Shown here: one piece after another, positions 1 to 64,000 of the stretch
Numbering within the stretch: position 1 is the first letter of the stretch
How the letters are laid out: the number at the start of each line of letters is the position of its first letter
Origin: Flectonema sp. DT1601
Taxonomy: Eukaryota
Assembly (NCBI GenBank): GCA_964019425.1
Contig: OZ025795.1
Span: 1,364,001 to 1,428,000 of the forward strand
DNA length: 64,000 nucleotides
Reading direction: 5' to 3'
Notes under the pieces: generated by a model
Seen by the model: only the letters and a program-made list of their open reading frames with translations
Told to the model about the DNA's origin: nothing
Database searches by the model: none
Translations under genes and position numbers: made by a program

Positions 1-1317
1 AACTGCTGCTACTTCCTCAGAGGATATCTGCTGAAGCATTCTTCCCCTTAACATATCAAAGTACTCATGTATTTATTGAAGGTTAAGCTTATAATTAGTT
101 TAGTAGTTTCATAACTTTAAAGAAACTACTTTTTTTGTTTTATTTTTAAAGTTGTTATGTATTTGATTCAACAGCTGATATCTTATTTTTTTTGTATAGA
201 TGTTGTAGAGTATATAACTTTCGATAGTGTTAATTTTCTAACCCCCTCCTCCCTGCAGTTAACCCTTGTAACGGCCTACAGGGTACGTGTCCCCGAATCC
301 CCATATTCGACAGCACGTATGGGGTTTTGTCGATTGTTACTGCCGAACTGTTTTTTTTTTTTAGTTTTTAGCAAGTTGCTTTATATTTTTAATAACAGTT
401 ATGTAGTTTACCTGTTGAAAACTATAAAAAGAAAATTATGTGTCTTTTAGGCTTTTCTTGTTTTGTTAATGGCGTCTTCTTTTTTTTCTGTATTTTATCC
501 TCCTCTTTCAACCACTCCCTTCATTAGTTTGTTTGTTTATTAGTCTGTTTAAAATATTTTTATTTCTTCGAACGAAAATTTTCAATTTTTTTTTAAAAAA
601 AAATTAAAAAAAAAATCCGATTTTACCTAAATAAAAATATCGAAAATGGTAACCAATTATTACTGTGACACAGCACATAGAACTGATTTTCTTTGAGCAA
701 CAATTCTTGATTACAATTATCGAGAATTTTTGACATTTTTTGGTATTCCATTTTCGTTAATCTTTTATCAAGAGATCTTTTGAATATCGTTTTTTTTTTT
801 CTTCTGAATTGATTTTTCATATTCTTGGAGGGTTCAAAAACAAGCGAATGAATTTGTACTATTTATTTTTTTTCCATTCGTTCCGATGAGTGTTTTATTA
901 TTTTGAACTTATTAATATCTCTTACAGGTTACAATATGAAGAAATGGTTCTATGAAATTGTTTGTGAAAAGTGAAATGCGGATATTTCGGTGTTTTTATT
1001 TTACCGAACACCCTATCGATGATCTCGTTGTAGCCCTCTCATATATTTTCAATATCCCTAAAGTAGGGTGAGTCACAGTTGGCTGATTTTTAGCTTCCTG
1101 GGGATTCGTGAATAAAATAAATTTCAATTTTGTAATTTAACTTTTTACTTAATAATTACATTTCTTTTTATCAGGTGAAACAGTCATCAAAATTGAAGTA
1201 ATATAATGGTAAGCTGATCTGATCTGAACTACCAGATTCTACGATGTATCTGAGGTATTAAATTTAAAAAACCTTTTCCAACCCCATCCAAGTCCAGTAA
1301 CTCATGCTATATGAACA

Positions 1318-2559
1318 ATGACAGATCACAGTTCCGATGTCTGTGATCTATTCTTCGTTGATGACGAACATGATAGCCATCCTTGTGTTAAGGTAAATGG
1401 AATGAGTATGCACAGAGTAAAGAAGGGTAAGAAGTGGCCTTATGATATGTACCAAATATTAAATTGGATCGCGGCAGTAGTTTCGATTGTGATCCATTCA
1501 GCTGTACATATGCCGATGGCTGGAGAGACTTCAGATATAGTTTTCGGATTTTTAATACCACTCGGAATCACAATGTCTATTTGTTTAGGGTTCGGAGCGT
1601 CGTTAACACAACCAGCAGCACCAGCTGTGTTTGGATCAAAAAGATGGACAAGAGAACAGTTTGAAGAGTCCAGTAAATACAGACATCCCGGCATTGACAC
1701 AACACAACTAGTGTTTTGTGTTAATTGTCACGTTTGGGTTGGTCGAGAAGCAAAACACTGCCACTCCTGCAACAAATGCATCGAAGGATTTGACCACCAT
1801 TGTAAATTTGTTAATGCCTGCGTCGGTAGCACTAACTACACGGAATTTGCGTTCTTTTCAATCGTAACTATGATTACTGCATTGATTCAAGCAGTTTTTA
1901 ATGTGATTCTTTTCGTTGGATCATTCAGCACCGAAGACGGCTACAAGGCTCGATTCGAATACGCATATGACACATACTCTGATGCCCGCTTTGGAGTGTG
2001 GAGGACATTTGTAGTTCTATCTTTCATTCAAGACTGTGCATTATTCTGTTTACTTGTTCATTTAATGGGATTTCACCTCTCTCTGATGTTTAAAACTGTT
2101 GAGATTGATGTTTACTTCCCTGTTGTACTTCCCTCAGATTGGGACGGTAGCATATCAAAACTAGGTATTGAAGTAGACTGGTCGAATAAATGTGTTGTAA
2201 AAGTTATTAAAAATTCTCAATTTGACCGACTTGGTGTGAAAGACGGTTATCGTCTATCGACTGTGTTATTCGATGACCCAGTTATCCCAGCTCCAGTTGA
2301 CACACTCGCATTGTGGGAACCAGCTAGTCAATATCTTGTCAGTCGTTTAGGACTCGATGTTGATGTTGTTTTTATTTTCAAACGAACCAAGAAGATGACT
2401 ACGTATGATCACCTTGTTCAACAAGAAGGTGATGGAAGCTCTCAAGGAGGTTCACCAACAGATGTAGAAATGCCCTTGGAAATGGAAATTCAATCTCCTG
2501 ATCCGTCCCCTCATCGAGAGTCAGTTTCAAGCCCTGATGACAATGCTCCTGATTCTTAG
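1318..2559 (+). CDS. DHHC-type palmitoyl acyltransferase with PDZ-like insertion
   Basis: 413-aa ORF with Cys-rich domain CxxC...HCHSCNKCIEGFDHHCKFVNACVG, four hydrophobic segments and a TTYD (TTxE-like) motif near the C-terminus. Confidence 0.92.
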   Translation: MTDHSSDVCDLFFVDDEHDSHPCVKVNGMSMHRVKKGKKWPYDMYQILNWIAAVVSIVIHSAVHMPMAGETSDIVFGFLIPLGITMSICLGFGASLTQPAAPAVFGSKRWTREQFEESSKYRHPGIDTTQLVFCVNCHVWVGREAKHCHSCNKCIEGFDHHCKFVNACVGSTNYTEFAFFSIVTMITALIQAVFNVILFVGSFSTEDGYKARFEYAYDTYSDARFGVWRTFVVLSFIQDCALFCLLVHLMGFHLSLMFKTVEIDVYFPVVLPSDWDGSISKLGIEVDWSNKCVVKVIKNSQFDRLGVKDGYRLSTVLFDDPVIPAPVDTLALWEPASQYLVSRLGLDVDVVFIFKRTKKMTTYDHLVQQEGDGSSQGGSPTDVEMPLEMEIQSPDPSPHRESVSSPDDNAPDS

Positions 2560-2656
2560 AATTCTCGTCCTATTCAGTGAAGTAACATATAAAAGTGATT
2601 GACAACCATACACGAGTTATTTCAACCTCCCCTTTAAAAAAATAATAATAATTAAA

Positions 2657-2860
2657 AAGTAAATACACTCCAGAATTGCTAACTGGGGTTCTGATGAAGA
2701 GGTTAAAGAGGATAACTGATGATGAGAGAATAGAGTAAAGAGGTATATGGATTACTCTTGAAACATAATCACTGTATCTTTAACAGATTGTTGAATTATC
2801 GTTTATGATATGATACGAATAAAGTTTGTGTTAAAAATTCAAACATTCAACTCCCCCAAT
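2657..2860 (+). repeat. Dispersed structured 3'-flank repeat, copy 1
   Basis: Core ataactgatgatgagagaatagagtaaagagg...gaaacataatcactgtatctttaacagattgttgaattatcgttta is nearly identical to copies at 8313-8478 and 41789-41988. Confidence 0.9.
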
Positions 2861-3138
2861 AAAAAAAGTTTAAAATTTAAAAAAAAAAAAAAAAAATCGC
2901 TGACAAAAACAAGAAATTGTTTAATGTTGAGGGTCGCTTCCGCATCGGTAATTAATTTTGTCCCTCATCCGCTTGGTCTCCGAGTCTGTGAAATACTCGT
3001 TAGACGGTAAATGAATAAACCATATCAACTTTTGATTATATTTGTTCTGGTTTTTTTTTATATTTTTTATATACTTCGGTTTTCGTTGTTGGTATCTTTT
3101 ACTTTGTCAGACATTTTTTTATAAAATAATAGTAAGGA

Positions 3139-3252
3139 GTAATGGAGCCTTGCTATTAGGCTAGGGGGTTATCATTGTTGAAGATTACAACCCGTTGTAT
3201 CAAAGACTTGTGCTCTATTAATGGTGGTAATGGAGCCCTGCTATTAGGCTCC
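3139..3252 (+). repeat. Local direct repeat of a 24-nt hairpin-forming unit
   Basis: gtaatggagccttgctattaggct (3139-3162) and gtaatggagccctgctattaggct (3227-3250), one mismatch. Confidence 0.8.
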
Positions 3253-3860
3253 TTCATTGGGGCTGAACGCGCTTACGTGTTAACTGTGAAAAGGAAAGGG
3301 GGGAGAACGAAAGAACGAAGGGAGAAAAAAAAAAAGAAAAAAAATTCCCCTTTTTTTTACCCCAAAAATTACATTTATTCCTTGTTAACTCGTGTGTTCT
3401 GTCTGTCGGCAGTCAACATATCGTATCATACGAATTGCTTGTGAAATAGAAAGGGTTTTATGTTATTTTTGATTACTTGTTGGGTCCAATTTTAAAAACT
3501 CAACCCAAGTGATGTTCTCATACCTAACTTCTGACTTCTTCAGTGGTATCTGTTGATTGTAAAAGTCTTAAATCTTAACTTGTTGACTTCCTTCGTATTA
3601 ATCGTTTTTACTGTCTGCCTTCGAACAGATACAAGAAAGAGAAAGAATGTAATAATACAATTGTTTTTAGTGTTTTATGGTACCTTCTTTGGCCAACTTT
3701 AATTTTAACATATTTCATTCAGGAGCAACTTTGGGAAGGTGGGAGGAGAAGATTAGCTTGTGGTGTAGTATTATTATTGTTGTTATAACTTATTAGTTAT
3801 TTTTACAGAATTGAAAAAAAAAAAAAAAAGAAGGAAGAAGAAAAATAATAATAATTAAAT

Positions 3861-6800
3861 ATGGCTCAGGCCGTAACAGTTGCTGTCCGAGTACGTCCCT
3901 TCAATGACAGAGAGAAAGCAGAAGGAGCTCAGAATATAATTCAAATGAGCGGAGGTACAAAGACGACAATCGTTGGAGATCAGGGAAAGAGTCACACATT
4001 TAGTTTTGATCATTCGTTTTGGTCTCATGATGTCAACGGAGATAGACACGACTCTCAAGAAGATGTGTACCAAGCCCTTGGATCAAAGATTCTCTCTTCG
4101 GCAATAGATGGATACAATACTTGTCTCTTCGCATATGGACAGACTGGTTCTGGTAAGACTTACACTATGCTTGGGTATGGTGAAGACACTGGTGTTATTC
4201 CAAGACTCTGCAAAAGCCTATTCGAGACTTGCGACAAAAAACGTGATGACGAAGCTGGAGACTGGGATTGCCGAGTTCAGGTTTCCTATTTAGAAATTTA
4301 CAACGAGAAATGTCGTTGCTTACTAAACCCAAACAGTAAGGAAGTAAAGCCTAGAGAACACCCAGCAACAGGACCATATGTCGAGGGATTGACAACTGTA
4401 ATCGTAAGCACTTTTGAAGAAATCGAACAACTTATGGATGAAGGAAATAAAACTAGAACAGTGGCATCGACTGCTATGAATGCCACAAGCTCTCGATCAC
4501 ATGCTATTTTCACAATAACTTTCACACAATTTTCGAACCGAAACGCTGATCCCGACGGTAAAGGTTCTGAAAAGGTTTCAAAAATCAACCTCGTCGACCT
4601 CGCTGGTTCCGAGAGAGCCAACAAAACAGGAGCCACAGGAGCCACTTTAAAAGAAGGAGCGAACATAAATAAATCATTAGTATGTCTTGGGAAGGTTATT
4701 GCTGCTTTGGCAGATCACAAGAAAGGTGCGCACATCCCGTTCAGAGACTCTTCCTTAACTTGGTTATTAAAGGAAAACCTTGGTGGAAATAGCAGAACGA
4801 TTATGATGGCGGCATTGAGTCCACATGTTACTAACTATGAAGAATCATTATCAACGCTGAGGTATGCTGACAGAGCAAAGAGAATAAAAACACACGCAGT
4901 CGTAAACGAAGATCCGACTTCAAAAAGAATAAGAGAATTGACTGAAGAAGTTGACAGACTAAAACAGCTACTGACAAACACTAATATTCAACCAACTCAG
5001 TCTAAGACACAATCAACTGAAGAAGAAGAAGAAAATGAGTACACCTCTCTATCAGCTGCAGAGCAATTAGCACTCACAGTTGCGGCATTAGAAGATGCTG
5101 CTATGCCTTGGGAAGATAAACAAAAAAAGAATGAAGAAATTCAAGAAGAACGTCACCAAGCTCTTATTGAGTTGGGAATCGGAGTTGAAGTAGATAAGAA
5201 CAACCCGTCGCTTATTAATTTAAATGAAGATCCATTCATGAATGAATGTTTAGTTTATTTCTTGAAATCTGGAGAAACAACGATAGGATCATCACCAACT
5301 TGTGATATTACTATTCAGGGAGACTTACAATCTCATCATTGTACTATCACTACGTCGACAGATGAAATAAAACTTCAATCTACATCATCTGATGCAAACA
5401 CTTGTGTAAATGGACTTGAAGTAACTTTTGATAAACCTCTACAGCTACAACCGAGGGATAGGATTATATTTGGAGATCGTCACGTCTTCAGATTGAATCA
5501 TCCTTTAGTAGAACAAAAACAACGTGACGAGGGCAGTATTAATAACAACAGGTTCGATTACCAAATGGCCATAAACGAAAAGTACGAAACTTTTAAAAGA
5601 AATGTAATGCAAGAAGTCCAACGTGAAGAGAGAAGAAGAGAAGAAGAAGTTCAACAGCAGATTGATGATTTAAAAAAAGAAGAAAGACGTCGAGAAGAAG
5701 AAGTTGAACAACAACAACTATCTCGTATTGAAGCAGAGCTGAGAGTTAAAGAATTGGAAGAAAACTTAAAACAAACAAATGAAATATCACTACCGATGCA
5801 GAATTTAACTGGAACAGCACCAACAGTACCAACACCCAATAAGTTGGCTCCCGCAGGTATTGCCGCACAGCAAAAGGGAGCTCTACACACTTCAACAGGT
5901 GGGAGAATTAAATATGTTGATGTCGGATTGTTCTCAGCCAACCGAAAACATGTAAGCAGAGTACCTCCCCAACTCCTTCGTAAGTATAAAGTGATATTAA
6001 TAGGTCATGAAGAAGTTGGTAAGACATCAATTAAGAAATGTTGGCAAAGCGGAGATCCAAGATTCTTTAAAAAACTCCCCGACGTAATGTGTACTACGGG
6101 AATTGAAGTTCAAGAGCACCGTTTGAAGTACGAAGGACACGGAGCTGGAAAGCCAAGTGATGATGACTTGACTTTATCAGTTCTTGACTTTGCTGGGCAG
6201 GAAGTGTATCACAGTCACAGTTTGTTTTTATCACCGAGATCGATGTTTGTTTTTGTTTGGAACATGAGTAACTATGAAGATGGTCAAATGGCTGAATCAG
6301 AAGAATCGAGAATGATGTCCTGGCTTGATGAAGTCTACTCAAAGGCTCCTGGCTCTTCCGCTGTACTCCTCGGAACTCACAAAGATGAACTACCAAGTCA
6401 AAAGATTAGTAACTTAAATGCTATTCTAAATAACGTCAAAGCAAGAGTTGAAGAATACGTTCAGAGCATTCGCATAGCAGATGAACCAGAAAAAGATATT
6501 CGTGTTGTCGGATCGTACGCATGCAGTTGCAAGAGTCGTGGAGCGTGGGGTGGTGAATTTCAATCGGAAAAAGGTGCGAAGATGAGTGAACTACTCAGGG
6601 CAATTGGAGGGCAGGCTTTTAAGAATTGTCTCGCTGATAAACAATACCCAAGCGGTGCTATTCCGGGAAGACACATTCAATTTTTACGAGAGTTGGAAAG
6701 ATTAAAGAGTGAGAGAAAAAAACTACTTCTTCCTATTCAGGAATATGCTCAACTCGCATCTGACTTTGGGATTGAAGATCAGGGAGAGCTCAGAGACTGT

Positions 6801-8051
6801 ACAAATCTATTCCATTCGTGGAATGTAATTTATTTATTCACACAAGCAAAACGTCTTCTTGATCACCCATACATCTTTCTCCATCCTCTGTGGTTAAGTC
6901 ATATGGTTTCAGCTTTGTTTTCAATGGCGCACTTGCTCTACACTCCTCCAGCAGCTCGTAAGTACATCGGTGGGCTGAATTATAATCCAGAAGAGGCTCT
7001 TCGTGTTGATATGGGAAGACTACGTAATGGAGAATTGACTCTCTCTTTAGCAAGAGTGTTACTAAGTAGAAGTATAAAAGATATCAGAAATGATAAACAA
7101 GATGCTATGGTAGAAGACGTTGATTTAGAAATGTGTTTACAGCTACTCATCTCAATGGATTTAGTTTATCAAAGAGTTCTTCCTTCAGAATCAGATGATT
7201 CGGATGAAGAGACTAGTCAGTATTACGTCCCTTCATTGTTTCCTCTTAATCATCCTCCTTCACTTAAAGCTGTAGTTCCATATTTGTTTCAAAAGGGACT
7301 GTTCAGAATGTACATGTTTAATATTTTCCCAAAAGAATTCTACTACAGACTGGTATGCAGACTACAACACTTAATGATACCAATTTCTGTACCAGTTCCT
7401 GAAGGGATCACTATCGATATCGGTGAGGATGTGAAATACCTTCCTCCTAACTACGATCATCAAGTTCGAAACCACTGGAAAGATGGAATGTGGATAGGAA
7501 CTCAAGGGATTCGTGCATTTGTATATCAAATTGACACTATGATATACGCTGTCTTTTCACCTTCTGGTATGGGACAAACCGGAGAAGTTTCACAACAAGA
7601 ATTTATTGATTATTTCGATGAAGTAATCAACACTTTAGCAGACGAGTACGATGGACTTTCAATGTCTTGTTGTCAGCCGTGTGTTAATGGAGAATGTGAG
7701 AACTGGTTTGAAGTTAAGATCCTTAACGAAGTATCAAAGAAGGATGGATCTATTCAATGTCAGAACTGTCAGGAAGATAAACCCGCCAAGACCATCCTCC
7801 GAGGAGGAGGTTTAGAACGTTCTCCTGGTCCAGAATGGAATGATCTTTGGCCTAACCTGACAGCAGCATTAGGTACTGATAAAGCAGCTGCTCTCCTCTG
7901 TAGTTTGGAATGTATTATAAACGAGTCGGATATTTCTGATGCTGGTGAGTCATATTTATCGAAAGAGGACTCTGAATGTGATGTCTGGGCTGATAAATTC
8001 ATCAGCGTTCTGATGTACATCGCGTTCTGTCAGCAACAGTCTTACAGTTAG
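3861..8051 (+). CDS. Kinesin-3 (Unc104/KIF1-like) motor with FHA, coiled coil and C-terminal Roc GTPase-COR-like region
   Basis: Motor motifs VAVRVRP, GQTGSGKT, SSRSH, DLAGSER; LINLNED and RIIFG of the kinesin-3 FHA region; second P-loop GHEEVGKT with TTGIEV, DFAGQE and GTHKD. Confidence 0.92.
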   Translation: MAQAVTVAVRVRPFNDREKAEGAQNIIQMSGGTKTTIVGDQGKSHTFSFDHSFWSHDVNGDRHDSQEDVYQALGSKILSSAIDGYNTCLFAYGQTGSGKTYTMLGYGEDTGVIPRLCKSLFETCDKKRDDEAGDWDCRVQVSYLEIYNEKCRCLLNPNSKEVKPREHPATGPYVEGLTTVIVSTFEEIEQLMDEGNKTRTVASTAMNATSSRSHAIFTITFTQFSNRNADPDGKGSEKVSKINLVDLAGSERANKTGATGATLKEGANINKSLVCLGKVIAALADHKKGAHIPFRDSSLTWLLKENLGGNSRTIMMAALSPHVTNYEESLSTLRYADRAKRIKTHAVVNEDPTSKRIRELTEEVDRLKQLLTNTNIQPTQSKTQSTEEEEENEYTSLSAAEQLALTVAALEDAAMPWEDKQKKNEEIQEERHQALIELGIGVEVDKNNPSLINLNEDPFMNECLVYFLKSGETTIGSSPTCDITIQGDLQSHHCTITTSTDEIKLQSTSSDANTCVNGLEVTFDKPLQLQPRDRIIFGDRHVFRLNHPLVEQKQRDEGSINNNRFDYQMAINEKYETFKRNVMQEVQREERRREEEVQQQIDDLKKEERRREEEVEQQQLSRIEAELRVKELEENLKQTNEISLPMQNLTGTAPTVPTPNKLAPAGIAAQQKGALHTSTGGRIKYVDVGLFSANRKHVSRVPPQLLRKYKVILIGHEEVGKTSIKKCWQSGDPRFFKKLPDVMCTTGIEVQEHRLKYEGHGAGKPSDDDLTLSVLDFAGQEVYHSHSLFLSPRSMFVFVWNMSNYEDGQMAESEESRMMSWLDEVYSKAPGSSAVLLGTHKDELPSQKISNLNAILNNVKARVEEYVQSIRIADEPEKDIRVVGSYACSCKSRGAWGGEFQSEKGAKMSELLRAIGGQAFKNCLADKQYPSGAIPGRHIQFLRELERLKSERKKLLLPIQEYAQLASDFGIEDQGELRDCTNLFHSWNVIYLFTQAKRLLDHPYIFLHPLWLSHMVSALFSMAHLLYTPPAARKYIGGLNYNPEEALRVDMGRLRNGELTLSLARVLLSRSIKDIRNDKQDAMVEDVDLEMCLQLLISMDLVYQRVLPSESDDSDEETSQYYVPSLFPLNHPPSLKAVVPYLFQKGLFRMYMFNIFPKEFYYRLVCRLQHLMIPISVPVPEGITIDIGEDVKYLPPNYDHQVRNHWKDGMWIGTQGIRAFVYQIDTMIYAVFSPSGMGQTGEVSQQEFIDYFDEVINTLADEYDGLSMSCCQPCVNGECENWFEVKILNEVSKKDGSIQCQNCQEDKPAKTILRGGGLERSPGPEWNDLWPNLTAALGTDKAAALLCSLECIINESDISDAGESYLSKEDSECDVWADKFISVLMYIAFCQQQSYS

Positions 8052-8312
8052 ATATCTCTTCCTGACTTCTGAGAGGTTTTATTTGAGAGATGGACTGACA
8101 CTACAGTGCAGATTGTAACATCACTATTAAGGTAAGGTTCTGTGAAGCACAATTATCAAAGGTAACTGTACGACTGTGTGTGTGTTGTTTTTTTGGGAAA
8201 TCTCTCTCATGACAGTATCAGTTGCTCTTGTAAATCATATTCCTCGTGTGTTCGTTAATTCTCTTTTTTGAAACCGACCCCTTCCTACATACTTTTCCCC
8301 TGCTGTAGTGAT

Positions 8313-8478
8313 AAGTAACTACACTCCAGAATTGCTAACTGGAGTGCTTCAGTCTCTATAGTTGACTGACTACTACACCATAACTGATGATGAGAGAATA
8401 GAGTAAAGAGGTTTATGGATTACTCTCGAAACATAATCACTGTATCTTTAACAGATTGTTGAATTATCGTTTAGGATA
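8313..8478 (+). repeat. Dispersed structured 3'-flank repeat, copy 2
   Basis: Shares the tacactccagaattgctaactgg start and the ~95-nt core with copies 1 and 3. Confidence 0.9.
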
Positions 8479-9014
8479 ATTATCAGCTCAAAAAAAAAAT
8501 GTGCCACAGCAGTTCTGTATTTGTTGTCATCCAAAGTGTTCTGACGGCTGTTTTTTTAGTAATCTTAGCCTTGGAGTGTAATGAGCTGCGTTGCGCATCG
8601 TCCCTTTTTGGAAATAGTTGTTTTTTGTCGACACTGAAAACTTTATCGATTTTCTTTAGCACCATGCGCGTATTGTTTTTATTTTTTATTTTTATTTTAT
8701 TTTTTCTTCGTTCATTTTGCTTCGACACTTTTAACTTTAGGAAACCCGAAAGTACAGATATTCAATTTAAAGTATTCCTCTCAACAGCATAAACAAAGCG
8801 AACCTCTTAAGAACTCAGCTGTAAAGAAGTCCACCTCAGGAGGCTGTTGATCTGCGTTGTTCGTGACGCCCTGTTTTTCTATTATTTCTTTCTTACTTTT
8901 CGTCTAATCAGGAGAAACACTACACGGGATGTGTTATTAATAAAAAACTGAGCAATGTGTAGGTTATCATAAATATTATCGTCTGAAATCTATTCAAAAA
9001 AACAGATCTTTCAC

Positions 9015-9299
9015 ATGAACGCAGCTGTTGGATTTGTTGTGATCATTTTGGTTATTTGTTTGCAACTTAGAATGACCGAAACAGCTGTCCCCTGCAATGA
9101 AGAGGAAACCGTTCATAATTGGATTGCTGAATGCGAGTCCATTGACAAGGCAATCAGCTTATTAAAAAAACGAAAGGGAGGCAGTCTTGAAGAGATGTTA
9201 ATCGAAGATGGAAACGATTTCGGATACGAAACCGAAGAATTAATAAATAGATTTATAAGAGTCCTTGACACTCCTGGACATAAGTACGGAGAACCTTAG
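9015..9299 (+). CDS. Possible small hypothetical protein
   Basis: 94-aa ORF with protein-like composition, co-directional with neighbours; no recognisable motif and uncertain start. Confidence 0.35.
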   Translation: MNAAVGFVVIILVICLQLRMTETAVPCNEEETVHNWIAECESIDKAISLLKKRKGGSLEEMLIEDGNDFGYETEELINRFIRVLDTPGHKYGEP

Positions 9300-9559
9300 T
9301 TGATCTGCTCCTTTCATTTAAGGAACTCTGATTAAATATAGAAAGGGTTAGCCCAAACCTGGTTACCTATTGATTATGTGCTGTCGAATATGGAGATGCA
9401 GGGGCCACGTGGAGTAGTAACTTGATACTACGATTAAAATATAGAAAATCTTATTCCTCAGATCAAATGCAAGATCGATCTCTTTTGTGATGTAACAGAC
9501 TACTACTCGATTTATTTTATTTAAAAAAAAGAAAAACAAAAGGTTCAAAACAAAATCTA

Positions 9560-10753
9560 ATGGATAACATTGAGCAAAGCACGAAGGAAGATGCCGAGGT
9601 TAGACATTTCCAGACTGTGAAGCAGGCATTCAAAGCTTATCAACAGCATACGTTGCTTTCATGGGAGAGTGTGTATCCTAAGTTCGCAGGGTTAGAGATG
9701 AGACATCGGGTGCTGCTGCAAGGCATGGATGATCACTTTGCTGCAATCAGGAGATGTGTAGCAGCGAACTTTGAAGTTTTGTCGAATATTGGAGATCCAC
9801 AGGCGCATAATCTGTTCAAGAATCAACCTTCGATAGTTGAAAATCAATTTCAGCCTTTTACACCTTCCGAGGGAGATATTGATAAAGTCAGATCTACGTT
9901 ACGACACCTTGTAAGAGACTGGTCTCAAGAAGGGTTCGCAGAGAGAGATACTTGCTACTCACCAATCTTACGCGAGATAGAAGCAACCTTTCCATTAAAT
10001 GAATGCAATCGCGCTGACATACGAGTACTGGTTCCTGGATGTGGACTCTCAAGACTTGCTTGGGAAATTAACCAAAGAGGGTTCTGTGTACAAGGCAATG
10101 AAATGTCTTTGTATATGTTGATGGCTTCTGATTTTATTTTAAACAGAACTGATTCTCAGAATCAATATTTTTTGTACCCTTGGGTTCATCAAACGACTAA
10201 TGTTCTCCGCAGATCTGATGTTTTGCGTGAAGTTCGAATCCCGGACGTCAATACTGCTCAGTCTTCCCCAAACGCTGGTGATTTCTCGATGATTGCTGGA
10301 CCGTTCACAGAAATTTATTCAATCGATGAACAACAAGCTAAATGGAACTGTGTGATTACGTCGTTCTTTTTAGATACTGCTACTGATGTATTTCAGTACA
10401 TAGAAACAATTTACCATATATTACCAATCGGGGGGCATTGGATCAATCTTGGACCTTTGCACTATCAACAGGCAGATTTAGACCTCTCTCTTGAAGATAT
10501 TAAAACTATCGTCACATCTCTCGGGTTTGATATCGTGTCGGAAGATTTAATACCAACAACATACACAAGCAACCCTCGATCAATGTTGAAAGTTACCTTT
10601 CAGAGTGCGTTCTTCCACGCAGTTAAAACAGGAAGGCGTCCTGATGTGCTGGAAAGAGCTCCACCATCGACTATCAGACTTCCAATCCCCTCAGAAGTGT
10701 TTCCTGTTAACAGCGCACGACTGTCTAGCGACGTAGTGGAGTCTGATGACTAA
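9560..10753 (+). CDS. CARNMT1: Carnosine N-methyltransferase-like (N2227 family) SAM-dependent methyltransferase
   Basis: Family motifs VRDWS.EG..ER, VLVPGCGLSRLAWEI, GNEMSLYML, FFLDTA, WINLGPL. Confidence 0.88.
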   Translation: MDNIEQSTKEDAEVRHFQTVKQAFKAYQQHTLLSWESVYPKFAGLEMRHRVLLQGMDDHFAAIRRCVAANFEVLSNIGDPQAHNLFKNQPSIVENQFQPFTPSEGDIDKVRSTLRHLVRDWSQEGFAERDTCYSPILREIEATFPLNECNRADIRVLVPGCGLSRLAWEINQRGFCVQGNEMSLYMLMASDFILNRTDSQNQYFLYPWVHQTTNVLRRSDVLREVRIPDVNTAQSSPNAGDFSMIAGPFTEIYSIDEQQAKWNCVITSFFLDTATDVFQYIETIYHILPIGGHWINLGPLHYQQADLDLSLEDIKTIVTSLGFDIVSEDLIPTTYTSNPRSMLKVTFQSAFFHAVKTGRRPDVLERAPPSTIRLPIPSEVFPVNSARLSSDVVESDD

Positions 10754-10994
10754 ATCTTTTTATTCTTTTGCATTTAGACTTTGTTGTAGACTTTTCTTTT
10801 ATTAAATAATCCGAGAATGAAGACATAAATATATTTGTGGTTCTGGTTCGTTTAATGTATATTTCATTTACTATTTCATTTACTTTCTCACAGAAACCTA
10901 ATGGATTAAAAGGAGTGGAGTGCTATCTTTGTTAAAGCATATGTGAAAAACATAACAGATTTTTCTCCATTGTCCAAAGTCCTCCGAAAATCTC

Positions 10995-11001
10995 AAAAAA
11001 A
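10995..11001 (-). terminator. RNA polymerase III terminator (T7 run) of tRNA-Val
   Basis: T7 on the - strand beginning just past the tRNA discriminator base. Confidence 0.75.
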
Positions 11002-11002
11002 C

Positions 11003-11076
11003 TATTCCCATCCGGGCTCGAACCGGAGACCTTCGCCGTGTTAAGGCGACGTCATAACCAACTAGACCATGGGAAC
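11003..11076 (-). tRNA. tRNA-Val(AAC)
   Basis: Reverse complement reads GTTCCCATGGTCTAGTTGGTTATGACGTCGCCTTAACACGGCGAAGGTCTCCGGTTCGAGCCCGGATGGGAATA: acceptor stem GTTCCCA/TGGGAAT, anticodon arm TCGCC-TTAACAC-GGCGA, T arm with GGTTCGAGCCC. Confidence 0.96.
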
Positions 11077-11097
11077 TACGAAACCAACGATTCTAAA

Positions 11098-11141
11098 GCT
11101 ACAGTTTCTGTACTTTATTGCTACAGTTTCTGTACTTTATT
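11098..11141 (+). repeat. Perfect 22-bp tandem duplication at the tRNA/retrotransposon junction
   Basis: gctacagtttctgtactttatt at 11098-11119 and 11120-11141. Confidence 0.95.
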
Positions 11142-11173
11142 GTGTGTGATTTACAAAAAAAAAAAAACTAAAA

Positions 11174-12538
11174 ATGTCCGGAACACAAGAATCGATGGTC
11201 GTGCAGCAACAAGAGCAAGCACAGCAATCAATGATGCAACAGCAGCAAGCACAGCAATTAATGGCACAGCAACAGCAGGCACAACACTTAATGATGCAAC
11301 AACAGCAGCCGCAACAGCCAACACAAAGCCAGCCGGTACAACAACAAGCGCAGAACAATTCCAACAATTGCTTTTTACATGGCAACTGGACGCTTGAGAC
11401 TTTAAGTCAGTCGCAAACTCACCTTCCCAACAATGTCCCACCAATCTCCCCCTTTTCGTTTATGAGCTCACCAATGATAGCGTTTAAACAGTATCTCAGA
11501 ATAACAAATCTGTATTTTAAAACAATAAACATTTTAAGTTTAAAAGAAATGCACTTCACAGTTTCAAAAGACAATGTTGTAAACGTTTTTTCTTGTTTAT
11601 TGGAAATCAAAAAAGAATGTGCAGCTGATTTCTTAGAAATATCCGGCCAACACGGCATTTTCTTTTCCGAACACAAAAGCACTCAACACCTCTCCTCCTA
11701 CTACACAATTGTGTGGACCCCTGACACACCTTACACCCAGCTTAAAAAGATAGCAATCGATCTCAATAAAGACCCAAAAAACAAAGGAGCCCTCGGGCTC
11801 ACAATGTACCAAGGAAGAAGCCTTGGGATACGAATTAAAAAAGAATCAGAAACAAACTTTCGTTCAAATTTTGGAGTAAAATGTCCGACTTATTTCGAGA
11901 TAAGCGGCATAAGCAAAGAGAACGCAACGTCATTTGACGTTGAATTTTTTTTTGATTTAATGAAAAAAAAAATTAAATACTGTTATAAAAAAAAAAGGGA
12001 AGAGTCACATGTTGTGAGCTCGTACGAGAATCTGCAGTCTTGCGGATCAGTAATCGTTAAAAAAATAACTCAACCCTCAAAAGATGAAAGAAGAATTGAA
12101 AAGAACTCAATAGAAACGAAAACAGACCAAACTGAAAAAAAAGATATTAACGAAAAAGGAAAAGGAAAAGGAAAAGGGAAAGGGAAAAAAGGAAAGAAAG
12201 GAACTAAGGGAGAGAGCGGTAAAGGAAAAAAAACTGTTTTGTCATCACCGTCAACCTCAGTAACCCCGTCAATAGAACAAACGGACATTTTAAACCAGCT
12301 AAAATTATTGTTAGATGCACAAACAAAGCATCTAACAACAAAGATCATTGGCACTTTTCTAGCCGATGATCCGAAAAAGCAAGCAGAAGCTTGGGATGCG
12401 GAAATAAACCCGCAAGAAAAAGAAGGTTTTCTACAAGGATCGATGGACGATGACATCGATCTTGTGAAACAGAAGCTGGACAAAGAAAACGATGGTGATG
12501 ACAACACAAAAAGAAAAAAAGAAGAACCTCCGAATTGA
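11174..12538 (+). CDS. Retrotransposon 1 ORF1 protein
   Basis: 454 aa directly upstream of the pol ORF; Q-rich N-terminal repeats, KGKGKG tract, and a YTIVW...GLT...LGIRI block resembling ORF1 of element 2. Confidence 0.8.
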   Translation: MSGTQESMVVQQQEQAQQSMMQQQQAQQLMAQQQQAQHLMMQQQQPQQPTQSQPVQQQAQNNSNNCFLHGNWTLETLSQSQTHLPNNVPPISPFSFMSSPMIAFKQYLRITNLYFKTINILSLKEMHFTVSKDNVVNVFSCLLEIKKECAADFLEISGQHGIFFSEHKSTQHLSSYYTIVWTPDTPYTQLKKIAIDLNKDPKNKGALGLTMYQGRSLGIRIKKESETNFRSNFGVKCPTYFEISGISKENATSFDVEFFFDLMKKKIKYCYKKKREESHVVSSYENLQSCGSVIVKKITQPSKDERRIEKNSIETKTDQTEKKDINEKGKGKGKGKGKKGKKGTKGESGKGKKTVLSSPSTSVTPSIEQTDILNQLKLLLDAQTKHLTTKIIGTFLADDPKKQAEAWDAEINPQEKEGFLQGSMDDDIDLVKQKLDKENDGDDNTKRKKEEPPN

Positions 12539-12616
12539 CTGTTTCCTTATAATTTATATCTTTTTTATTTCTCGAACCTTCTTTTGTGTGGAGACATCCA
12601 CCCGAACCCCGGTCCA
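12539..12616 (+). other. 2A-like (StopGo) peptide cassette immediately after the in-frame UGA
   Basis: Translates LFPYNLYLFYFSNLLLCGDIHPNPGP in the common ORF1/ORF2 frame; matches D(V/I)ExNPGP except for E to H. Confidence 0.78.
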
Positions 12617-15600
12617 CAAAAAAAGCAAAAAAACAGTGAGCTGAGAATTGTATCTTTTAATGTTTGTGGTCTCAAGTCGAAATCCGACGAAATAACTTTT
12701 TTTTTACAAAATATAAAACCTGACCTATTCATGGTTCAGGAAACATTGTTAAAGGATAACGACGAAACCATTAATTTTAATGGGTACAAGTGTCTCAGAA
12801 GAGACCGGAGAATTCCGGTAAAAAAAAACGCACCCGTCAGAGGTGGTGGATTGGCAATTTTTTACAAAAACAGCCTAAGCGTGACAGCATTCGCTGTTGC
12901 ACAACACAGCCAAGACTGCACTGAAGTCCAGGGCATTTTTGTGTCAAATTCAAAACAAACTGTAAGGGTATACAACGTGTACAGACCACCGGTAAGCCAA
13001 TCAACCTCTGATAGGTCCCCCTCTTTTGATATGAATAGTATTTTTCTTTTTAATAAAAATGATAAAGTAGTTATCGCGGGGGATCTTAACGCAAGGCATC
13101 CACTCTGGGACCCGAGAGACGAGTCAAACACAAATGGCCATGAAGTCTCGACTTTTCTAAACAATAACCAGTTTGAATGCTGCAACGTTAAGGAAATCCC
13201 CACAAGACCAAAATCAAACACTTCTCCTGATGTTGTTCTCCAAAAAAACTGTGATATTGGCAACTGGACGACGCTCGAATCTCTATCAAGCGATCATGTA
13301 CCAATGTATTTTTCTCTTTCTTTTTTTTCGGATTCGATAAACAGAGCGAACGGTGCAACGGTTTTTTCTTATAATTGGAACAGGGCACTGTGGCCAAACT
13401 ACAGCTCCCACCTCGAAAGGGTGGCGAAGCGACTTGAAAAGATTCAAGATAACCAGAAATTATCAATGGAATTCATAAAAGAATTAAAAAATGCGTTACG
13501 GATCTTTGTACCAAGGATTTATTTGAAAGGAAAGTCACCAAAGAAGTGGTGGAACACGACGGTTGCATCTAAGTTTCATGAGTTCAACGAGTCACATTGT
13601 GACCAACGGGATGATCTTACAGATCTGTCGCAACAGGGAAAGTCAATTTTTACATCTTTAAAAAAAGAACTCAAAAAAACAGTCGTTGATGCCAAGAATC
13701 AACAGTTTAAAAAAAGCCTTAAAAAAGACAAGTCTATTATTGAAGCTTTTGAAGACATAAGAGGCCTTGATGGAAGATCAAGACTTAAAGAAATTCGAGA
13801 AATCACCTGTGGTGATAAACTTGTTACAGATGATGTGGAAAAAGCATCAATTTTCAATAATCAATTTTTACAACGTGTTGGTAACATCAAAGAAAAAACA
13901 AAGACAAAGAAAATAGAAACAGACCCTTCTGATTTTACACCATTTACACAACATGAACTTAGAATCCAATTGAGAGGAATGGCTCTGGAAAAGAATTCAC
14001 CAGATGGCGTTCAAGGTATTCTTCTTAACCATTTGGGACCTAGAATGCTAAACATTTTACTTAAGATTTTTAACAATTCGTGGAAACATTCTGTTGTCCC
14101 GAGTGATTGGAAAGACACACACTGGATCCCTGTTTTAAAAAAAGGAAAACCCCCAAACCTCCCCTCTTCATATAGAATGATCTCTCTCACCCCTTTTATT
14201 GCGAAATTGATGGAAAGAATGGTGAAGGAACGTCTTACGTATTTTATGCAATCACCGAATGAAAAGAAAACTGACGGTATTGGTTTCAACCAAACTTCTT
14301 ATCGGAAAACGCGTTCTTGCCGGGAAAACATCCTATATGTTACGGACAGACTTAGATTTCTTAAACACCAAAAAAAGTCAGCGGCCCTTGTTCTTCTTGA
14401 TATCGAAAAAGCTTTTGATAGTGTGAACCATGATCTTCTCCTTCAAAGGATGGTAGATCTTGGAATACCAAAACATTTTATAGCCTGGATTCAGGCCTTT
14501 CTTAAAAAACGAAGAGCAGCGGTTGTTGTTAATAATGAAAAAGGTTCTTACCACAATGTTTATTCTGGCGTTCCACAAGGAACAGTTTTGTCGGCTCTAC
14601 TTTTTACTCTGTATATTGAAAAAGTCGCAGAAAGACTAGATATTACGGTTGCTAAGTATGCGGATGATATTGCTTTTGTAGTTGATGATGAAGGGAAAGG
14701 TTTTACTTATCATTTGGCAAAAACGAAATATTTCTTTAATGAGATTGAAAAGGATCTAAACGAATTAAAATTAAAAGTAAGTTATGAGCCTGACAAAACA
14801 AAACTTGTGTATTATCCCTACTCCCCAAATTCCCCACTACAAACACCTTTCACTTTTACTTCAAATTTAACAAAAAATATTGTTCCATGTGTTGATAGCG
14901 CCAAGCTTCTTGGGGTGATCCTTGATAACAAGCTCGATTGGAAACAGCATATCTCGTATATTTGTAGAAGAGTTAATCTTCGCTTAAGGTATCTGAAGCT
15001 TGTCGCATCAAAAGCATGGGGACAGTGTACTGCAACTTTGCGTGAGGTGTATGATTTGTATATTCGACCTGTCATAACAAACTCGTGTGAAGCTTTTTAT
15101 CCTGAAGTTAGGTATAAAAAGATTCACATGGACAGGCTTCTCTCTTTACACCTTAGGGGTGCGTGCTATGTCTTAGGTGCCTTACCACCAACAAGGGAAA
15201 CAAGAGATAAGATCTTTTTTGAGGCACAACAACAAAGTATCAACACCCATTTGAGACTTGAAACTGGTAGATGGTTCGCCAAAATGGCGCGAATCACGTC
15301 CCCTTTATTAAATGTCTTTATTCCACCTGAAAGAATATCCTCAACACCCATTGATTCTTTTACTCGTTTAGGAATGAATGTTCTGAAAGAACACAACCTT
15401 CTATCACTCAGTTTTGAGAAATATCCCATTTACGTTCATCCTCCATGGAGTTTTTCAAATGATTTCAATGTTTTTAAACCAGAAATGCATGTTAGAAAAA
15501 AAAAAGACAAAAAGAAAAATAAAAAAGCCTGTGAAGCTGTTCTTAATGAAATAAGGAAAGATTATGAACCAGTCTTAGAGGTATATACCGATGGTGCCGT

Positions 15601-16483
15601 TGTTGAAGAACGCGGTGCTGCGGGTGTGTACATCATAGACAGCGAAGGAAATGAATTTCTCACAAACAAAAGTGAAGCAGGAATAATCTGCACCTCTTTT
15701 AGGGCTGAAATGATGGCGATCAAAAACGCTTTTGTTTTACTTTTTAAGGAATTTAAACCGCCGGAAAATGCGTCAGTTTTATTTGTGTCAGACTCCTCCA
15801 GTGCCTTGATGGAACTGGAAAAAGGGGGAACAAAACAGAAAACGAGACTAGGAAGCCGCATCTGGCAGTTTATTGAATTTTTCAACAATAAATTCAAAAC
15901 AAAGTTTATTTTCCAGCATGTCTTTTCTCACTGTGGTATTGTCGGAAACGAAGAAGCAGACAAACTAGCCCAAAACATTTCATTAAAAAAAGATGAAGAA
16001 ACCCTTTTAAAACAAAAAAAAGTTCCCATAGACTACAGCACCCATGTAGCTAAACTAAAACACAGAATAAAAGAAAAATTTGACCCCCGTCCTTTCCCAT
16101 CTGAAACTGAAAGAGCGGAAGAAATTCTGATTTCACAACTCAGAATTGGCGACTGTAAACAAACACAAGGGAAATGTCCTAGGTGCAGAGAAAAAGACTC
16201 TGTAGAGCACCTGTTAGCAAAATGCTCAAAGTACAGAAAAGAGAGGAGGATGTATCTCCAGAAAGACTCTCTAACACAAGAAGAGTTAAAGGATTGTCTT
16301 TCCACTGTACAAGGACTAGAGAATGTTTTTCTTTTTATGTCATCTGCAAGAAGATATGTTTTTCCAGAAAAAGAAAAGAAAAAAGAAAATTTGAGTCAGG
16401 AAACAAAGAAAGAAAATGAAGAAAACGTTATCCTTCAACCCACACTTTTCAATACTGTGATTCAAAACTCACAACTGACTTGA
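12539..16483 (+). CDS. Retrotransposon 1 ORF2: AP endonuclease, reverse transcriptase, RNase H, CCHC zinc finger (no AUG start)
   Basis: APE motifs SFNV, VQET, GDLNA, SDH; RT motifs YRMISL, LDIEKAFDSV, GVPQG, YADD; RNase H motifs YTDGA, SDS, HCGIVGNEEAD; CPRC...HLLAKC. Frame is open from 12539. Confidence 0.95.
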   Translation: MFPYNLYLFYFSNLLLCGDIHPNPGPQKKQKNSELRIVSFNVCGLKSKSDEITFFLQNIKPDLFMVQETLLKDNDETINFNGYKCLRRDRRIPVKKNAPVRGGGLAIFYKNSLSVTAFAVAQHSQDCTEVQGIFVSNSKQTVRVYNVYRPPVSQSTSDRSPSFDMNSIFLFNKNDKVVIAGDLNARHPLWDPRDESNTNGHEVSTFLNNNQFECCNVKEIPTRPKSNTSPDVVLQKNCDIGNWTTLESLSSDHVPMYFSLSFFSDSINRANGATVFSYNWNRALWPNYSSHLERVAKRLEKIQDNQKLSMEFIKELKNALRIFVPRIYLKGKSPKKWWNTTVASKFHEFNESHCDQRDDLTDLSQQGKSIFTSLKKELKKTVVDAKNQQFKKSLKKDKSIIEAFEDIRGLDGRSRLKEIREITCGDKLVTDDVEKASIFNNQFLQRVGNIKEKTKTKKIETDPSDFTPFTQHELRIQLRGMALEKNSPDGVQGILLNHLGPRMLNILLKIFNNSWKHSVVPSDWKDTHWIPVLKKGKPPNLPSSYRMISLTPFIAKLMERMVKERLTYFMQSPNEKKTDGIGFNQTSYRKTRSCRENILYVTDRLRFLKHQKKSAALVLLDIEKAFDSVNHDLLLQRMVDLGIPKHFIAWIQAFLKKRRAAVVVNNEKGSYHNVYSGVPQGTVLSALLFTLYIEKVAERLDITVAKYADDIAFVVDDEGKGFTYHLAKTKYFFNEIEKDLNELKLKVSYEPDKTKLVYYPYSPNSPLQTPFTFTSNLTKNIVPCVDSAKLLGVILDNKLDWKQHISYICRRVNLRLRYLKLVASKAWGQCTATLREVYDLYIRPVITNSCEAFYPEVRYKKIHMDRLLSLHLRGACYVLGALPPTRETRDKIFFEAQQQSINTHLRLETGRWFAKMARITSPLLNVFIPPERISSTPIDSFTRLGMNVLKEHNLLSLSFEKYPIYVHPPWSFSNDFNVFKPEMHVRKKKDKKKNKKACEAVLNEIRKDYEPVLEVYTDGAVVEERGAAGVYIIDSEGNEFLTNKSEAGIICTSFRAEMMAIKNAFVLLFKEFKPPENASVLFVSDSSSALMELEKGGTKQKTRLGSRIWQFIEFFNNKFKTKFIFQHVFSHCGIVGNEEADKLAQNISLKKDEETLLKQKKVPIDYSTHVAKLKHRIKEKFDPRPFPSETERAEEILISQLRIGDCKQTQGKCPRCREKDSVEHLLAKCSKYRKERRMYLQKDSLTQEELKDCLSTVQGLENVFLFMSSARRYVFPEKEKKKENLSQETKKENEENVILQPTLFNTVIQNSQLT

Positions 16484-17086
16484 TTTCTCAAGCTTCCAAA
16501 TTAACCAAAGTAGCACCTACACCATGGGGATGGTCTGATTGTTGATTGACTGATGGGCCGATATAGATTGGACACAGATCGAGAGTTTTTGAGAGATCTT
16601 AGATGAAAGTCCGCACCTTTCAGGCCATCCCCAAAAAGCACATAGCAGCTACAGCTATGTCAATTCAAATTGCGACGAGCTGCAACTTCGACATGAAGTT
16701 TTTCGTTATTGTTCTTACCTTCTCCACATATTTACATATGTGATAAGTATAAGTCATATCTTACGATTGACAATTCCTCCCCATAAATAAATTTCTTTTT
16801 ATTATTTTATTTTACACCTGCCTTACTAACTTGGGGAGAAAGAAAGGATGAACAATGGGCCTCTTATGAGGTGGGCAATTGCCCTGGACCCACATTAAAT
16901 GTACGCGTGTTTTGCGTCAGCCCGTTGCTGTAGAAAAAGAAGAGACAGTTTCAGGTAGTAATGAAAAAAAAAAAAAAAAAAAAAAAAAGAAAGGAGAAAA
17001 AATATTTACTTCTTCTCCTGGTCAACTCAAGAAAGATTTTTCTTTCTCTTTCTTTGCCTTCAATGATGTTAAAAAAAAAAATTAAA

Positions 17087-18811
17087 ATGGCTGGTAAGAA
17101 AGCAATGCGTCCGCAAGATAGAAGGGCTGCGGAAAGGAGAGAAAGAGAAAGGAAAGAGGCGAAGAAAATGAGGGAACAAGCCAAGAATGAAATCCGGGAA
17201 GAAGAAGAGAGGACACAAAAACAGCAAGAAGGAGACGAAGACGTGGTGATGGGAGGATCACCAGAAGTATCAGAGGGAGAAGCGATGGAAGTGGAAGCAC
17301 CACAAACAAAAGAAGCAAGCCAAACGGCTGGTCCGAAACCGGAAACAAATCCTCCAACTCTGAAGCCAGAGCATTTCGGATGTAAACCATCAAAAATTAT
17401 AAAGATGGAAGACGGAATCAACAGCTCAACAGACGGCTTATCATTAGTACTGTCCCAACAAGCCTCTAAACTTGGAGAGGAATTCTACAAGACAGCTACG
17501 AAAACGAAGAGACTAACCCTGGTCTTCACCAAACCGCCAACGGAGTTAGCATTAAAATACGCGACAGCATCCCAACAGATTCAAACACCTGTCCAGATGG
17601 CAGTGGGACTAAGAATAAGATCATGGTGGTTTGTGACTTTTACCGGAGCAACCTACACCCCAACACTAATAGTGGCAACAAACATAAAGCCACCGATCAC
17701 TCACGAACTCATCGCGTGGGCTACAGCAAAGGAGTTAGGAGGAGATGCTATCAGAAACCCAGCATCGCTTACTGCAAAAATCAAGGCAGTGGTGGGTGAT
17801 CAGGGACGGGTCGACACAAGGACATTCCGGATAGTTGGAAAGGGGGATTTTAGTGAAGTCACAGTCCTACCAAACGATGAAAAGGCAGCAATCGCACTGA
17901 TGCACAACTCAGGGAGTAACAAAGTTTACTTCAGGATAAAATCGATAGAGGGCCTGACCAAGCATGTCTATGAAACAGTATGGCTTGACAGGAAAACTTC
18001 GAATGAGGAAGCCATGGGAGTCCTGAAGGCACAACAAGACATGTGCATGGGGCTGACTACCAACTATGGGAAGATAGGGATAAGGGTGAGTGCCTCTGCA
18101 AACGTAGAGAAAGTACGGAAGGGTGCCGGGAAATTCGCTGCGCAAGTCTACGGTGCTGGACTGTACCGTATCAGTGGTGCACAGTACAGGTGGTCGAACC
18201 GGCTCCAGGGAATGCTCTTGGAAGCGGGATTAAATTCTAAATTTATTCGCATGGAGAAAGGCGACTTCTTGGTCGCCCTCGATAAAAGTCCGAAAAGCCA
18301 GTTCTTACAATGTGGTGAGACCCTGATGTCTATTGAGAAAATGGAGCTGCCAGAAGACCAAAAACAACCAAAACCAGCCGTACAAAAGTATCGAGATGCG
18401 AAAATATCTTATGCGGAAGCAACTAAAAAGACACTGCAAGGAAACAAGCAGCCCCAACAACAAGAAAATAAACTGCCCCCATCGCAGGGAAAAACGCAAG
18501 AACTGAAGAAAGTAGAAGATGGTCTCAAGACTATGAAGGAAAGAACTGACGAGACGCTAGCAAAATTACAAACTGAGGTAGCTGACTTGCAAACTAGATT
18601 GGATGAAACGATGTCAAAAATGACGCAGATAATTGAAGGACTGACCAATGCGACAAAGAAAAATGAAGAAATGATTGTTAAAAATTATCAACAAATGTTG
18701 AATGCAATATCTCAAATTGCAACCGCCGTCAACAAGATAGAAGCCAAGGTAGGGCTAAGCGGAACTACCCACCAAGTAACAGCAAACCAAAACCACTGTC
18801 AAAATGATTGA
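17087..18811 (+). CDS. Retrotransposon 2 ORF1 protein
   Basis: Likely start MAGKK at 17087 (the upstream extension of the ORF call runs through the poly-A); charged N-terminus, YETVW...GLT...IGIRV block, C-terminal heptad-like coiled coil. Confidence 0.8.
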   Translation: MAGKKAMRPQDRRAAERRERERKEAKKMREQAKNEIREEEERTQKQQEGDEDVVMGGSPEVSEGEAMEVEAPQTKEASQTAGPKPETNPPTLKPEHFGCKPSKIIKMEDGINSSTDGLSLVLSQQASKLGEEFYKTATKTKRLTLVFTKPPTELALKYATASQQIQTPVQMAVGLRIRSWWFVTFTGATYTPTLIVATNIKPPITHELIAWATAKELGGDAIRNPASLTAKIKAVVGDQGRVDTRTFRIVGKGDFSEVTVLPNDEKAAIALMHNSGSNKVYFRIKSIEGLTKHVYETVWLDRKTSNEEAMGVLKAQQDMCMGLTTNYGKIGIRVSASANVEKVRKGAGKFAAQVYGAGLYRISGAQYRWSNRLQGMLLEAGLNSKFIRMEKGDFLVALDKSPKSQFLQCGETLMSIEKMELPEDQKQPKPAVQKYRDAKISYAEATKKTLQGNKQPQQQENKLPPSQGKTQELKKVEDGLKTMKERTDETLAKLQTEVADLQTRLDETMSKMTQIIEGLTNATKKNEEMIVKNYQQMLNAISQIATAVNKIEAKVGLSGTTHQVTANQNHCQND

Positions 18812-21800
18812 GATTTGGTCCAATAACATAAGATCGATACTACAAAATGAAAACTTCTTCCAATTAAATCGATCGTTAAGAGAGCACAAGCCAGAAATTG
18901 TTCTACTACAAGAAACATGGCTCAATTACGGAAAATTTCTAAATATAGATGGTTATATAATAATTCGAAGAGACAGCCTTCTGAAGGTAGGATACCGAGG
19001 TCTGGCCATACTTGTCAGAATGGATATTAAAAATTATGTGACAAAACTCCCCGACATCTCATACGACCAAACTGAGATACTATCTGTAGAATTGCGATCA
19101 ACACCGCCATTAAAAATACACAATGTATATCACCCGCCTAACGTAACGGCAACCACATGGAAGTTACCAACAGAGCCAGGAACACTGGTAGCAGGCGATA
19201 TCAACGGACATCATGAGATCTGGTCAAAAGGAAAGATGAATTCAGCAGGAACAAGCTTCTATAATTGGTCATTAGAAGCTGCCATGGAAGTATTAAACGA
19301 GCCCCAGCAGATAACGAGACCATTGAGCTCATCCTCCCCAGATATTATTGCTCTGGATAATTCAATGATGGCAAACATAGGACTGCTAAATGGATGGAGT
19401 AGCGACCATCTTCCAATAAGTGTAAAGATTGAAAACATACACTTGACGAAAACCAAACCACAATCGAACGAGATGTGGCAATGGAAATGGAAGTGTGCAA
19501 AGTGGCATGCATACTCGGAGGTTTTAACGACGGCGGCAACGAAGTTAAAGAATATTGAAACAGTGCAAAAACTTGCAACAAGGATCTCTGTAGAAATTCT
19601 GAAGGCTGCGAAACAAACCATACCGGGCTATAAGAAAAGGACGCAAACCACCTTCTCAGTGAGGGATCCAGAAATAGAAAGACTGCTTGATGAACCCAAC
19701 CAGGACAAAGTTGACAAGGATGCCATTGCGGAAGGCATCAGAAAAATTAAAAGAAACATCATCGAATGTGACATGACTGGGATGGACTACCAATGGGCTT
19801 TCAGAAAAGTAAAGCAACTTGAAGGGGGCATTGTTGATAATAACATTAGCGAATTAGAACATGAAGGCAGTACAACAACTGATCCAAAAGAAATGGCAGA
19901 CATATTTACCACGGCATACGCGACACAATTCAATCTGGTAGACGACGAAGTGCCCTCCTTGGTATTTGAGAACAAACCAGGGGACGAAGGCAATGAAGAA
20001 TTCACAATGAGAGAACTAAAGCGACAGCTCAAGAAATTAAAAGACAAGAAAGCACCTGGACCGGATGGGGTGTGGAACACTATGTTAAAGAAACTCCCAG
20101 AAACATTTATGGTGCAACTCTTACGGCTGTTCAACATGACTTGGGAAAAGTCGGCGGTTCCGAGATCTTGGAAGTATGGGATAGTAGTTCCAATCTTAAA
20201 ATCGGGAAAGGACAAGAAACGTGTACTCTCTTACCGACCAATAACATTAACGTCAGCAATAAGCAAGTTGTTTGAGAAGATGATGGCAGAAAGGATGCAT
20301 CATTTACTTGGGGACAGGATGAGTGCGCGGCAAGCCGCATATAAAAGAGGGCGCAGTGCCGTAGAAAATCTCTGCATGATAACAGAGAGACTACTAGATG
20401 GAAGGTACCGAGGTAGGGAATCGATGTTAATGACGTTTGACCTGCAGAAGGCATTCGATGCCGTCCAACCGAAAATTCTACTGAAGAGGATGTCTGAAGT
20501 TGGGATACCGGCGAAATACACAAGATGGGTCCAGAGCTATTTGACTGGGAGAAAGATCACAACCAGAGTAAACGGCGAAAAGGGAACATTCAAACACATA
20601 CAAGTCGGAGTACCCCAAGGAAGTGTCCTAGGACCACAGCTATTCTCGATATACATCGAAAGCCTTATACGAGAATTGAATAGGTATAAACCAGCAGTCT
20701 TTGCAGATGATGTTGGGCTCGTGATGACATCTCCAGATGTTAAAGGACTGGAGGACAAAGCTAACACAGCAGTACGCATCTTCTCAAATTGGGCCGCAGC
20801 ATCCCACATTTGTATAAACAAGAGCCCGGGTAAAACAGAGTTCATACATGTGAGGCCGGATACCGATAGCCAAGAAAATAAGTCTCCACAAGTGCTATAC
20901 CCGGAGGGGCACACCTTCAAATATGTCGTCACAACAGCAGAGGCCATCCGAAAAATGCTAAATAATCAGGACTCAACTACTATAGGCAATTCTAAAAAGG
21001 CGATAACACATTTCTATGTGGTTCCGCAGCATAAAATAAAACGAAAATTACCGACGACAGAAACTGTATTGGTAGACATGCAGATGGAACCTAGTAAATG
21101 CTCACAACTGCAAAAGGTTCGCACCAGAGGAGACATCCTGAGGATGCTGCAAGGAACTGGATCTGGTCTCAAGGCTTTTGCATTTTCGGTGGTGGACAAA
21201 CTACATGAAACGGATGTAGTAAGATACTTGGGAGTTCTGTACGACAAAAACCTCGACTTCAAAACTCACATGCGAAAGATGATGACGGCAGCCTCCAGAG
21301 GACTGGGGCTCCTGCTAAGACTCTCCAGGATGGGATGCAGGAAGAGAACCCTCATCTGTGTTCTGGTGACCGTTGTAATGGCGAGAGTGCTCTATGGGGT
21401 TGAAAGTTTTGCCTGGCTGCTGCCAAAGAGAGGTGACGTCAGTCTTGAGAGGCTAAACATCTTAATAAACAGAGCCGCTAGACAGGTAACGGGATGTCTG
21501 CCAAGCACCAGGCTGAGGAACTTGTACCATGAAGCAGATATGCCGAAATTACAAGAACACATACGCTACAAGATGTGTAGGGCCTATGAAGAATTCAAAT
21601 TAAGTCCCCACCTACCAGCTTGTAGCCTCACAATGACGGAGGGAGGCCTAAACTACCCACCAAAAACAGCTTGGGGTCGCATAGTTTGGGATGAATATGT
21701 GTCGGGGATCCCGGGACTCGACAAACACAGAAGCTCGTATCACTCGGAAATCAATCCAAAGCACTATAAGATGCGATCATGGAAGGTAACTAATGCAATG

Positions 21801-22769
21801 GAATTCAACTACTGTTTTGGAAAAGAAGAGGCAAAAGACAAAGAAGCCGGTCTACCAATTGAAGACGTGAAGGTGTACACAGATGGGTCTATTAGACATA
21901 GGACGAAGACGTACATGACTAAGTCAGGAGCATCTGTGATAATAGTGAAGGGTAAGGAAGTTAGCATGACCGGATTCAGAATACCTGTAGCAGGAAGCTC
22001 CTACAGAACTGAACAGATAGCCGTGGAACAAGCGATGAGAATACTCCTGAAAAACAAAAAGGCATCCGAAGGAATACTTCCCACAACAAAGACGCATATT
22101 CTAACTGACTCAATGTCGCTAATACAGGCACTTGAGCGAGGACCTGAAGAACAGAAATCTGCTACAAACGCATCAATCTGGAAGTTAGCACTGAAACTGG
22201 AACACAGAGGTGTTAATATTAACATGCAGTATGTCCCAGCACATATGGATGTGCTGTATAATGAAATAGCAGACAAGGTGGCAAAACACGCTGCAGGTAC
22301 GATAAAGAAACCTCCAGATGACAGTGTGGTACTCGAGAGTTTAGTTACTAGACTGGATATGGGAACCCTTATGACTTTTCACAAGAGAAGAAAACGAGAG
22401 GAGTGGATTGGAGCCGGCGAACAGAGGCATCCACCTTTTGTAGAAGAACTGACGAGACCACAAGAAGTCCTAATGTCCCGCTTCAGAGTTGGACACTGTA
22501 GATCTCTTAAACTAAAAGGAATAAACGAACAGTGCATCTTCTGTCATGGAGATACTGCAACACCGCATCATGTGCTTTTCAAGTGCAACCACTGGTGTAT
22601 CCAAAAGATGAGATCATTGTACATACACAGCATGATTAATACCGAAACTGGTGAAGTAGTGAGTAAAGTAGAGGACTGCTTCTTAAAGGAGAATCAACGC
22701 AACATGTCCAACTTTGTAGTGGTACTGGACCAAATAGCTGAAATGCTCGGAAGACCTGGAAATCCATAA
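18804..22769 (+). CDS. Retrotransposon 2 ORF2: AP endonuclease, reverse transcriptase, RNase H, CCHC zinc finger
   Basis: Motifs LQET, GDING, SDH; KAPGPDG, YRPITL, DLQKAFD, GVPQGSVLGP, FADD, YLGV; YTDGS, TDS, NEIAD; CIFC...HVLFKC. Confidence 0.95.
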   Translation: MIEIWSNNIRSILQNENFFQLNRSLREHKPEIVLLQETWLNYGKFLNIDGYIIIRRDSLLKVGYRGLAILVRMDIKNYVTKLPDISYDQTEILSVELRSTPPLKIHNVYHPPNVTATTWKLPTEPGTLVAGDINGHHEIWSKGKMNSAGTSFYNWSLEAAMEVLNEPQQITRPLSSSSPDIIALDNSMMANIGLLNGWSSDHLPISVKIENIHLTKTKPQSNEMWQWKWKCAKWHAYSEVLTTAATKLKNIETVQKLATRISVEILKAAKQTIPGYKKRTQTTFSVRDPEIERLLDEPNQDKVDKDAIAEGIRKIKRNIIECDMTGMDYQWAFRKVKQLEGGIVDNNISELEHEGSTTTDPKEMADIFTTAYATQFNLVDDEVPSLVFENKPGDEGNEEFTMRELKRQLKKLKDKKAPGPDGVWNTMLKKLPETFMVQLLRLFNMTWEKSAVPRSWKYGIVVPILKSGKDKKRVLSYRPITLTSAISKLFEKMMAERMHHLLGDRMSARQAAYKRGRSAVENLCMITERLLDGRYRGRESMLMTFDLQKAFDAVQPKILLKRMSEVGIPAKYTRWVQSYLTGRKITTRVNGEKGTFKHIQVGVPQGSVLGPQLFSIYIESLIRELNRYKPAVFADDVGLVMTSPDVKGLEDKANTAVRIFSNWAAASHICINKSPGKTEFIHVRPDTDSQENKSPQVLYPEGHTFKYVVTTAEAIRKMLNNQDSTTIGNSKKAITHFYVVPQHKIKRKLPTTETVLVDMQMEPSKCSQLQKVRTRGDILRMLQGTGSGLKAFAFSVVDKLHETDVVRYLGVLYDKNLDFKTHMRKMMTAASRGLGLLLRLSRMGCRKRTLICVLVTVVMARVLYGVESFAWLLPKRGDVSLERLNILINRAARQVTGCLPSTRLRNLYHEADMPKLQEHIRYKMCRAYEEFKLSPHLPACSLTMTEGGLNYPPKTAWGRIVWDEYVSGIPGLDKHRSSYHSEINPKHYKMRSWKVTNAMEFNYCFGKEEAKDKEAGLPIEDVKVYTDGSIRHRTKTYMTKSGASVIIVKGKEVSMTGFRIPVAGSSYRTEQIAVEQAMRILLKNKKASEGILPTTKTHILTDSMSLIQALERGPEEQKSATNASIWKLALKLEHRGVNINMQYVPAHMDVLYNEIADKVAKHAAGTIKKPPDDSVVLESLVTRLDMGTLMTFHKRRKREEWIGAGEQRHPPFVEELTRPQEVLMSRFRVGHCRSLKLKGINEQCIFCHGDTATPHHVLFKCNHWCIQKMRSLYIHSMINTETGEVVSKVEDCFLKENQRNMSNFVVVLDQIAEMLGRPGNP

Positions 22770-23130
22770 TTTAAAGATGCGGTTCTTAGACCAAATGAGG
22801 AAGTAAACTGAACTCTTTAGTAATTGATAAAGAAAGAAAACAAAGAAGATACGAAGCCTACGGGAACCCCCCATCCCATCCCCAATCCCCACAAAAAGAA
22901 AGTGTACAGAAGAAAGAAAGAACAACCGCGCCTAACAGCGCAAACAGCAAAGCAGGTCGAAGGAACCTGCTGTGCACACAAAAAAAAAAAAAAAAAAAAA
23001 AAAAATGTTCATATCTATAAATATTTCCCCCCTCAAGATTTCTGTGTACCAATGTTCACATAAGAATCTCAGGAGCTCAAGCCCCAGACGGAGTTTTTTA
23101 GTTGGATGGCCTTGGAGAAAAAAAAAACCC

Positions 23131-23280
23131 CATGACCAATTACATATGACATATCTTCGCACTGTGGTCTTAAAAGATACGAAAGAGCTGACAGCTTGCA
23201 GCGAATGCAATAAATCAGATACAGTAAAACAGCTATTATAAATGAAGTTTCACTTGACGAGGAGAGGACGGAATCATTGT
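23131..23280 (+). pseudogene. Probable decayed 3' fragment of a third non-LTR retrotransposon ORF2
   Basis: Translates QLHMTYLRT...CSECNKSDTVKQLL*, paralleling ISQLRIG...CPRCREKDSVEHLL of element 1. Confidence 0.5.
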
Positions 23281-23548
23281 AATATCTCAGGTACGAATGA
23301 GGAAAGCCTGCTTCACTACCGAGCAACAAACTTGTTGGAATTGAGTGGCGGAAAGAGAAGGAATCCTATCGGAAGAAGACATAAGTGAACTCACCTTAAG
23401 TTTTGGGAGAATGTGGTATTTGATAAACCTTCTGGACAAAACGAAGCATTGTCGGCTGTGCGCTATCTTTATTAACAGTCAGTAGTTAATGTTAGTATTT
23501 CTTTCTCTAAACAGCTATAACAAGTACAATAAAAGTGGATCCACTATA

Positions 23549-24844
23549 ATGCCATTCTTCATAGCGCCACTACTATACTGGAGTGGAGGGGCAGCAGCAG
23601 CTTACATTGCAGGACGTAGGATGTTGACAGACGAAAGGGAGTTAGACCGCTACGGGTGCTACATGGGAGTTTCTTACACTGAGCTAATGAACCACTTGGG
23701 AGAAGAGAGAGAAGTATTGGAGTACAAAGAATGGGTGACTGAGTTGAGAATTATGAGACCAGAAGGATGGCAGATGCACATGAACACAGAATTTATCGCA
23801 AGAGGAGGAATACCTCATGACATGCGCAGTGATATCTGGATGCAGCTTAGTGGAGCGACTGACAACCGACTTGAATCAAAGAATTATTCTGAATTTGAAG
23901 AAGCAACTGGGGAGACTCGCGAAGCAATATTAAAAGACATAAACAGAACACTACCAAAATCATGTATGTTCTGTACTGCTGGAGGTGATGGCCAGCAACA
24001 GTTATTTAACGTCTTGTCTAGATTTTGTAATAAATACAAACACGGATACACACAAGGGATGAACATGTTAGTTGGATTTATGTTGTTAGCTGATTGTAGT
24101 GAAGAGCAGTCATTCTGGCTATTGAATTCAATAGTAACCAATAAGAAATATTCACATAACTACTACACTGATTGTCGACAAACTGCTGGTCTCCAACAAT
24201 GCAAAGATGATCTGTGCATGTTTGAGCGCCTACTAAATCATCATGTTCCAAAACTTCTACAGCTATTTCAGGGAAGTACAATGTCACCTTCTTTCATTCT
24301 ATGCTTACAATGGGTTCTTTGTATATTCGTTGATTGCATCGCCACTGAATATTGTTTAATAATATTTGACTTATACATGTTAGAAGGTCTACCTGTACTG
24401 TATAACATTGCATTGAATCTACTTAAAAGATACGAAGATGATGTAATGACTTTGGATGTGCAAACTGCTGTTCAAAGTATTAGAAGTCGTTTGAGAGAAG
24501 AAACCGACTTAACTGATTTATTGATTAGGTCCGTAGCTGATCCTTGTAGAATAACACTTCAGAGTTTAGATGAGTTAAGAAGGATTTCATTACTTTTTGA
24601 TGAATTATCTGAACAAGTTGATAATTGTTTTATTGATCTTTGTGAGACCCAGTCATGTCAATTTGAGCACTTGTTACTCGATTGTAAGGTCAAACTTCCA
24701 AACACACCTTCACTAAAATCTATTCCTTCTTCTTCACTTTTATCAACACCTCCGTTTGATGCAATTTCTACACACGATTTGACAGATCTTTGTGATGCTG
24801 GTTTCGATAGATCGGTTCTCGCTATACCGAGTGATGTGGCATAA
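23549..24844 (+). CDS. TBC-domain Rab GTPase-activating protein
   Basis: GGIPHDMRSDIW, IxxDxxR finger (ILKDINRT) and YxQ finger (GYTQGMN); ORF open from 23489, start at MPFF assumed. Confidence 0.9.
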   Translation: MPFFIAPLLYWSGGAAAAYIAGRRMLTDERELDRYGCYMGVSYTELMNHLGEEREVLEYKEWVTELRIMRPEGWQMHMNTEFIARGGIPHDMRSDIWMQLSGATDNRLESKNYSEFEEATGETREAILKDINRTLPKSCMFCTAGGDGQQQLFNVLSRFCNKYKHGYTQGMNMLVGFMLLADCSEEQSFWLLNSIVTNKKYSHNYYTDCRQTAGLQQCKDDLCMFERLLNHHVPKLLQLFQGSTMSPSFILCLQWVLCIFVDCIATEYCLIIFDLYMLEGLPVLYNIALNLLKRYEDDVMTLDVQTAVQSIRSRLREETDLTDLLIRSVADPCRITLQSLDELRRISLLFDELSEQVDNCFIDLCETQSCQFEHLLLDCKVKLPNTPSLKSIPSSSLLSTPPFDAISTHDLTDLCDAGFDRSVLAIPSDVA

Positions 24845-26044
24845 AGATGATTCTTATGACAACAGTTTTGTACTTGTCTGTGTTGTTTATTATATTATCG
24901 TGTTTGCCTTTAGCTCGACTTGAACAGTCGCTGTATCTGTTTTGAATATTCTACACGCGTTTTGACGTTTACAAGGATTGATTAGTTTTGGGGAAAAAAA
25001 CTGAACTAATCTCCACTGCAATTGCATCTTCTATTACTTCATTTTTATAGTTAAGTACTGTTTTTCTTTTTACATTGTCAAACAACTATTACCTCCTCAC
25101 TTCAGTCTTTGATCCGTTTTGTGAATGAAAACCAAGAAATCACTTCCTAATTAAACTGAAATTATCCCCCATTCAGTAGTTTACGCTGTTCGTATTCTTT
25201 CGCAGGTTGATTCTGCGTTTCTGCTTTTCTTTTTTTACATCCATCGGGGTTGTATTCTCTTTAACGATATTCTCTGTGTTTCGTTTTTGTGACTTAAGAC
25301 AACTTACGGTTGAATCATGAATGTGCGTACAACCCCCCGTACTACAATCGAGTATTAACTTAGTTTCGTTTCCCCTTTTTTCCAATCCTTCCTCCTCCCC
25401 GACTAAAAGGCTTGTACGACAAATATAATTACACAAAAACGTTGCGATCGGTAATCCGATGTAGAGGGAGAGAGTTTTCTGCTATAACTACATTTGGATC
25501 TGATTGCGTTCAAAAAGCAAAGCTTTACACAATGTTGGTGACGATCTCTCGTTCAGTTTCTTATTCGTTTTTGCGACGCGTCTCTGTCCCTACCCCATCT
25601 TCTCCCGCACGTAAGATCCGTCATTTCCTTTTTATTTTTTTATTTTTTTTCGAAAACTTCGGTATTTACACATTAGGGTGGGGGAGGGGAGTGTTCTGTC
25701 TTATTCTTTTTTGTTGTTGTTGTTTGCGAAATTTCCGAATAAAATAAATAAATAGGTCGTTTCTGCAGCCACTGCTGCAGGGAATGAATTTCTTCAATAT
25801 TTTATTGTAGCGACTAAACAAGGCATCTACACCCTTATCAGTTGGGGACCCTCTGGGAAGTTCCACATCTTTCACTCCATTGTTGTCTGCGAGTAGTCAA
25901 AATATATTAAGCACAATTAATTATCTCTTTTCTATCAGCAGCTCAAGAATGATATTTATTATTTCATTGATTAGTTTTGATGTGTTTTAGTTGTTGATAT
26001 TTATGTTTTGTCACATTCTCAGAGATGCTGCGCTACTCATCAGA

Positions 26045-29000
26045 ATGATGGCCTCCAGACGTGTTTCGTCGAGGAGGAGAGAAAATGGAGGCGCAGTTCC
26101 TCCTCGAAGAGCCTCTAGAGAGAGATTCCCAAACACTGCTGATACTAACACAAAGAAGGAGGCCGTGTATGTCTGTCCAAGATTTGCTCCTCAGCGAGAC
26201 AGTGGTCCAATGCTGGATTTTGAAACAAGTGAAGGGGGTGAATTTGTATTAAATCATCACACTGAAACACAAGATGGAAAACAAGACATCGAACGCCGTG
26301 TTCACAAGTTTGCCCACGTCTTCGACACTGACGCAACCGAAGAAATGGTGTTCCACAAACTTTGGTTACAGGCAAGGGAAAAAATCGCCGATGGACACAA
26401 TGCCACCGTCTTATGCTACGGACAAACTGGCAGTGGAAAGACCCACACGGTGAAATTCCTTCTTCCAAGACTAACAGAAGCATGTTTTTCTTGGATGAAA
26501 AGACAATCAGGTGACCCAAACACATCATTCAGAGTAGAAGTATCCTACATACAAATATACATGGACTCTGTGTATGATCTATTAGCAGGATCGAAGGATG
26601 CTAAATTAGGTGAGATATTAGGACACAAGAATAAGACGATGGATGCTTTACCAAAAGGTTTTGTCCCAGTTCAGAATGCTGAAGAAGTTTTTCAGAAAGT
26701 TCGAACTGGTAATAAATGGAGAGCTACTAATGCACATGCCCTTAATGAGAGATCATCAAGGAGTCATACATTATTCTTTTTAACAATGTCAAAAGATCAT
26801 GAGCACTGTATGACAAGTACTCAATCTACTCTATTAGTTGTTGACTTAGCAGGTTCAGAACGAGTTCATAAAACAAAATCAACTGGAGAAAGATTTGAAG
26901 AAGGACGTGCTATTAACAAAGCTCTCACAACTTTAGGAAGAGTTATGGAAGGATTGTCAAAAAATGATCGCTCTATACCATTTCGAGAAAATGTACTCAC
27001 AATGTACCTTAAGGAAACTCTTACCAATTCATTCTTCGCCTTAATCTGCTGCTGTTCCAGCGATGGTCGAGATTCCGACGAGACTCGCTGCACATTAAAG
27101 TTTGGTTGCGTTGCAAAACAAGTTCAAATAACGAGAAAAACAAACGAACTGCTCAAAGCTCGCATACAGGCGAAGGAAAGAAAAGCTGCCTTCGATCAAA
27201 CGATAACAAACATGAGCGAACAACATGAACATGAAAAGAAATATTTACAAGGGAAATATGACGAACTAAACAACGAGGTAAGGTCTAATGCCAAAGCGAG
27301 AAAGCAAATGGAAGCAACTCTTCAATACACTGCAGCTGAACGTAAAGAATTGATTACGAGTTTACATACGTTGGAACAGGACTCGTCTTACTTACAATCA
27401 CTCGTATCAAAGTTACAACAAGAATCAAAACGAAAAGATGATATTTTAAAACAATTATCAACAGAAGTATCTCAAAAAGATGAAACTCACAACTGTCAAG
27501 TTCAAACCCTTCACGACACTCAAAATAATCTTCGCAACCAACTTTCAGAAGCATCGTCAAAAGTGAGAGAAGCAGACTTCCTTCGACAAAGCAACGCCGG
27601 ATTACTTTCACAATTAGAACTCGCTAATGATTCCACAGATAATTTAAAACAAGACATTATGATGTTAGAAAGTGAGTTGACTGATGCACAACAACATAAT
27701 GAAGAAGATCAAAGAAGGAGAGAACTTTTAAAAAATAGTATCTCAGCACTGGAAGTTGAGCTGACTGACAAGGATCAAGAAACTGAACATCTCAAAATGA
27801 CAACAACAAATTTACAAAAAGAACTTTGTAGTACCCAACAGCAGTTGGATTCAAAGTATGAAACCATTTCGAAATTAGAAAACTATTTATCACGAAAAGA
27901 AGAGGTTTCTCGTACTCTGCAAGAGACAGTTGCAGACCTGAGCACTCAACTAATTAATAAAGATGACACCCTCTTACACACGGAACAGTTAGTAGCAGAA
28001 GAAAGGAGAACTAAAGAATCTCTCCAAAGTAATATTCGAGAATATGAACAAATCAACGAAGAGTTAGAAATGTCAATTGAGAAACGTGAGAAAAGTATTT
28101 CAGCTTTAGTAGAATCACAGAGACTATTACAACAGAGAGCTGTTCAACTCCAGTCTTCGGTACAAGACAGAAATATAATTGAGAAAGAACTCATTTCTTT
28201 GAGACACAAACACTCACAAGTTTCCGAACAAATTCAAGAACAACGTTCCCACTACGAAACCAGCACCAGATCTCTGGAACGACACATCGAATCGATGGAA
28301 CAAATGCAGCAACAACTTCAAAAAAATCTCAATGACTCGGAATTGAACCGAGAAGAAGAAGTTTCACAACTAACGACGGCGTACCATGATATATCGATGT
28401 TAGTAAAGAAAGAAAAGGAAAGGTTTCAAGAAGAGAAAATAAACCTTCGAGGTCACATATCATCTCTTGAGCACACTCAATCATCTCTTGAAGAAACAGT
28501 CGCAAAGTTAGAAAGGGATAATATATCAACCAGAAAGGAAGGACGTTTACTACAAGAAAAACTACACGAAATTAAGGAACTAAAAAAGAAGGGAGAAAAC
28601 CAATACAAAGAAGACACTCTCTACTTAGAAAGCATCATTGATAAGTTAGAAAAAGATCAGCTAAATACAAAGTTAAAACTGATTTCTATGAAGGAAGAGG
28701 AATCAACAAAACATGCGATGGATGTTGACCGACACAAAACAGATATAAACAACTTAGAAAGGGATACTGCTCGTCTACAAGCTGAGTTTGAAGAGACGAA
28801 GATTGCGAAGGAAAGAATTATCGAACAACACCAAACTGATCAACAGAAATACTTTCGAGATATTAATTCTTTAGAATCACAAGTTGGTGAGTTACACAGA
28901 GCTTGCGACTCAGCTCAAAGACAAACAGCTGACAATCAGAAACAATACGACAGAGACACTGCTGTTCTTCGTTCATTTATATCTAAACTCGAACGTGAAA

Positions 29001-31087
29001 GATCACAGAATGAAAACGATCTCGCAAGACTACAGGATGCATTCAAAGATACACAAATAGTAGTCTCCTCACTCCAATCAGAAAAACTCAGTGAGCGTGA
29101 AGAACTTGAAAGAACAATATCTCTACTGCAGAAGGATGCGAGTCAGTTAGAAAGTTTAATCAAAAGACTGGAATTAAATCACACGAATGACATCTCTCGA
29201 CTCTCATCTGAAAACAAACAAATTAAATTACAAGCTAATCAATACGCTGCTGAGAAAGAACAGTTGGATGTTACTCAACATGATTTGAGACGTGTAATCG
29301 ATCAAGTCAGGTCTGAAAAAGATGAAGCCAGAAAAGAAATAACAATTCATGAAGAGGAAAAGAGTGAGTTGGTTAAGTCTCAAAAGAACTTGGAAAGTAT
29401 TCTTCACCGACTTGAATTAGAGTACACAAAAACAAAGAGTGATGCTTTAGATATTCATGAACACTTTATGGACTTGGAAATACAACTCGTCGGTGAAGAA
29501 GATGAAAAAACTCGTTTAGCTGAGACTGCTGAACAATTATCAAAACGACTGGCGGTTATCAGCGACGAAAAATCGTTTTTTGAAGAAAAAGTTGTGAATT
29601 TGGAATCTGTTGCAGCGCAGCTCTCAGCAAAGCTTCACATCGCTGCTACTGCGAGAGACGCAGCGACTACAGAAATAGACGAACTTCAAAGAGTGTTAGC
29701 AGAAGTACAATCAAAATATCAGCAGCAACTGTCTGAAATAAAAATGGCGAAAGTACGTCAACGACAACTTCAAGAGAGAGTTTCTTCAGTTGAAACAGAA
29801 CTAGAAAATAAAAGAATCGACTGCGATGATATAAACAGAGAATTAGCTGCTCAAACCACAGCATTAGAATGTGTTATGTTATCTCCATCGGAGAAGGAAT
29901 CGTTGGAAACGGAAGTAGCCGCAACAAAATTACAACTTCGAGAAGCGACAACAGCAGCCTCAAAGATGGAAAACGAGCTCTCAATACTAATTGATAGCCA
30001 TGAGGCTGCTGTTACTCTTAGTGAGACGCAGTCAAAGAGATGTGATCAACTTAACAGTGAATGTCTGTCTGGTTTACAACAACTTGAATCTGCCCGGAGA
30101 TCTCTTCAGTCACTTGAAACTTCAAATCGTCGAATCAGAAGAGCTCACCAACAGCTAATTAACAACACAGAGGAACTCCGTTCTAAAGAAGGCGATTTAA
30201 AAAATCTTCAAAACTACAAAAAAACAGCTTCTCAATTAGAACAGAAGGTCTCAGTCTTATCTTCCAATAATAAGAACTTAACAGAAAAGACTAGACTCGA
30301 TCAGGTAGAAACTCGTCGTCTTCAACAAGAACTCCGAAGGAAGGAAAAGGAAATCCTCACTTTGGGAGACAAACTACAACGTGCGGAGTTACAAAAGAAT
30401 AGTTTGGAGGAGAGATCGAATACTAAAATTGCGAAATTACAGAAAAGTGTTAGCAACCTTTCAGACTCTGTAAAAGGACAGGGCAGATCAATCGACGGCT
30501 ACAGAGGACGTGTGAGAGACTCAGAACGTGATAGTTACATTCTACAACACATGTTGACAAGACAGAATTCTCAAAATACTCAAAGTCGTGGAATTGGATT
30601 AGGAGCAGGTCAAAGGTTCTCAACAACTCCAGTTGAGTACGCACGTCAGAGAACTGGATCATTCTCATCTGGTAGTGGTAGTCTTGCTTCTTATTATGGA
30701 AGGTCATCAAGTCCTTTAAATATTTCAATTGGAAGAAAGAAAACTATTCCTCAGTTTTCTCATCCCCCGGGTGGCGGCAACGTTCCTGGAAATCGACGAA
30801 CGTATTCATTCAGCAGCTCACCTCCTGCTGTTGTTGGGCAGACTATTCGATCTGAGACTCAGACGTATTTCAAACCAAGTCCTCAACGTGTTAGACGTCG
30901 CTCTAGCTCTCCAAGTCAAGTAATTCAAATAGCACAGCGACACAGTTCAACATACGGTCGACCAGTTCCGATATTAATTACTGGAAGTCGATCTCATACT
31001 CCACAAAGTAGGAGTTCTCCGTTGTTTGTTTCACGAGTACCGTCACGTGCGAGGTCTGTTTCTCCCCTTGACCCGAATGCTGTCTGA
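26045..31087 (+). CDS. Kinesin-like protein with very long coiled-coil stalk and basic S/R-rich tail
   Basis: GQTGSGKT, SSRSH, DLAGSER, IPFRE, then more than 1000 aa of coiled-coil-like sequence; first ATG at 26045. Confidence 0.92.
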   Translation: MMASRRVSSRRRENGGAVPPRRASRERFPNTADTNTKKEAVYVCPRFAPQRDSGPMLDFETSEGGEFVLNHHTETQDGKQDIERRVHKFAHVFDTDATEEMVFHKLWLQAREKIADGHNATVLCYGQTGSGKTHTVKFLLPRLTEACFSWMKRQSGDPNTSFRVEVSYIQIYMDSVYDLLAGSKDAKLGEILGHKNKTMDALPKGFVPVQNAEEVFQKVRTGNKWRATNAHALNERSSRSHTLFFLTMSKDHEHCMTSTQSTLLVVDLAGSERVHKTKSTGERFEEGRAINKALTTLGRVMEGLSKNDRSIPFRENVLTMYLKETLTNSFFALICCCSSDGRDSDETRCTLKFGCVAKQVQITRKTNELLKARIQAKERKAAFDQTITNMSEQHEHEKKYLQGKYDELNNEVRSNAKARKQMEATLQYTAAERKELITSLHTLEQDSSYLQSLVSKLQQESKRKDDILKQLSTEVSQKDETHNCQVQTLHDTQNNLRNQLSEASSKVREADFLRQSNAGLLSQLELANDSTDNLKQDIMMLESELTDAQQHNEEDQRRRELLKNSISALEVELTDKDQETEHLKMTTTNLQKELCSTQQQLDSKYETISKLENYLSRKEEVSRTLQETVADLSTQLINKDDTLLHTEQLVAEERRTKESLQSNIREYEQINEELEMSIEKREKSISALVESQRLLQQRAVQLQSSVQDRNIIEKELISLRHKHSQVSEQIQEQRSHYETSTRSLERHIESMEQMQQQLQKNLNDSELNREEEVSQLTTAYHDISMLVKKEKERFQEEKINLRGHISSLEHTQSSLEETVAKLERDNISTRKEGRLLQEKLHEIKELKKKGENQYKEDTLYLESIIDKLEKDQLNTKLKLISMKEEESTKHAMDVDRHKTDINNLERDTARLQAEFEETKIAKERIIEQHQTDQQKYFRDINSLESQVGELHRACDSAQRQTADNQKQYDRDTAVLRSFISKLERERSQNENDLARLQDAFKDTQIVVSSLQSEKLSEREELERTISLLQKDASQLESLIKRLELNHTNDISRLSSENKQIKLQANQYAAEKEQLDVTQHDLRRVIDQVRSEKDEARKEITIHEEEKSELVKSQKNLESILHRLELEYTKTKSDALDIHEHFMDLEIQLVGEEDEKTRLAETAEQLSKRLAVISDEKSFFEEKVVNLESVAAQLSAKLHIAATARDAATTEIDELQRVLAEVQSKYQQQLSEIKMAKVRQRQLQERVSSVETELENKRIDCDDINRELAAQTTALECVMLSPSEKESLETEVAATKLQLREATTAASKMENELSILIDSHEAAVTLSETQSKRCDQLNSECLSGLQQLESARRSLQSLETSNRRIRRAHQQLINNTEELRSKEGDLKNLQNYKKTASQLEQKVSVLSSNNKNLTEKTRLDQVETRRLQQELRRKEKEILTLGDKLQRAELQKNSLEERSNTKIAKLQKSVSNLSDSVKGQGRSIDGYRGRVRDSERDSYILQHMLTRQNSQNTQSRGIGLGAGQRFSTTPVEYARQRTGSFSSGSGSLASYYGRSSSPLNISIGRKKTIPQFSHPPGGGNVPGNRRTYSFSSSPPAVVGQTIRSETQTYFKPSPQRVRRRSSSPSQVIQIAQRHSSTYGRPVPILITGSRSHTPQSRSSPLFVSRVPSRARSVSPLDPNAV

Positions 31088-31542
31088 AATAACTCATTCA
31101 AGGTCTCGTTGTTTTCAACGGATATCAAATAATATTCTTAAATTTAAAATTAAATAATTTAAGTTGGAAGAATCGTCTCATTATTTTATATGTATTCCCA
31201 AGCAAGTACCCAAATAATCATTTCAACATGATTTCGGGGGTTTCTTTATTTTATTTAAGTTATAGTTTCAGGTTACCTATACCTTTGAAATTTATTTCCT
31301 TTCCTTTCCTTTCCTTTTTTTTTTTTTTTTTTTAAAACTTTTTTTTACAAATTGTTCAGTTGATTACTAATTTGGTTATTGAAGGATGCGTCTCTCATGG
31401 GAGAATGTTGAGGTGTTATGTGTGTTGTTTTTTTTATTACCAAACTACTGAAAATAGTAAAATCAGAATTGTAAAAGTAATTGCGAGAGTCGCATGCATT
31501 CTAATCCGCAGTTTTCCTCCCCCTTTCTAAGTTAAGCATCAC

Positions 31543-31635
31543 CATAGTCACTGTATCCTTAACAGATGTTAAACTATCGCTATGTTACGCGATACAAAAC
31601 AGTTGTATTTTACAAATTCAAACATTCAATCCCCC
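31543..31635 (+). repeat. Dispersed 3'-flank repeat, diverged partial copy 4
   Basis: catagtcactgtatccttaacagatgtt...aaattcaaacattcaatccccc matches the 3' half of copy 1. Confidence 0.75.
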
Positions 31636-32343
31636 TTTCAGTTGAAGTGAAATCCAGTATTTTATTTTTAGTTGTTCAGTTTCTTCAGTCAGAGTCTCTA
31701 CTGATGGCTGTAAACAGCTTTCTATTTTATTTATAATAATGAATTTAATTTAATTAATTTATTCTCATCGGGGAAAAACTCTTTGAGGGGTTTTTCCTCA
31801 TTCCTGTTGTATACCCACTGGAGGAAAAAAAAAAAAAAAAAAAAAAAAATTCAAAATTAAAGTATTTGCGAGAGTTCATTCCACAGTTTTCTTACTCCCC
31901 TGGAACAGTCTTCCCCTTCTGGTTATTTCTTTTGATACATTCTCTTTTGGGTCGGTTCTATTTCTCTTTTATGCCCTGCGAGAAAAAAACTACAGTCCAA
32001 AAAAAAACTAAAGTAAGTTGACTCAGCACTGCCCTAATATTTGTGTCGCATAACTAACTTATCTTATCTTGCTATGGGTGAATTCATTCCATGTTTTTGC
32101 ACATTATTCCTTGCACCTTAATTGTACTTTTTGTTCTTTTTTATTTATTTTATTTTATTTCTGTTGTTTGAAAATGACCTGTCTCTCTCATCACAGTAGT
32201 ACCTGTTAATTTGTGTTACTTATCTTTGAGATAAATAATATTACACGAGAGAGTTTATAAAAAGTGATGTGTTTGTTTTCTTTTTTTTTTGAACTTCAAA
32301 AGAAGCTATTTTTATTTTAATCGATTAGAGTGATGACAAAATA

Positions 32344-36774
<4,431 letters not shown>

Positions 36775-37793
36775 TTATATTTGTATATTGTTTTAGGTTT
36801 TTATGTTTTTGGTATCTGTTACTCATACTCACTCACTCTGTTTGCTGATCTTCCTCACAAACCTTTTTCATGGCCCTTCATCACAACAATAGGTGTAGTG
36901 GACTTGAGGAGGTTAGCAAATCAAGGTCCGCAAGCCTTTTTTTTTTTTTTTTTTTTTTTAGACGACGTAGTCGGAGAAGAAACTACACTGAAAAGCCGAT
37001 AATTCTTATGACCTATCAAGTTACCCCCTGCGTTCCAACGAAATAAAATTCAAATACGGCAACGTTGGTTTTATTTATTGAAGTCAATCGCAAGCACATC
37101 TCACGTCGGTATTGAAGCAAAAGTAACATTACCACTGCTGGCAATCAAGATGAACGCTTTTTGTTTTTTTGTTTTTTCGTTTACACAATTGGTGCAGTGA
37201 AATAAAGTTGAAAACTACCAACAGCTACTTTTAGTTAAGTTGGTTTTAAATAAAATATTTGATCTGAGACTACGATTTCCATTGCGATCTTCCAGACATT
37301 TTTTTTTTTTTTTTTTTTTTTTTCTTTTCCCCCTTTTGTTTCTTTTTTATTTGAACTGCTGTTACGGCGTTCTGCTTTACTTTCTGCTGATTTATGATAC
37401 GACCTGTACAAACGTGTAAACAAATAACAGAACCGAGGGGATGGATCAAAAAAAAAAAAAAAAATTAATAAAAGAATTCTGCAGTATATCAGCAGTCTGT
37501 TTGTTTATTCGTCTTCGTTCCCATTTCTTCCCCCACCTTTTTCTTTTAAAAAAAAAAATTTAAAAAAAATAAAATAAAATAAAATTACTGATCTATTTTA
37601 CTCTCACAGGTGACATCGTGAGAACGAAGAATTGTTTGCTGTCTATCAGCGATGCACAGTGCTTGCAGTGAGTTGGCGATTTCGCAAACTGTTTTTGTAA
37701 AATCAGAAATTTTCCATTTTTTTATTTCATACAAAGCACCGACAAAAGACAGCAGTGAAAACTATTTTTGTTTCCTTCACAGAAATCAACAAC

Positions 37794-40607
37794 ATGGACC
37801 CTCCACCCTTACCTCCTGTACCACCAATCGTCCCAGTGAAAGATCCAGAAGAAGGTTCTGGAGCAGGGGATCAAGAACCAGCTGCTGGTAAGAAGGAAGT
37901 CACTAATGAAAAGAATCAAGAGACACCAGCAGAGAGGGAAAAGAAGAATAAAAAAGAAGAAATGAGACTAAAAGTCTACGCCAGAGTAAGACCACCTAAT
38001 AAAGTTGAAATTGAAGGAAATCATCAAATGTGTATGGAACTCTCTGATGATAAAAAGAGAATTGGAGTCAGAGAAAGGTCCTATGAATTTGATGAGGTGT
38101 TTCCAGGAGACAGCAAACAGTCGGATGTGTTTGCGGCTATTGCAAAACCAACAATCGATAACGCATTTGAAGGATTCACAGGAACAGTTTTTGTTTATGG
38201 ACAGACAGGAACTGGTAAGACTCACACGATGTCTAACCGTGCAGCACAACCAGAGGAACAAGGTATAATTCCTAGAGCTGTTTCATACACTTTTGAAAGA
38301 ATCAACGCAGACCCATCAAGTAACTACACACTAACACTTCAATACCTTCAGCTGTACAGAGATAACTTACAAGATCTACAAGCTCCTGATACACCTTTTC
38401 TAAAATTAGAGAATACTGCTGATGGCGGTACTCGTATTCATGGAGTTACCACATCTGTTGCTGTCACTTCTGTTGATCATTTCTTTGAGCTTTACGACAA
38501 CGCAGATAAAAATAGAGTTGTTGCTGAAACGATGATGAACAAACAGTCTAGTCGAGGTCATAGTGTGTTGACGTTGTTCTTAAAAAAAGAACCAAAAGAC
38601 ATGTCAACTCCGGGTGTTAATGGTAAATTAGTATTCGTTGACTTAGCGGGTTATGAACGTATTAAAAAGACAATGATAACAGATGAGGTTAGAAAACATG
38701 AAGCCCAAGCAATTAATTTAAGTCTAACAGCTCTCGCTAATTGTATTGCGAGTATCACATCAAAAGCTTCTCATATTCCCTTTAGGAATTCTAGACTGAC
38801 TCGAATCCTTCATGATTCTCTAGCTGGTAATTCCGTCACAAGTGTTGTGATCACATTAGGACCATCATCAGTTCATGCTAATGAGTCAATCAATACTTTA
38901 TACTTTGGTCATAATGCTATTCAGTGTAAGACTTCTGTTACTCGAGATCTTGGACCAGTCAATTGGCAAAAAGAAGCTCGAGTTTGGAAGAAACGAGCGA
39001 CTGAATTAACTGAACAAGTAACTCAACTTGAAGCTGAGAATAGTATGCTGCTATCAAGGATTGGAGCAATTGATGGTACGGATATTGCTGTTAGCGGAAA
39101 CGATCCAGAATCTCAAAGAGTACTCAGCAGATCTAAAAGTGGTCTTCTTGATAACGAAGCCAATGAGAAGCTGCTCGAAGAATTGAAAGATGCGAAACTA
39201 AAACTCGAAGAACAACAAGTTGTGATATCTCAACAAGAAGAACAAATATCTGAATTAGAATCGCTTCAGTGGATTCTCGAACAGCTCAGAGCTGAAGCAC
39301 CTGAACGAGAAGCAACTATCGAACAACAAACAAAAGACATCGACAGTCTTCTTCAACAAAATGAGGACCTCACAATCCAATTAGAGATTGCTGATGAGAA
39401 ACTAACTCAAGTCATTCCACACGTTGATTTAGCACCAGGAAATGAACCAACTGCTGTTACTCCTGGGAAGGAACCAATATTCTTAAACTATGACCCTGCT
39501 AAGTATCTAATGTGGTGTGACTTAGTAAGGTCAGAAATAGACAGAGTTGACGTAAGAGGTACTTCGTTTGACAGAGCTCATTGGTTTGTTTCTATCCCAG
39601 ACCTGGCAGAGTACGTCACAGATGACAGAAATGAATACAGCGCAAGATATGCTGCCACACCCGCGAGGGGTGAGAATAATCAGAGTCAGGAAAAGTATAG
39701 CCCTCAGGCACCTACTTTGCCCCCACTAACTGTTCGTATTGAAGGACAACCGTTGTGTAGACAAACACTAACGTGTGTAATAGACTACGAGTTGTCTTTA
39801 CCTCCTTCTTATTATGATATTCGTTGGGAGGTTTCAAAGAACGGATACGATTTCCGTGTCATTCATTCAGCGAGCACCTCAATCAATGCGAGTGAGGAAG
39901 ACACAACTCAACGACCAGCATTACTACTATCAGCAGACCTTGTTCATTGTTATATTAGAGTTTGTGTTTCTTATGGATCAAAACAAATTCATAGTCGTCT
40001 TGTTTATGTAAACATCGATCATCATTTAGATGAAAGACTACAACACTACACAGCTCAAGGAGGTGTTCAATTCCCTGTTGGGATGTCTGACCAAACAACT
40101 GGTAAAGTAATTGAAAGACATATTCTATCGATGGAGAGTTCTGGTAAAGTGAGAGTGTTCTCATCTCAAGGAATTATTATAAGGGAATATAACTTAAGTC
40201 AAGTTGAAGTGTGTTGTGGTGCAACAGAAACTCAAGCATCAATAGAAGAATTATCATCTCGAGTTCTAACTGACATCAGAGTAGTTGAACTCCCAACAGG
40301 TAGAGACAGAGAGTTATTCGTTCTCGCGGTAAAACTTTTCCAAAGTATTAGAAAGTCAAAACACGTTGCTGAAGCTCTGTTAGGTGATGAAGCAGTCCCT
40401 TGGTTGGAAGGTGTTTATTTACAAGCTAAAGATTTAAATGTTACTCGAAGACTTCTAATGAGACTTCGTAATGCTACTCGAACAGGTCATTGGTGTCTTG
40501 ATAACCAATCACCGAGTAGAAGAGCTGGTGGTCATCGAACTCTAATGCAACGCGCAGAAGAACTGATGGAGAAGCCTTCTGTCATACAAGCTCCTGACAA
40601 GAGAAGT

Positions 40608-40665
<58 letters not shown>

Positions 40666-41249
40666 ACCAGCAAGTTGGTCAACCTCAGCCTCCATCTCCA
40701 AATTCCAGTCCCAGAGTACTTTCACTGAACTCATCAATTGGAGATAATAATAATAATGATAAAGCTCAGACAGCAGGTATAGGAAGTCGTGCTTCAATAT
40801 ATCTTGAAAAACGAAAAAATGATAAAAATGTAGAGAGAGAGATTGAAAAACAAGCAACAATGCCAGTTGGTACTCTCCGAACTCGTTTGGCTAAATTTAA
40901 TCGTCAGCCTGGTCAGCAATCACCTCCACCAGCACCGTCAAGGAAGACGATGATATCAATTCCTGGAGCAGCTCTTGGGCAAACATTCTTCGCTCCGAGA
41001 TCTTCAGCACCCAGTTCTCCAGTAGCTGAGGAACCTCCTGTTTTACTTCGTCGATCAATAACACCTCTAAACTCAAATGATCTGAAGGAAGCTTACATGA
41101 GTCGTATGATTGGAGACGCTGTTAGTACTGTTGGATCTTCTGATGATGAAGAAAGTTGTTTTTCACAACGTCGAAAGTTACCAAACAGAACGAGAACAGA
41201 AAGTCTTGGAGGACTCGGTACTAAAGTTAGATCAATTCAGATATCGTAA
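37794..41249 (+). CDS. Kinesin-like protein with coiled coil and putative Ig-like (A9/SCAB-type) plus PH-like region
   Basis: KVYARVRP, GQTGTGKT, SSRGH, DLAGYER, HIPFRNSRLTR; ATG at 37794 follows a pyrimidine tract ending in AG. Confidence 0.9.
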
Positions 41250-41788
41250 TGAAGGTAGTCTCTACCTGTCTCTTTGATAGATGAGGTAAGCTTTACCCTC
41301 CTTCACTGTTGCGTGTTAACCTGGATTTATTTATCCAAGTTCCTCACAACTAAGTACATCAGATCGGATTATAATGATAAGACAAAATAATGAATATGAA
41401 CTTCAAGAACTTTATAACTAAACCTCGAAATAGAAAACATGGAAATGATGTCCGCGGGGATGTTATCTCCGAATTAATATATCTCAGCCACCTCCTCAAC
41501 CACCTCAACTATTCCAAACATGTCCACAATATGATTCACCTTCTGAAATAGTACATCAAATTATAGCTATCTTATCAAATGAATAGACAAATCAAATCAA
41601 TGACCAGATATCATATCCCAGAGCACAGCATCTCATATTAACTAACGCTACGAACCCGAAAACAGGCAACAGATCGAAGATGTATCAGACTTTGGTGATT
41701 AGTCATCACACTTTTTATATTTATTGTAGAACAGAACTCTACTTGTAAAGTAGTGCGCTACGAATAAGAAATCTTCTTTGAGAAGAGA

Positions 41789-41988
41789 CAGAATTGCTAC
41801 TGGAGTGATTCAGTCACAATAGTAGACTGACTACTTCTACACCATAACTGATGATGAGAGAATAGAGTAAAGAGGTTTATGGATTACTCTCGAAACATAA
41901 TCACTGTATCTTTAACAGATTGTTGAATTATCGTTTAGGATATGATACGAATAAAGTTTGTGTTTTAAAAATTCAACTCCCCCCCAAT
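41789..41988 (+). repeat. Dispersed structured 3'-flank repeat, copy 3
   Basis: Core essentially identical to copy 2; 3' part matches copy 1. Confidence 0.9.
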
Positions 41989-43006
41989 TTTCGTATCGTA
42001 TCAAAGTTCCCCCCCAAGAAGATTTATTTCTTTTTGATTATTAATAGTTTATTGTTCTATCGATTTTTGTGTTTTTCAAATTTGTGTTTTTTATTAGTCC
42101 ACTTCACAATAAATTAATCCCTATTCCTGACTCCTCACTACGTTCTACCGTCTAGAGTGCATTGGTGGGGAAAAATGGGAGGTAAAGAGATCCTTGAAGG
42201 GTTTCGAACCTGTACCCTTTATGCAATCTTGAAAACTGTGTAGTGTTAATGTCTGTGTGCATTGTATGGTAAGACGTATATTTTTCTTTTTTTTATTCCT
42301 AAAAAAACTAATAAATTATGAAATATAAGATCCTGTTTAACTGCCTTTACTGTTTGAGGGCCTCGTTCTGTTTATTGCAGACATCACTATTCGTTATTTT
42401 ACTTTTGTTTACTCCACCTGTACCCATTTCTTTTCGTCTCCTGTATTTCTACTTTTGGAAGTTTTTGGTTTTGCCATCTGTTGTGTTTAATTATTTCTAC
42501 CAAAAAAAACATCGATGAAAAAAATGCGGGATTAAGGATTTGCAGGCGGAACTGAAGAACCCAAAGACAACCTCTCTCTGAATGACAAGACAATCTCAAC
42601 AGCAGCAAAGGTTGTAAGTTACGTCACTGACATACCAACAACTCCAACCGTCTCCACGGGGATTATTTGTAATGACGCATTCGAGCTGTCAACAACAGGC
42701 AAGTCAGCCAAGCTTACATAAGTCAACAGAAGTGACATCTGCTCCTGCCGCTACGCCAGCATTGATCGTTCCAACCAAAACAACTCAACAGCATCATCTT
42801 CCCTATTTCTTTTTTGAAAAAGTACAACACCCTTCAGGCGATGAAACGAGAAGGTCAGATGGTAGTTGGCGGCAATCAACACAAACTTTATCAGTCAAAA
42901 CAGAATAAAATGAGAAGAGGAGAGTGAAATGATTAACCATTGTGTTCTATACAACTACTGCATGTGTTAATATTATTTCTTCATAAGTCTATTCGTTACT
43001 ACCAAC

Positions 43007-43816
43007 ATGAGCCCAAGCGCTGCTATGCAGAGAGGACAACTGAGAGTTGGAGAATACTGTCTCGGTAACACAGTAGGAAGAGGAGCCAGTTCTAAAGTTA
43101 AAGAAGCTGTCCATGTGGGTACTGGCAACAGAGTCGCTGTAAAGATTCAACAAAAAGGAGTTGAAGCTGAGACTCAAGCAAGAAAAGAGATTGCCGTCAT
43201 GAATGTTGTCGGAGGAGACTCAAAGTCTGATTCACTTATCCAAATGCAAGACGTTATGGAGAGTGAGAAATATATTTATTTAGTTTACGAATTCTTATCT
43301 ACCGATCTGTTTGAAATTATTAGCAGGGGAAATGGAATTTGTGAAAACGAAGCGAAAAGTATTTTCGAAAGACTGGTGTTGGCGATTGTTGAGCTGCACG
43401 CCTTAGGAGTAGCCCATCGTGACATCAAACCAGAAAATATACTAATCGATGTTGAGTCTGACATTGTTAGGCTCGCTGACTTCGGTCTTTCTCACATCAG
43501 TAAAGAGAAAGACAATTCACAATTCCTTCTCGAGCGTGTTGGAACTGATGGTTACGTAGCACCAGAGATTACTGCAGGGCAATGGTACAATCCTTTTGAA
43601 GCTGATATTTACTCTTTTGGATGTACTCTCTTTACAGCGCTGACTGGAAAGAATTTTCCAAAAACAAGTCTGGCACTTGACGACTTTCCAGAGCTTTCGG
43701 AATCAGCTGTTGATTTGATTCTCGCTCTGACTAGTCCGTATGCTGCTACCAGACCTCTCGCTGTGGAGATCTTAGCTCATCCTTGGTTTGAGACAGATTC
43801 ATCATCTGAAGATTAG
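43007..43816 (+). CDS. Minimal Ser/Thr protein kinase (CAMK/AMPK-like catalytic domain only)
   Basis: GRGASSKV, VAVK, HRDIKPEN, DFG, YVAPE, DIYSFG, HPWF. Confidence 0.93.
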   Translation: MSPSAAMQRGQLRVGEYCLGNTVGRGASSKVKEAVHVGTGNRVAVKIQQKGVEAETQARKEIAVMNVVGGDSKSDSLIQMQDVMESEKYIYLVYEFLSTDLFEIISRGNGICENEAKSIFERLVLAIVELHALGVAHRDIKPENILIDVESDIVRLADFGLSHISKEKDNSQFLLERVGTDGYVAPEITAGQWYNPFEADIYSFGCTLFTALTGKNFPKTSLALDDFPELSESAVDLILALTSPYAATRPLAVEILAHPWFETDSSSED

Positions 43817-46800
43817 AGAAAGTCATTAATTCAAAAGTCATCCGTTCTCAACATTAACTCAGTTGTTGGAGTTTAGGGTCCTTAACGTTATTTATTTATT
43901 TATTTTTTTTTTAAATTATTATTGTATCTTTTTTTTTTTCTCCCTCTCGGTTCTGCGATTTCTTTTCTCTTTCGTAGACAGCGATGGGATTAAATAAAAA
44001 GTTTTAAAAAAAAACGGGAAAAAAAAAAAAAAAAAACTGAACTGTCTGTTAATTCTGCTCAGAGAAACTGAACGGAGATGGCAGATTCTTGTGAACTAAT
44101 TATTGCAATCACATTAGGTATCATGTGGTTAATAAAGAAGAAAAAAAAAGAAAAAAAAAAAAAAAAAGGAAATGTAAATAACTCAAACTTGCTGTTACCT
44201 TTTTTTCTTTTCTCTTTTTTTTTTCCTTTCATTCTTTCGTGTTTCTGTTCTTGTTTATGTATTTTTCTCTTTTTTTTTCTGTCGGAATAAAGCATTCAGA
44301 CAGACACCTGTATTTCTGTTAATATTTTTCTTCTATTTTTTTTTTTTTTTTTTTTTTTTGGTACTGAATAGCATAGTACCTTTTTTTTGAAAAAATATTA
44401 TTTATTTATTTCTCATTTTCTTTTTTTTAAAAAAACCAAAGTATGACTTTAAACGGCCGCTACGACAACAAAATAATAAAATCCATCGCAGATGTGATGC
44501 AAAGGAAAGGATTTCTCAGATGACCAATTTTTTTTTTTATTCTTTTTATTCTCTTCGAATCTTAAAAAAGCAAAGCAAGAAAGTATTAAAAGTCCAATAG
44601 AGAGAGCGCAATCATATTTATTTTATGTTTTGTTTAAAATTGTTGGGAGGGGGGGGGGGGGGGGGGGGGGGGGGGAAAGATCCAGTTAACCCCTCTCAAC
44701 TTGTTCGCATGTTGTCGATTTATTGTAATAAAAAAAAAAAAAAAAAAAACCCCATTTTATGCAAACTGTTTGATAACATTCAGTCAGCTGACTGTACTAA
44801 AAAAATAGATCTGCTCTGAACTTCGGAGTAAATAATATGACGATGATAATAAAGACGAATACGACAACTATGAATAGACCCAGTCATTCAATTGAATGAA
44901 AAACAAAAAAAAAAAAAATAAATAAAAAACAGCTGAGCCAGACAATTAATAAAAATGTTTTATTTTTGCGAATTTAATTTAAATTACGAAGAGACCGTTT
45001 TTCTTTTTATTTTTTTTTTTTTCCCTCGCATTCGATACTAACAGTGCCGTGACTTATATTCCTTAAGTACACTGTTGGAAGGGGATGCAACGTTTTTCTT
45101 TTTTTTTAAAATAAATTTCTTTTTTTTCTTTTGGTTAACATGAACTGGGAACAGATAGCCGTATTCTTTACTTTTTATTAATGAGTTAAGTGAGCTATTT
45201 GTCAAGGCACCTTTCCTGTTTTTGTCTGATAATGTTTTATTATTTTAGTAGTGTGTTGTTGTTACTTTCTTTCCCGAAACGATGACGTTTCCAACTACCC
45301 CTCTTTTTTTGTTTTTCTAAAAGCCAAACATCATTTACCTTCTGTTCTTTAACATCATAGAAAAGTATGTGACAAATAAGGCCTCAGGTTTCCTGCAACG
45401 GCGTTTGACTCATTTTCAGCCGTAACAAATTATTTTTTTTTTAAATATTGTTATTTCTTTTTTTGCCTTTTGCCTTTTTTTTTTTTTTTCTTTTTCCCCA
45501 TAAAATGCATTTGTTATATTGCCGTTGGGTAATTCTTAACAAAAAAAAAAAAAAAAAAAATCCCTTCTTCCCCTTCTCTCGTTTTTACCCTTTTGCGCGT
45601 TGTGAAGAAAGTAGTGTTGAGAATTGCCGTACTACTACCGCTGCTGAAAGAATATAATTTTTTATTTTGTTTTGAAATCGGATGTCGTTGCTGAGTATAA
45701 ATAATTCTTAGTTAGTAAACATGTGCAGCAACACTCCTCCGACTAGCTGTGATCTGATCAGCTGAGGAGAGTATTTAGTTTTTAAACTTTACGACTACAA
45801 AAAACCTGAAATACTTCGACGGGAGAAACTACCTTCGGCGTGATAATTATTTGTAGGCACTCAAGGTGACCTGTTTTTAGTTCTTTCTGACAAAAAAAAT
45901 AGTTTTGGTGGATTTGCGACTTCGAGTTCCAGCATCCTCATAAAGCTACTGGAGTACTACTCAGGTGAGGTTTCTTGTTTTTATTGATTTCGTAGAAATA
46001 TTTGCCATCAGTAAAACATACATAATTATTAATAATTAAGAAAAAAAAGGAAATTTATTTTTCCGCTACAGTTGATTATTCGGATGTTTCGATAACTCGA
46101 ATAATATTAAGAAAAAACAACAAACGAAGACTTTCAACAGATGAGGTCTGTGAACGCTTATGTTGACGTTAACTGAAGATTTCTAAAAGAATAAAAAAAA
46201 GAAAGAAAAAAAAGAAAAAGAGAGAGACGAGGTTCATGGTTAGCTTTTCCCTTCATACGTCTTCCCTCTTTTTACTTCCAAGCGGTGCGTGTTCTAAGAG
46301 TACTGTTGTGGATAGGAATCTTTTGCAGAACAAGTCTGGTCGGCACTGAGAAAATCGGAAAATGCAAAATCGGTTTTTTATCGTCGGCTTTGATTTTTGA
46401 TAAGAACAAACTGAGCGATAGCAACAACTAAAAAGAATACCCCACTCGACCTTTAAGAGGTTCAAGTGGAAACTATTTCATTCTTATTAACGAATTGTAA
46501 CATCACAGTTTGTCCTCTGCTTCGTCTTTTCTTCCAACAACAGGGCTCTTTGGCAACCTGCGGCTCCTTGCGAAACCAGGCTCAGTCATGCAAGACTGAG
46601 TGGAGGATATTTTGTTTTGTCTTTGATTTTTCTTTTCATTTTTGAAAAAAAAAAGATATTTTGTTGTCTTCCATCTCCTTTCCAATCTCACTGGTACTTG
46701 TACTGGGTACTGACTAGCTCTTTGAGCGTCACATCAGTTGGCTCGTGGCCGTCACTGAGATGTGTGACCCTCACCTTACTCTGTCTCCTTTTGATAGATG

Positions 46801-46855
46801 CTTGTTTTTGCATTAAAAAAAAACGAACTGCTCTCCAATTTTGCGAGAAGTGGTT

Positions 46856-46890
<35 letters not shown>

Positions 46891-48908
46891 CTTCTCAATG
46901 AAAAGCATCTTTCTGACAAAAAAGAAAAAAAAAGAAAATATAAGAAGACTCAGAAGAGGGAAAAAAAAGAAAAAAGAGAGCAGAGAAATTGCGAAAAAAA
47001 GAAAAAGAAAAATACCCCTTTTTGGTTAATAACCACAAAAGAGACATTTTAAAGGCAAAGAAACGCACCGCAACTAAAATCTTGTAATCTCTTAAGGATT
47101 CATTGATTGTTCATTTTTGGTATTTCAGTTTGGAATTTCCTTCTTACTTGATTAGTACCGACACACATAAGCAAAACAACAAAAAACCAAAAACTTGCCG
47201 TTGGTTACCTACCCCATCATTTTATTATGTTCTTTTTTTTTGAAAGCGGAAAAAAAAAAAAAAAAAACGCAAAAAAAAAGAAGGTTTGGAAGCACAATGT
47301 GCATACTGAAAGTCGTAGAGACTGCTGACAAGACCAATAAAGAAAAGGTTGGGAAGTACCACTTTTTTACTGACTTTGTGTTGAGAGTCGTAAAGACTGC
47401 TCTGAACTGGTCTGATGACTGACTTCAACCAACATCATCATCATCATCATCATCATCGTCTCGTACTGGAAGCACACTTGTGACTCAGGTCTACAGGTCT
47501 GTGGGTTTAGATGATTTTACGGAGCAGAAAAACCATTTTTCTTGCAACCAAAAAAAAAAAAAAAAAACCTAAAAAAAGAAACGACTCCCCGGTGCGAATT
47601 ACGCGGCTTGACTTTCCACAAATCTGATTTACAAAAAAATACTAAAAATAAAATTACCACCCCCCATCGTTTGGACTTCTGTTTGGCTTTTTATTTGCGA
47701 GTGAAATATCCATTTCCGATGATTGGAGACAGGATTCACATCTTCCTGTTCGAAGAGAAGATAACACAAAACCTTCAGAAGAGTGAGGACTATTAATCAA
47801 AGTAGCAACTCTCTTGAAAACAGTTTTCAATAAAAAAACAACTTTTCTAATAAACAAAACTCAAAACTATTCTTCGCCACTTAGAAAGGTGTGCGATGTC
47901 TCCGCAAATTTCAACAAAAAAAAAAAAAAAGCTGCTCCTTTTATGTCGAAGGGAAAAAAAGGTCACTTTATTTTATTTTGTTTTATTTTTTATATAACTA
48001 CTAGTGGTTAAACTTTTTCTTTTCCCTCCTCTCTGAAGACGCAACATGAACCTCCTCTTTGATTTGATTTTAGTGTTTTTTTTCTTCTTTTTTTTTTCTT
48101 TTTTTTTTCTTGCACACAAACAAAAGAAGTAGTGTGAGAAATTCTCTATTATTTAGTGAGGTGTCGTCCAAACTGACACCCATTGCAGTCTTTCATATCT
48201 TAGACAGGAATCTTATAAAACTTACATACAGTACGGCAATGAATAAAAGAAAAAAAAAGAAAAAAAAGAAAAAAAAAAAAAAAAAAGTGAGTGAAAAAAA
48301 AAACTGTTTTTTAAATTAGAATCCTTCACTGGATCCGAAGCCGCAGGTTCGAACAAAAAAAAAACAACGAAAATATCTAAAAAAAGAGAAAAAACGACAT
48401 TAAATTCCCGCTGATGATGTCTTTATTCAGTTTTTTTTTTTCTTCTTTTCTTTTCTTCTTATTTTATAATTATTATTATGGTTAAAAATGATACACGAAC
48501 TGAGTTTTTTTAATTGTGAATAGTAATTAGTTCAAATACAGAATAAAAAGCAATTTTGAGAGTTGCAGCCTTGCGGGTTTTTACGTATTGTTGTCAGAAA
48601 GTGAAGAACAATAACAACAACAACACCAACTAAAAGAAAACCATAATGATAGTTCCTCTCTTTTTGTTGGAATTGCAGCTCACTGGGTTACTTCCTTCTT
48701 TGGGGTAATCCTAAACACTTCACTTACGAGGGGAAAAACTAATACTATTTCTTAATCTTTTAATGAAATGATATTTCTGTTTGTTCACCACAAGAACTAC
48801 GAGGATTTACTTTGAGTAGGGATCGCGTTTTTTCTTTTTCTTTATTTTTCTCGGTTTTTTTGAGATGCAAAAGAAGAGGGGGAGGGGGAAAAAAACTTCG
48901 CTTCGGCG

Positions 48909-48943
<35 letters not shown>

Positions 48944-49554
48944 GACAAAATGTCACCTCAATACGATGGAGTGGATCCTTTACTTACCTTCTCCTCGGTG
49001 ATGGAAGGGGTAAATAAAAAGAGAGCTACCTTGTGTGTTGATGGTCACCACACTAACTGTGTGAAGACAAATAGCAATCGGGGTACTGACGGAAAGATCA
49101 GGTTAGAGCTACGAGTACTGTCAGAAAAGAAAAAAAAAAAAAAAAAAAACATTTATATTGTTTTCACTAGATGACTATTCTCCCTATCCTTTTATTTTAT
49201 ATTTCAAATTCGTTTTGGTTTATTATTCTTCGTCGCTTTTTTTTCCTTTTTTTTTTTTCCTTGATTTATTTTTCGGTTCGAAAAAAAATAAAATAAAATA
49301 AAATAAAAAGCATTCTAATATAACAATCCAACCACAACGGAATCGTTATGATGCTGAGCAAAGAACTTCCTTAGTAGGGCGAGTTTAAACAAAACCAAAA
49401 ACAGCAAACAAGTCTTAGACGGCTTTTTTAAGCTGTAAAAAAAAAAAAAAAAGCGACATTTTTTTTCTTCTTCTGTTTATGTTACGTCGATCATCTTTTT
49501 TGTCCTGAGTTTCATTCTTCTTTTTTATTATTTTCTTTTTCAGTAACACGATTG

Positions 49555-49586
<32 letters not shown>

Positions 49587-51211
49587 CTTTCCCTTTTGAA
49601 TTCATTTTCATTTTTCTGTTATGTTTTGAGGCTTCACCACCATTCCGACAGTTGTGCTTTCATTGGGAAGCTTTAATAACAAATAAAGAAAAACAATAAA
49701 GTAAGTTATACAAGTACTTTGTGAGATTAAAAGGGTGTTTCCACGATGAGACTTCCTGATCTCGAAATGATGTCGAACGAAGTGTCTTTTGGGGTGTCGA
49801 GGGTTGTGTTGCCGACTTGACTTGCGTATGTAGAAAACCTTTTGAAAGTAAGAATGGTAGGAAAAGAAAAAGAAGAAATCTTTGACTGATTCTTGTCCGT
49901 ACTCTCTGTGAGTGACGTCCTTCCTTTAGTCTTTTCTCAATGAGTTGCTCTCTGCACGAAAGATTCAAACACAGCCTCCCTCAGACCTCAGTAAGATGCT
50001 AATCCTGATAGGGGTACTTCTTACGAACCTCAACTTGATCCCAAGACCCCGGTGGACTGAGTGCAGTTTTTTTAAAGAAGAAAACTCATCGTTCATGCAA
50101 AATAGGAAAACTAAAATTATATATTACCGTTGATATTCTTGTTTTTTTTAAATTTTATTCATTTTTTTAATCTTTTCAATTATTTCGTTTTTTTTTTTTT
50201 TTTTTTTTAAACCTCACAAGCCTTTAGTGGGTTTGTATTCTTTTGTCGATATGTCCATTAACCATATTTAAAAAAAAAAATAGTTAACCAAAACTTCACT
50301 CTTATTTTATTTTGTGCACAACAGGGGAGGGGGAAAAAAATAAATAAATATACACATAAACAGATACTTCCCAATGTTTCTGTACCGTTGTGATTTCCAG
50401 AATACAGTGGGACCCACACGGTTGGAAAGTAAACAAGCCTCCGGGTGTTAAAATATATAATTTCGCACATCAGCTACCTGGTTTTTTTATGCCTCGCAGC
50501 AATAAGCAAAACTGTTTTTTTTTTTTTGTTTTTTTATTAAAACTTTTTATTGTTTCTCCACTTCTTTCATCATCGTGCCTTTCAGAATACATTTTTAGCA
50601 TGTATGTAGCCTACCCGGTAACGAAAAATGCCTGGTAAAATAAACTTGTGTGCCTAGCCTGTCAGCAACATTAAAAAGTATGTCGCATGCTGCTGTTCGT
50701 TGCTGAGGTTAATAGCTGTTTAGGTTCTTTTTAATCAGATTTTTTTTTCTTCTTTCGAAATATATTTACCTTTTTTTTATTTTTTTTATTTTTTTTAAAA
50801 TAATTAATTGACCAGCGTTTATTCTGTGGCGTCAAGGATATCCTTCCATTACAGAGAGAGAGCAATGACTGTAGTTAAATTTATTGGTTAGCACTTAATA
50901 ACGAAAAGACGGAAGACCTTTTTTTTAATGCATCTGACAACAGAAGGAATTCTGCTTTAGGTGCTTTTTTTTTTTTCGTCCTTTTGTTTCAGAATTTCAG
51001 TCTCAGTGGTACATTACCGCTAATCCTTTTATTGTTTTTCAGCTTTGTTAAAACTGACTGGTAGTCCTTTGGATTCGCCAAACTTGCTCGATAAATAATT
51101 TTTTTTTATGAAGGATCAGATTTTCTTTTTGTAGGTCTTGTGCTGCCTTCTCATATCGGAAATAATAAACTACTGGATATAAACTACTGGATGTTTCGTT
51201 TCACAGTAAGC

Positions 51212-51246
<35 letters not shown>

Positions 51247-54200
51247 ATGTCTATAATACTTTTTTTTTTTTTCACCACACTAGCCACCCGATAATTCTTT
51301 TTAGCCTTTTTAGCCTCTTTAGCTGTTTTTTTTTTTTTTTTTTTTTTGTTTTTTTTTGAAACAGGTTTTTTTTTTGTTCCCAAATAAAAAAAGCTAACGA
51401 GAAAATTACTTTTATGCTCCCAAAAAAAAAAGAAAGAGCAAAATTACGTTTTATACATTGCGTGTCCTTCATGTGTCTTGAGGCCTTTGATCAGGCCATG
51501 TGTGAATTGACAGTGGAGGAGGAGGATTCAACGCTGCAAAGCTGAATAATAAAAGTGAGCTCAACGCTGCTAGAATCTGGGAGTATAAAGTAAATTTCTT
51601 ATTTTAATTTTAATTTTAAATTTTTTTTTTTTAAAACAATCTTTTCAAAGTCACGGGAAAACCAAATATTTAGATCGTAGACGACGATCTGGTTTTGTTT
51701 TTAATATTTATTTTTTGTTCTCCCTTCCTTGGGTTGTTGTGATACAAAAAATAACAGCACGTTGCTTTATTTCTTTATACATGGATAAGGTAAACCTTTT
51801 CGCGAATAACTGCTGACAAATATATCGATTAACATGGAAAAAAAAAAAGAATAATACGGGTTGACATTGGAATGTGTAAGTGAGGCAAGCCATTATATTT
51901 TATTTATTTATTTTTTTTTTCGTTCAATCACTCCCTCTGTTTACCACTACTACTAAATATTCTCCTCCCTTGTCACCCGCAGCATAGTCTTGCGACATGC
52001 GCTCCGCTGGTAGTGTTCAACCATCCAGTAAACAGTATTTTATTTCTACTTTTACATGTCGTTTTCTCTTTTTATGTTTTCTTTTAATATCGAAGTAAAT
52101 TTATTTGTTTACGAATGGATAATTATAATGTAGAAGTTGTAACGGGCTGGTGAACTGAATCCCATCGATACCAATTGAATTTCTAGCCAGTTTCAAGTTA
52201 CTTCTTTTTTCTTTTCGCTCTTCTATTATTAACGTTCCTACGAATTAGTTGTCAGGTGCAAATGGGAAGGGTCTCTCTTCAGTTCTTTCCAATTGAGGGG
52301 GAATATAAAAAAAAAATTTAAAAAAATAGTAGTTCTCTTCTTTTGTCACAAATTGTGTTCATCGTTCCCCCTGTTGCTATGCTGAGTGTTCTCATTCATT
52401 TAATACTTAATAAAAGTAAAGTAAAATAATAATAAAAACAACCATCCCTCTCAAGTCTAACAATATGCAGCTGTACTGTTGAGTTAAACGTAACAGCTTG
52501 CTGTGAAGCTTTGACTCTCTGATGGTTGATAGCTCTTTCTCAACTGGTATTACATTTCTGTCTATCTTTCCGAATCCCTAGTTTCTACTGACTGGAGGAA
52601 TAGTAATTGCGTACGACGGGTGTCTACTTCAAGTCATTGTGAGAACCTCACCTGTTTAGTGATCACATTTAACATTTTGTGTCGATCAAAACCCTTTTTC
52701 ACAAATGGGTTGAGGTGAGTGTTTTGGTACCTGACTTGAGGAACTCTTCTAAACCCTAACTCCACTTTCAAATCCCTGGTTTCTATCAACCGGAGGAAAA
52801 CAGTAATATTGCGTGCGAGGGAATAGCTCTCGATAGTTTGCGATCATTCTTTTTTGGTAACGCAAACAGTTGTCGTTGAGTATTTTGATCAATTCTTTTT
52901 TGTCGAATAATATTTAATCCGTTCTGTGTCCCATCGTCAAGTCCTGTTTTCAAATAACCCGAACACACTCATCGATTGATACGAATCGGTTGTAAAAATT
53001 GGGAGTTCTGTCATTGCGCGATCGCAGCCTTGAGATCTTTTTAGTATTCTTCCCCTTCAAGACTGTTGATCCTGTCGCTTTCAGGACGACATGACCGGAA
53101 CTTAAATTGCAATACTTATCTTTTTTTATTAACGATACGTAACGTCTTCGGGCAATCAAAGTTATCAATTCTCGCGTGTTTTGTTTTCTTTAAATCTGAC
53201 ATTAATCTGTCCTTTTATTTGTTTTTGTTATTCGATACAACCATCGGGGATACTTTATTGGTACTCAAAACAACAACAACAACAACAACAAAAAAAAACT
53301 CATGACATAAAAATATGTCCTTTCAAACATCATTTCGCATTTTCAATCCACCTCCCAATTTTGTTCATCTCAGTGTTGTAATTGTATTTGTTAGTATCGA
53401 AAGTTTCAAACTGCTGTAGACATTTCGAAGTATCTTTCCTAACCAGGACAATGATGAAGGGGCGTCGTTACCTGGTGTGGCGTGCGGTGTTGCCGCACGT
53501 GTAAATATAATAATTGTTTTGTAGCGATCGTTTTCATAATATTATACTAACTAACTATTATGTAATCTGGCAAAAAAAAAAAAAAGATCATTGTAAAAAA
53601 GCAAGAGAGTTGTATTTATGATTATTTCATGAGAAGGAACAAAAATATGTCATCCTCTCAAGCTCCACTCTTTTATTCAAAAAAATTATTATTTTATTTT
53701 TTTTCTACGGAGGAAGAACTATATAAAATAAATAAAATAAAATAAAATCCTTAAGTTGACTCGTTGAGTCTCCGCTCCGCCTCATTCGTAAAATTTATTT
53801 CTTTTTTTTTTCGCCTCCTGTTTCTCTCCATTATCAAGTAAGTAATTTAATTGTGAATAATGTCAACCCGTAGGCCTCGTGTGAAGATCATTCTTCTTTT
53901 GTTCTTTTTATTGTTCAGTCAAATTGTTACGAAGGGATTCGCAGCCTTTTTATTAAAAGGTGAGAAAATAGAGTTGAGTACGCATTAAATGCAGCCTCTT
54001 CCCCGCGGGCAACTCTCCCGCTTTTTCTTATTTTAGTTCTGTTTTTTTACCCAATTAGTAAGCTGTGTTGATAGGTTGCTGCCAGAGGTTGGTATCACTC
54101 TTATTTCGTCGGCTCTCTTGGGTAGTTTTGTCTTCTCGTTCTCTCTCTGGTCATTATGTTTGTTGCTTTGTGTGTACACAAAAGCATTCTTCCTAATGAC

Positions 54201-55358
54201 ATCTTCTTGTTCAAAGTATGCTGTTTTTGTATTCTACTTATTGACCTGCCCGAACCAGTTTATCGTGTGCAAGACAGTAAGAGATTTGAATAATCTCAGC
54301 CTCCTTCAAAATAATAAATCGGACGTCTTCTTTTTAATGAAAGGATAGAACAGAACTAATGTGGATCTCTTCATATCACTGGTGACCTGAGATGTGCATT
54401 AAATCAAATGATGTAAATGTTTCACTTACCAATAGCAGCGTCTGCAGTTCATCGTTCTCCAGAGCAATTTCAACAACAACAACAACAACCAGATGGAGGG
54501 AATTTATTTTCTCAAGTATTCTGGTCGAGGACTAAAAGTCTTCGTTTCGTCCTCAAACTCATTCCACGGAGGAGGAATACTTTGGCTGTCATGTTACAAC
54601 TTACAAAAAAAAGAAAAAAGAAAAGCATCGCAATCCTTTCGTCAAGTAGTACTCACGTACTTGGTGAGAAGGAGTCGCTTTCTGTTTCAGCCATTGTGTC
54701 GCTCTAAAGGAAAGCGGTACCCTTTTTAATATTGGTTTCAATTTCGGATTAGTTTATGAGAACGCTTATACGGCCAGCCAGACAATCAAGTTAGTTTGAT
54801 TGCGCTATTCGAACACTTTTCTTCAGCACTTCAGTTGGAGTCGTTGCATATTCTAAATCAAACTGTTCTTTTTTTTTTTTTTCCCTGCTTTTTTTTTCCC
54901 TCAATTTGTTTGGAAAGTTTCGTTTTTCATGGTCGCAGTTATTTGTGATCAACTATTCACTCCCATTTGAGATACGGAAAAAAAAATGAAATAAAAAAAA
55001 AAAAAAAATTCTACTGCAAAAAAAAATAAAAATAAAAATAAAATAAAATAGACTACCTAAACAGCAGTTGAATAAATCGATCACTTAACTGTGGTTGGCA
55101 GGAATATCAGATTCGAGTTTTTTCAAACACCTTGTTTGCTCAAATTCAAGACATAAGAAAAAAAAAGGGAATAACCTAATCAACAAAAGACAACAAAAAA
55201 TGGGATGCCAAGTGTTCGCATCCTGCCCTGACCTACATTCCAAAACGTCGGCCCTTCTGTGGGTTGTTTGTTCAAACTAATTCCACTTCAAAAATATTGC
55301 GTCAGGTCAAAGCTGCTTCTTGCGTAAGTAAAGCTTTCCTGATAGCAATTCAGACATT

Positions 55359-55396
<38 letters not shown>

Positions 55397-55605
55397 TAAT
55401 AATAGAAAACTGTTACCCTCCGTGAGCTTTTCCTAATCTTTGGCTCTCTGGAGTTTTTCAATCCATAAATAAAAAACATTATAACAAAAGTGATGGAATC
55501 TGAATTAATAAGAAAATTGACAGCAATTGTTTTTACAAAGACCACTTGTGTGCTGTTAGCTGCAGAACCTGCGCTGACAATAAGTTCTTTAAATCGATCC
55601 ATCAA

Positions 55606-55611
55606 ATGAGA

Positions 55612-55655
<44 letters not shown>
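55606..55655. repeat. (GA)n microsatellite
   Basis: Near-perfect GA dinucleotide run. Confidence 0.9.
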
Positions 55656-55658
<3 letters not shown>

Positions 55659-56737
55659 GACAAAACTATTCGTTTTTTTTCTTCTTTTTTTGTTTTTGTT
55701 TTCGGTAGTCGCAGCTGTTTAATATCTTTTGTGTGAAAGCTGTTCTGCTACTCGCACATGTTGTTGTGAAGATATTTGATAGAAGGGAGGAGATAGTTGT
55801 ATTCAAGTAAGTCATCCTTCCCACCAGTGAGAGTCTCACGGATGTGTTGGTTCGACTGAAGCAGTTCTACTTCCTAACTTTCAATTAGTAATTAATATAT
55901 TTTAGTGAGATCTTGAATCCTCACGTGGTCTTATTGACTTCATTGCTCTCGTGAAAGCAGGAGACTCTTTTTGTTTGAGAAGTCTTCGACTGGCAGAGTA
56001 ATAAATTGTGAGATGTTGTGTCACACGTGTGTTTTTTTATTTTTATTTTTATTTTTTTATGTATGCCGCCCATGTATTTGATCCGCTTTTCGCATTTGCA
56101 TGGTTTTCATTTTCGTTATCTTGTACCCCTCAGCGGCTATCCTTACTTTGAAATATGAAAAGAGATGAGAGTTTGATCAACTGACAGCCATTCTTAATTT
56201 ACTCAAAAGACGTTCTGTGAATGGTTTCTTACAACAATACGATATTGACACACTCGGCTCTCTATTTTCAGATTGTTGCTGCTGAGGTTTTGTTGGAAAA
56301 AACAATCGAACGATAGCTTTGTGGTTGGTGGCTTTAATATAAAAGAATTGTTCCGAGAAAAAAGAAAAAATCGAAGCCACCATCTGAGCTAATCATTTCT
56401 TGTAAGCAAAAAAAAAAAACAGAAGGAAAAGAACAGTTCTGTAGTCAAATTGCATTCTTTTTTGCTTCTTCGAGATCGGCCAGCTGCAAAGGCTTTTGAT
56501 CTTCTTTTTGTTTTCCCTTTTTTTTATTTTTTTTTATTCTCTTTTTTCCCCCTCTTTTCTTTCCAATTTTTTTTTCTTTCCCATTGTTTTCTTTTCTCAA
56601 AGGGAAAAATAATAATTGGGCAATTTCGTTTAGTCTTTCGATATTTACTAAAATATGTTTTATTAACAAAACAGGTCCTCAAAATGTCGCCAATCGGGAT
56701 ATCATATTGGGTTCTTTTCAAGTCGTAAATTTATAAA

Positions 56738-58676
56738 ATGATTTTACTTTCTCATAGGAAGCGAGCGCTGATGAAATCTACTCGCAAGCGATATGTCATC
56801 TTATTAATTCCTTCTTTAATTGTGTTGGTTACTTTAGGAGGATGGGACTTCGGGGGATCATCAGAAATAGAGATTGAGGCTGAGAGACGATCACTGAGAG
56901 AAACGATTCAGAGGCAGCGACAGCAACAGCTAGCGAAGGAAAAGGTAAACAAGACATCTGAAGTAGTCACAAGTGTGACAGCTAACGCTGTTACGAGTGC
57001 TGACTTGAATAGAAAGGATTGGAGTTCTGAAGAAGCGGAACTTATCGAAGCCTTGCCATTCTTAAAAAGAAGTGAATCTATTGACGCCACACTCGCAAAA
57101 CTAAATAAACAGCACACTGAGCAGTTCGCCATCGCGTACCCTAATGGGAAGCTCGACCCTCTCGAAGATGAGAGAAAAAGTATTCATTTATTCTACACCA
57201 CTGATTGTACTCAACATAGTTTGTGGCAGGCTTTTGCCTTAGAGAACAGTTGGAATAATGTCAATCATCCTGGGGCGATATCCCGACTTGTCAGTGGCTG
57301 TATCACTAAAGACGGACGAGAGAAGAAAATGGCAGACATGATGTCTCGTAAGGTAACTGATCACAAGAAGAATTTTGTCTTTTTCGGTCCAACAATCAAC
57401 AGTGATGCCGTGCCAGGTCCTGAAGGGGGGAAACATTTCGTATCGTATCCTCCAATCAATCGTCCTTCAACATTTTATTATTGGATATCTCATTCTAGGA
57501 TTGTTGAGTCGTATATGGCACTTCTGGACCCTGATATGATATTTATGAAACCTTTATACTTTCCGAGTGTTTCTCTTGGAAATCCTGCAGGTCAGTACTA
57601 CGACTACTTAATTTCTGAAGATTGGGACAAGCAGTACGATTCTATCTGTCCAGACTGTCAACCTCTCGGTGATACTAAGAAAGACTTCTGTCCTGGACCT
57701 CCTCACATAATGCATACTAGAGATTGGAATAATCTTGGACAGTATTGGTTACGATTCACAGTTGAGGCGAGAAAGAAGTGGGGAAAGTGGGTTGCAGAAA
57801 TGGCCGGAATGTCAATTGGACTCGCAAAACTAAATCTTCGATCCAAACTTGAGAAGAATGGAATGTGGGACAGGCCTCACATGGAACTCATCGACACAAT
57901 GAAACAATTTCAAATATACGATCACTCAACAATCACTGTGACTAAACCTGTACCCTCTCACATTCCTCGTGGTATGCATCCAGTAACACCAGACAGCCTT
58001 CCATCTCTTCTTCACTATTGTTTTACTCCTGAGATTGGTCGAAAGACATACCCAGATTCATTTTGGGAAACTGAAAATCCGCAGCGTTTGTGGGAATCAA
58101 CAAACAAGAAGCCTTTACTTCATTACATTCACTGGTATGTTCTTTTTCTCATTAATTAAAACTCTTTGAGAAGGTTGCTAATTGGTTCTGATTTTTGAGT
58201 CTATTCATCCGAGTAGTACTTCTACTGTCTTGTTTCAGAAATATTACTAAAAAAAAAACAGGTCGAAGTACAGAACCCCAAGTGACTGGCCAGGTGGTGA
58301 TGGGTATCCAAGTGGAGGCAGTTTATTACAATGCGATCAGGACCTTCTGTTTGAGATTCCACCAATCACATGGATGGTAAAGTATTATACAGAGAATAGT
58401 GATGACAAGGGTTGGGTGTTAATGCTCGCAGGTATTCTTCCAGCGATTAACGACGGAATTATTGCTTATCGTAATAAATATTGTGAGAATGGAGGAAAGA
58501 AGAATCCTCGTAAAATAATAAGAACAGCACATCCTGGTGTTTGGAGAACAAATTACGAATTGGTACTAAACGACAGCAGTCGTTTTGGATTTCTTTACAA
58601 AGATTCTGACGGGTACTTTATTGAACTGAATCCTGAGACTGACGCAGCAGATGCTCCCCGTCGTCGACCGAAGTGA
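56738..58676 (+). CDS. Type II membrane glycosyltransferase, HPAT/SRGT1-like (GT95/GT96); two exons, intron 58135-58261
   Basis: N-terminal transmembrane segment; motifs TDC...WQ, SRLVSGC, YPPINRP, LDPDMIF, AEM, LHYC. Removing the GTATGT...ACTAA...CAG intron joins HW to SKYRTP in frame with the 58374-58676 ORF. Confidence 0.82.
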
Positions 58677-58882
58677 TGTTTTGATAATTTTTTTAGTAGC
58701 AAAACGAATTGAGCAAACAACGAACTTTCTGAAGGTATTTTCTCTTTGCCCTGTTTTCGGTTATTGCAAACTGTTTCTTGTTGTTGTTAAATTCTGTTTT
58801 TTCTATTTGCAGGTACATCATCCTATGCTCCTCACTCGGTAAACACAACTAATCATCTACTTCTTTAACTGACACGCTAAGT

Positions 58883-61800
58883 ATGATAAAAGAATATCCG
58901 CGTCTTTGTGCTGTTGAACTTTGCGGATTCAAATCGTTTCGAGACTCTGAACGAATTTCACTAAATCCGAATGGTGTGACGTATGTGGTTGGTGATAATG
59001 GAAGTGGGAAGTCGAATATTATCGACGGGATCTGTTTTGTGATGGGAATGAAGTCTCGCCTTATGAGATGTAATTCCTGTGATGAAACAATTCATTGGAA
59101 TAGAACAGAGTGCTGTGTTACTTTAGAATTCACTAATGGCGATCTTATCTCTAGAACACACCGACTTGGTCAGAGTAGTACTTACCGTCACAATAATAAA
59201 ATAATATCCTCTTCTGATTGTTGTGAAGTTTTTATAAAAGAATTTGGAATCGACCCGTCGTTTCCTGAAAGATTTATAATACTTCAGAATGTTACTCAGG
59301 CATTGATTTCTCAGTCTTGTGGAGAGCTATTGAGGTGTGTGTTGAATTGTATTTTATAAATTAAAAACACCGACAGCCCAACTGAATCAACTCATCAACA
59401 GATTCATCGAAGACATTTCTGGAGCAAAAGATCTCATCTTAAAAAACGAAGAAATCGAAAAAGAAATTCTAAAATTGGAAACAACAAAACATTCCATTCT
59501 ATCGAAACTCAAAACGGTATTCATTCCGGCGATGGGAATGAGTGAAGAAATACTTGAGAGGAATAATAAATTAAATTACCTTCGCAAGGAGATTAGTTCT
59601 GATATAAATTATTACAACAGAAAGAGTTTTGAGCTACTGACAGCTGCCAGTAAAAGAGTCTACGATAAACTACTACTTCAGAGAAATAAGATCTCAAAAG
59701 CAATCGCTAACAGAAAATCACTGACTGCGACGTTAAGACAAAAAGAGTCTGAAGCACATTCACAACAACAAGAAGTCTCATCTTATCAGAATGAATATTC
59801 GAAGTCTGTTGCGATTGTGAGAGAAACTGACAGCCATTTGAAAAAGACGAGGAGGCAAATTAAATCAAATCGGAGACTGATCTCCACAACGAACACAACA
59901 ATCGATCAGACTGCTGAACAAATTTCGTTCCTTTTGAGTGAAAAGAACGATCTAAAAAGTGAATTAAATAAATTGCAATCAGAACAAGAATTTGATGAGA
60001 AGACTGAAATTGATTTTAATTTAAACGTGACCTTCACTCTGTTCAAACAGCTGACGGAAATCAATTCATCTCTCAGAGAAGTGCGGCAGTCTGTCGAAGA
60101 CAGTTTTCAAAATCTGAATTGTTTATCTGGACTTCGAACAAACATTCAAACTAAATCCAACACACTCCACGAGAAGGTCGCTCACCTCAATAGTGTCATC
60201 GATCTGAAATCAAATGAAAGATTGACTTCAGTAAGGAAACTGACTCTTTTAAATTCTCAACACGACAATTTGAAGTCCATCCAACAACAGCAACGACAAT
60301 TACTTCCGTACCTCCTCAAAGTTACATCTTCAGCGGGGGGGACAGTAGAACACCAAAGTGATTGTTATCAAAGATTACTTTATAATGAAATTGAGAACTT
60401 CCGAGTCTCAGTCAAGCAGTATTCTTCGGCGATGAAAATACTTTGCGCCTTACGAAGAGATAAACATCCGGAGCTGATGATCACAATTATCACAGCAAGT
60501 AATGTCTCAGAAAACACTCAACACTCAGAAGTGAGAAAACTTCCAAAGAGTTCGAATTTGTGCAGAGTAACATTTACAAGTCACAAATGGATAACTTACG
60601 TTAGTACTACTCATCCGTGTGACTTACAAGAACTACAACGGATATCAACTCTTTACAACAGTCGAGTGTTTTACAAAGGAGTCCACGTTGTAGAAGTAGG
60701 TGTCTACGTTGTCCTTCCTTCGGATGTGCAGCCACTTGACAATAATGAAAATAACATTTCTGATTCCGAAGTGTGTTCACATCAACAGCAAAGAGAATTA
60801 TTAAAGATCGACATCGAGGGTGCGGAAAAAGAAGTTAAGAAACTCGAGAAGGAACGAGATGATGTTGTAAGGAAGTCTACCAGTGCGGTGGAGTCTTTCA
60901 AGGAGTTGAAAAGGAGCATCGCAGCTCTTCAAGAACTGCAACGAAATGAGAATAAGAAAATAGCGATTCTCGAATCTGAGAAGAAAACATTAATGTTTAC
61001 GGTCCGTGACCTGCTTGGATACGATTCTGAAAGTCAGTTTATCGAGTTGGCTGCAGCCCGGTCAGAACAAACTGAGGCGAGAAGTCGTATCTCCGATCTG
61101 CAACATCAGTTGTCGGTGGCCACTTCCCGACATGAGTTGTTAAAAAATATTTTACACACAAGAAAGCGCTCACAGCTGTCGCTAACAACTGCTATTGCTG
61201 ACGATGTTCATCTTCAAAATGTTCTATCAAAAAGACTGCAGAGCGAGAAAAGTCAATGCGCTTCCTTTCATCAAAAATTAGGAACTCAAAAACATCTTTT
61301 ATCACAAACAACTGCTACAATCGAATTCCTAAACTCGGATGTGAAAAAATCCATCGTCACTGAGCAGCGTACTATTAGCGAACTGAAAAGTCTTTCATCG
61401 GAAAGTCGTCATCTTCAACAACAAATATCAAAACTTAAGAAAGACTCTGCAGATGATGAACTTTCCGTTCTAAAGGAGAAGTCAGTCAGTTCAAATGTGC
61501 AAAACTCTCAACGGAACATTCAAATAAAACGACCAAGAGATGATGCGAGGCAGCCTTTCATTGAACAGGAACCTGATGATACAACACCAACCAGCGTATT
61601 CATCAGAACGAAGGAAGACCTCATCCTTTTAAAAGCAAAGATAGAATCAAAACGAGAGCTCTCTCAGATTTTATCAAACGGTCTTGAGCAGCATGTTTCA
61701 GAAGCACTGGAACATGTTCGGAGGTACAGGGATGCTCAAAAAGTGTTAAAAACTTCTTCTGTTGAATTGGAGAAGCTGAGATGTGTTCACAAACAAGTTG

Positions 61801-62261
61801 AAAATGATAAAAATATTTCTATAAATACCTGTCTCGCTCGCATAAACGAAGGAGTTCAATTGGTGCTGCAGTCGTTGAACTCAGACGGTGAGAAGACTTC
61901 ATCACCTTGCTGTGTTATAAAACAGTCTGGGGGTGTACTATCACTTTTAGTAAAGCCTCCTAACTCGCAAGAACACATTCAAACTTCTAAACTTTCGGGT
62001 GGTCAAAAGGCTTTGTTTGCTTCTGCTTTATCTCTCGGGTTAGGAGTCGCCTTCCCATCTCCGCTGTATGCATTCGATGAGATCGATGCTGCACTTGATG
62101 CACAGCATGCTTCTAAAATTGGAAATCTACTTTCAAAACAAACAACCTGTACGATATGTGTTACATTGAGGCACCATATTTACAAATGTGGCAGATCTCT
62201 TGTTGGAGTTTATCACAAGGGGAAGACCAGCCGAACAATTTCTCAGAATTTTAACGACTAA
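58883..62261 (+). CDS. Divergent SMC-family ATPase; two exons, intron 59335-59401
   Basis: GFKSF, Walker A GDNGSGKSN, Q-loop ILQ; splicing gives LLRFIEDISG in frame with the 59475 ORF; coiled coils; signature LSGGQK and Walker B/D-loop FDEIDAALD. Confidence 0.88.
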
Positions 62262-64000
62262 GGGAGTGATGACCTCCTTTAGACTTAGAGCTGGAACTCA
62301 TCCATTGAAAATGTTATAATTTTATTTATTTTATTCTGAAACTGATCAGGTCAGATTATACTAAACAATCCATTCCTCTAACTGAAGGTTAAGAACTGTC
62401 GCATCACTTTGCAATTACTTTCTTTCTTTCGAGACCTTCTTGTTTACTTTCGGGTTTTCTCCCGCCATCTCTCATATATTAGGATTCCTTGACGAACTTC
62501 AATAATAAGATTTAAGTTCCTAACAGATACACTCAATCATTATGTGCAGTGCGGATGATGTGGCAGCTGAAGGGGTTTTGATGAATTAGTGAACAGTTAG
62601 CAACTAACAGGAATATAAATAGAACGCCCTCTTATTGTGAAGAGAGGTATCAGAAGAGCAACGTGTGGGCTGTTCTCCGCACCTTTTCAAGAGTGATGCA
62701 GGCCTGTGAAGCTTGGCGAGCCTTCCCTTGTTCAATGCTCATTCAATTGCAATTTCTTGGGCAGCTGCACCTGCACCTTGTAAGCAAACGAAGCTGTTGT
62801 TCAGTGACTGAACAATTTTACAAAACTGTCAATAGAAATGGGACAGTTCTGTTTTTCATTTCTCAGTTTCAAGCTTGCTTTCTTCTTTTTGTTTGTATTC
62901 TTTTAAAGAAACGAAAAAGTTTGTTAGCAAGAAAAGTCAACACCAAAATTTGTGGAGCATTTTCAAATGTAAAGTTGGTAGGAACAAAGTATTGTGTGTT
63001 ACATAAAATTTTCCAGTGTTTTTTCATTTTCTGGTTCACAGGTAGAGCACAACCAAAAAATTTCCTCAAGCTTGAAGAAATTTAAAGCAAAATCAGCATT
63101 TAAAAAGGCATCTGCGGGTTTGCGGGAAATCATTAAAATTGTCTTTTAACCTATACACAATATCTCCCATCTATGAAGTAGGTGGCATTTTAAACTTGCA
63201 TAGGGTTGTCATAGGGTATGGCGGAAAGGAATACCAACTCCGAAAATTTCGCATTTCGGGGGCGGAGTACGTGAATTACTGTTACCCTTAATGGTATTTT
63301 GATAAACGGAAATAAGTTATAGAAAATACGAATCTTACCTATATTGATGTATCACCTTCAGTTGTTTATATTTATTCTGACCATCTCGTCCGCTGCTAAG
63401 GAATTGAGATTGGAGGAGAAGATCGTGTAGCAGGCGAATCTTGGAAAGAAAAAAGCTGAGTTGGATAAGAAGAAGTTAATCACCCTCGCCTTAAATTAAA
63501 GCCTAAGTTACGAAAATTTGTTAGTGAAGGAAGCATTTGATGAAGGAAGCCTCATGAAGATGAGAAGAGCTCTCAATGTATACAATACGATCGTAGCTCT
63601 TGAACAAGAAGTTATAGGTATGCTGCCAAATACAGACATCACCGAAGCAAAGGAAGCACTTGCACATATGACTAGTGGCAAAGCAGCTATCCGCCCTCAA
63701 CACTGGCACGGCAGGGGATTTAGGGAGTTGGGGGAAACTGAAGGATAGATTTAAAGAGCTGCGGGCAGGATTCTACGGAAGAGTACTAACTGAAACAACG
63801 CCACCAACCCGGGAATTACAGCAACTAATGATCTCAGCTTGGATAAGCCAGGTTAAGTCATCAGAAGCTGCTGGTTGTCTTGATTTTCAACTTCACCAGA
63901 CACCAGCAGCGTTGTGGTATGGATCCAATTTGGATCAACCAGTTTGCCTTCTTTTTATTTATTTGCTGCCGATGCGCACAATGTGGAGAATACGTTAAAC

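Follow-up and report, generated by a model that had tools for sequence, protein, structure and literature searches.

What has placed two intact non-LTR retrotransposons (LINEs) and the remains of a third, all facing the same way, directly upstream of one tRNA gene? We addressed this question for a locus in a 64,000-nt stretch of DNA, referred to throughout as the window. The window contains 15 ORFs of at least 150 aa, all of them on the plus strand and both LINEs included, with kinesins, a TBC protein, a kinase and an SMC protein among the host genes. No RT was found in the 13 other ORFs when all 15 were tested, in agreement with an earlier interpretation of the locus (the sequence-only reading) that had seen no further RT in the 64 kb. 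Because the tRNA's left-hand neighbour gene encodes a protein with 89% identity to one of Flectonema neradi, and the nearest named relatives of both elements are F. neradi transcripts, the host is, as judged from these sequences, a diplonemid near the F. neradi isolate but distinct from it.

A LINE stack beside tRNA-Val(AAC)

The stack comprises two intact APE-RT-RNase H LINEs and a relic, co-oriented and pointing away from tRNA-Val(AAC). Its features are as follows.

10995..11001, minus strand: run of seven T 3' of tRNA-Val, likely the Pol III terminator (sequence)
11003..11076, minus strand: tRNA-Val(AAC), intact (ARAGORN; Rfam 59 bits, E 6.7e-11)
11077..11081, no strand: 5-nt gap separating element 1 from the mature tRNA 5' end (sequence)
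11082..11120, plus strand: full 39-nt copy of the spliced-leader (SL) exon, the 5' end of element 1 (39/39 to the SL RNA gene exon in locus L085)
11121..11142, plus strand: 22-nt SL relic, SL positions 18-39 (sequence comparison)
11174..12538, plus strand: element 1 ORF1, 454 aa, Q-rich N-terminus, without a Pfam family (ORF/domain search)
12539..16483, plus strand: element 1 ORF2 frame, 1314 codons, with APE, RT, RNase H and a Cys/His C-terminal motif (ORF/domain search)
12578..12616, plus strand: 2A-like peptide ahead of APE, in which H replaces the consensus E (consensus from PMC5814959)
16484..16988, plus strand: element 1 3' UTR and 25-A tail (tail 16964-16988); same 3' end and tail read in P0256 on another contig
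16989..17086, plus strand: 98-nt spacer, former tRNA-upstream DNA and/or element 2 5' UTR, without SL (sequence)
17087..18811, plus strand: element 2 ORF1, 574 aa, with weak RRM-like leads only (gene call, fold search)
18804..22769, plus strand: element 2 ORF2, 1321 aa, with APE, RT and RNase H and an 8-nt overlap with ORF1 (ORF/domain search)
22770..23005, plus strand: element 2 3' UTR, terminal hairpin and 26-A tail (22980-23005); same 3' end and tail in P0231 on another contig
23151..23326, plus strand: decayed relic of a family-B-like LINE, the RNase H end and the next motif (two collinear motifs)

A first whole-window Rfam scan at the gathering score listed neither tRNA-Val(AAC) nor anything else. 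The three members of the stack belong to three different families, A (element 1), C (element 2) and a B-like family (the relic), and their insertions fall within about 250 bp of pre-insertion DNA. As had been claimed, element 2 follows in the same orientation within about 100 bp of the element 1 A-tail, its ORF1 beginning 98 nt past that tail; its 5' end falls somewhere within the 98-nt spacer. Long A-tracts are frequent in the window, with 14 further A/T runs of at least 20 in non-coding DNA, and the two A-tails therefore required independent support, which came from the copies on other contigs (P0256 and P0231).

Both ORF2s are intact and occur, without a single change, on two contigs each. 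Between elements 1 and 2, ORF2 identity is 28% and 24% in the two aligned parts, and a similarity search gave no cross-match between their ORF1s. In element 1, ORF2 lies in frame straight after the ORF1 TGA, and its first in-frame ATG (12731, codon 65) falls within the APE domain. Its expression would likely involve readthrough or non-AUG initiation followed by release at the putative 2A peptide, whose H-for-E variant also occurs in Perkinsela ingi and is missing from element 2. In element 2, an N-terminal extension of ORF1 to the ATG at 16961 was rejected, as that ATG precedes the A-tail and the extended form is absent from the protein collection. Atlas scores for this ORF1 did not exceed 0.8, and a fold search with its single-sequence model (pLDDT 37.8) found nothing at E<=0.001, RRM domains being among the weaker hits.

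The probable third element seen earlier proved real, and at 23151-23326 it extends beyond 23280, where the sequence-only reading had ended. It reached a frameshift-aware score of 74, whereas the best of 40 shuffles scored 41 and the best of 38 other tiles of the window 45. Against a broad clade profile it scored 5.4 bits, below detection, and it was also missed with elements 1 and 2 as queries. When genes and elements were masked and the remaining non-coding DNA of the window (about 24 kb) was searched with 14 clade proteins, the relic was nevertheless the sole match at E<0.1; this search was of modest sensitivity, the relic itself scoring just E 0.011. A possible inverted fragment at 23013-23066 (E 1.4-1.9) is not significant window-wide; if real, it would violate strict co-orientation. 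Apart from A-runs, no target-site duplication longer than 6 nt was found at the stack, and the 4-nt candidates are within chance.

The proposal that successive insertions push older copies outward is supported in that the most decayed copy is the most distal. It does not extend to elements 1 and 2, which are not orderable by age because both are 97-100% identical to other copies of their own families. Collectively, these findings establish the site as a real insertion hotspot of a diplonemid LINE clade, with a geometry as in the tRNA-targeting elements of amoebae.

The spliced-leader 5' end of element 1

Element 1 opens with the SL, the 22-nt relic and 31 nt, after which ORF1 begins. In Diplonema, genes are co-transcribed and a 39-nt SL is carried by essentially all mRNAs (PMC10161547); seven supplementary files of that paper yielded neither the SL sequence nor LINE-tRNA data. 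We identified the SL through an SL RNA gene in locus L085, where the exon is followed by a GT donor and the neighbours are 5S, U5, U6, 7SL and tRNA genes. The SL of element 1 also agrees at 37 of 39 positions, compared by eye, with the SL published as 'Euglenozoa 14' (PMC3795323). The two copies at the head of element 1 are the only SL matches in the window, where 0.07 would be expected by chance.

Neither copy is followed by a GT donor, from which it follows that 11082-11120 is not an SL RNA gene, and no SL sequence lies 3' of the element 1 tail. The relic starts directly past the internal AG of the SL (positions 16-17) and ends exactly at the exon end. We considered the 22-nt repeat as a target-site duplication and rejected this, since it corresponds to SL positions 18-39. 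Element 1 was thus very probably copied from SL-spliced RNA. Because a full SL precedes a relic that starts after the AG of the SL, the pair likely records two rounds of trans-splicing and copying: a parent that carried a genomic SL would have been transcribed, trans-spliced at AG16-17 and reverse-transcribed to the first base. Genomic SL sequence was seen in this one copy only, and element 2 is without it. No ribozyme family appeared among nine Rfam matches at E<=5.

By fixing the 5' end at 11082, the SL sets the distance between element 1 and the mature tRNA at 5 nt, within the 2-6 bp range of Dp_NLTR-A. The earlier description of element 1 as head-to-head with the tRNA at 98 bp holds for the orientation and for the ORF1 ATG, which does lie 98 bp from the tRNA 5' end, but it missed the SL that defines where the element begins.

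Stacking and relationships across the clade

The protein collection contains 18, 10, 39, 31 and 91 entries for families A, B, C, D and E, respectively, spread over at least 39 contigs (16.8 Mb in total) that presumably derive from one assembly. We examined 15 of the 18 members of family A, all 10 of B, 15 of the 39 of C, 15 of the 31 of D and 15 of the 91 of E. Families A and C are young, because their other copies are near-identical in ORF2 (96.6-100% and 98.5-100% identity, respectively). Many copies in the assembly are frameshifted, possibly through indel errors. Several contigs hold two or three copies of one family, and co-occurrence of families on contigs looks random if the assembly is 17-40 Mb and reaches significance only from about 60 Mb upward.

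To read insertion junctions on these contigs we relied on gene calls extending across the edge of truncated copies into their flanks, drawn from 85 cluster entries and five representatives. Once shifts of the element's own frame had been removed, this yielded seven distinct 5' junctions with foreign extensions of 13-54 residues (P0069, P0231, P0238, P0239, P0250/P0258, P0256 and P0424). Two of the seven start within a co-oriented clade member, reading its 3' end and A-tail first. In P0256, a family-A end and tail is followed by about 31 foreign codons (~95 nt) and then by a family-C copy that is truncated and has an ORF1 of another subtype. In P0231, a truncated family-D copy directly abuts a family-C-type end and A-tail, with no spacer; the 3' ends of families C and D may be the same. 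Taking the 189 entries as an upper bound on copies and a genome of at least 17 Mb, we estimate that two stacked junctions in seven would arise by chance less than once in 10,000. Stacking therefore recurs beyond the window and is a habit of this LINE clade.

Most of the junction extensions are shorter than 100 nt, too short to reach a tRNA 85-100 bp away. Upstream of the truncated family-A copy in P0069, an antisense fit resembling an A-box and B-box scored 16.3 bits (17-27 for real tRNA controls) and was reached by five of 468 shuffles, in a post hoc test at one of seven junctions; it would place the 5' end of a tRNA-like sequence about 17-19 nt from the junction. The fit of a whole tRNA there was poor (8.6 bits against 35-47 for controls, with five of 110 shuffles as high). 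Two family-E junctions, P0238 (84 readable nt) and P0239, were rejected as tRNA, as 53 and 31 of 110 shuffles, respectively, scored as high, and tRNA scores were low for P0250, P0256 and P0424. A metagenome scan (two of 64 parts) returned only distant relatives at 22-37% identity. A tRNA was called at one of 80 such loci (L018), beside a truncated element that, as far as seen, is not of the clade. A scan of viral contigs for the clade gave no match.

The RTs of all five families fall into one group that also holds six transcripts of F. neradi and a single unnamed sequence (FastTree 0.98, 127 rows), and the same group was recovered in a quick tree of 56 of the 127 rows (SH-aLRT 97). The ingi RTs of Trypanosoma and Perkinsela form a separate group, with SH-aLRT of 97 and 98 for the two groups, in a quick tree whose deep branches are weak and whose rows include no named L1, TRE or NLTR element. 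In a PDB sequence search only the RT domains of R2, L1 and group II intron proteins were matched, at similar scores, and the clade was not placed by it. Since all five families share one RT group, a tRNA-targeting habit could be inherited across them.

Explanations for the stack and comparison with known systems

For this one DNA locus, targeting directed by Pol III accounts for the stack most economically. We assign a probability of about 58% to the reading that the Pol III complex upstream of tRNA genes attracts these elements, which would act in the manner of NLTR-A and TRE5 but as a separate lineage. Element RNA would arise from read-through Pol II transcription, the elements lying on the plus strand together with all the other long ORFs, and the host would add the SL at an AG of this RNA. 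Where the parent carries a genomic SL, that SL could supply AG16-17 as the acceptor and give rise to the SL followed by the 22-nt relic. The SL would then rebuild a defined 5' end in each cycle without a promoter or ribozyme of the L1Tc/ingi type. One of the element's proteins, ORF1 if TRE5-A is a guide, would hold the particle at TFIIIB/TFIIIC. After a nick by APE on the upstream side of the tRNA, the copy would be made by target-primed reverse transcription, and repeated insertions would drive older copies outward. The insertion range of family A would lie a few bases away from the tRNA and that of family C at roughly 85-100 bp, a second range that we suggest with little confidence.

Alternatively, earlier copies might themselves be the target, new ones entering at their ends or A-tails, such that stacks grow anywhere and this one was seeded beside a tRNA by chance. 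We consider this unlikely. If new copies entered tails, spacers such as the two between a family-A tail and family C (~95 nt in P0256, 98 nt in the window) would not be expected, and they count for targeting of Pol III sites; the other 14 long A/T runs of the window are without detected clade sequence. Moreover, the tRNA-adjacent copy is intact and the relic distal, which argues that the stack grew at least partly toward the tRNA, and the 5-nt distance would be mere chance. What speaks for growth at element ends is the P0231 joint, where an A-tail meets a truncated family-D copy without a spacer and which fits insertion into tails equally well, together with the contigs that hold two or three copies of one family and the lack of a tRNA in the 84 nt of P0238. 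The P0231 joint counts against targeting, as does the fact that a single tRNA locus has been seen as DNA.

A tether might also be dispensable if the tRNA merely offered an accessible or tolerated site, as nucleosome-free DNA or as the boundary of a polycistron, and copies elsewhere were purged. L1Tc-type elements are said to gather at strand-switch regions (PMC4748587), repeat regions with many transposable elements lie between the gene clusters of D. papillatum (PMC10161547), and co-orientation with the plus-strand gene cluster would make Pol III unnecessary to explain the orientation. Accessibility should, however, give widely scattered distances rather than 5 nt, and no clade copy was detected in about 13 kb without long ORFs (43.8-56.7 kb), making this explanation quite improbable. 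A further alternative concerns only the head of element 1, where the SL and the repeat could stem from insertion into an SL RNA gene (CRE/SLACS), a template jump or an assembly error rather than from trans-splicing. CRE-clade elements do target SL genes (PMC12278014), and the frameshifts in many assembly copies may reflect indel errors. We regard such an origin as very unlikely, given that the endonuclease is APE and not RLE, that neither a GT donor nor an SL past the tail accompanies the copies, that the repeat begins exactly past the AG and stops exactly at the exon end, and that both ORF2s are intact and recur unchanged on a second contig.

Returning to Pol III-directed targeting, the sequence-only reading had further proposed an independent origin of this habit in RNase H-bearing elements. 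The RT group apart from kinetoplastid ingi favours that proposal, but RNase H-bearing LINEs upstream of tRNA genes are not new in themselves, since descriptions exist of NLTR-A and of NLTR-B (PMC5006619). Judged by domain content and host distance, the origin may be independent. A bolder reading, which we consider less likely than not, is that the diplonemid clade evolved its own tRNA targeting, with families sharing insertion ranges of ~5 and ~85-100 bp, and that in at least one family an SL-renewed 5' end replaces promoter and ribozyme.

If true, the diplonemid case would add an independent origin of tRNA targeting in a polycistronically transcribed genome and would test Pol III sites as a general safe harbour. 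The SL-plus-relic head would be a third way for a LINE to keep its 5' end, beside internal promoters and ribozymes, and it marks the insertion point to the base. As the families are young and several copies intact, both the targeting and the SL ideas are testable on the existing assembly. A table in PMC5911963 gives tRNA-directed non-LTR elements for dictyostelid amoebae only, and our literature search, from which most subscription journals fell outside, found no report of such elements, or of an SL-capped autonomous LINE, in Euglenozoa.

Among known systems, the closest parallels are amoebal. Dp_NLTR-A of Dictyostelium purpureum and Pp_NLTR-B of Polysphondylium pallidum encode APE, RT and RNase H, as do both ORF2s of the stack, and lie 2-6 bp (16 copies measured) and 39-64 bp (three copies) upstream of tRNA genes, respectively (PMC5006619). 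At this one locus element 1 shares the short distance of NLTR-A, and the 8-nt overlap of the element 2 ORFs recalls the 13-bp overlap of the two NLTR-A ORFs (PMC5911963). In contrast to NLTR-A and NLTR-B, the host is euglenozoan rather than amoebozoan, an SL is present, and one locus stands here against many copies there. TRE5 elements insert upstream of tRNA genes in the opposite orientation (PMC5911963), and the stack resembles TRE5-A of Dictyostelium discoideum in this arrangement, in its two ORFs and in its A-tails. TRE5-A, however, is of the L1 type, its ORF2 having APE, RT and a zinc finger but no RNase H, which both stack ORF2s carry, and it lies 40-54 bp from the mature tRNA as opposed to the 5 nt of element 1. 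Contact between ORF1 and TFIIIB has been demonstrated for TRE5-A; in the stack elements such a contact is hypothetical.

The kinetoplastid ingi/L1Tc elements share the APE-RT-RNase H content and a euglenozoan host, and their N-terminal 2A-like DxExNPGP motif has its H-for-E variant in element 1 and no counterpart in element 2. Unlike single-ORF L1Tc, both stack elements have two ORFs, and their RTs group separately from Trypanosoma and Perkinsela ingi in the quick tree. L1Tc RNA is described as unspliced and without SL, with the 77-nt internal Pr77 promoter and an HDV-like ribozyme (PMC5814959), whereas element 1 opens with the SL, the relic and 31 nt. Dinoflagellate retrogenes do carry genomic SL and tandem SL relicts, taken as marks of repeated retroposition (PMC6050394); those are host genes, and here the bearer is an intact LINE in a diplonemid. 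With CRE, SLACS and CZAR the stack shares SL sequence on the 5' side of an element, but those elements use RLE and insert into SL RNA genes, while element 1 encodes APE and has neither SL in its 3' flank nor a GT donor. In our reading the stack works like NLTR-A and TRE5, yet it is assigned neither to these nor to ingi/L1Tc or CRE.

Spliced-leader copies on viral contigs

Genomic copies of the diplonemid spliced leader (SL) that heads element 1 are present on viral contigs at 15 sites, twelve of them on IMGVR_UViG_3300046534_001516 and three on GVMAG-M-3300027833-19 (loci L081-L084, L087-L089, L091-L097 and L099-L103 make up the viral SL set). One of these contigs is 238 kb in length, and two belong to a giant-virus MAG. 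Counted from the first SL base, the exact matches extend over 17-39 nt, with 38-39 nt of the leader unbroken at 8 of the 15 sites. Each of the 15 copies is preceded, at a distance of approximately 17 nt, by a AAAATTGA-like motif, which we take to be a giant-virus early promoter, and most are followed by an ORF. Two additional short SL matches, L090 and L098, lack the AAAATTGA-like motif. This arrangement suggests that the viruses have the host leader written into their genomes where transcription begins, so as to mimic host mRNAs. Our literature search on viral genomic copies of a host SL returned no account of them.

Family C ORF1 and sequences next to LINEs

The ORF1 cluster to which element 2 belongs (family C, protein entries P0249-P0259) comprises two subtypes of 574 and 630 aa, whose N-terminal thirds differ while the remainder is common to both. 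This looks like domain swapping, and the differing N-terminal third is a candidate for the part that sets specificity for the target or for a host factor. Directly after the element 2 tail we observed a short inverted peptide match, with an E value of 0.002 locally but 1.4-1.9 window-wide:

23013-23066, - strand, short peptide similar to the C-terminal motif of families D and E

On an unrelated metagenome contig, L018, a tRNA-Ile(GAT)-like sequence (1965-2039) lies head-to-head with a 5'-truncated LINE and only a few bases from it, an arrangement observed at 1 of 80 loci; this sequence could be a tRNA-derived SINE.

Host genes and non-coding stretches of the window

Three kinesins are encoded in the window, and a non-coding repeat of ~100-200 bp, with 80-95% identity among copies, is scattered between its genes on the + strand. 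The repeat has no Rfam match at gathering score; it may be an element of the SINE/SIDER type or represent a family of small-RNA genes.

3861-8051, kinesin with FHA and Roc-COR domains, single 1396-aa ORF
2657-2857, + strand, dispersed repeat
8313-8478, + strand, dispersed repeat
31543-31635, + strand, dispersed repeat
41789-41983, + strand, dispersed repeat

The ~13 kb at 43817-56728 contain no ORF of at least 150 aa and are rich in long runs of A and of T in either orientation. This stretch may be a boundary between gene clusters or else a long intron.

Spliced leaders on contigs binned with bacteria

Two SL-bearing contigs were recovered within bacterial MAGs. The first, L085 (1-2578), is eukaryotic and probably represents diplonemid contamination of its MAG; its 2.6 kb hold an SL RNA gene, 5S rRNA, U5, U6, 7SL and ~11 tRNA genes, likely a compact ncRNA gene cluster. 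The second, L086 (1-2186), has an SL of euglenozoan type at its start, and the ORF behind it contains RT-like motifs which, compared by eye, resemble those of CRE/SLACS elements, a putative family label.

Follow-up and report, generated by a model that had tools for sequence, protein, structure and literature searches.

An in-frame UGA directly ahead of an AUG-less, 2A-led ORF2 in a diplonemid LINE

The window that we analysed, a stretch of 64,000 nt from the marine protist Flectonema sp. DT1601 (contig OZ025795.1), contains a LINE whose ORF1 and ORF2 share one reading frame and are separated by a single UGA, whereby the UGA is followed, without an AUG, by a 2A-like peptide that leads directly into the APE domain of ORF2. 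Low-level read-through of this UGA with subsequent StopGo is tentatively our best reading of ORF2 expression, and we place it just short of an even chance. The relevant features, in window coordinates, are as follows.

11003 to 11076, minus strand: tRNA-Val(AAC) gene in head-to-head orientation to the element, 5 bp away from the spliced leader (ARAGORN, Rfam RF00005)
11082 to 11120, plus strand: 39-nt copy of the spliced-leader (SL) exon at the 5' end of the element, with 37 of 39 nt as in 'Euglenozoa 14' of PMC3795323 (compared by eye)
11121 to 11142, plus strand: relic SL, which repeats SL nt 18-39 without a mismatch and thus begins directly behind the AG of SL nt 16-17; no GT donor follows it
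11174 to 12538, plus strand: ORF1, 454 aa, with a Gln-rich N-terminus and Lys/Gly-rich and acidic C-terminal parts; no family found
12536 to 12541, plus strand: UGA stop and then CUG, from the window sequence
12539 to 12616, plus strand: 25-codon leader with the 2A-like GDIHPNPG/P, in which H takes the place of the usual E; the skip is predicted to fall between 12613 and 12614
12592 to 12593, plus strand: AG preceded by a pyrimidine-rich tract, which a rival reading takes as a possible trans-splice acceptor
12614 to 16483, plus strand: ORF2 after the skip site, with APE, RT and RNase H (Pfam PF03372, PF14529, PF00078, PF00075) and a C-terminal CCHC-like knuckle read from the sequence
12641 to 12643, plus strand: CUG at codon 35, in frame and immediately ahead of the APE, where translation might begin without AUG under a rival reading
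12731 to 12733, plus strand: codon 65, at which ORF2 has its first in-frame AUG, past the invariant Asn41
16963 to 16988, plus strand: poly(A) run, likely the 3' end of the element

On the plus strand of the window, ORF1 extends from the ATG at 11174 to the TGA at 12536-12538, and from the CTG at 12539 a stop-free frame of 1314 codons, in frame with ORF1, continues to the TGA at 16481-16483. Leader codons 1-25 end in LLLCGDIHPNPG, with their last Gly at 12611; QKKQKNS follows the Pro that lies beyond the predicted skip (12614-12616), and ELRIVSFNV begins at 12638. The junction is 80 nt long, without spacer and without AUG, and the stop context reads U-UGA-CUG-UUU. The layout given in the preliminary description, namely a shared frame, UGA-CUG, and a 2A-like peptide just ahead of the APE, was thus confirmed in the window sequence. 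The first in-frame ATG of ORF2 is located at 12731, whereas the AUGs nearest to the stop (12498 and 12660) are both out of frame, the one at 12660 opening 11 codons only. Asn41 of the APE was present in 9 of the 9 aligned sequences (relatives and the element itself) that have a residue there (10 rows, one gap). Since Asn41 lies upstream of Met65, no AUG start can give an intact APE, which bears out the earlier claim that normal AUG initiation would truncate the endonuclease.

Copies of the family were judged from protein clusters. ORF1 occurs in four variants on six contigs, all ending in EEPPN, whereby the protein ends at the same residue in six of six cases (these are protein ends; the stop bases themselves were read in the window copy), and a protein search yielded no ORF1-containing fused protein of 796-2270 aa. 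The common end and the lack of a fused copy argue that the stop is not a private error. Since host genes are found on one contig each, the six ORF1 contigs represent separate loci; the objection that most copies might carry a sense codon at this position therefore did not hold for the ORF1-bearing contigs. The ORF2 cluster comprises 18 near-identical proteins. Among the 15 of them that were listed, P0167 (on two contigs) is identical to the window, and the deviations from the window amount to 4 residues in P0174 and 6 in P0180. Judged by these sequences, the LINE family is young and its ORF2 intact, and copies that are about 99% identical are unable to reveal selection. P0181 was considered as a witness for the TGAC and dropped, because its protein is compatible with other bases there too. 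Relatives of ORF1 were detected neither beyond its own cluster, nor as an Atlas match, nor in metagenome contigs. With a profile built from the sister ORF1 and Diplonema papillatum P0001, ORF1 did not rise above shuffles (2 of 500 shuffles scored higher), and the pairwise E=0.002 with P0001 is a hint only. The single-sequence fold of ORF1 was unusable (pLDDT 33). A quick RT tree yielded a diplonemid clade (SH-aLRT 100); the tree contains no reference Ingi, and the link to Ingi is given by source names only, as the source of the D. papillatum members of the same clade calls these 'Tbingi protein' and 'L1Tc protein'.

Translated in all six frames, the window has a single occurrence of the motif GD[IV][EH]xNPGP, and 100 triplet shuffles have none. 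It deviates from the strict class A core GD(V/I)ExNPGP by the H in place of E; as p14=H is listed among the functional variants and P2A tolerates E14H, we regard it as a variant core. The 25 open codons, with a Leu-rich LLLC before GD, provide the leader of at least 18-23 residues that is described for class A 2A. The last 13 leader residues match those of P0182, from a distant Flectonema relative, at 12 of 13 positions and the first 13 at only two, at an overall identity of about 33%. Unlike the window element, P0182 has a Met leader, and in the three 2A-bearing diplonemid-type relatives a Met is predicted 14, 46, and 70 codons before the skip site. The coupling of stop and 2A is thus seen, as far as the sequences extend, in the six near-identical copies of the window family. 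H is found at the position in question in 30 of 80 2A-bearing relatives. The suspicion that the E-to-H change lowers skipping was softened by two observations, namely that E14H is the only tolerated change of Glu14 in P2A and that a natural 2A peptide with p14=H is >95% active, but it is kept alive by Crack-15_BF, a LINE 2A with the same change and very low activity.

None of 67 surveyed 2A-LINE loci shows this layout. UGA-C is the nearest upstream in-frame stop in 15 of the 67, so that UGA-C alone is no more than expected by chance and carries little weight. A stop within 40 codons before the 2A motif was observed at five of the loci, all five with a broken ORF2. Two loci, L190 and L194, hold intact 2A-ORF2s with no AUG between stop and 2A, and Rfam detected no HDV-like ribozyme in either. 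Diplonemid-clade 2A-LINE loci were not obtained from viral or genome contigs, L246 being a 30-residue match. In a control with viral 2A sequences, an upstream stop within 40 codons was present in 3 of 68 motif matches with a visible upstream stop, and none of these three lay behind an ORF of >145 codons. Two-ORF LINEs with 2A and ORF1-2A-ORF2 fusions are already known; only the coupling of a stop to an AUG-less 2A is new. The available portions of the literature searched describe no in-frame stop directly before an AUG-less 2A in LINEs. The suggestion that the combination is undescribed for a two-ORF LINE therefore agrees both with the 67 loci and with the literature found, as far as its accessible parts extend.

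With regard to the UGA itself, it is followed by C and has the same frame on both sides, as in type II read-through, but positions +4 to +6 are CUG and not the CUA or CGG of type II signals. No 3' structure was found after the stop in three windows (z -0.45, +0.09, and -1.46); mammalian type II cases work without one. According to the accessible part of PMC4615788, UGA-C is the leakiest context, one mammalian reporter study giving 3-4%, and in the presence of aminoglycosides read-through was aided by a U at -1. Among the long host ORFs in the window, one of ten ends in UGA and none of ten has C at +4. Overall, the reading put forward in the preliminary description stands in its shared stop, its lack of a usable AUG, its conserved 2A motif, and a layout unseen in the survey. 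Read-through as the route has found no support so far, given the CUG, the missing 3' structure, and the equally good fit of reinitiation.

Further explanations of the junction were rejected. Reassignment of UGA in the host does not agree with the ten long host ORFs, which are open under the standard code and one of which ends in UGA. Ribosomes might also shift frame out of the 50-codon +1 ORF at 12492 and so bypass the stop, but inspection by eye showed no canonical slippery heptamer that would lead them to ORF2. Cis-splicing across the stop would have cost retro-copies the intron, yet six of six keep the stop.

At its 5' end the element carries the SL copy and the relic SL in tandem; the 20-nt SL core is present twice in the window versus 0.03 expected. 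A full SL, followed by a copy that is cut after the internal AG and lacks a GT donor, corresponds to a relict SL. The 3' end of the element recurs in P0205 on another contig, where it abuts the second LINE family. Insertion beside tRNA genes is seen at one site and may be assumed at a second. Insertion into SL genes in the manner of CRE/SLACS was rejected, because the element belongs to the APE type and has its tandem SL copies nowhere but at the 5' end.

Instead of being read through, the UGA might end ORF1 translation, and ribosomes might restart at the adjacent CUG or otherwise without AUG, whereby the 2A would trim a 25-residue leader and leave a uniform Pro-ORF2p. We consider this rather unlikely, even though several observations fit it. 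The CUG directly adjoins the stop, and no Leu codon of ORF2 is rarer (11 of 123); 25 codons are about the minimum for a freshly started 2A, which needs 18-30 aa, and in the neighbouring sister LINE the ORF2 AUG lies 5 nt before the ORF1 UGA, a stop-start junction that speaks for reinitiation as the local habit. SART1 and L1 reinitiate, ORF2 of L1 being AUG-independent according to the accessible part of a review, and tethered ribosomes are described in the literature as accepting non-canonical restart sites; L190 and L194 also agree with an AUG-less start. However, reinitiation requires neither a 2A nor the shared frame of ORF1 and ORF2, which would arise in one of three cases by chance. An AUG overlapping or adjoining the stop, as in SART1 and TURBS, is absent, the stop being adjoined by CUG only. 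The sole UGGGA, the motif that could act as a tether by pairing with 18S rRNA, is located at 12392, about 140 nt before the stop, with none in the sister LINE, and a hairpin at about 12430-12467 (z -2.4) was one of six windows tried. It could also be that a second SL trans-splice at the AG 12592-12593 yields an ORF2-only mRNA that is read from the CUG at codon 35, so that the U-rich 'leader' would be a polypyrimidine tract and the 2A a vestige. The host performs trans-splicing. Among 335 AGs in the element, this one has the joint highest upstream pyrimidine share, which equals or exceeds that of the top candidates ahead of five host genes. Conservation is also poor over the first 13 residues of the leader, and a start at codon 35 retains Asn41. 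Nevertheless, we regard this as improbable, because such splicing would destroy the 2A, whose last 13 residues are the well-kept ones. In addition, the pyrimidine content is as expected from the codon use of the peptide (P=0.47, a circular argument if the peptide is not real). Full-length copies moreover retain ORF1 and the stop, which under cis preference, as assumed from L1, places the origin of ORF2p in unspliced RNA.

Two further explanations concern the 2A and the stop as such. If the 2A skips poorly here, read-through would give an ORF1-ORF2 fusion, or reinitiation an ORF2p with leader, and the Leu-rich peptide would mainly lower output by stalling. In line with this, Crack-15_BF is hardly active, 59% of tested ORF2p-linked 2A-like peptides lowered protein abundance, a highly active 2A was found in only 43 of 580 retroelement contigs, and D. 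papillatum gene models have long ORF1-like regions fused to APE without a 2A. The tolerated E14H, the active natural p14=H peptide, and the conservation of the motif in Flectonema speak against it, and we give it a small chance. Very unlikely, in our view, is that a single parent copy became fixed for the UGA as a disabling change, with ORF2p coming from unseen copies or another LINE. Decayed 2A-LINE copies do have stops just before the motif, as the five surveyed loci with broken ORF2s illustrate; here, however, all six ORF1s stop at the same place with no fused protein found, ORF2 is intact over its 1314 codons, and the nearest other LINEs are only about 28-36% identical.

Among known systems, the Ingi/L1Tc elements of trypanosomatids (PMC3708506, PMC3894237, PMC1874656) are alike in having APE-RT-RNase H with a 2A right before the APE, and in their euglenozoan host. 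They lack an ORF1, consist of a single ORF, and are transcribed from an internal promoter into RNA that stays unspliced, whereas the window element has its ORF1, found on six contigs, a stop ahead of an AUG-less 2A, and a 5'-terminal SL. In place of the 5' Pr77/HDV-like ribozyme, the hallmark of trypanosomatid Ingi, its 5' end consists of SL plus relic SL, and Rfam detected no ribozyme in 10700-19200. The two-ORF LINEs CR1-26_BF, CR1-53_BF, and CR1-1_LG (bioRxiv 10.64898/2026.06.17.732966) likewise have ORF1 and a 2A ahead of the APE, but there the 2A lies about 40-80 aa into ORF2; in Cordylochernes fusions from the same source, the 2A connects the domains of ORF1 with those of ORF2 within a single protein. 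Type II UGA read-through (alphaviruses; AQP4, OPRL1, MAPK10) and MuLV gag-pol (PMC4132726, PMC4615788, PMC8310308) resemble the element in the in-frame stop between structural-type and polymerase ORFs, in UGA-C, and in the low downstream ratio that is predicted here. The window element differs by CUG-U instead of CUA-G or CGG, by having no stem-loop or pseudoknot found 3' of the stop, and by a predicted separation of products by StopGo rather than protease. SART1, human L1, and caliciviruses (PMC5972666, PMC11485995) share the two-ORF RNA with the second ORF after a stop, L1 needing no AUG, whereas in the window element the stop has neither a spacer nor an AUG in its vicinity and is followed by a 2A. 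Relict SLs of dinoflagellate retrogenes (PMC3229502) also show a full SL and then an SL truncated just after an internal AG, but here the SL is on the retrotransposon itself and in a diplonemid.

Under read-through with StopGo, expression might proceed as follows. The full-length RNA would be SL-trans-spliced and hence capped, as the SL at the 5' end shows for the window copy, and translation of ORF1 would begin at the first AUG, which lies 31 nt downstream of the relic SL. Most ribosomes would stop at the UGA and a few would insert an amino acid, probably by basal leakiness of U-UGA-C without a dedicated stimulator. StopGo at the PG/P is then predicted to separate the ORF1-leader from a free Pro-ORF2p, which should be scarce and unfused. 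ORF2p would copy its own RNA and insert beside a tRNA gene. The inserted copy has the order SL-ORF1-UGA-ORF2-poly(A), so that its template was an unspliced two-ORF RNA. Read-through would also give the 2A a job, namely the removal of ORF1p; the neighbouring LINE, with an AUG at the APE start, has no 2A. The wider picture, which we hold at somewhat less than even, is that of an active LINE with two back-to-back recoding events, UGA read-through for dose and StopGo for free enzyme, in a gag-pol-like arrangement with no protease and no ORF2 start codon. The retro-copied SL would serve as a self-renewing trans-splice acceptor, tRNA genes would be targeted, and the element would represent, as a living intermediate, a step between LINEs with two ORFs and the Ingi/L1Tc of the sister lineage with their single ORF and 2A.

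The SL relic indicates that this euglenozoan LINE moves through SL-spliced RNA, unlike L1Tc and ingi. How LINEs translate ORF2 and why so many have a 2A before the APE are open questions (PMC3894237), and at this junction read-through, reinitiation, and trans-splicing predict different outcomes in one reporter series. If read-through with StopGo is true, it would constitute a further route from a single frame to a polymerase that is scarce and not fused, and it would give the 2A a function in LINEs that keep ORF1.

The two reading frames of the element meet at the ORF1 stop codon:
11174-12538, plus strand, ORF1, last codons AAT-TGA
The CTG directly 3' of this TGA starts a stop-free frame of 1314 codons (ORF2) that encodes an APE, an RT, and an RNase H domain. 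Codons 1-25 of ORF2 finish in LLLCGDIHPNPG, and the Pro following the predicted skip site is at position 12614. There is a single instance of the 2A-type pattern in the window, compared with none in 100 triplet shuffles. The earliest in-frame ATG is codon 65; a start there falls downstream of Asn41, a residue kept in all nine rows that have one in this column of a 10-row alignment, and would therefore lose it. On all these points, ORF1 end, CTG-opened frame, 2A-type motif, and late ATG, the preliminary description was accurate. A 50-codon +1-frame ORF with two AUGs (12492-12644) covers both the stop and the 2A; in the copy P0181 the +1-frame ORF is joined to ORF2 through an additional base in a T run, which is probably an assembly slip or decay. 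Late in ORF1, 70-105 nt 5' of the stop, there is a hairpin (12430-12467; z -2.4 in one of six windows folded).

It had been considered that the UGA might be a nonsense mutation or an error. Copies were judged via protein clusters in place of genome sequence. ORF1 is present in four variants across six contigs, which represent separate loci, since three single-copy host genes each sit on one contig. EEPPN is the C-terminus on 6/6 contigs, and no ORF1-ORF2 fusion was found among the longer proteins, which is weak evidence covering 15 of the 18 members of the ORF2 cluster. The common ORF1 end on separate loci together with the lack of a fusion argues for the stop as a family trait. Among the same 15 listed members, those of full length show 0-6 residue differences to the window copy, and several further ones are truncated or frameshifted. 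The stop thus characterizes a family that is young and whose ORF2 is intact, whereby the codon itself was read in the window copy alone.

To see how rare this layout is, about one third of a metagenome collection was scanned for GD[IV]HPNPGP, which yielded 122 stretches, 80 of them with wide flanks; the surveyed loci included no close relative of the element (best 26% identity). A LINE ORF2 followed downstream in 78 of the 80, and an upstream in-frame stop was visible in 67. In 56/67 loci, there was an AUG after the stop and before the motif. The stop was within 40 codons of the motif in five, in all of which ORF2 is broken. A long in-frame ORF ending right before the motif was found in 0/67, a result of limited power, as at least 1200 nt of upstream sequence was present in 18/78. 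Among the 18 loci with at least 600 open codons, the nearest stop was 64 codons from the motif versus 25 in the element, and an AUG was present in 16 and absent in two:
L190, minus strand, 366 nt before the motif: 1220 open codons, UGA 71 codons upstream, no AUG between
L194, minus strand, 195 nt before the motif: 1132 open codons, UGA 64 codons upstream, no AUG between
Both are intact 2A-ORF2s akin to P0110, and neither has an Rfam match. AUG-less 2A-ORF2s may recur in other LINE groups.

The last 13 residues of the 2A are identical at 12/13 positions to those of the Flectonema LINE protein P0182, compared with 2/13 for the first 13; P0182 is about 33% identical in this region. The [NH]PGP motif occurs in 80/163 fetched proteins, 30 of which have H at the E position. 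On the suggestion that E-to-H may lower skipping, published results conflict: Odon et al. (PMC3708506) report very low activity for Crack-15_BF with E-to-H, whereas a 2026 preprint (10.64898/2026.09.24.754024) gives E14H as the sole tolerated substitution at that position in P2A and a PNAS paper (PMC12846837) describes a natural p14=H peptide as >95% active. Skipping by the predicted 2A of the element is thus plausible and would depend on context. In the three 2A-bearing diplonemid-type relatives, Met starts are predicted 14, 46, and 70 codons 5' of the skip site (the M predicted for the relative P0040 may represent another start codon).

The 5' end of the element constrains the mechanism of ORF2 expression. 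A 39-nt spliced leader (SL) occupies positions 11082-11120, and 37/39 nt of it match the entry "Euglenozoa 14" (PMC3795323). Directly 3' of it, nt 18-39 of the SL, the part past its internal AG, are repeated without a mismatch. Relict SLs in dinoflagellate retrogenes, as described in PMC3229502, are alike in that a full SL is followed by a copy starting after the internal AG. The L1Tc and ingi RNAs reported in PMC1874656 are unspliced, unlike the SL-bearing RNA of the element. On the relict-SL pattern, its parent copy had an SL already, onto whose AG a fresh SL was spliced. SL and relic together indicate that the reverse-transcribed RNA was SL-ORF1-UGA-ORF2-poly(A). The ORF2 protein of L1 acts on the RNA that encoded it; if this is assumed for the element, ribosomes must pass the UGA on that RNA.

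A tRNA-Val(AAC) gene lies head to head with the element, 5 bp from its start (region 11003-11120). In the 5'-truncated copy P0179, a foreign N-terminus of 29 residues is compatible with a tRNA B-box and A-box in reversed orientation, spaced by 54 nt, an arrangement found in 0/408 control windows. This suggests that the element targets tRNA genes, as does TRE5 of Dictyostelium. A second intact LINE family (16989-23006) lies 3' of the poly(A) of the element:
17087-18811, ORF1 of the second LINE
18804-22769, ORF2 of the second LINE, starting with ATG, 39-member cluster
near 22980-23006, poly(A) of the second LINE
Since both families co-occur on contigs of at least four lengths and adjoin at another place in P0205, they may have a common target.

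As to how the stop is crossed, we tentatively give close to an even chance to UGA read-through followed by StopGo, which is favoured because of the continuous frames, the U-UGA-C context, the ends of the host ORFs in the window, and the necessary role that read-through would give to the 2A. U-UGA-C is the leakiest context in the reporters of PMC4615788, and in the small sample of host ORFs in the window, some ends of which are possibly exon ends, 1/10 end in UGA and 0/10 have C at +4. The UGA-C context alone means little, since it is the nearest upstream stop in 15/67 surveyed loci. The CUG after the UGA mismatches the CUA/CGG motif given in PMC4132726 and no 3' structure was seen downstream of the stop in the folded windows, so that read-through would be basal leakiness at best.

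Reinitiation at the CUG or without an AUG is possible but rather unlikely; it has LINE precedents (PMC5972666, PMC11485995), and the ORF1/ORF2 junction of the adjoining LINE is AUG-AU-UGA, where the AUG precedes the UGA of ORF1 by 5 nt and a 2A is absent. The pyrimidine tract would suit a second trans-splice at the AG 12592-12593 followed by a CUG start, which we consider improbable; such splicing would remove the conserved 2A. Weak skipping by the 2A is similarly doubtful, and spread in trans would be very improbable.

All long host ORFs in the window lie on a single strand, and the carnosine N-methyltransferase beside the element has 89% identity to a Flectonema neradi-labelled protein. Also in the window are a kinesin-3-type motor with FHA joined to a Roc-COR domain (3855-8051, Pfam), an unusual pairing, and two further kinesins (25991-31087 and 37701-41249). 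In a quick RT tree of all fetched matches aligning over at least 220 aa (76 rows), ORF2 falls within an 11-row clade (SH-aLRT 100) whose named members come from Flectonema, Rhynchopus humris, and Diplonema papillatum. The host is therefore probably a diplonemid. Proteins named "Tbingi" or "L1Tc" cluster with some of the members; with reference Ingi absent from the tree, the element may be called Ingi-like. In the D. papillatum gene models P0001, P0209, P0104, P0218, and P0220, which belong to the same RT clade, a long ORF1-like region is joined to APE without a 2A. Junction design differs widely inside the diplonemid RT clade.

A 2A ahead of APE is common in LINEs. Elements that combine ORF1 with a 2A have been on record since 2013, when they were termed possible intermediates in ORF1 loss (PMC3894237), and ORF1-2A-ORF2 fusions have been described (10.64898/2026.06.17.732966). 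The D. papillatum genome paper (PMC10161547, with a supplement search), PMC12278014, and PMC8310308 provided background only. The literature searched contained no report of a stop directly 5' of an AUG-less 2A in a LINE, in line with the earlier remark that this combination is not known to have been described for a two-ORF LINE, nor of a euglenozoan LINE carrying a relic SL; Repbase, subscription papers, and supplements could hold some. The parts are known; their combination, together with the SL relic and the tRNA-adjacent insertion, is new in this form, with the route over the stop being predicted. The junction is real, unusual, and fixed in the family, which is apparently active.
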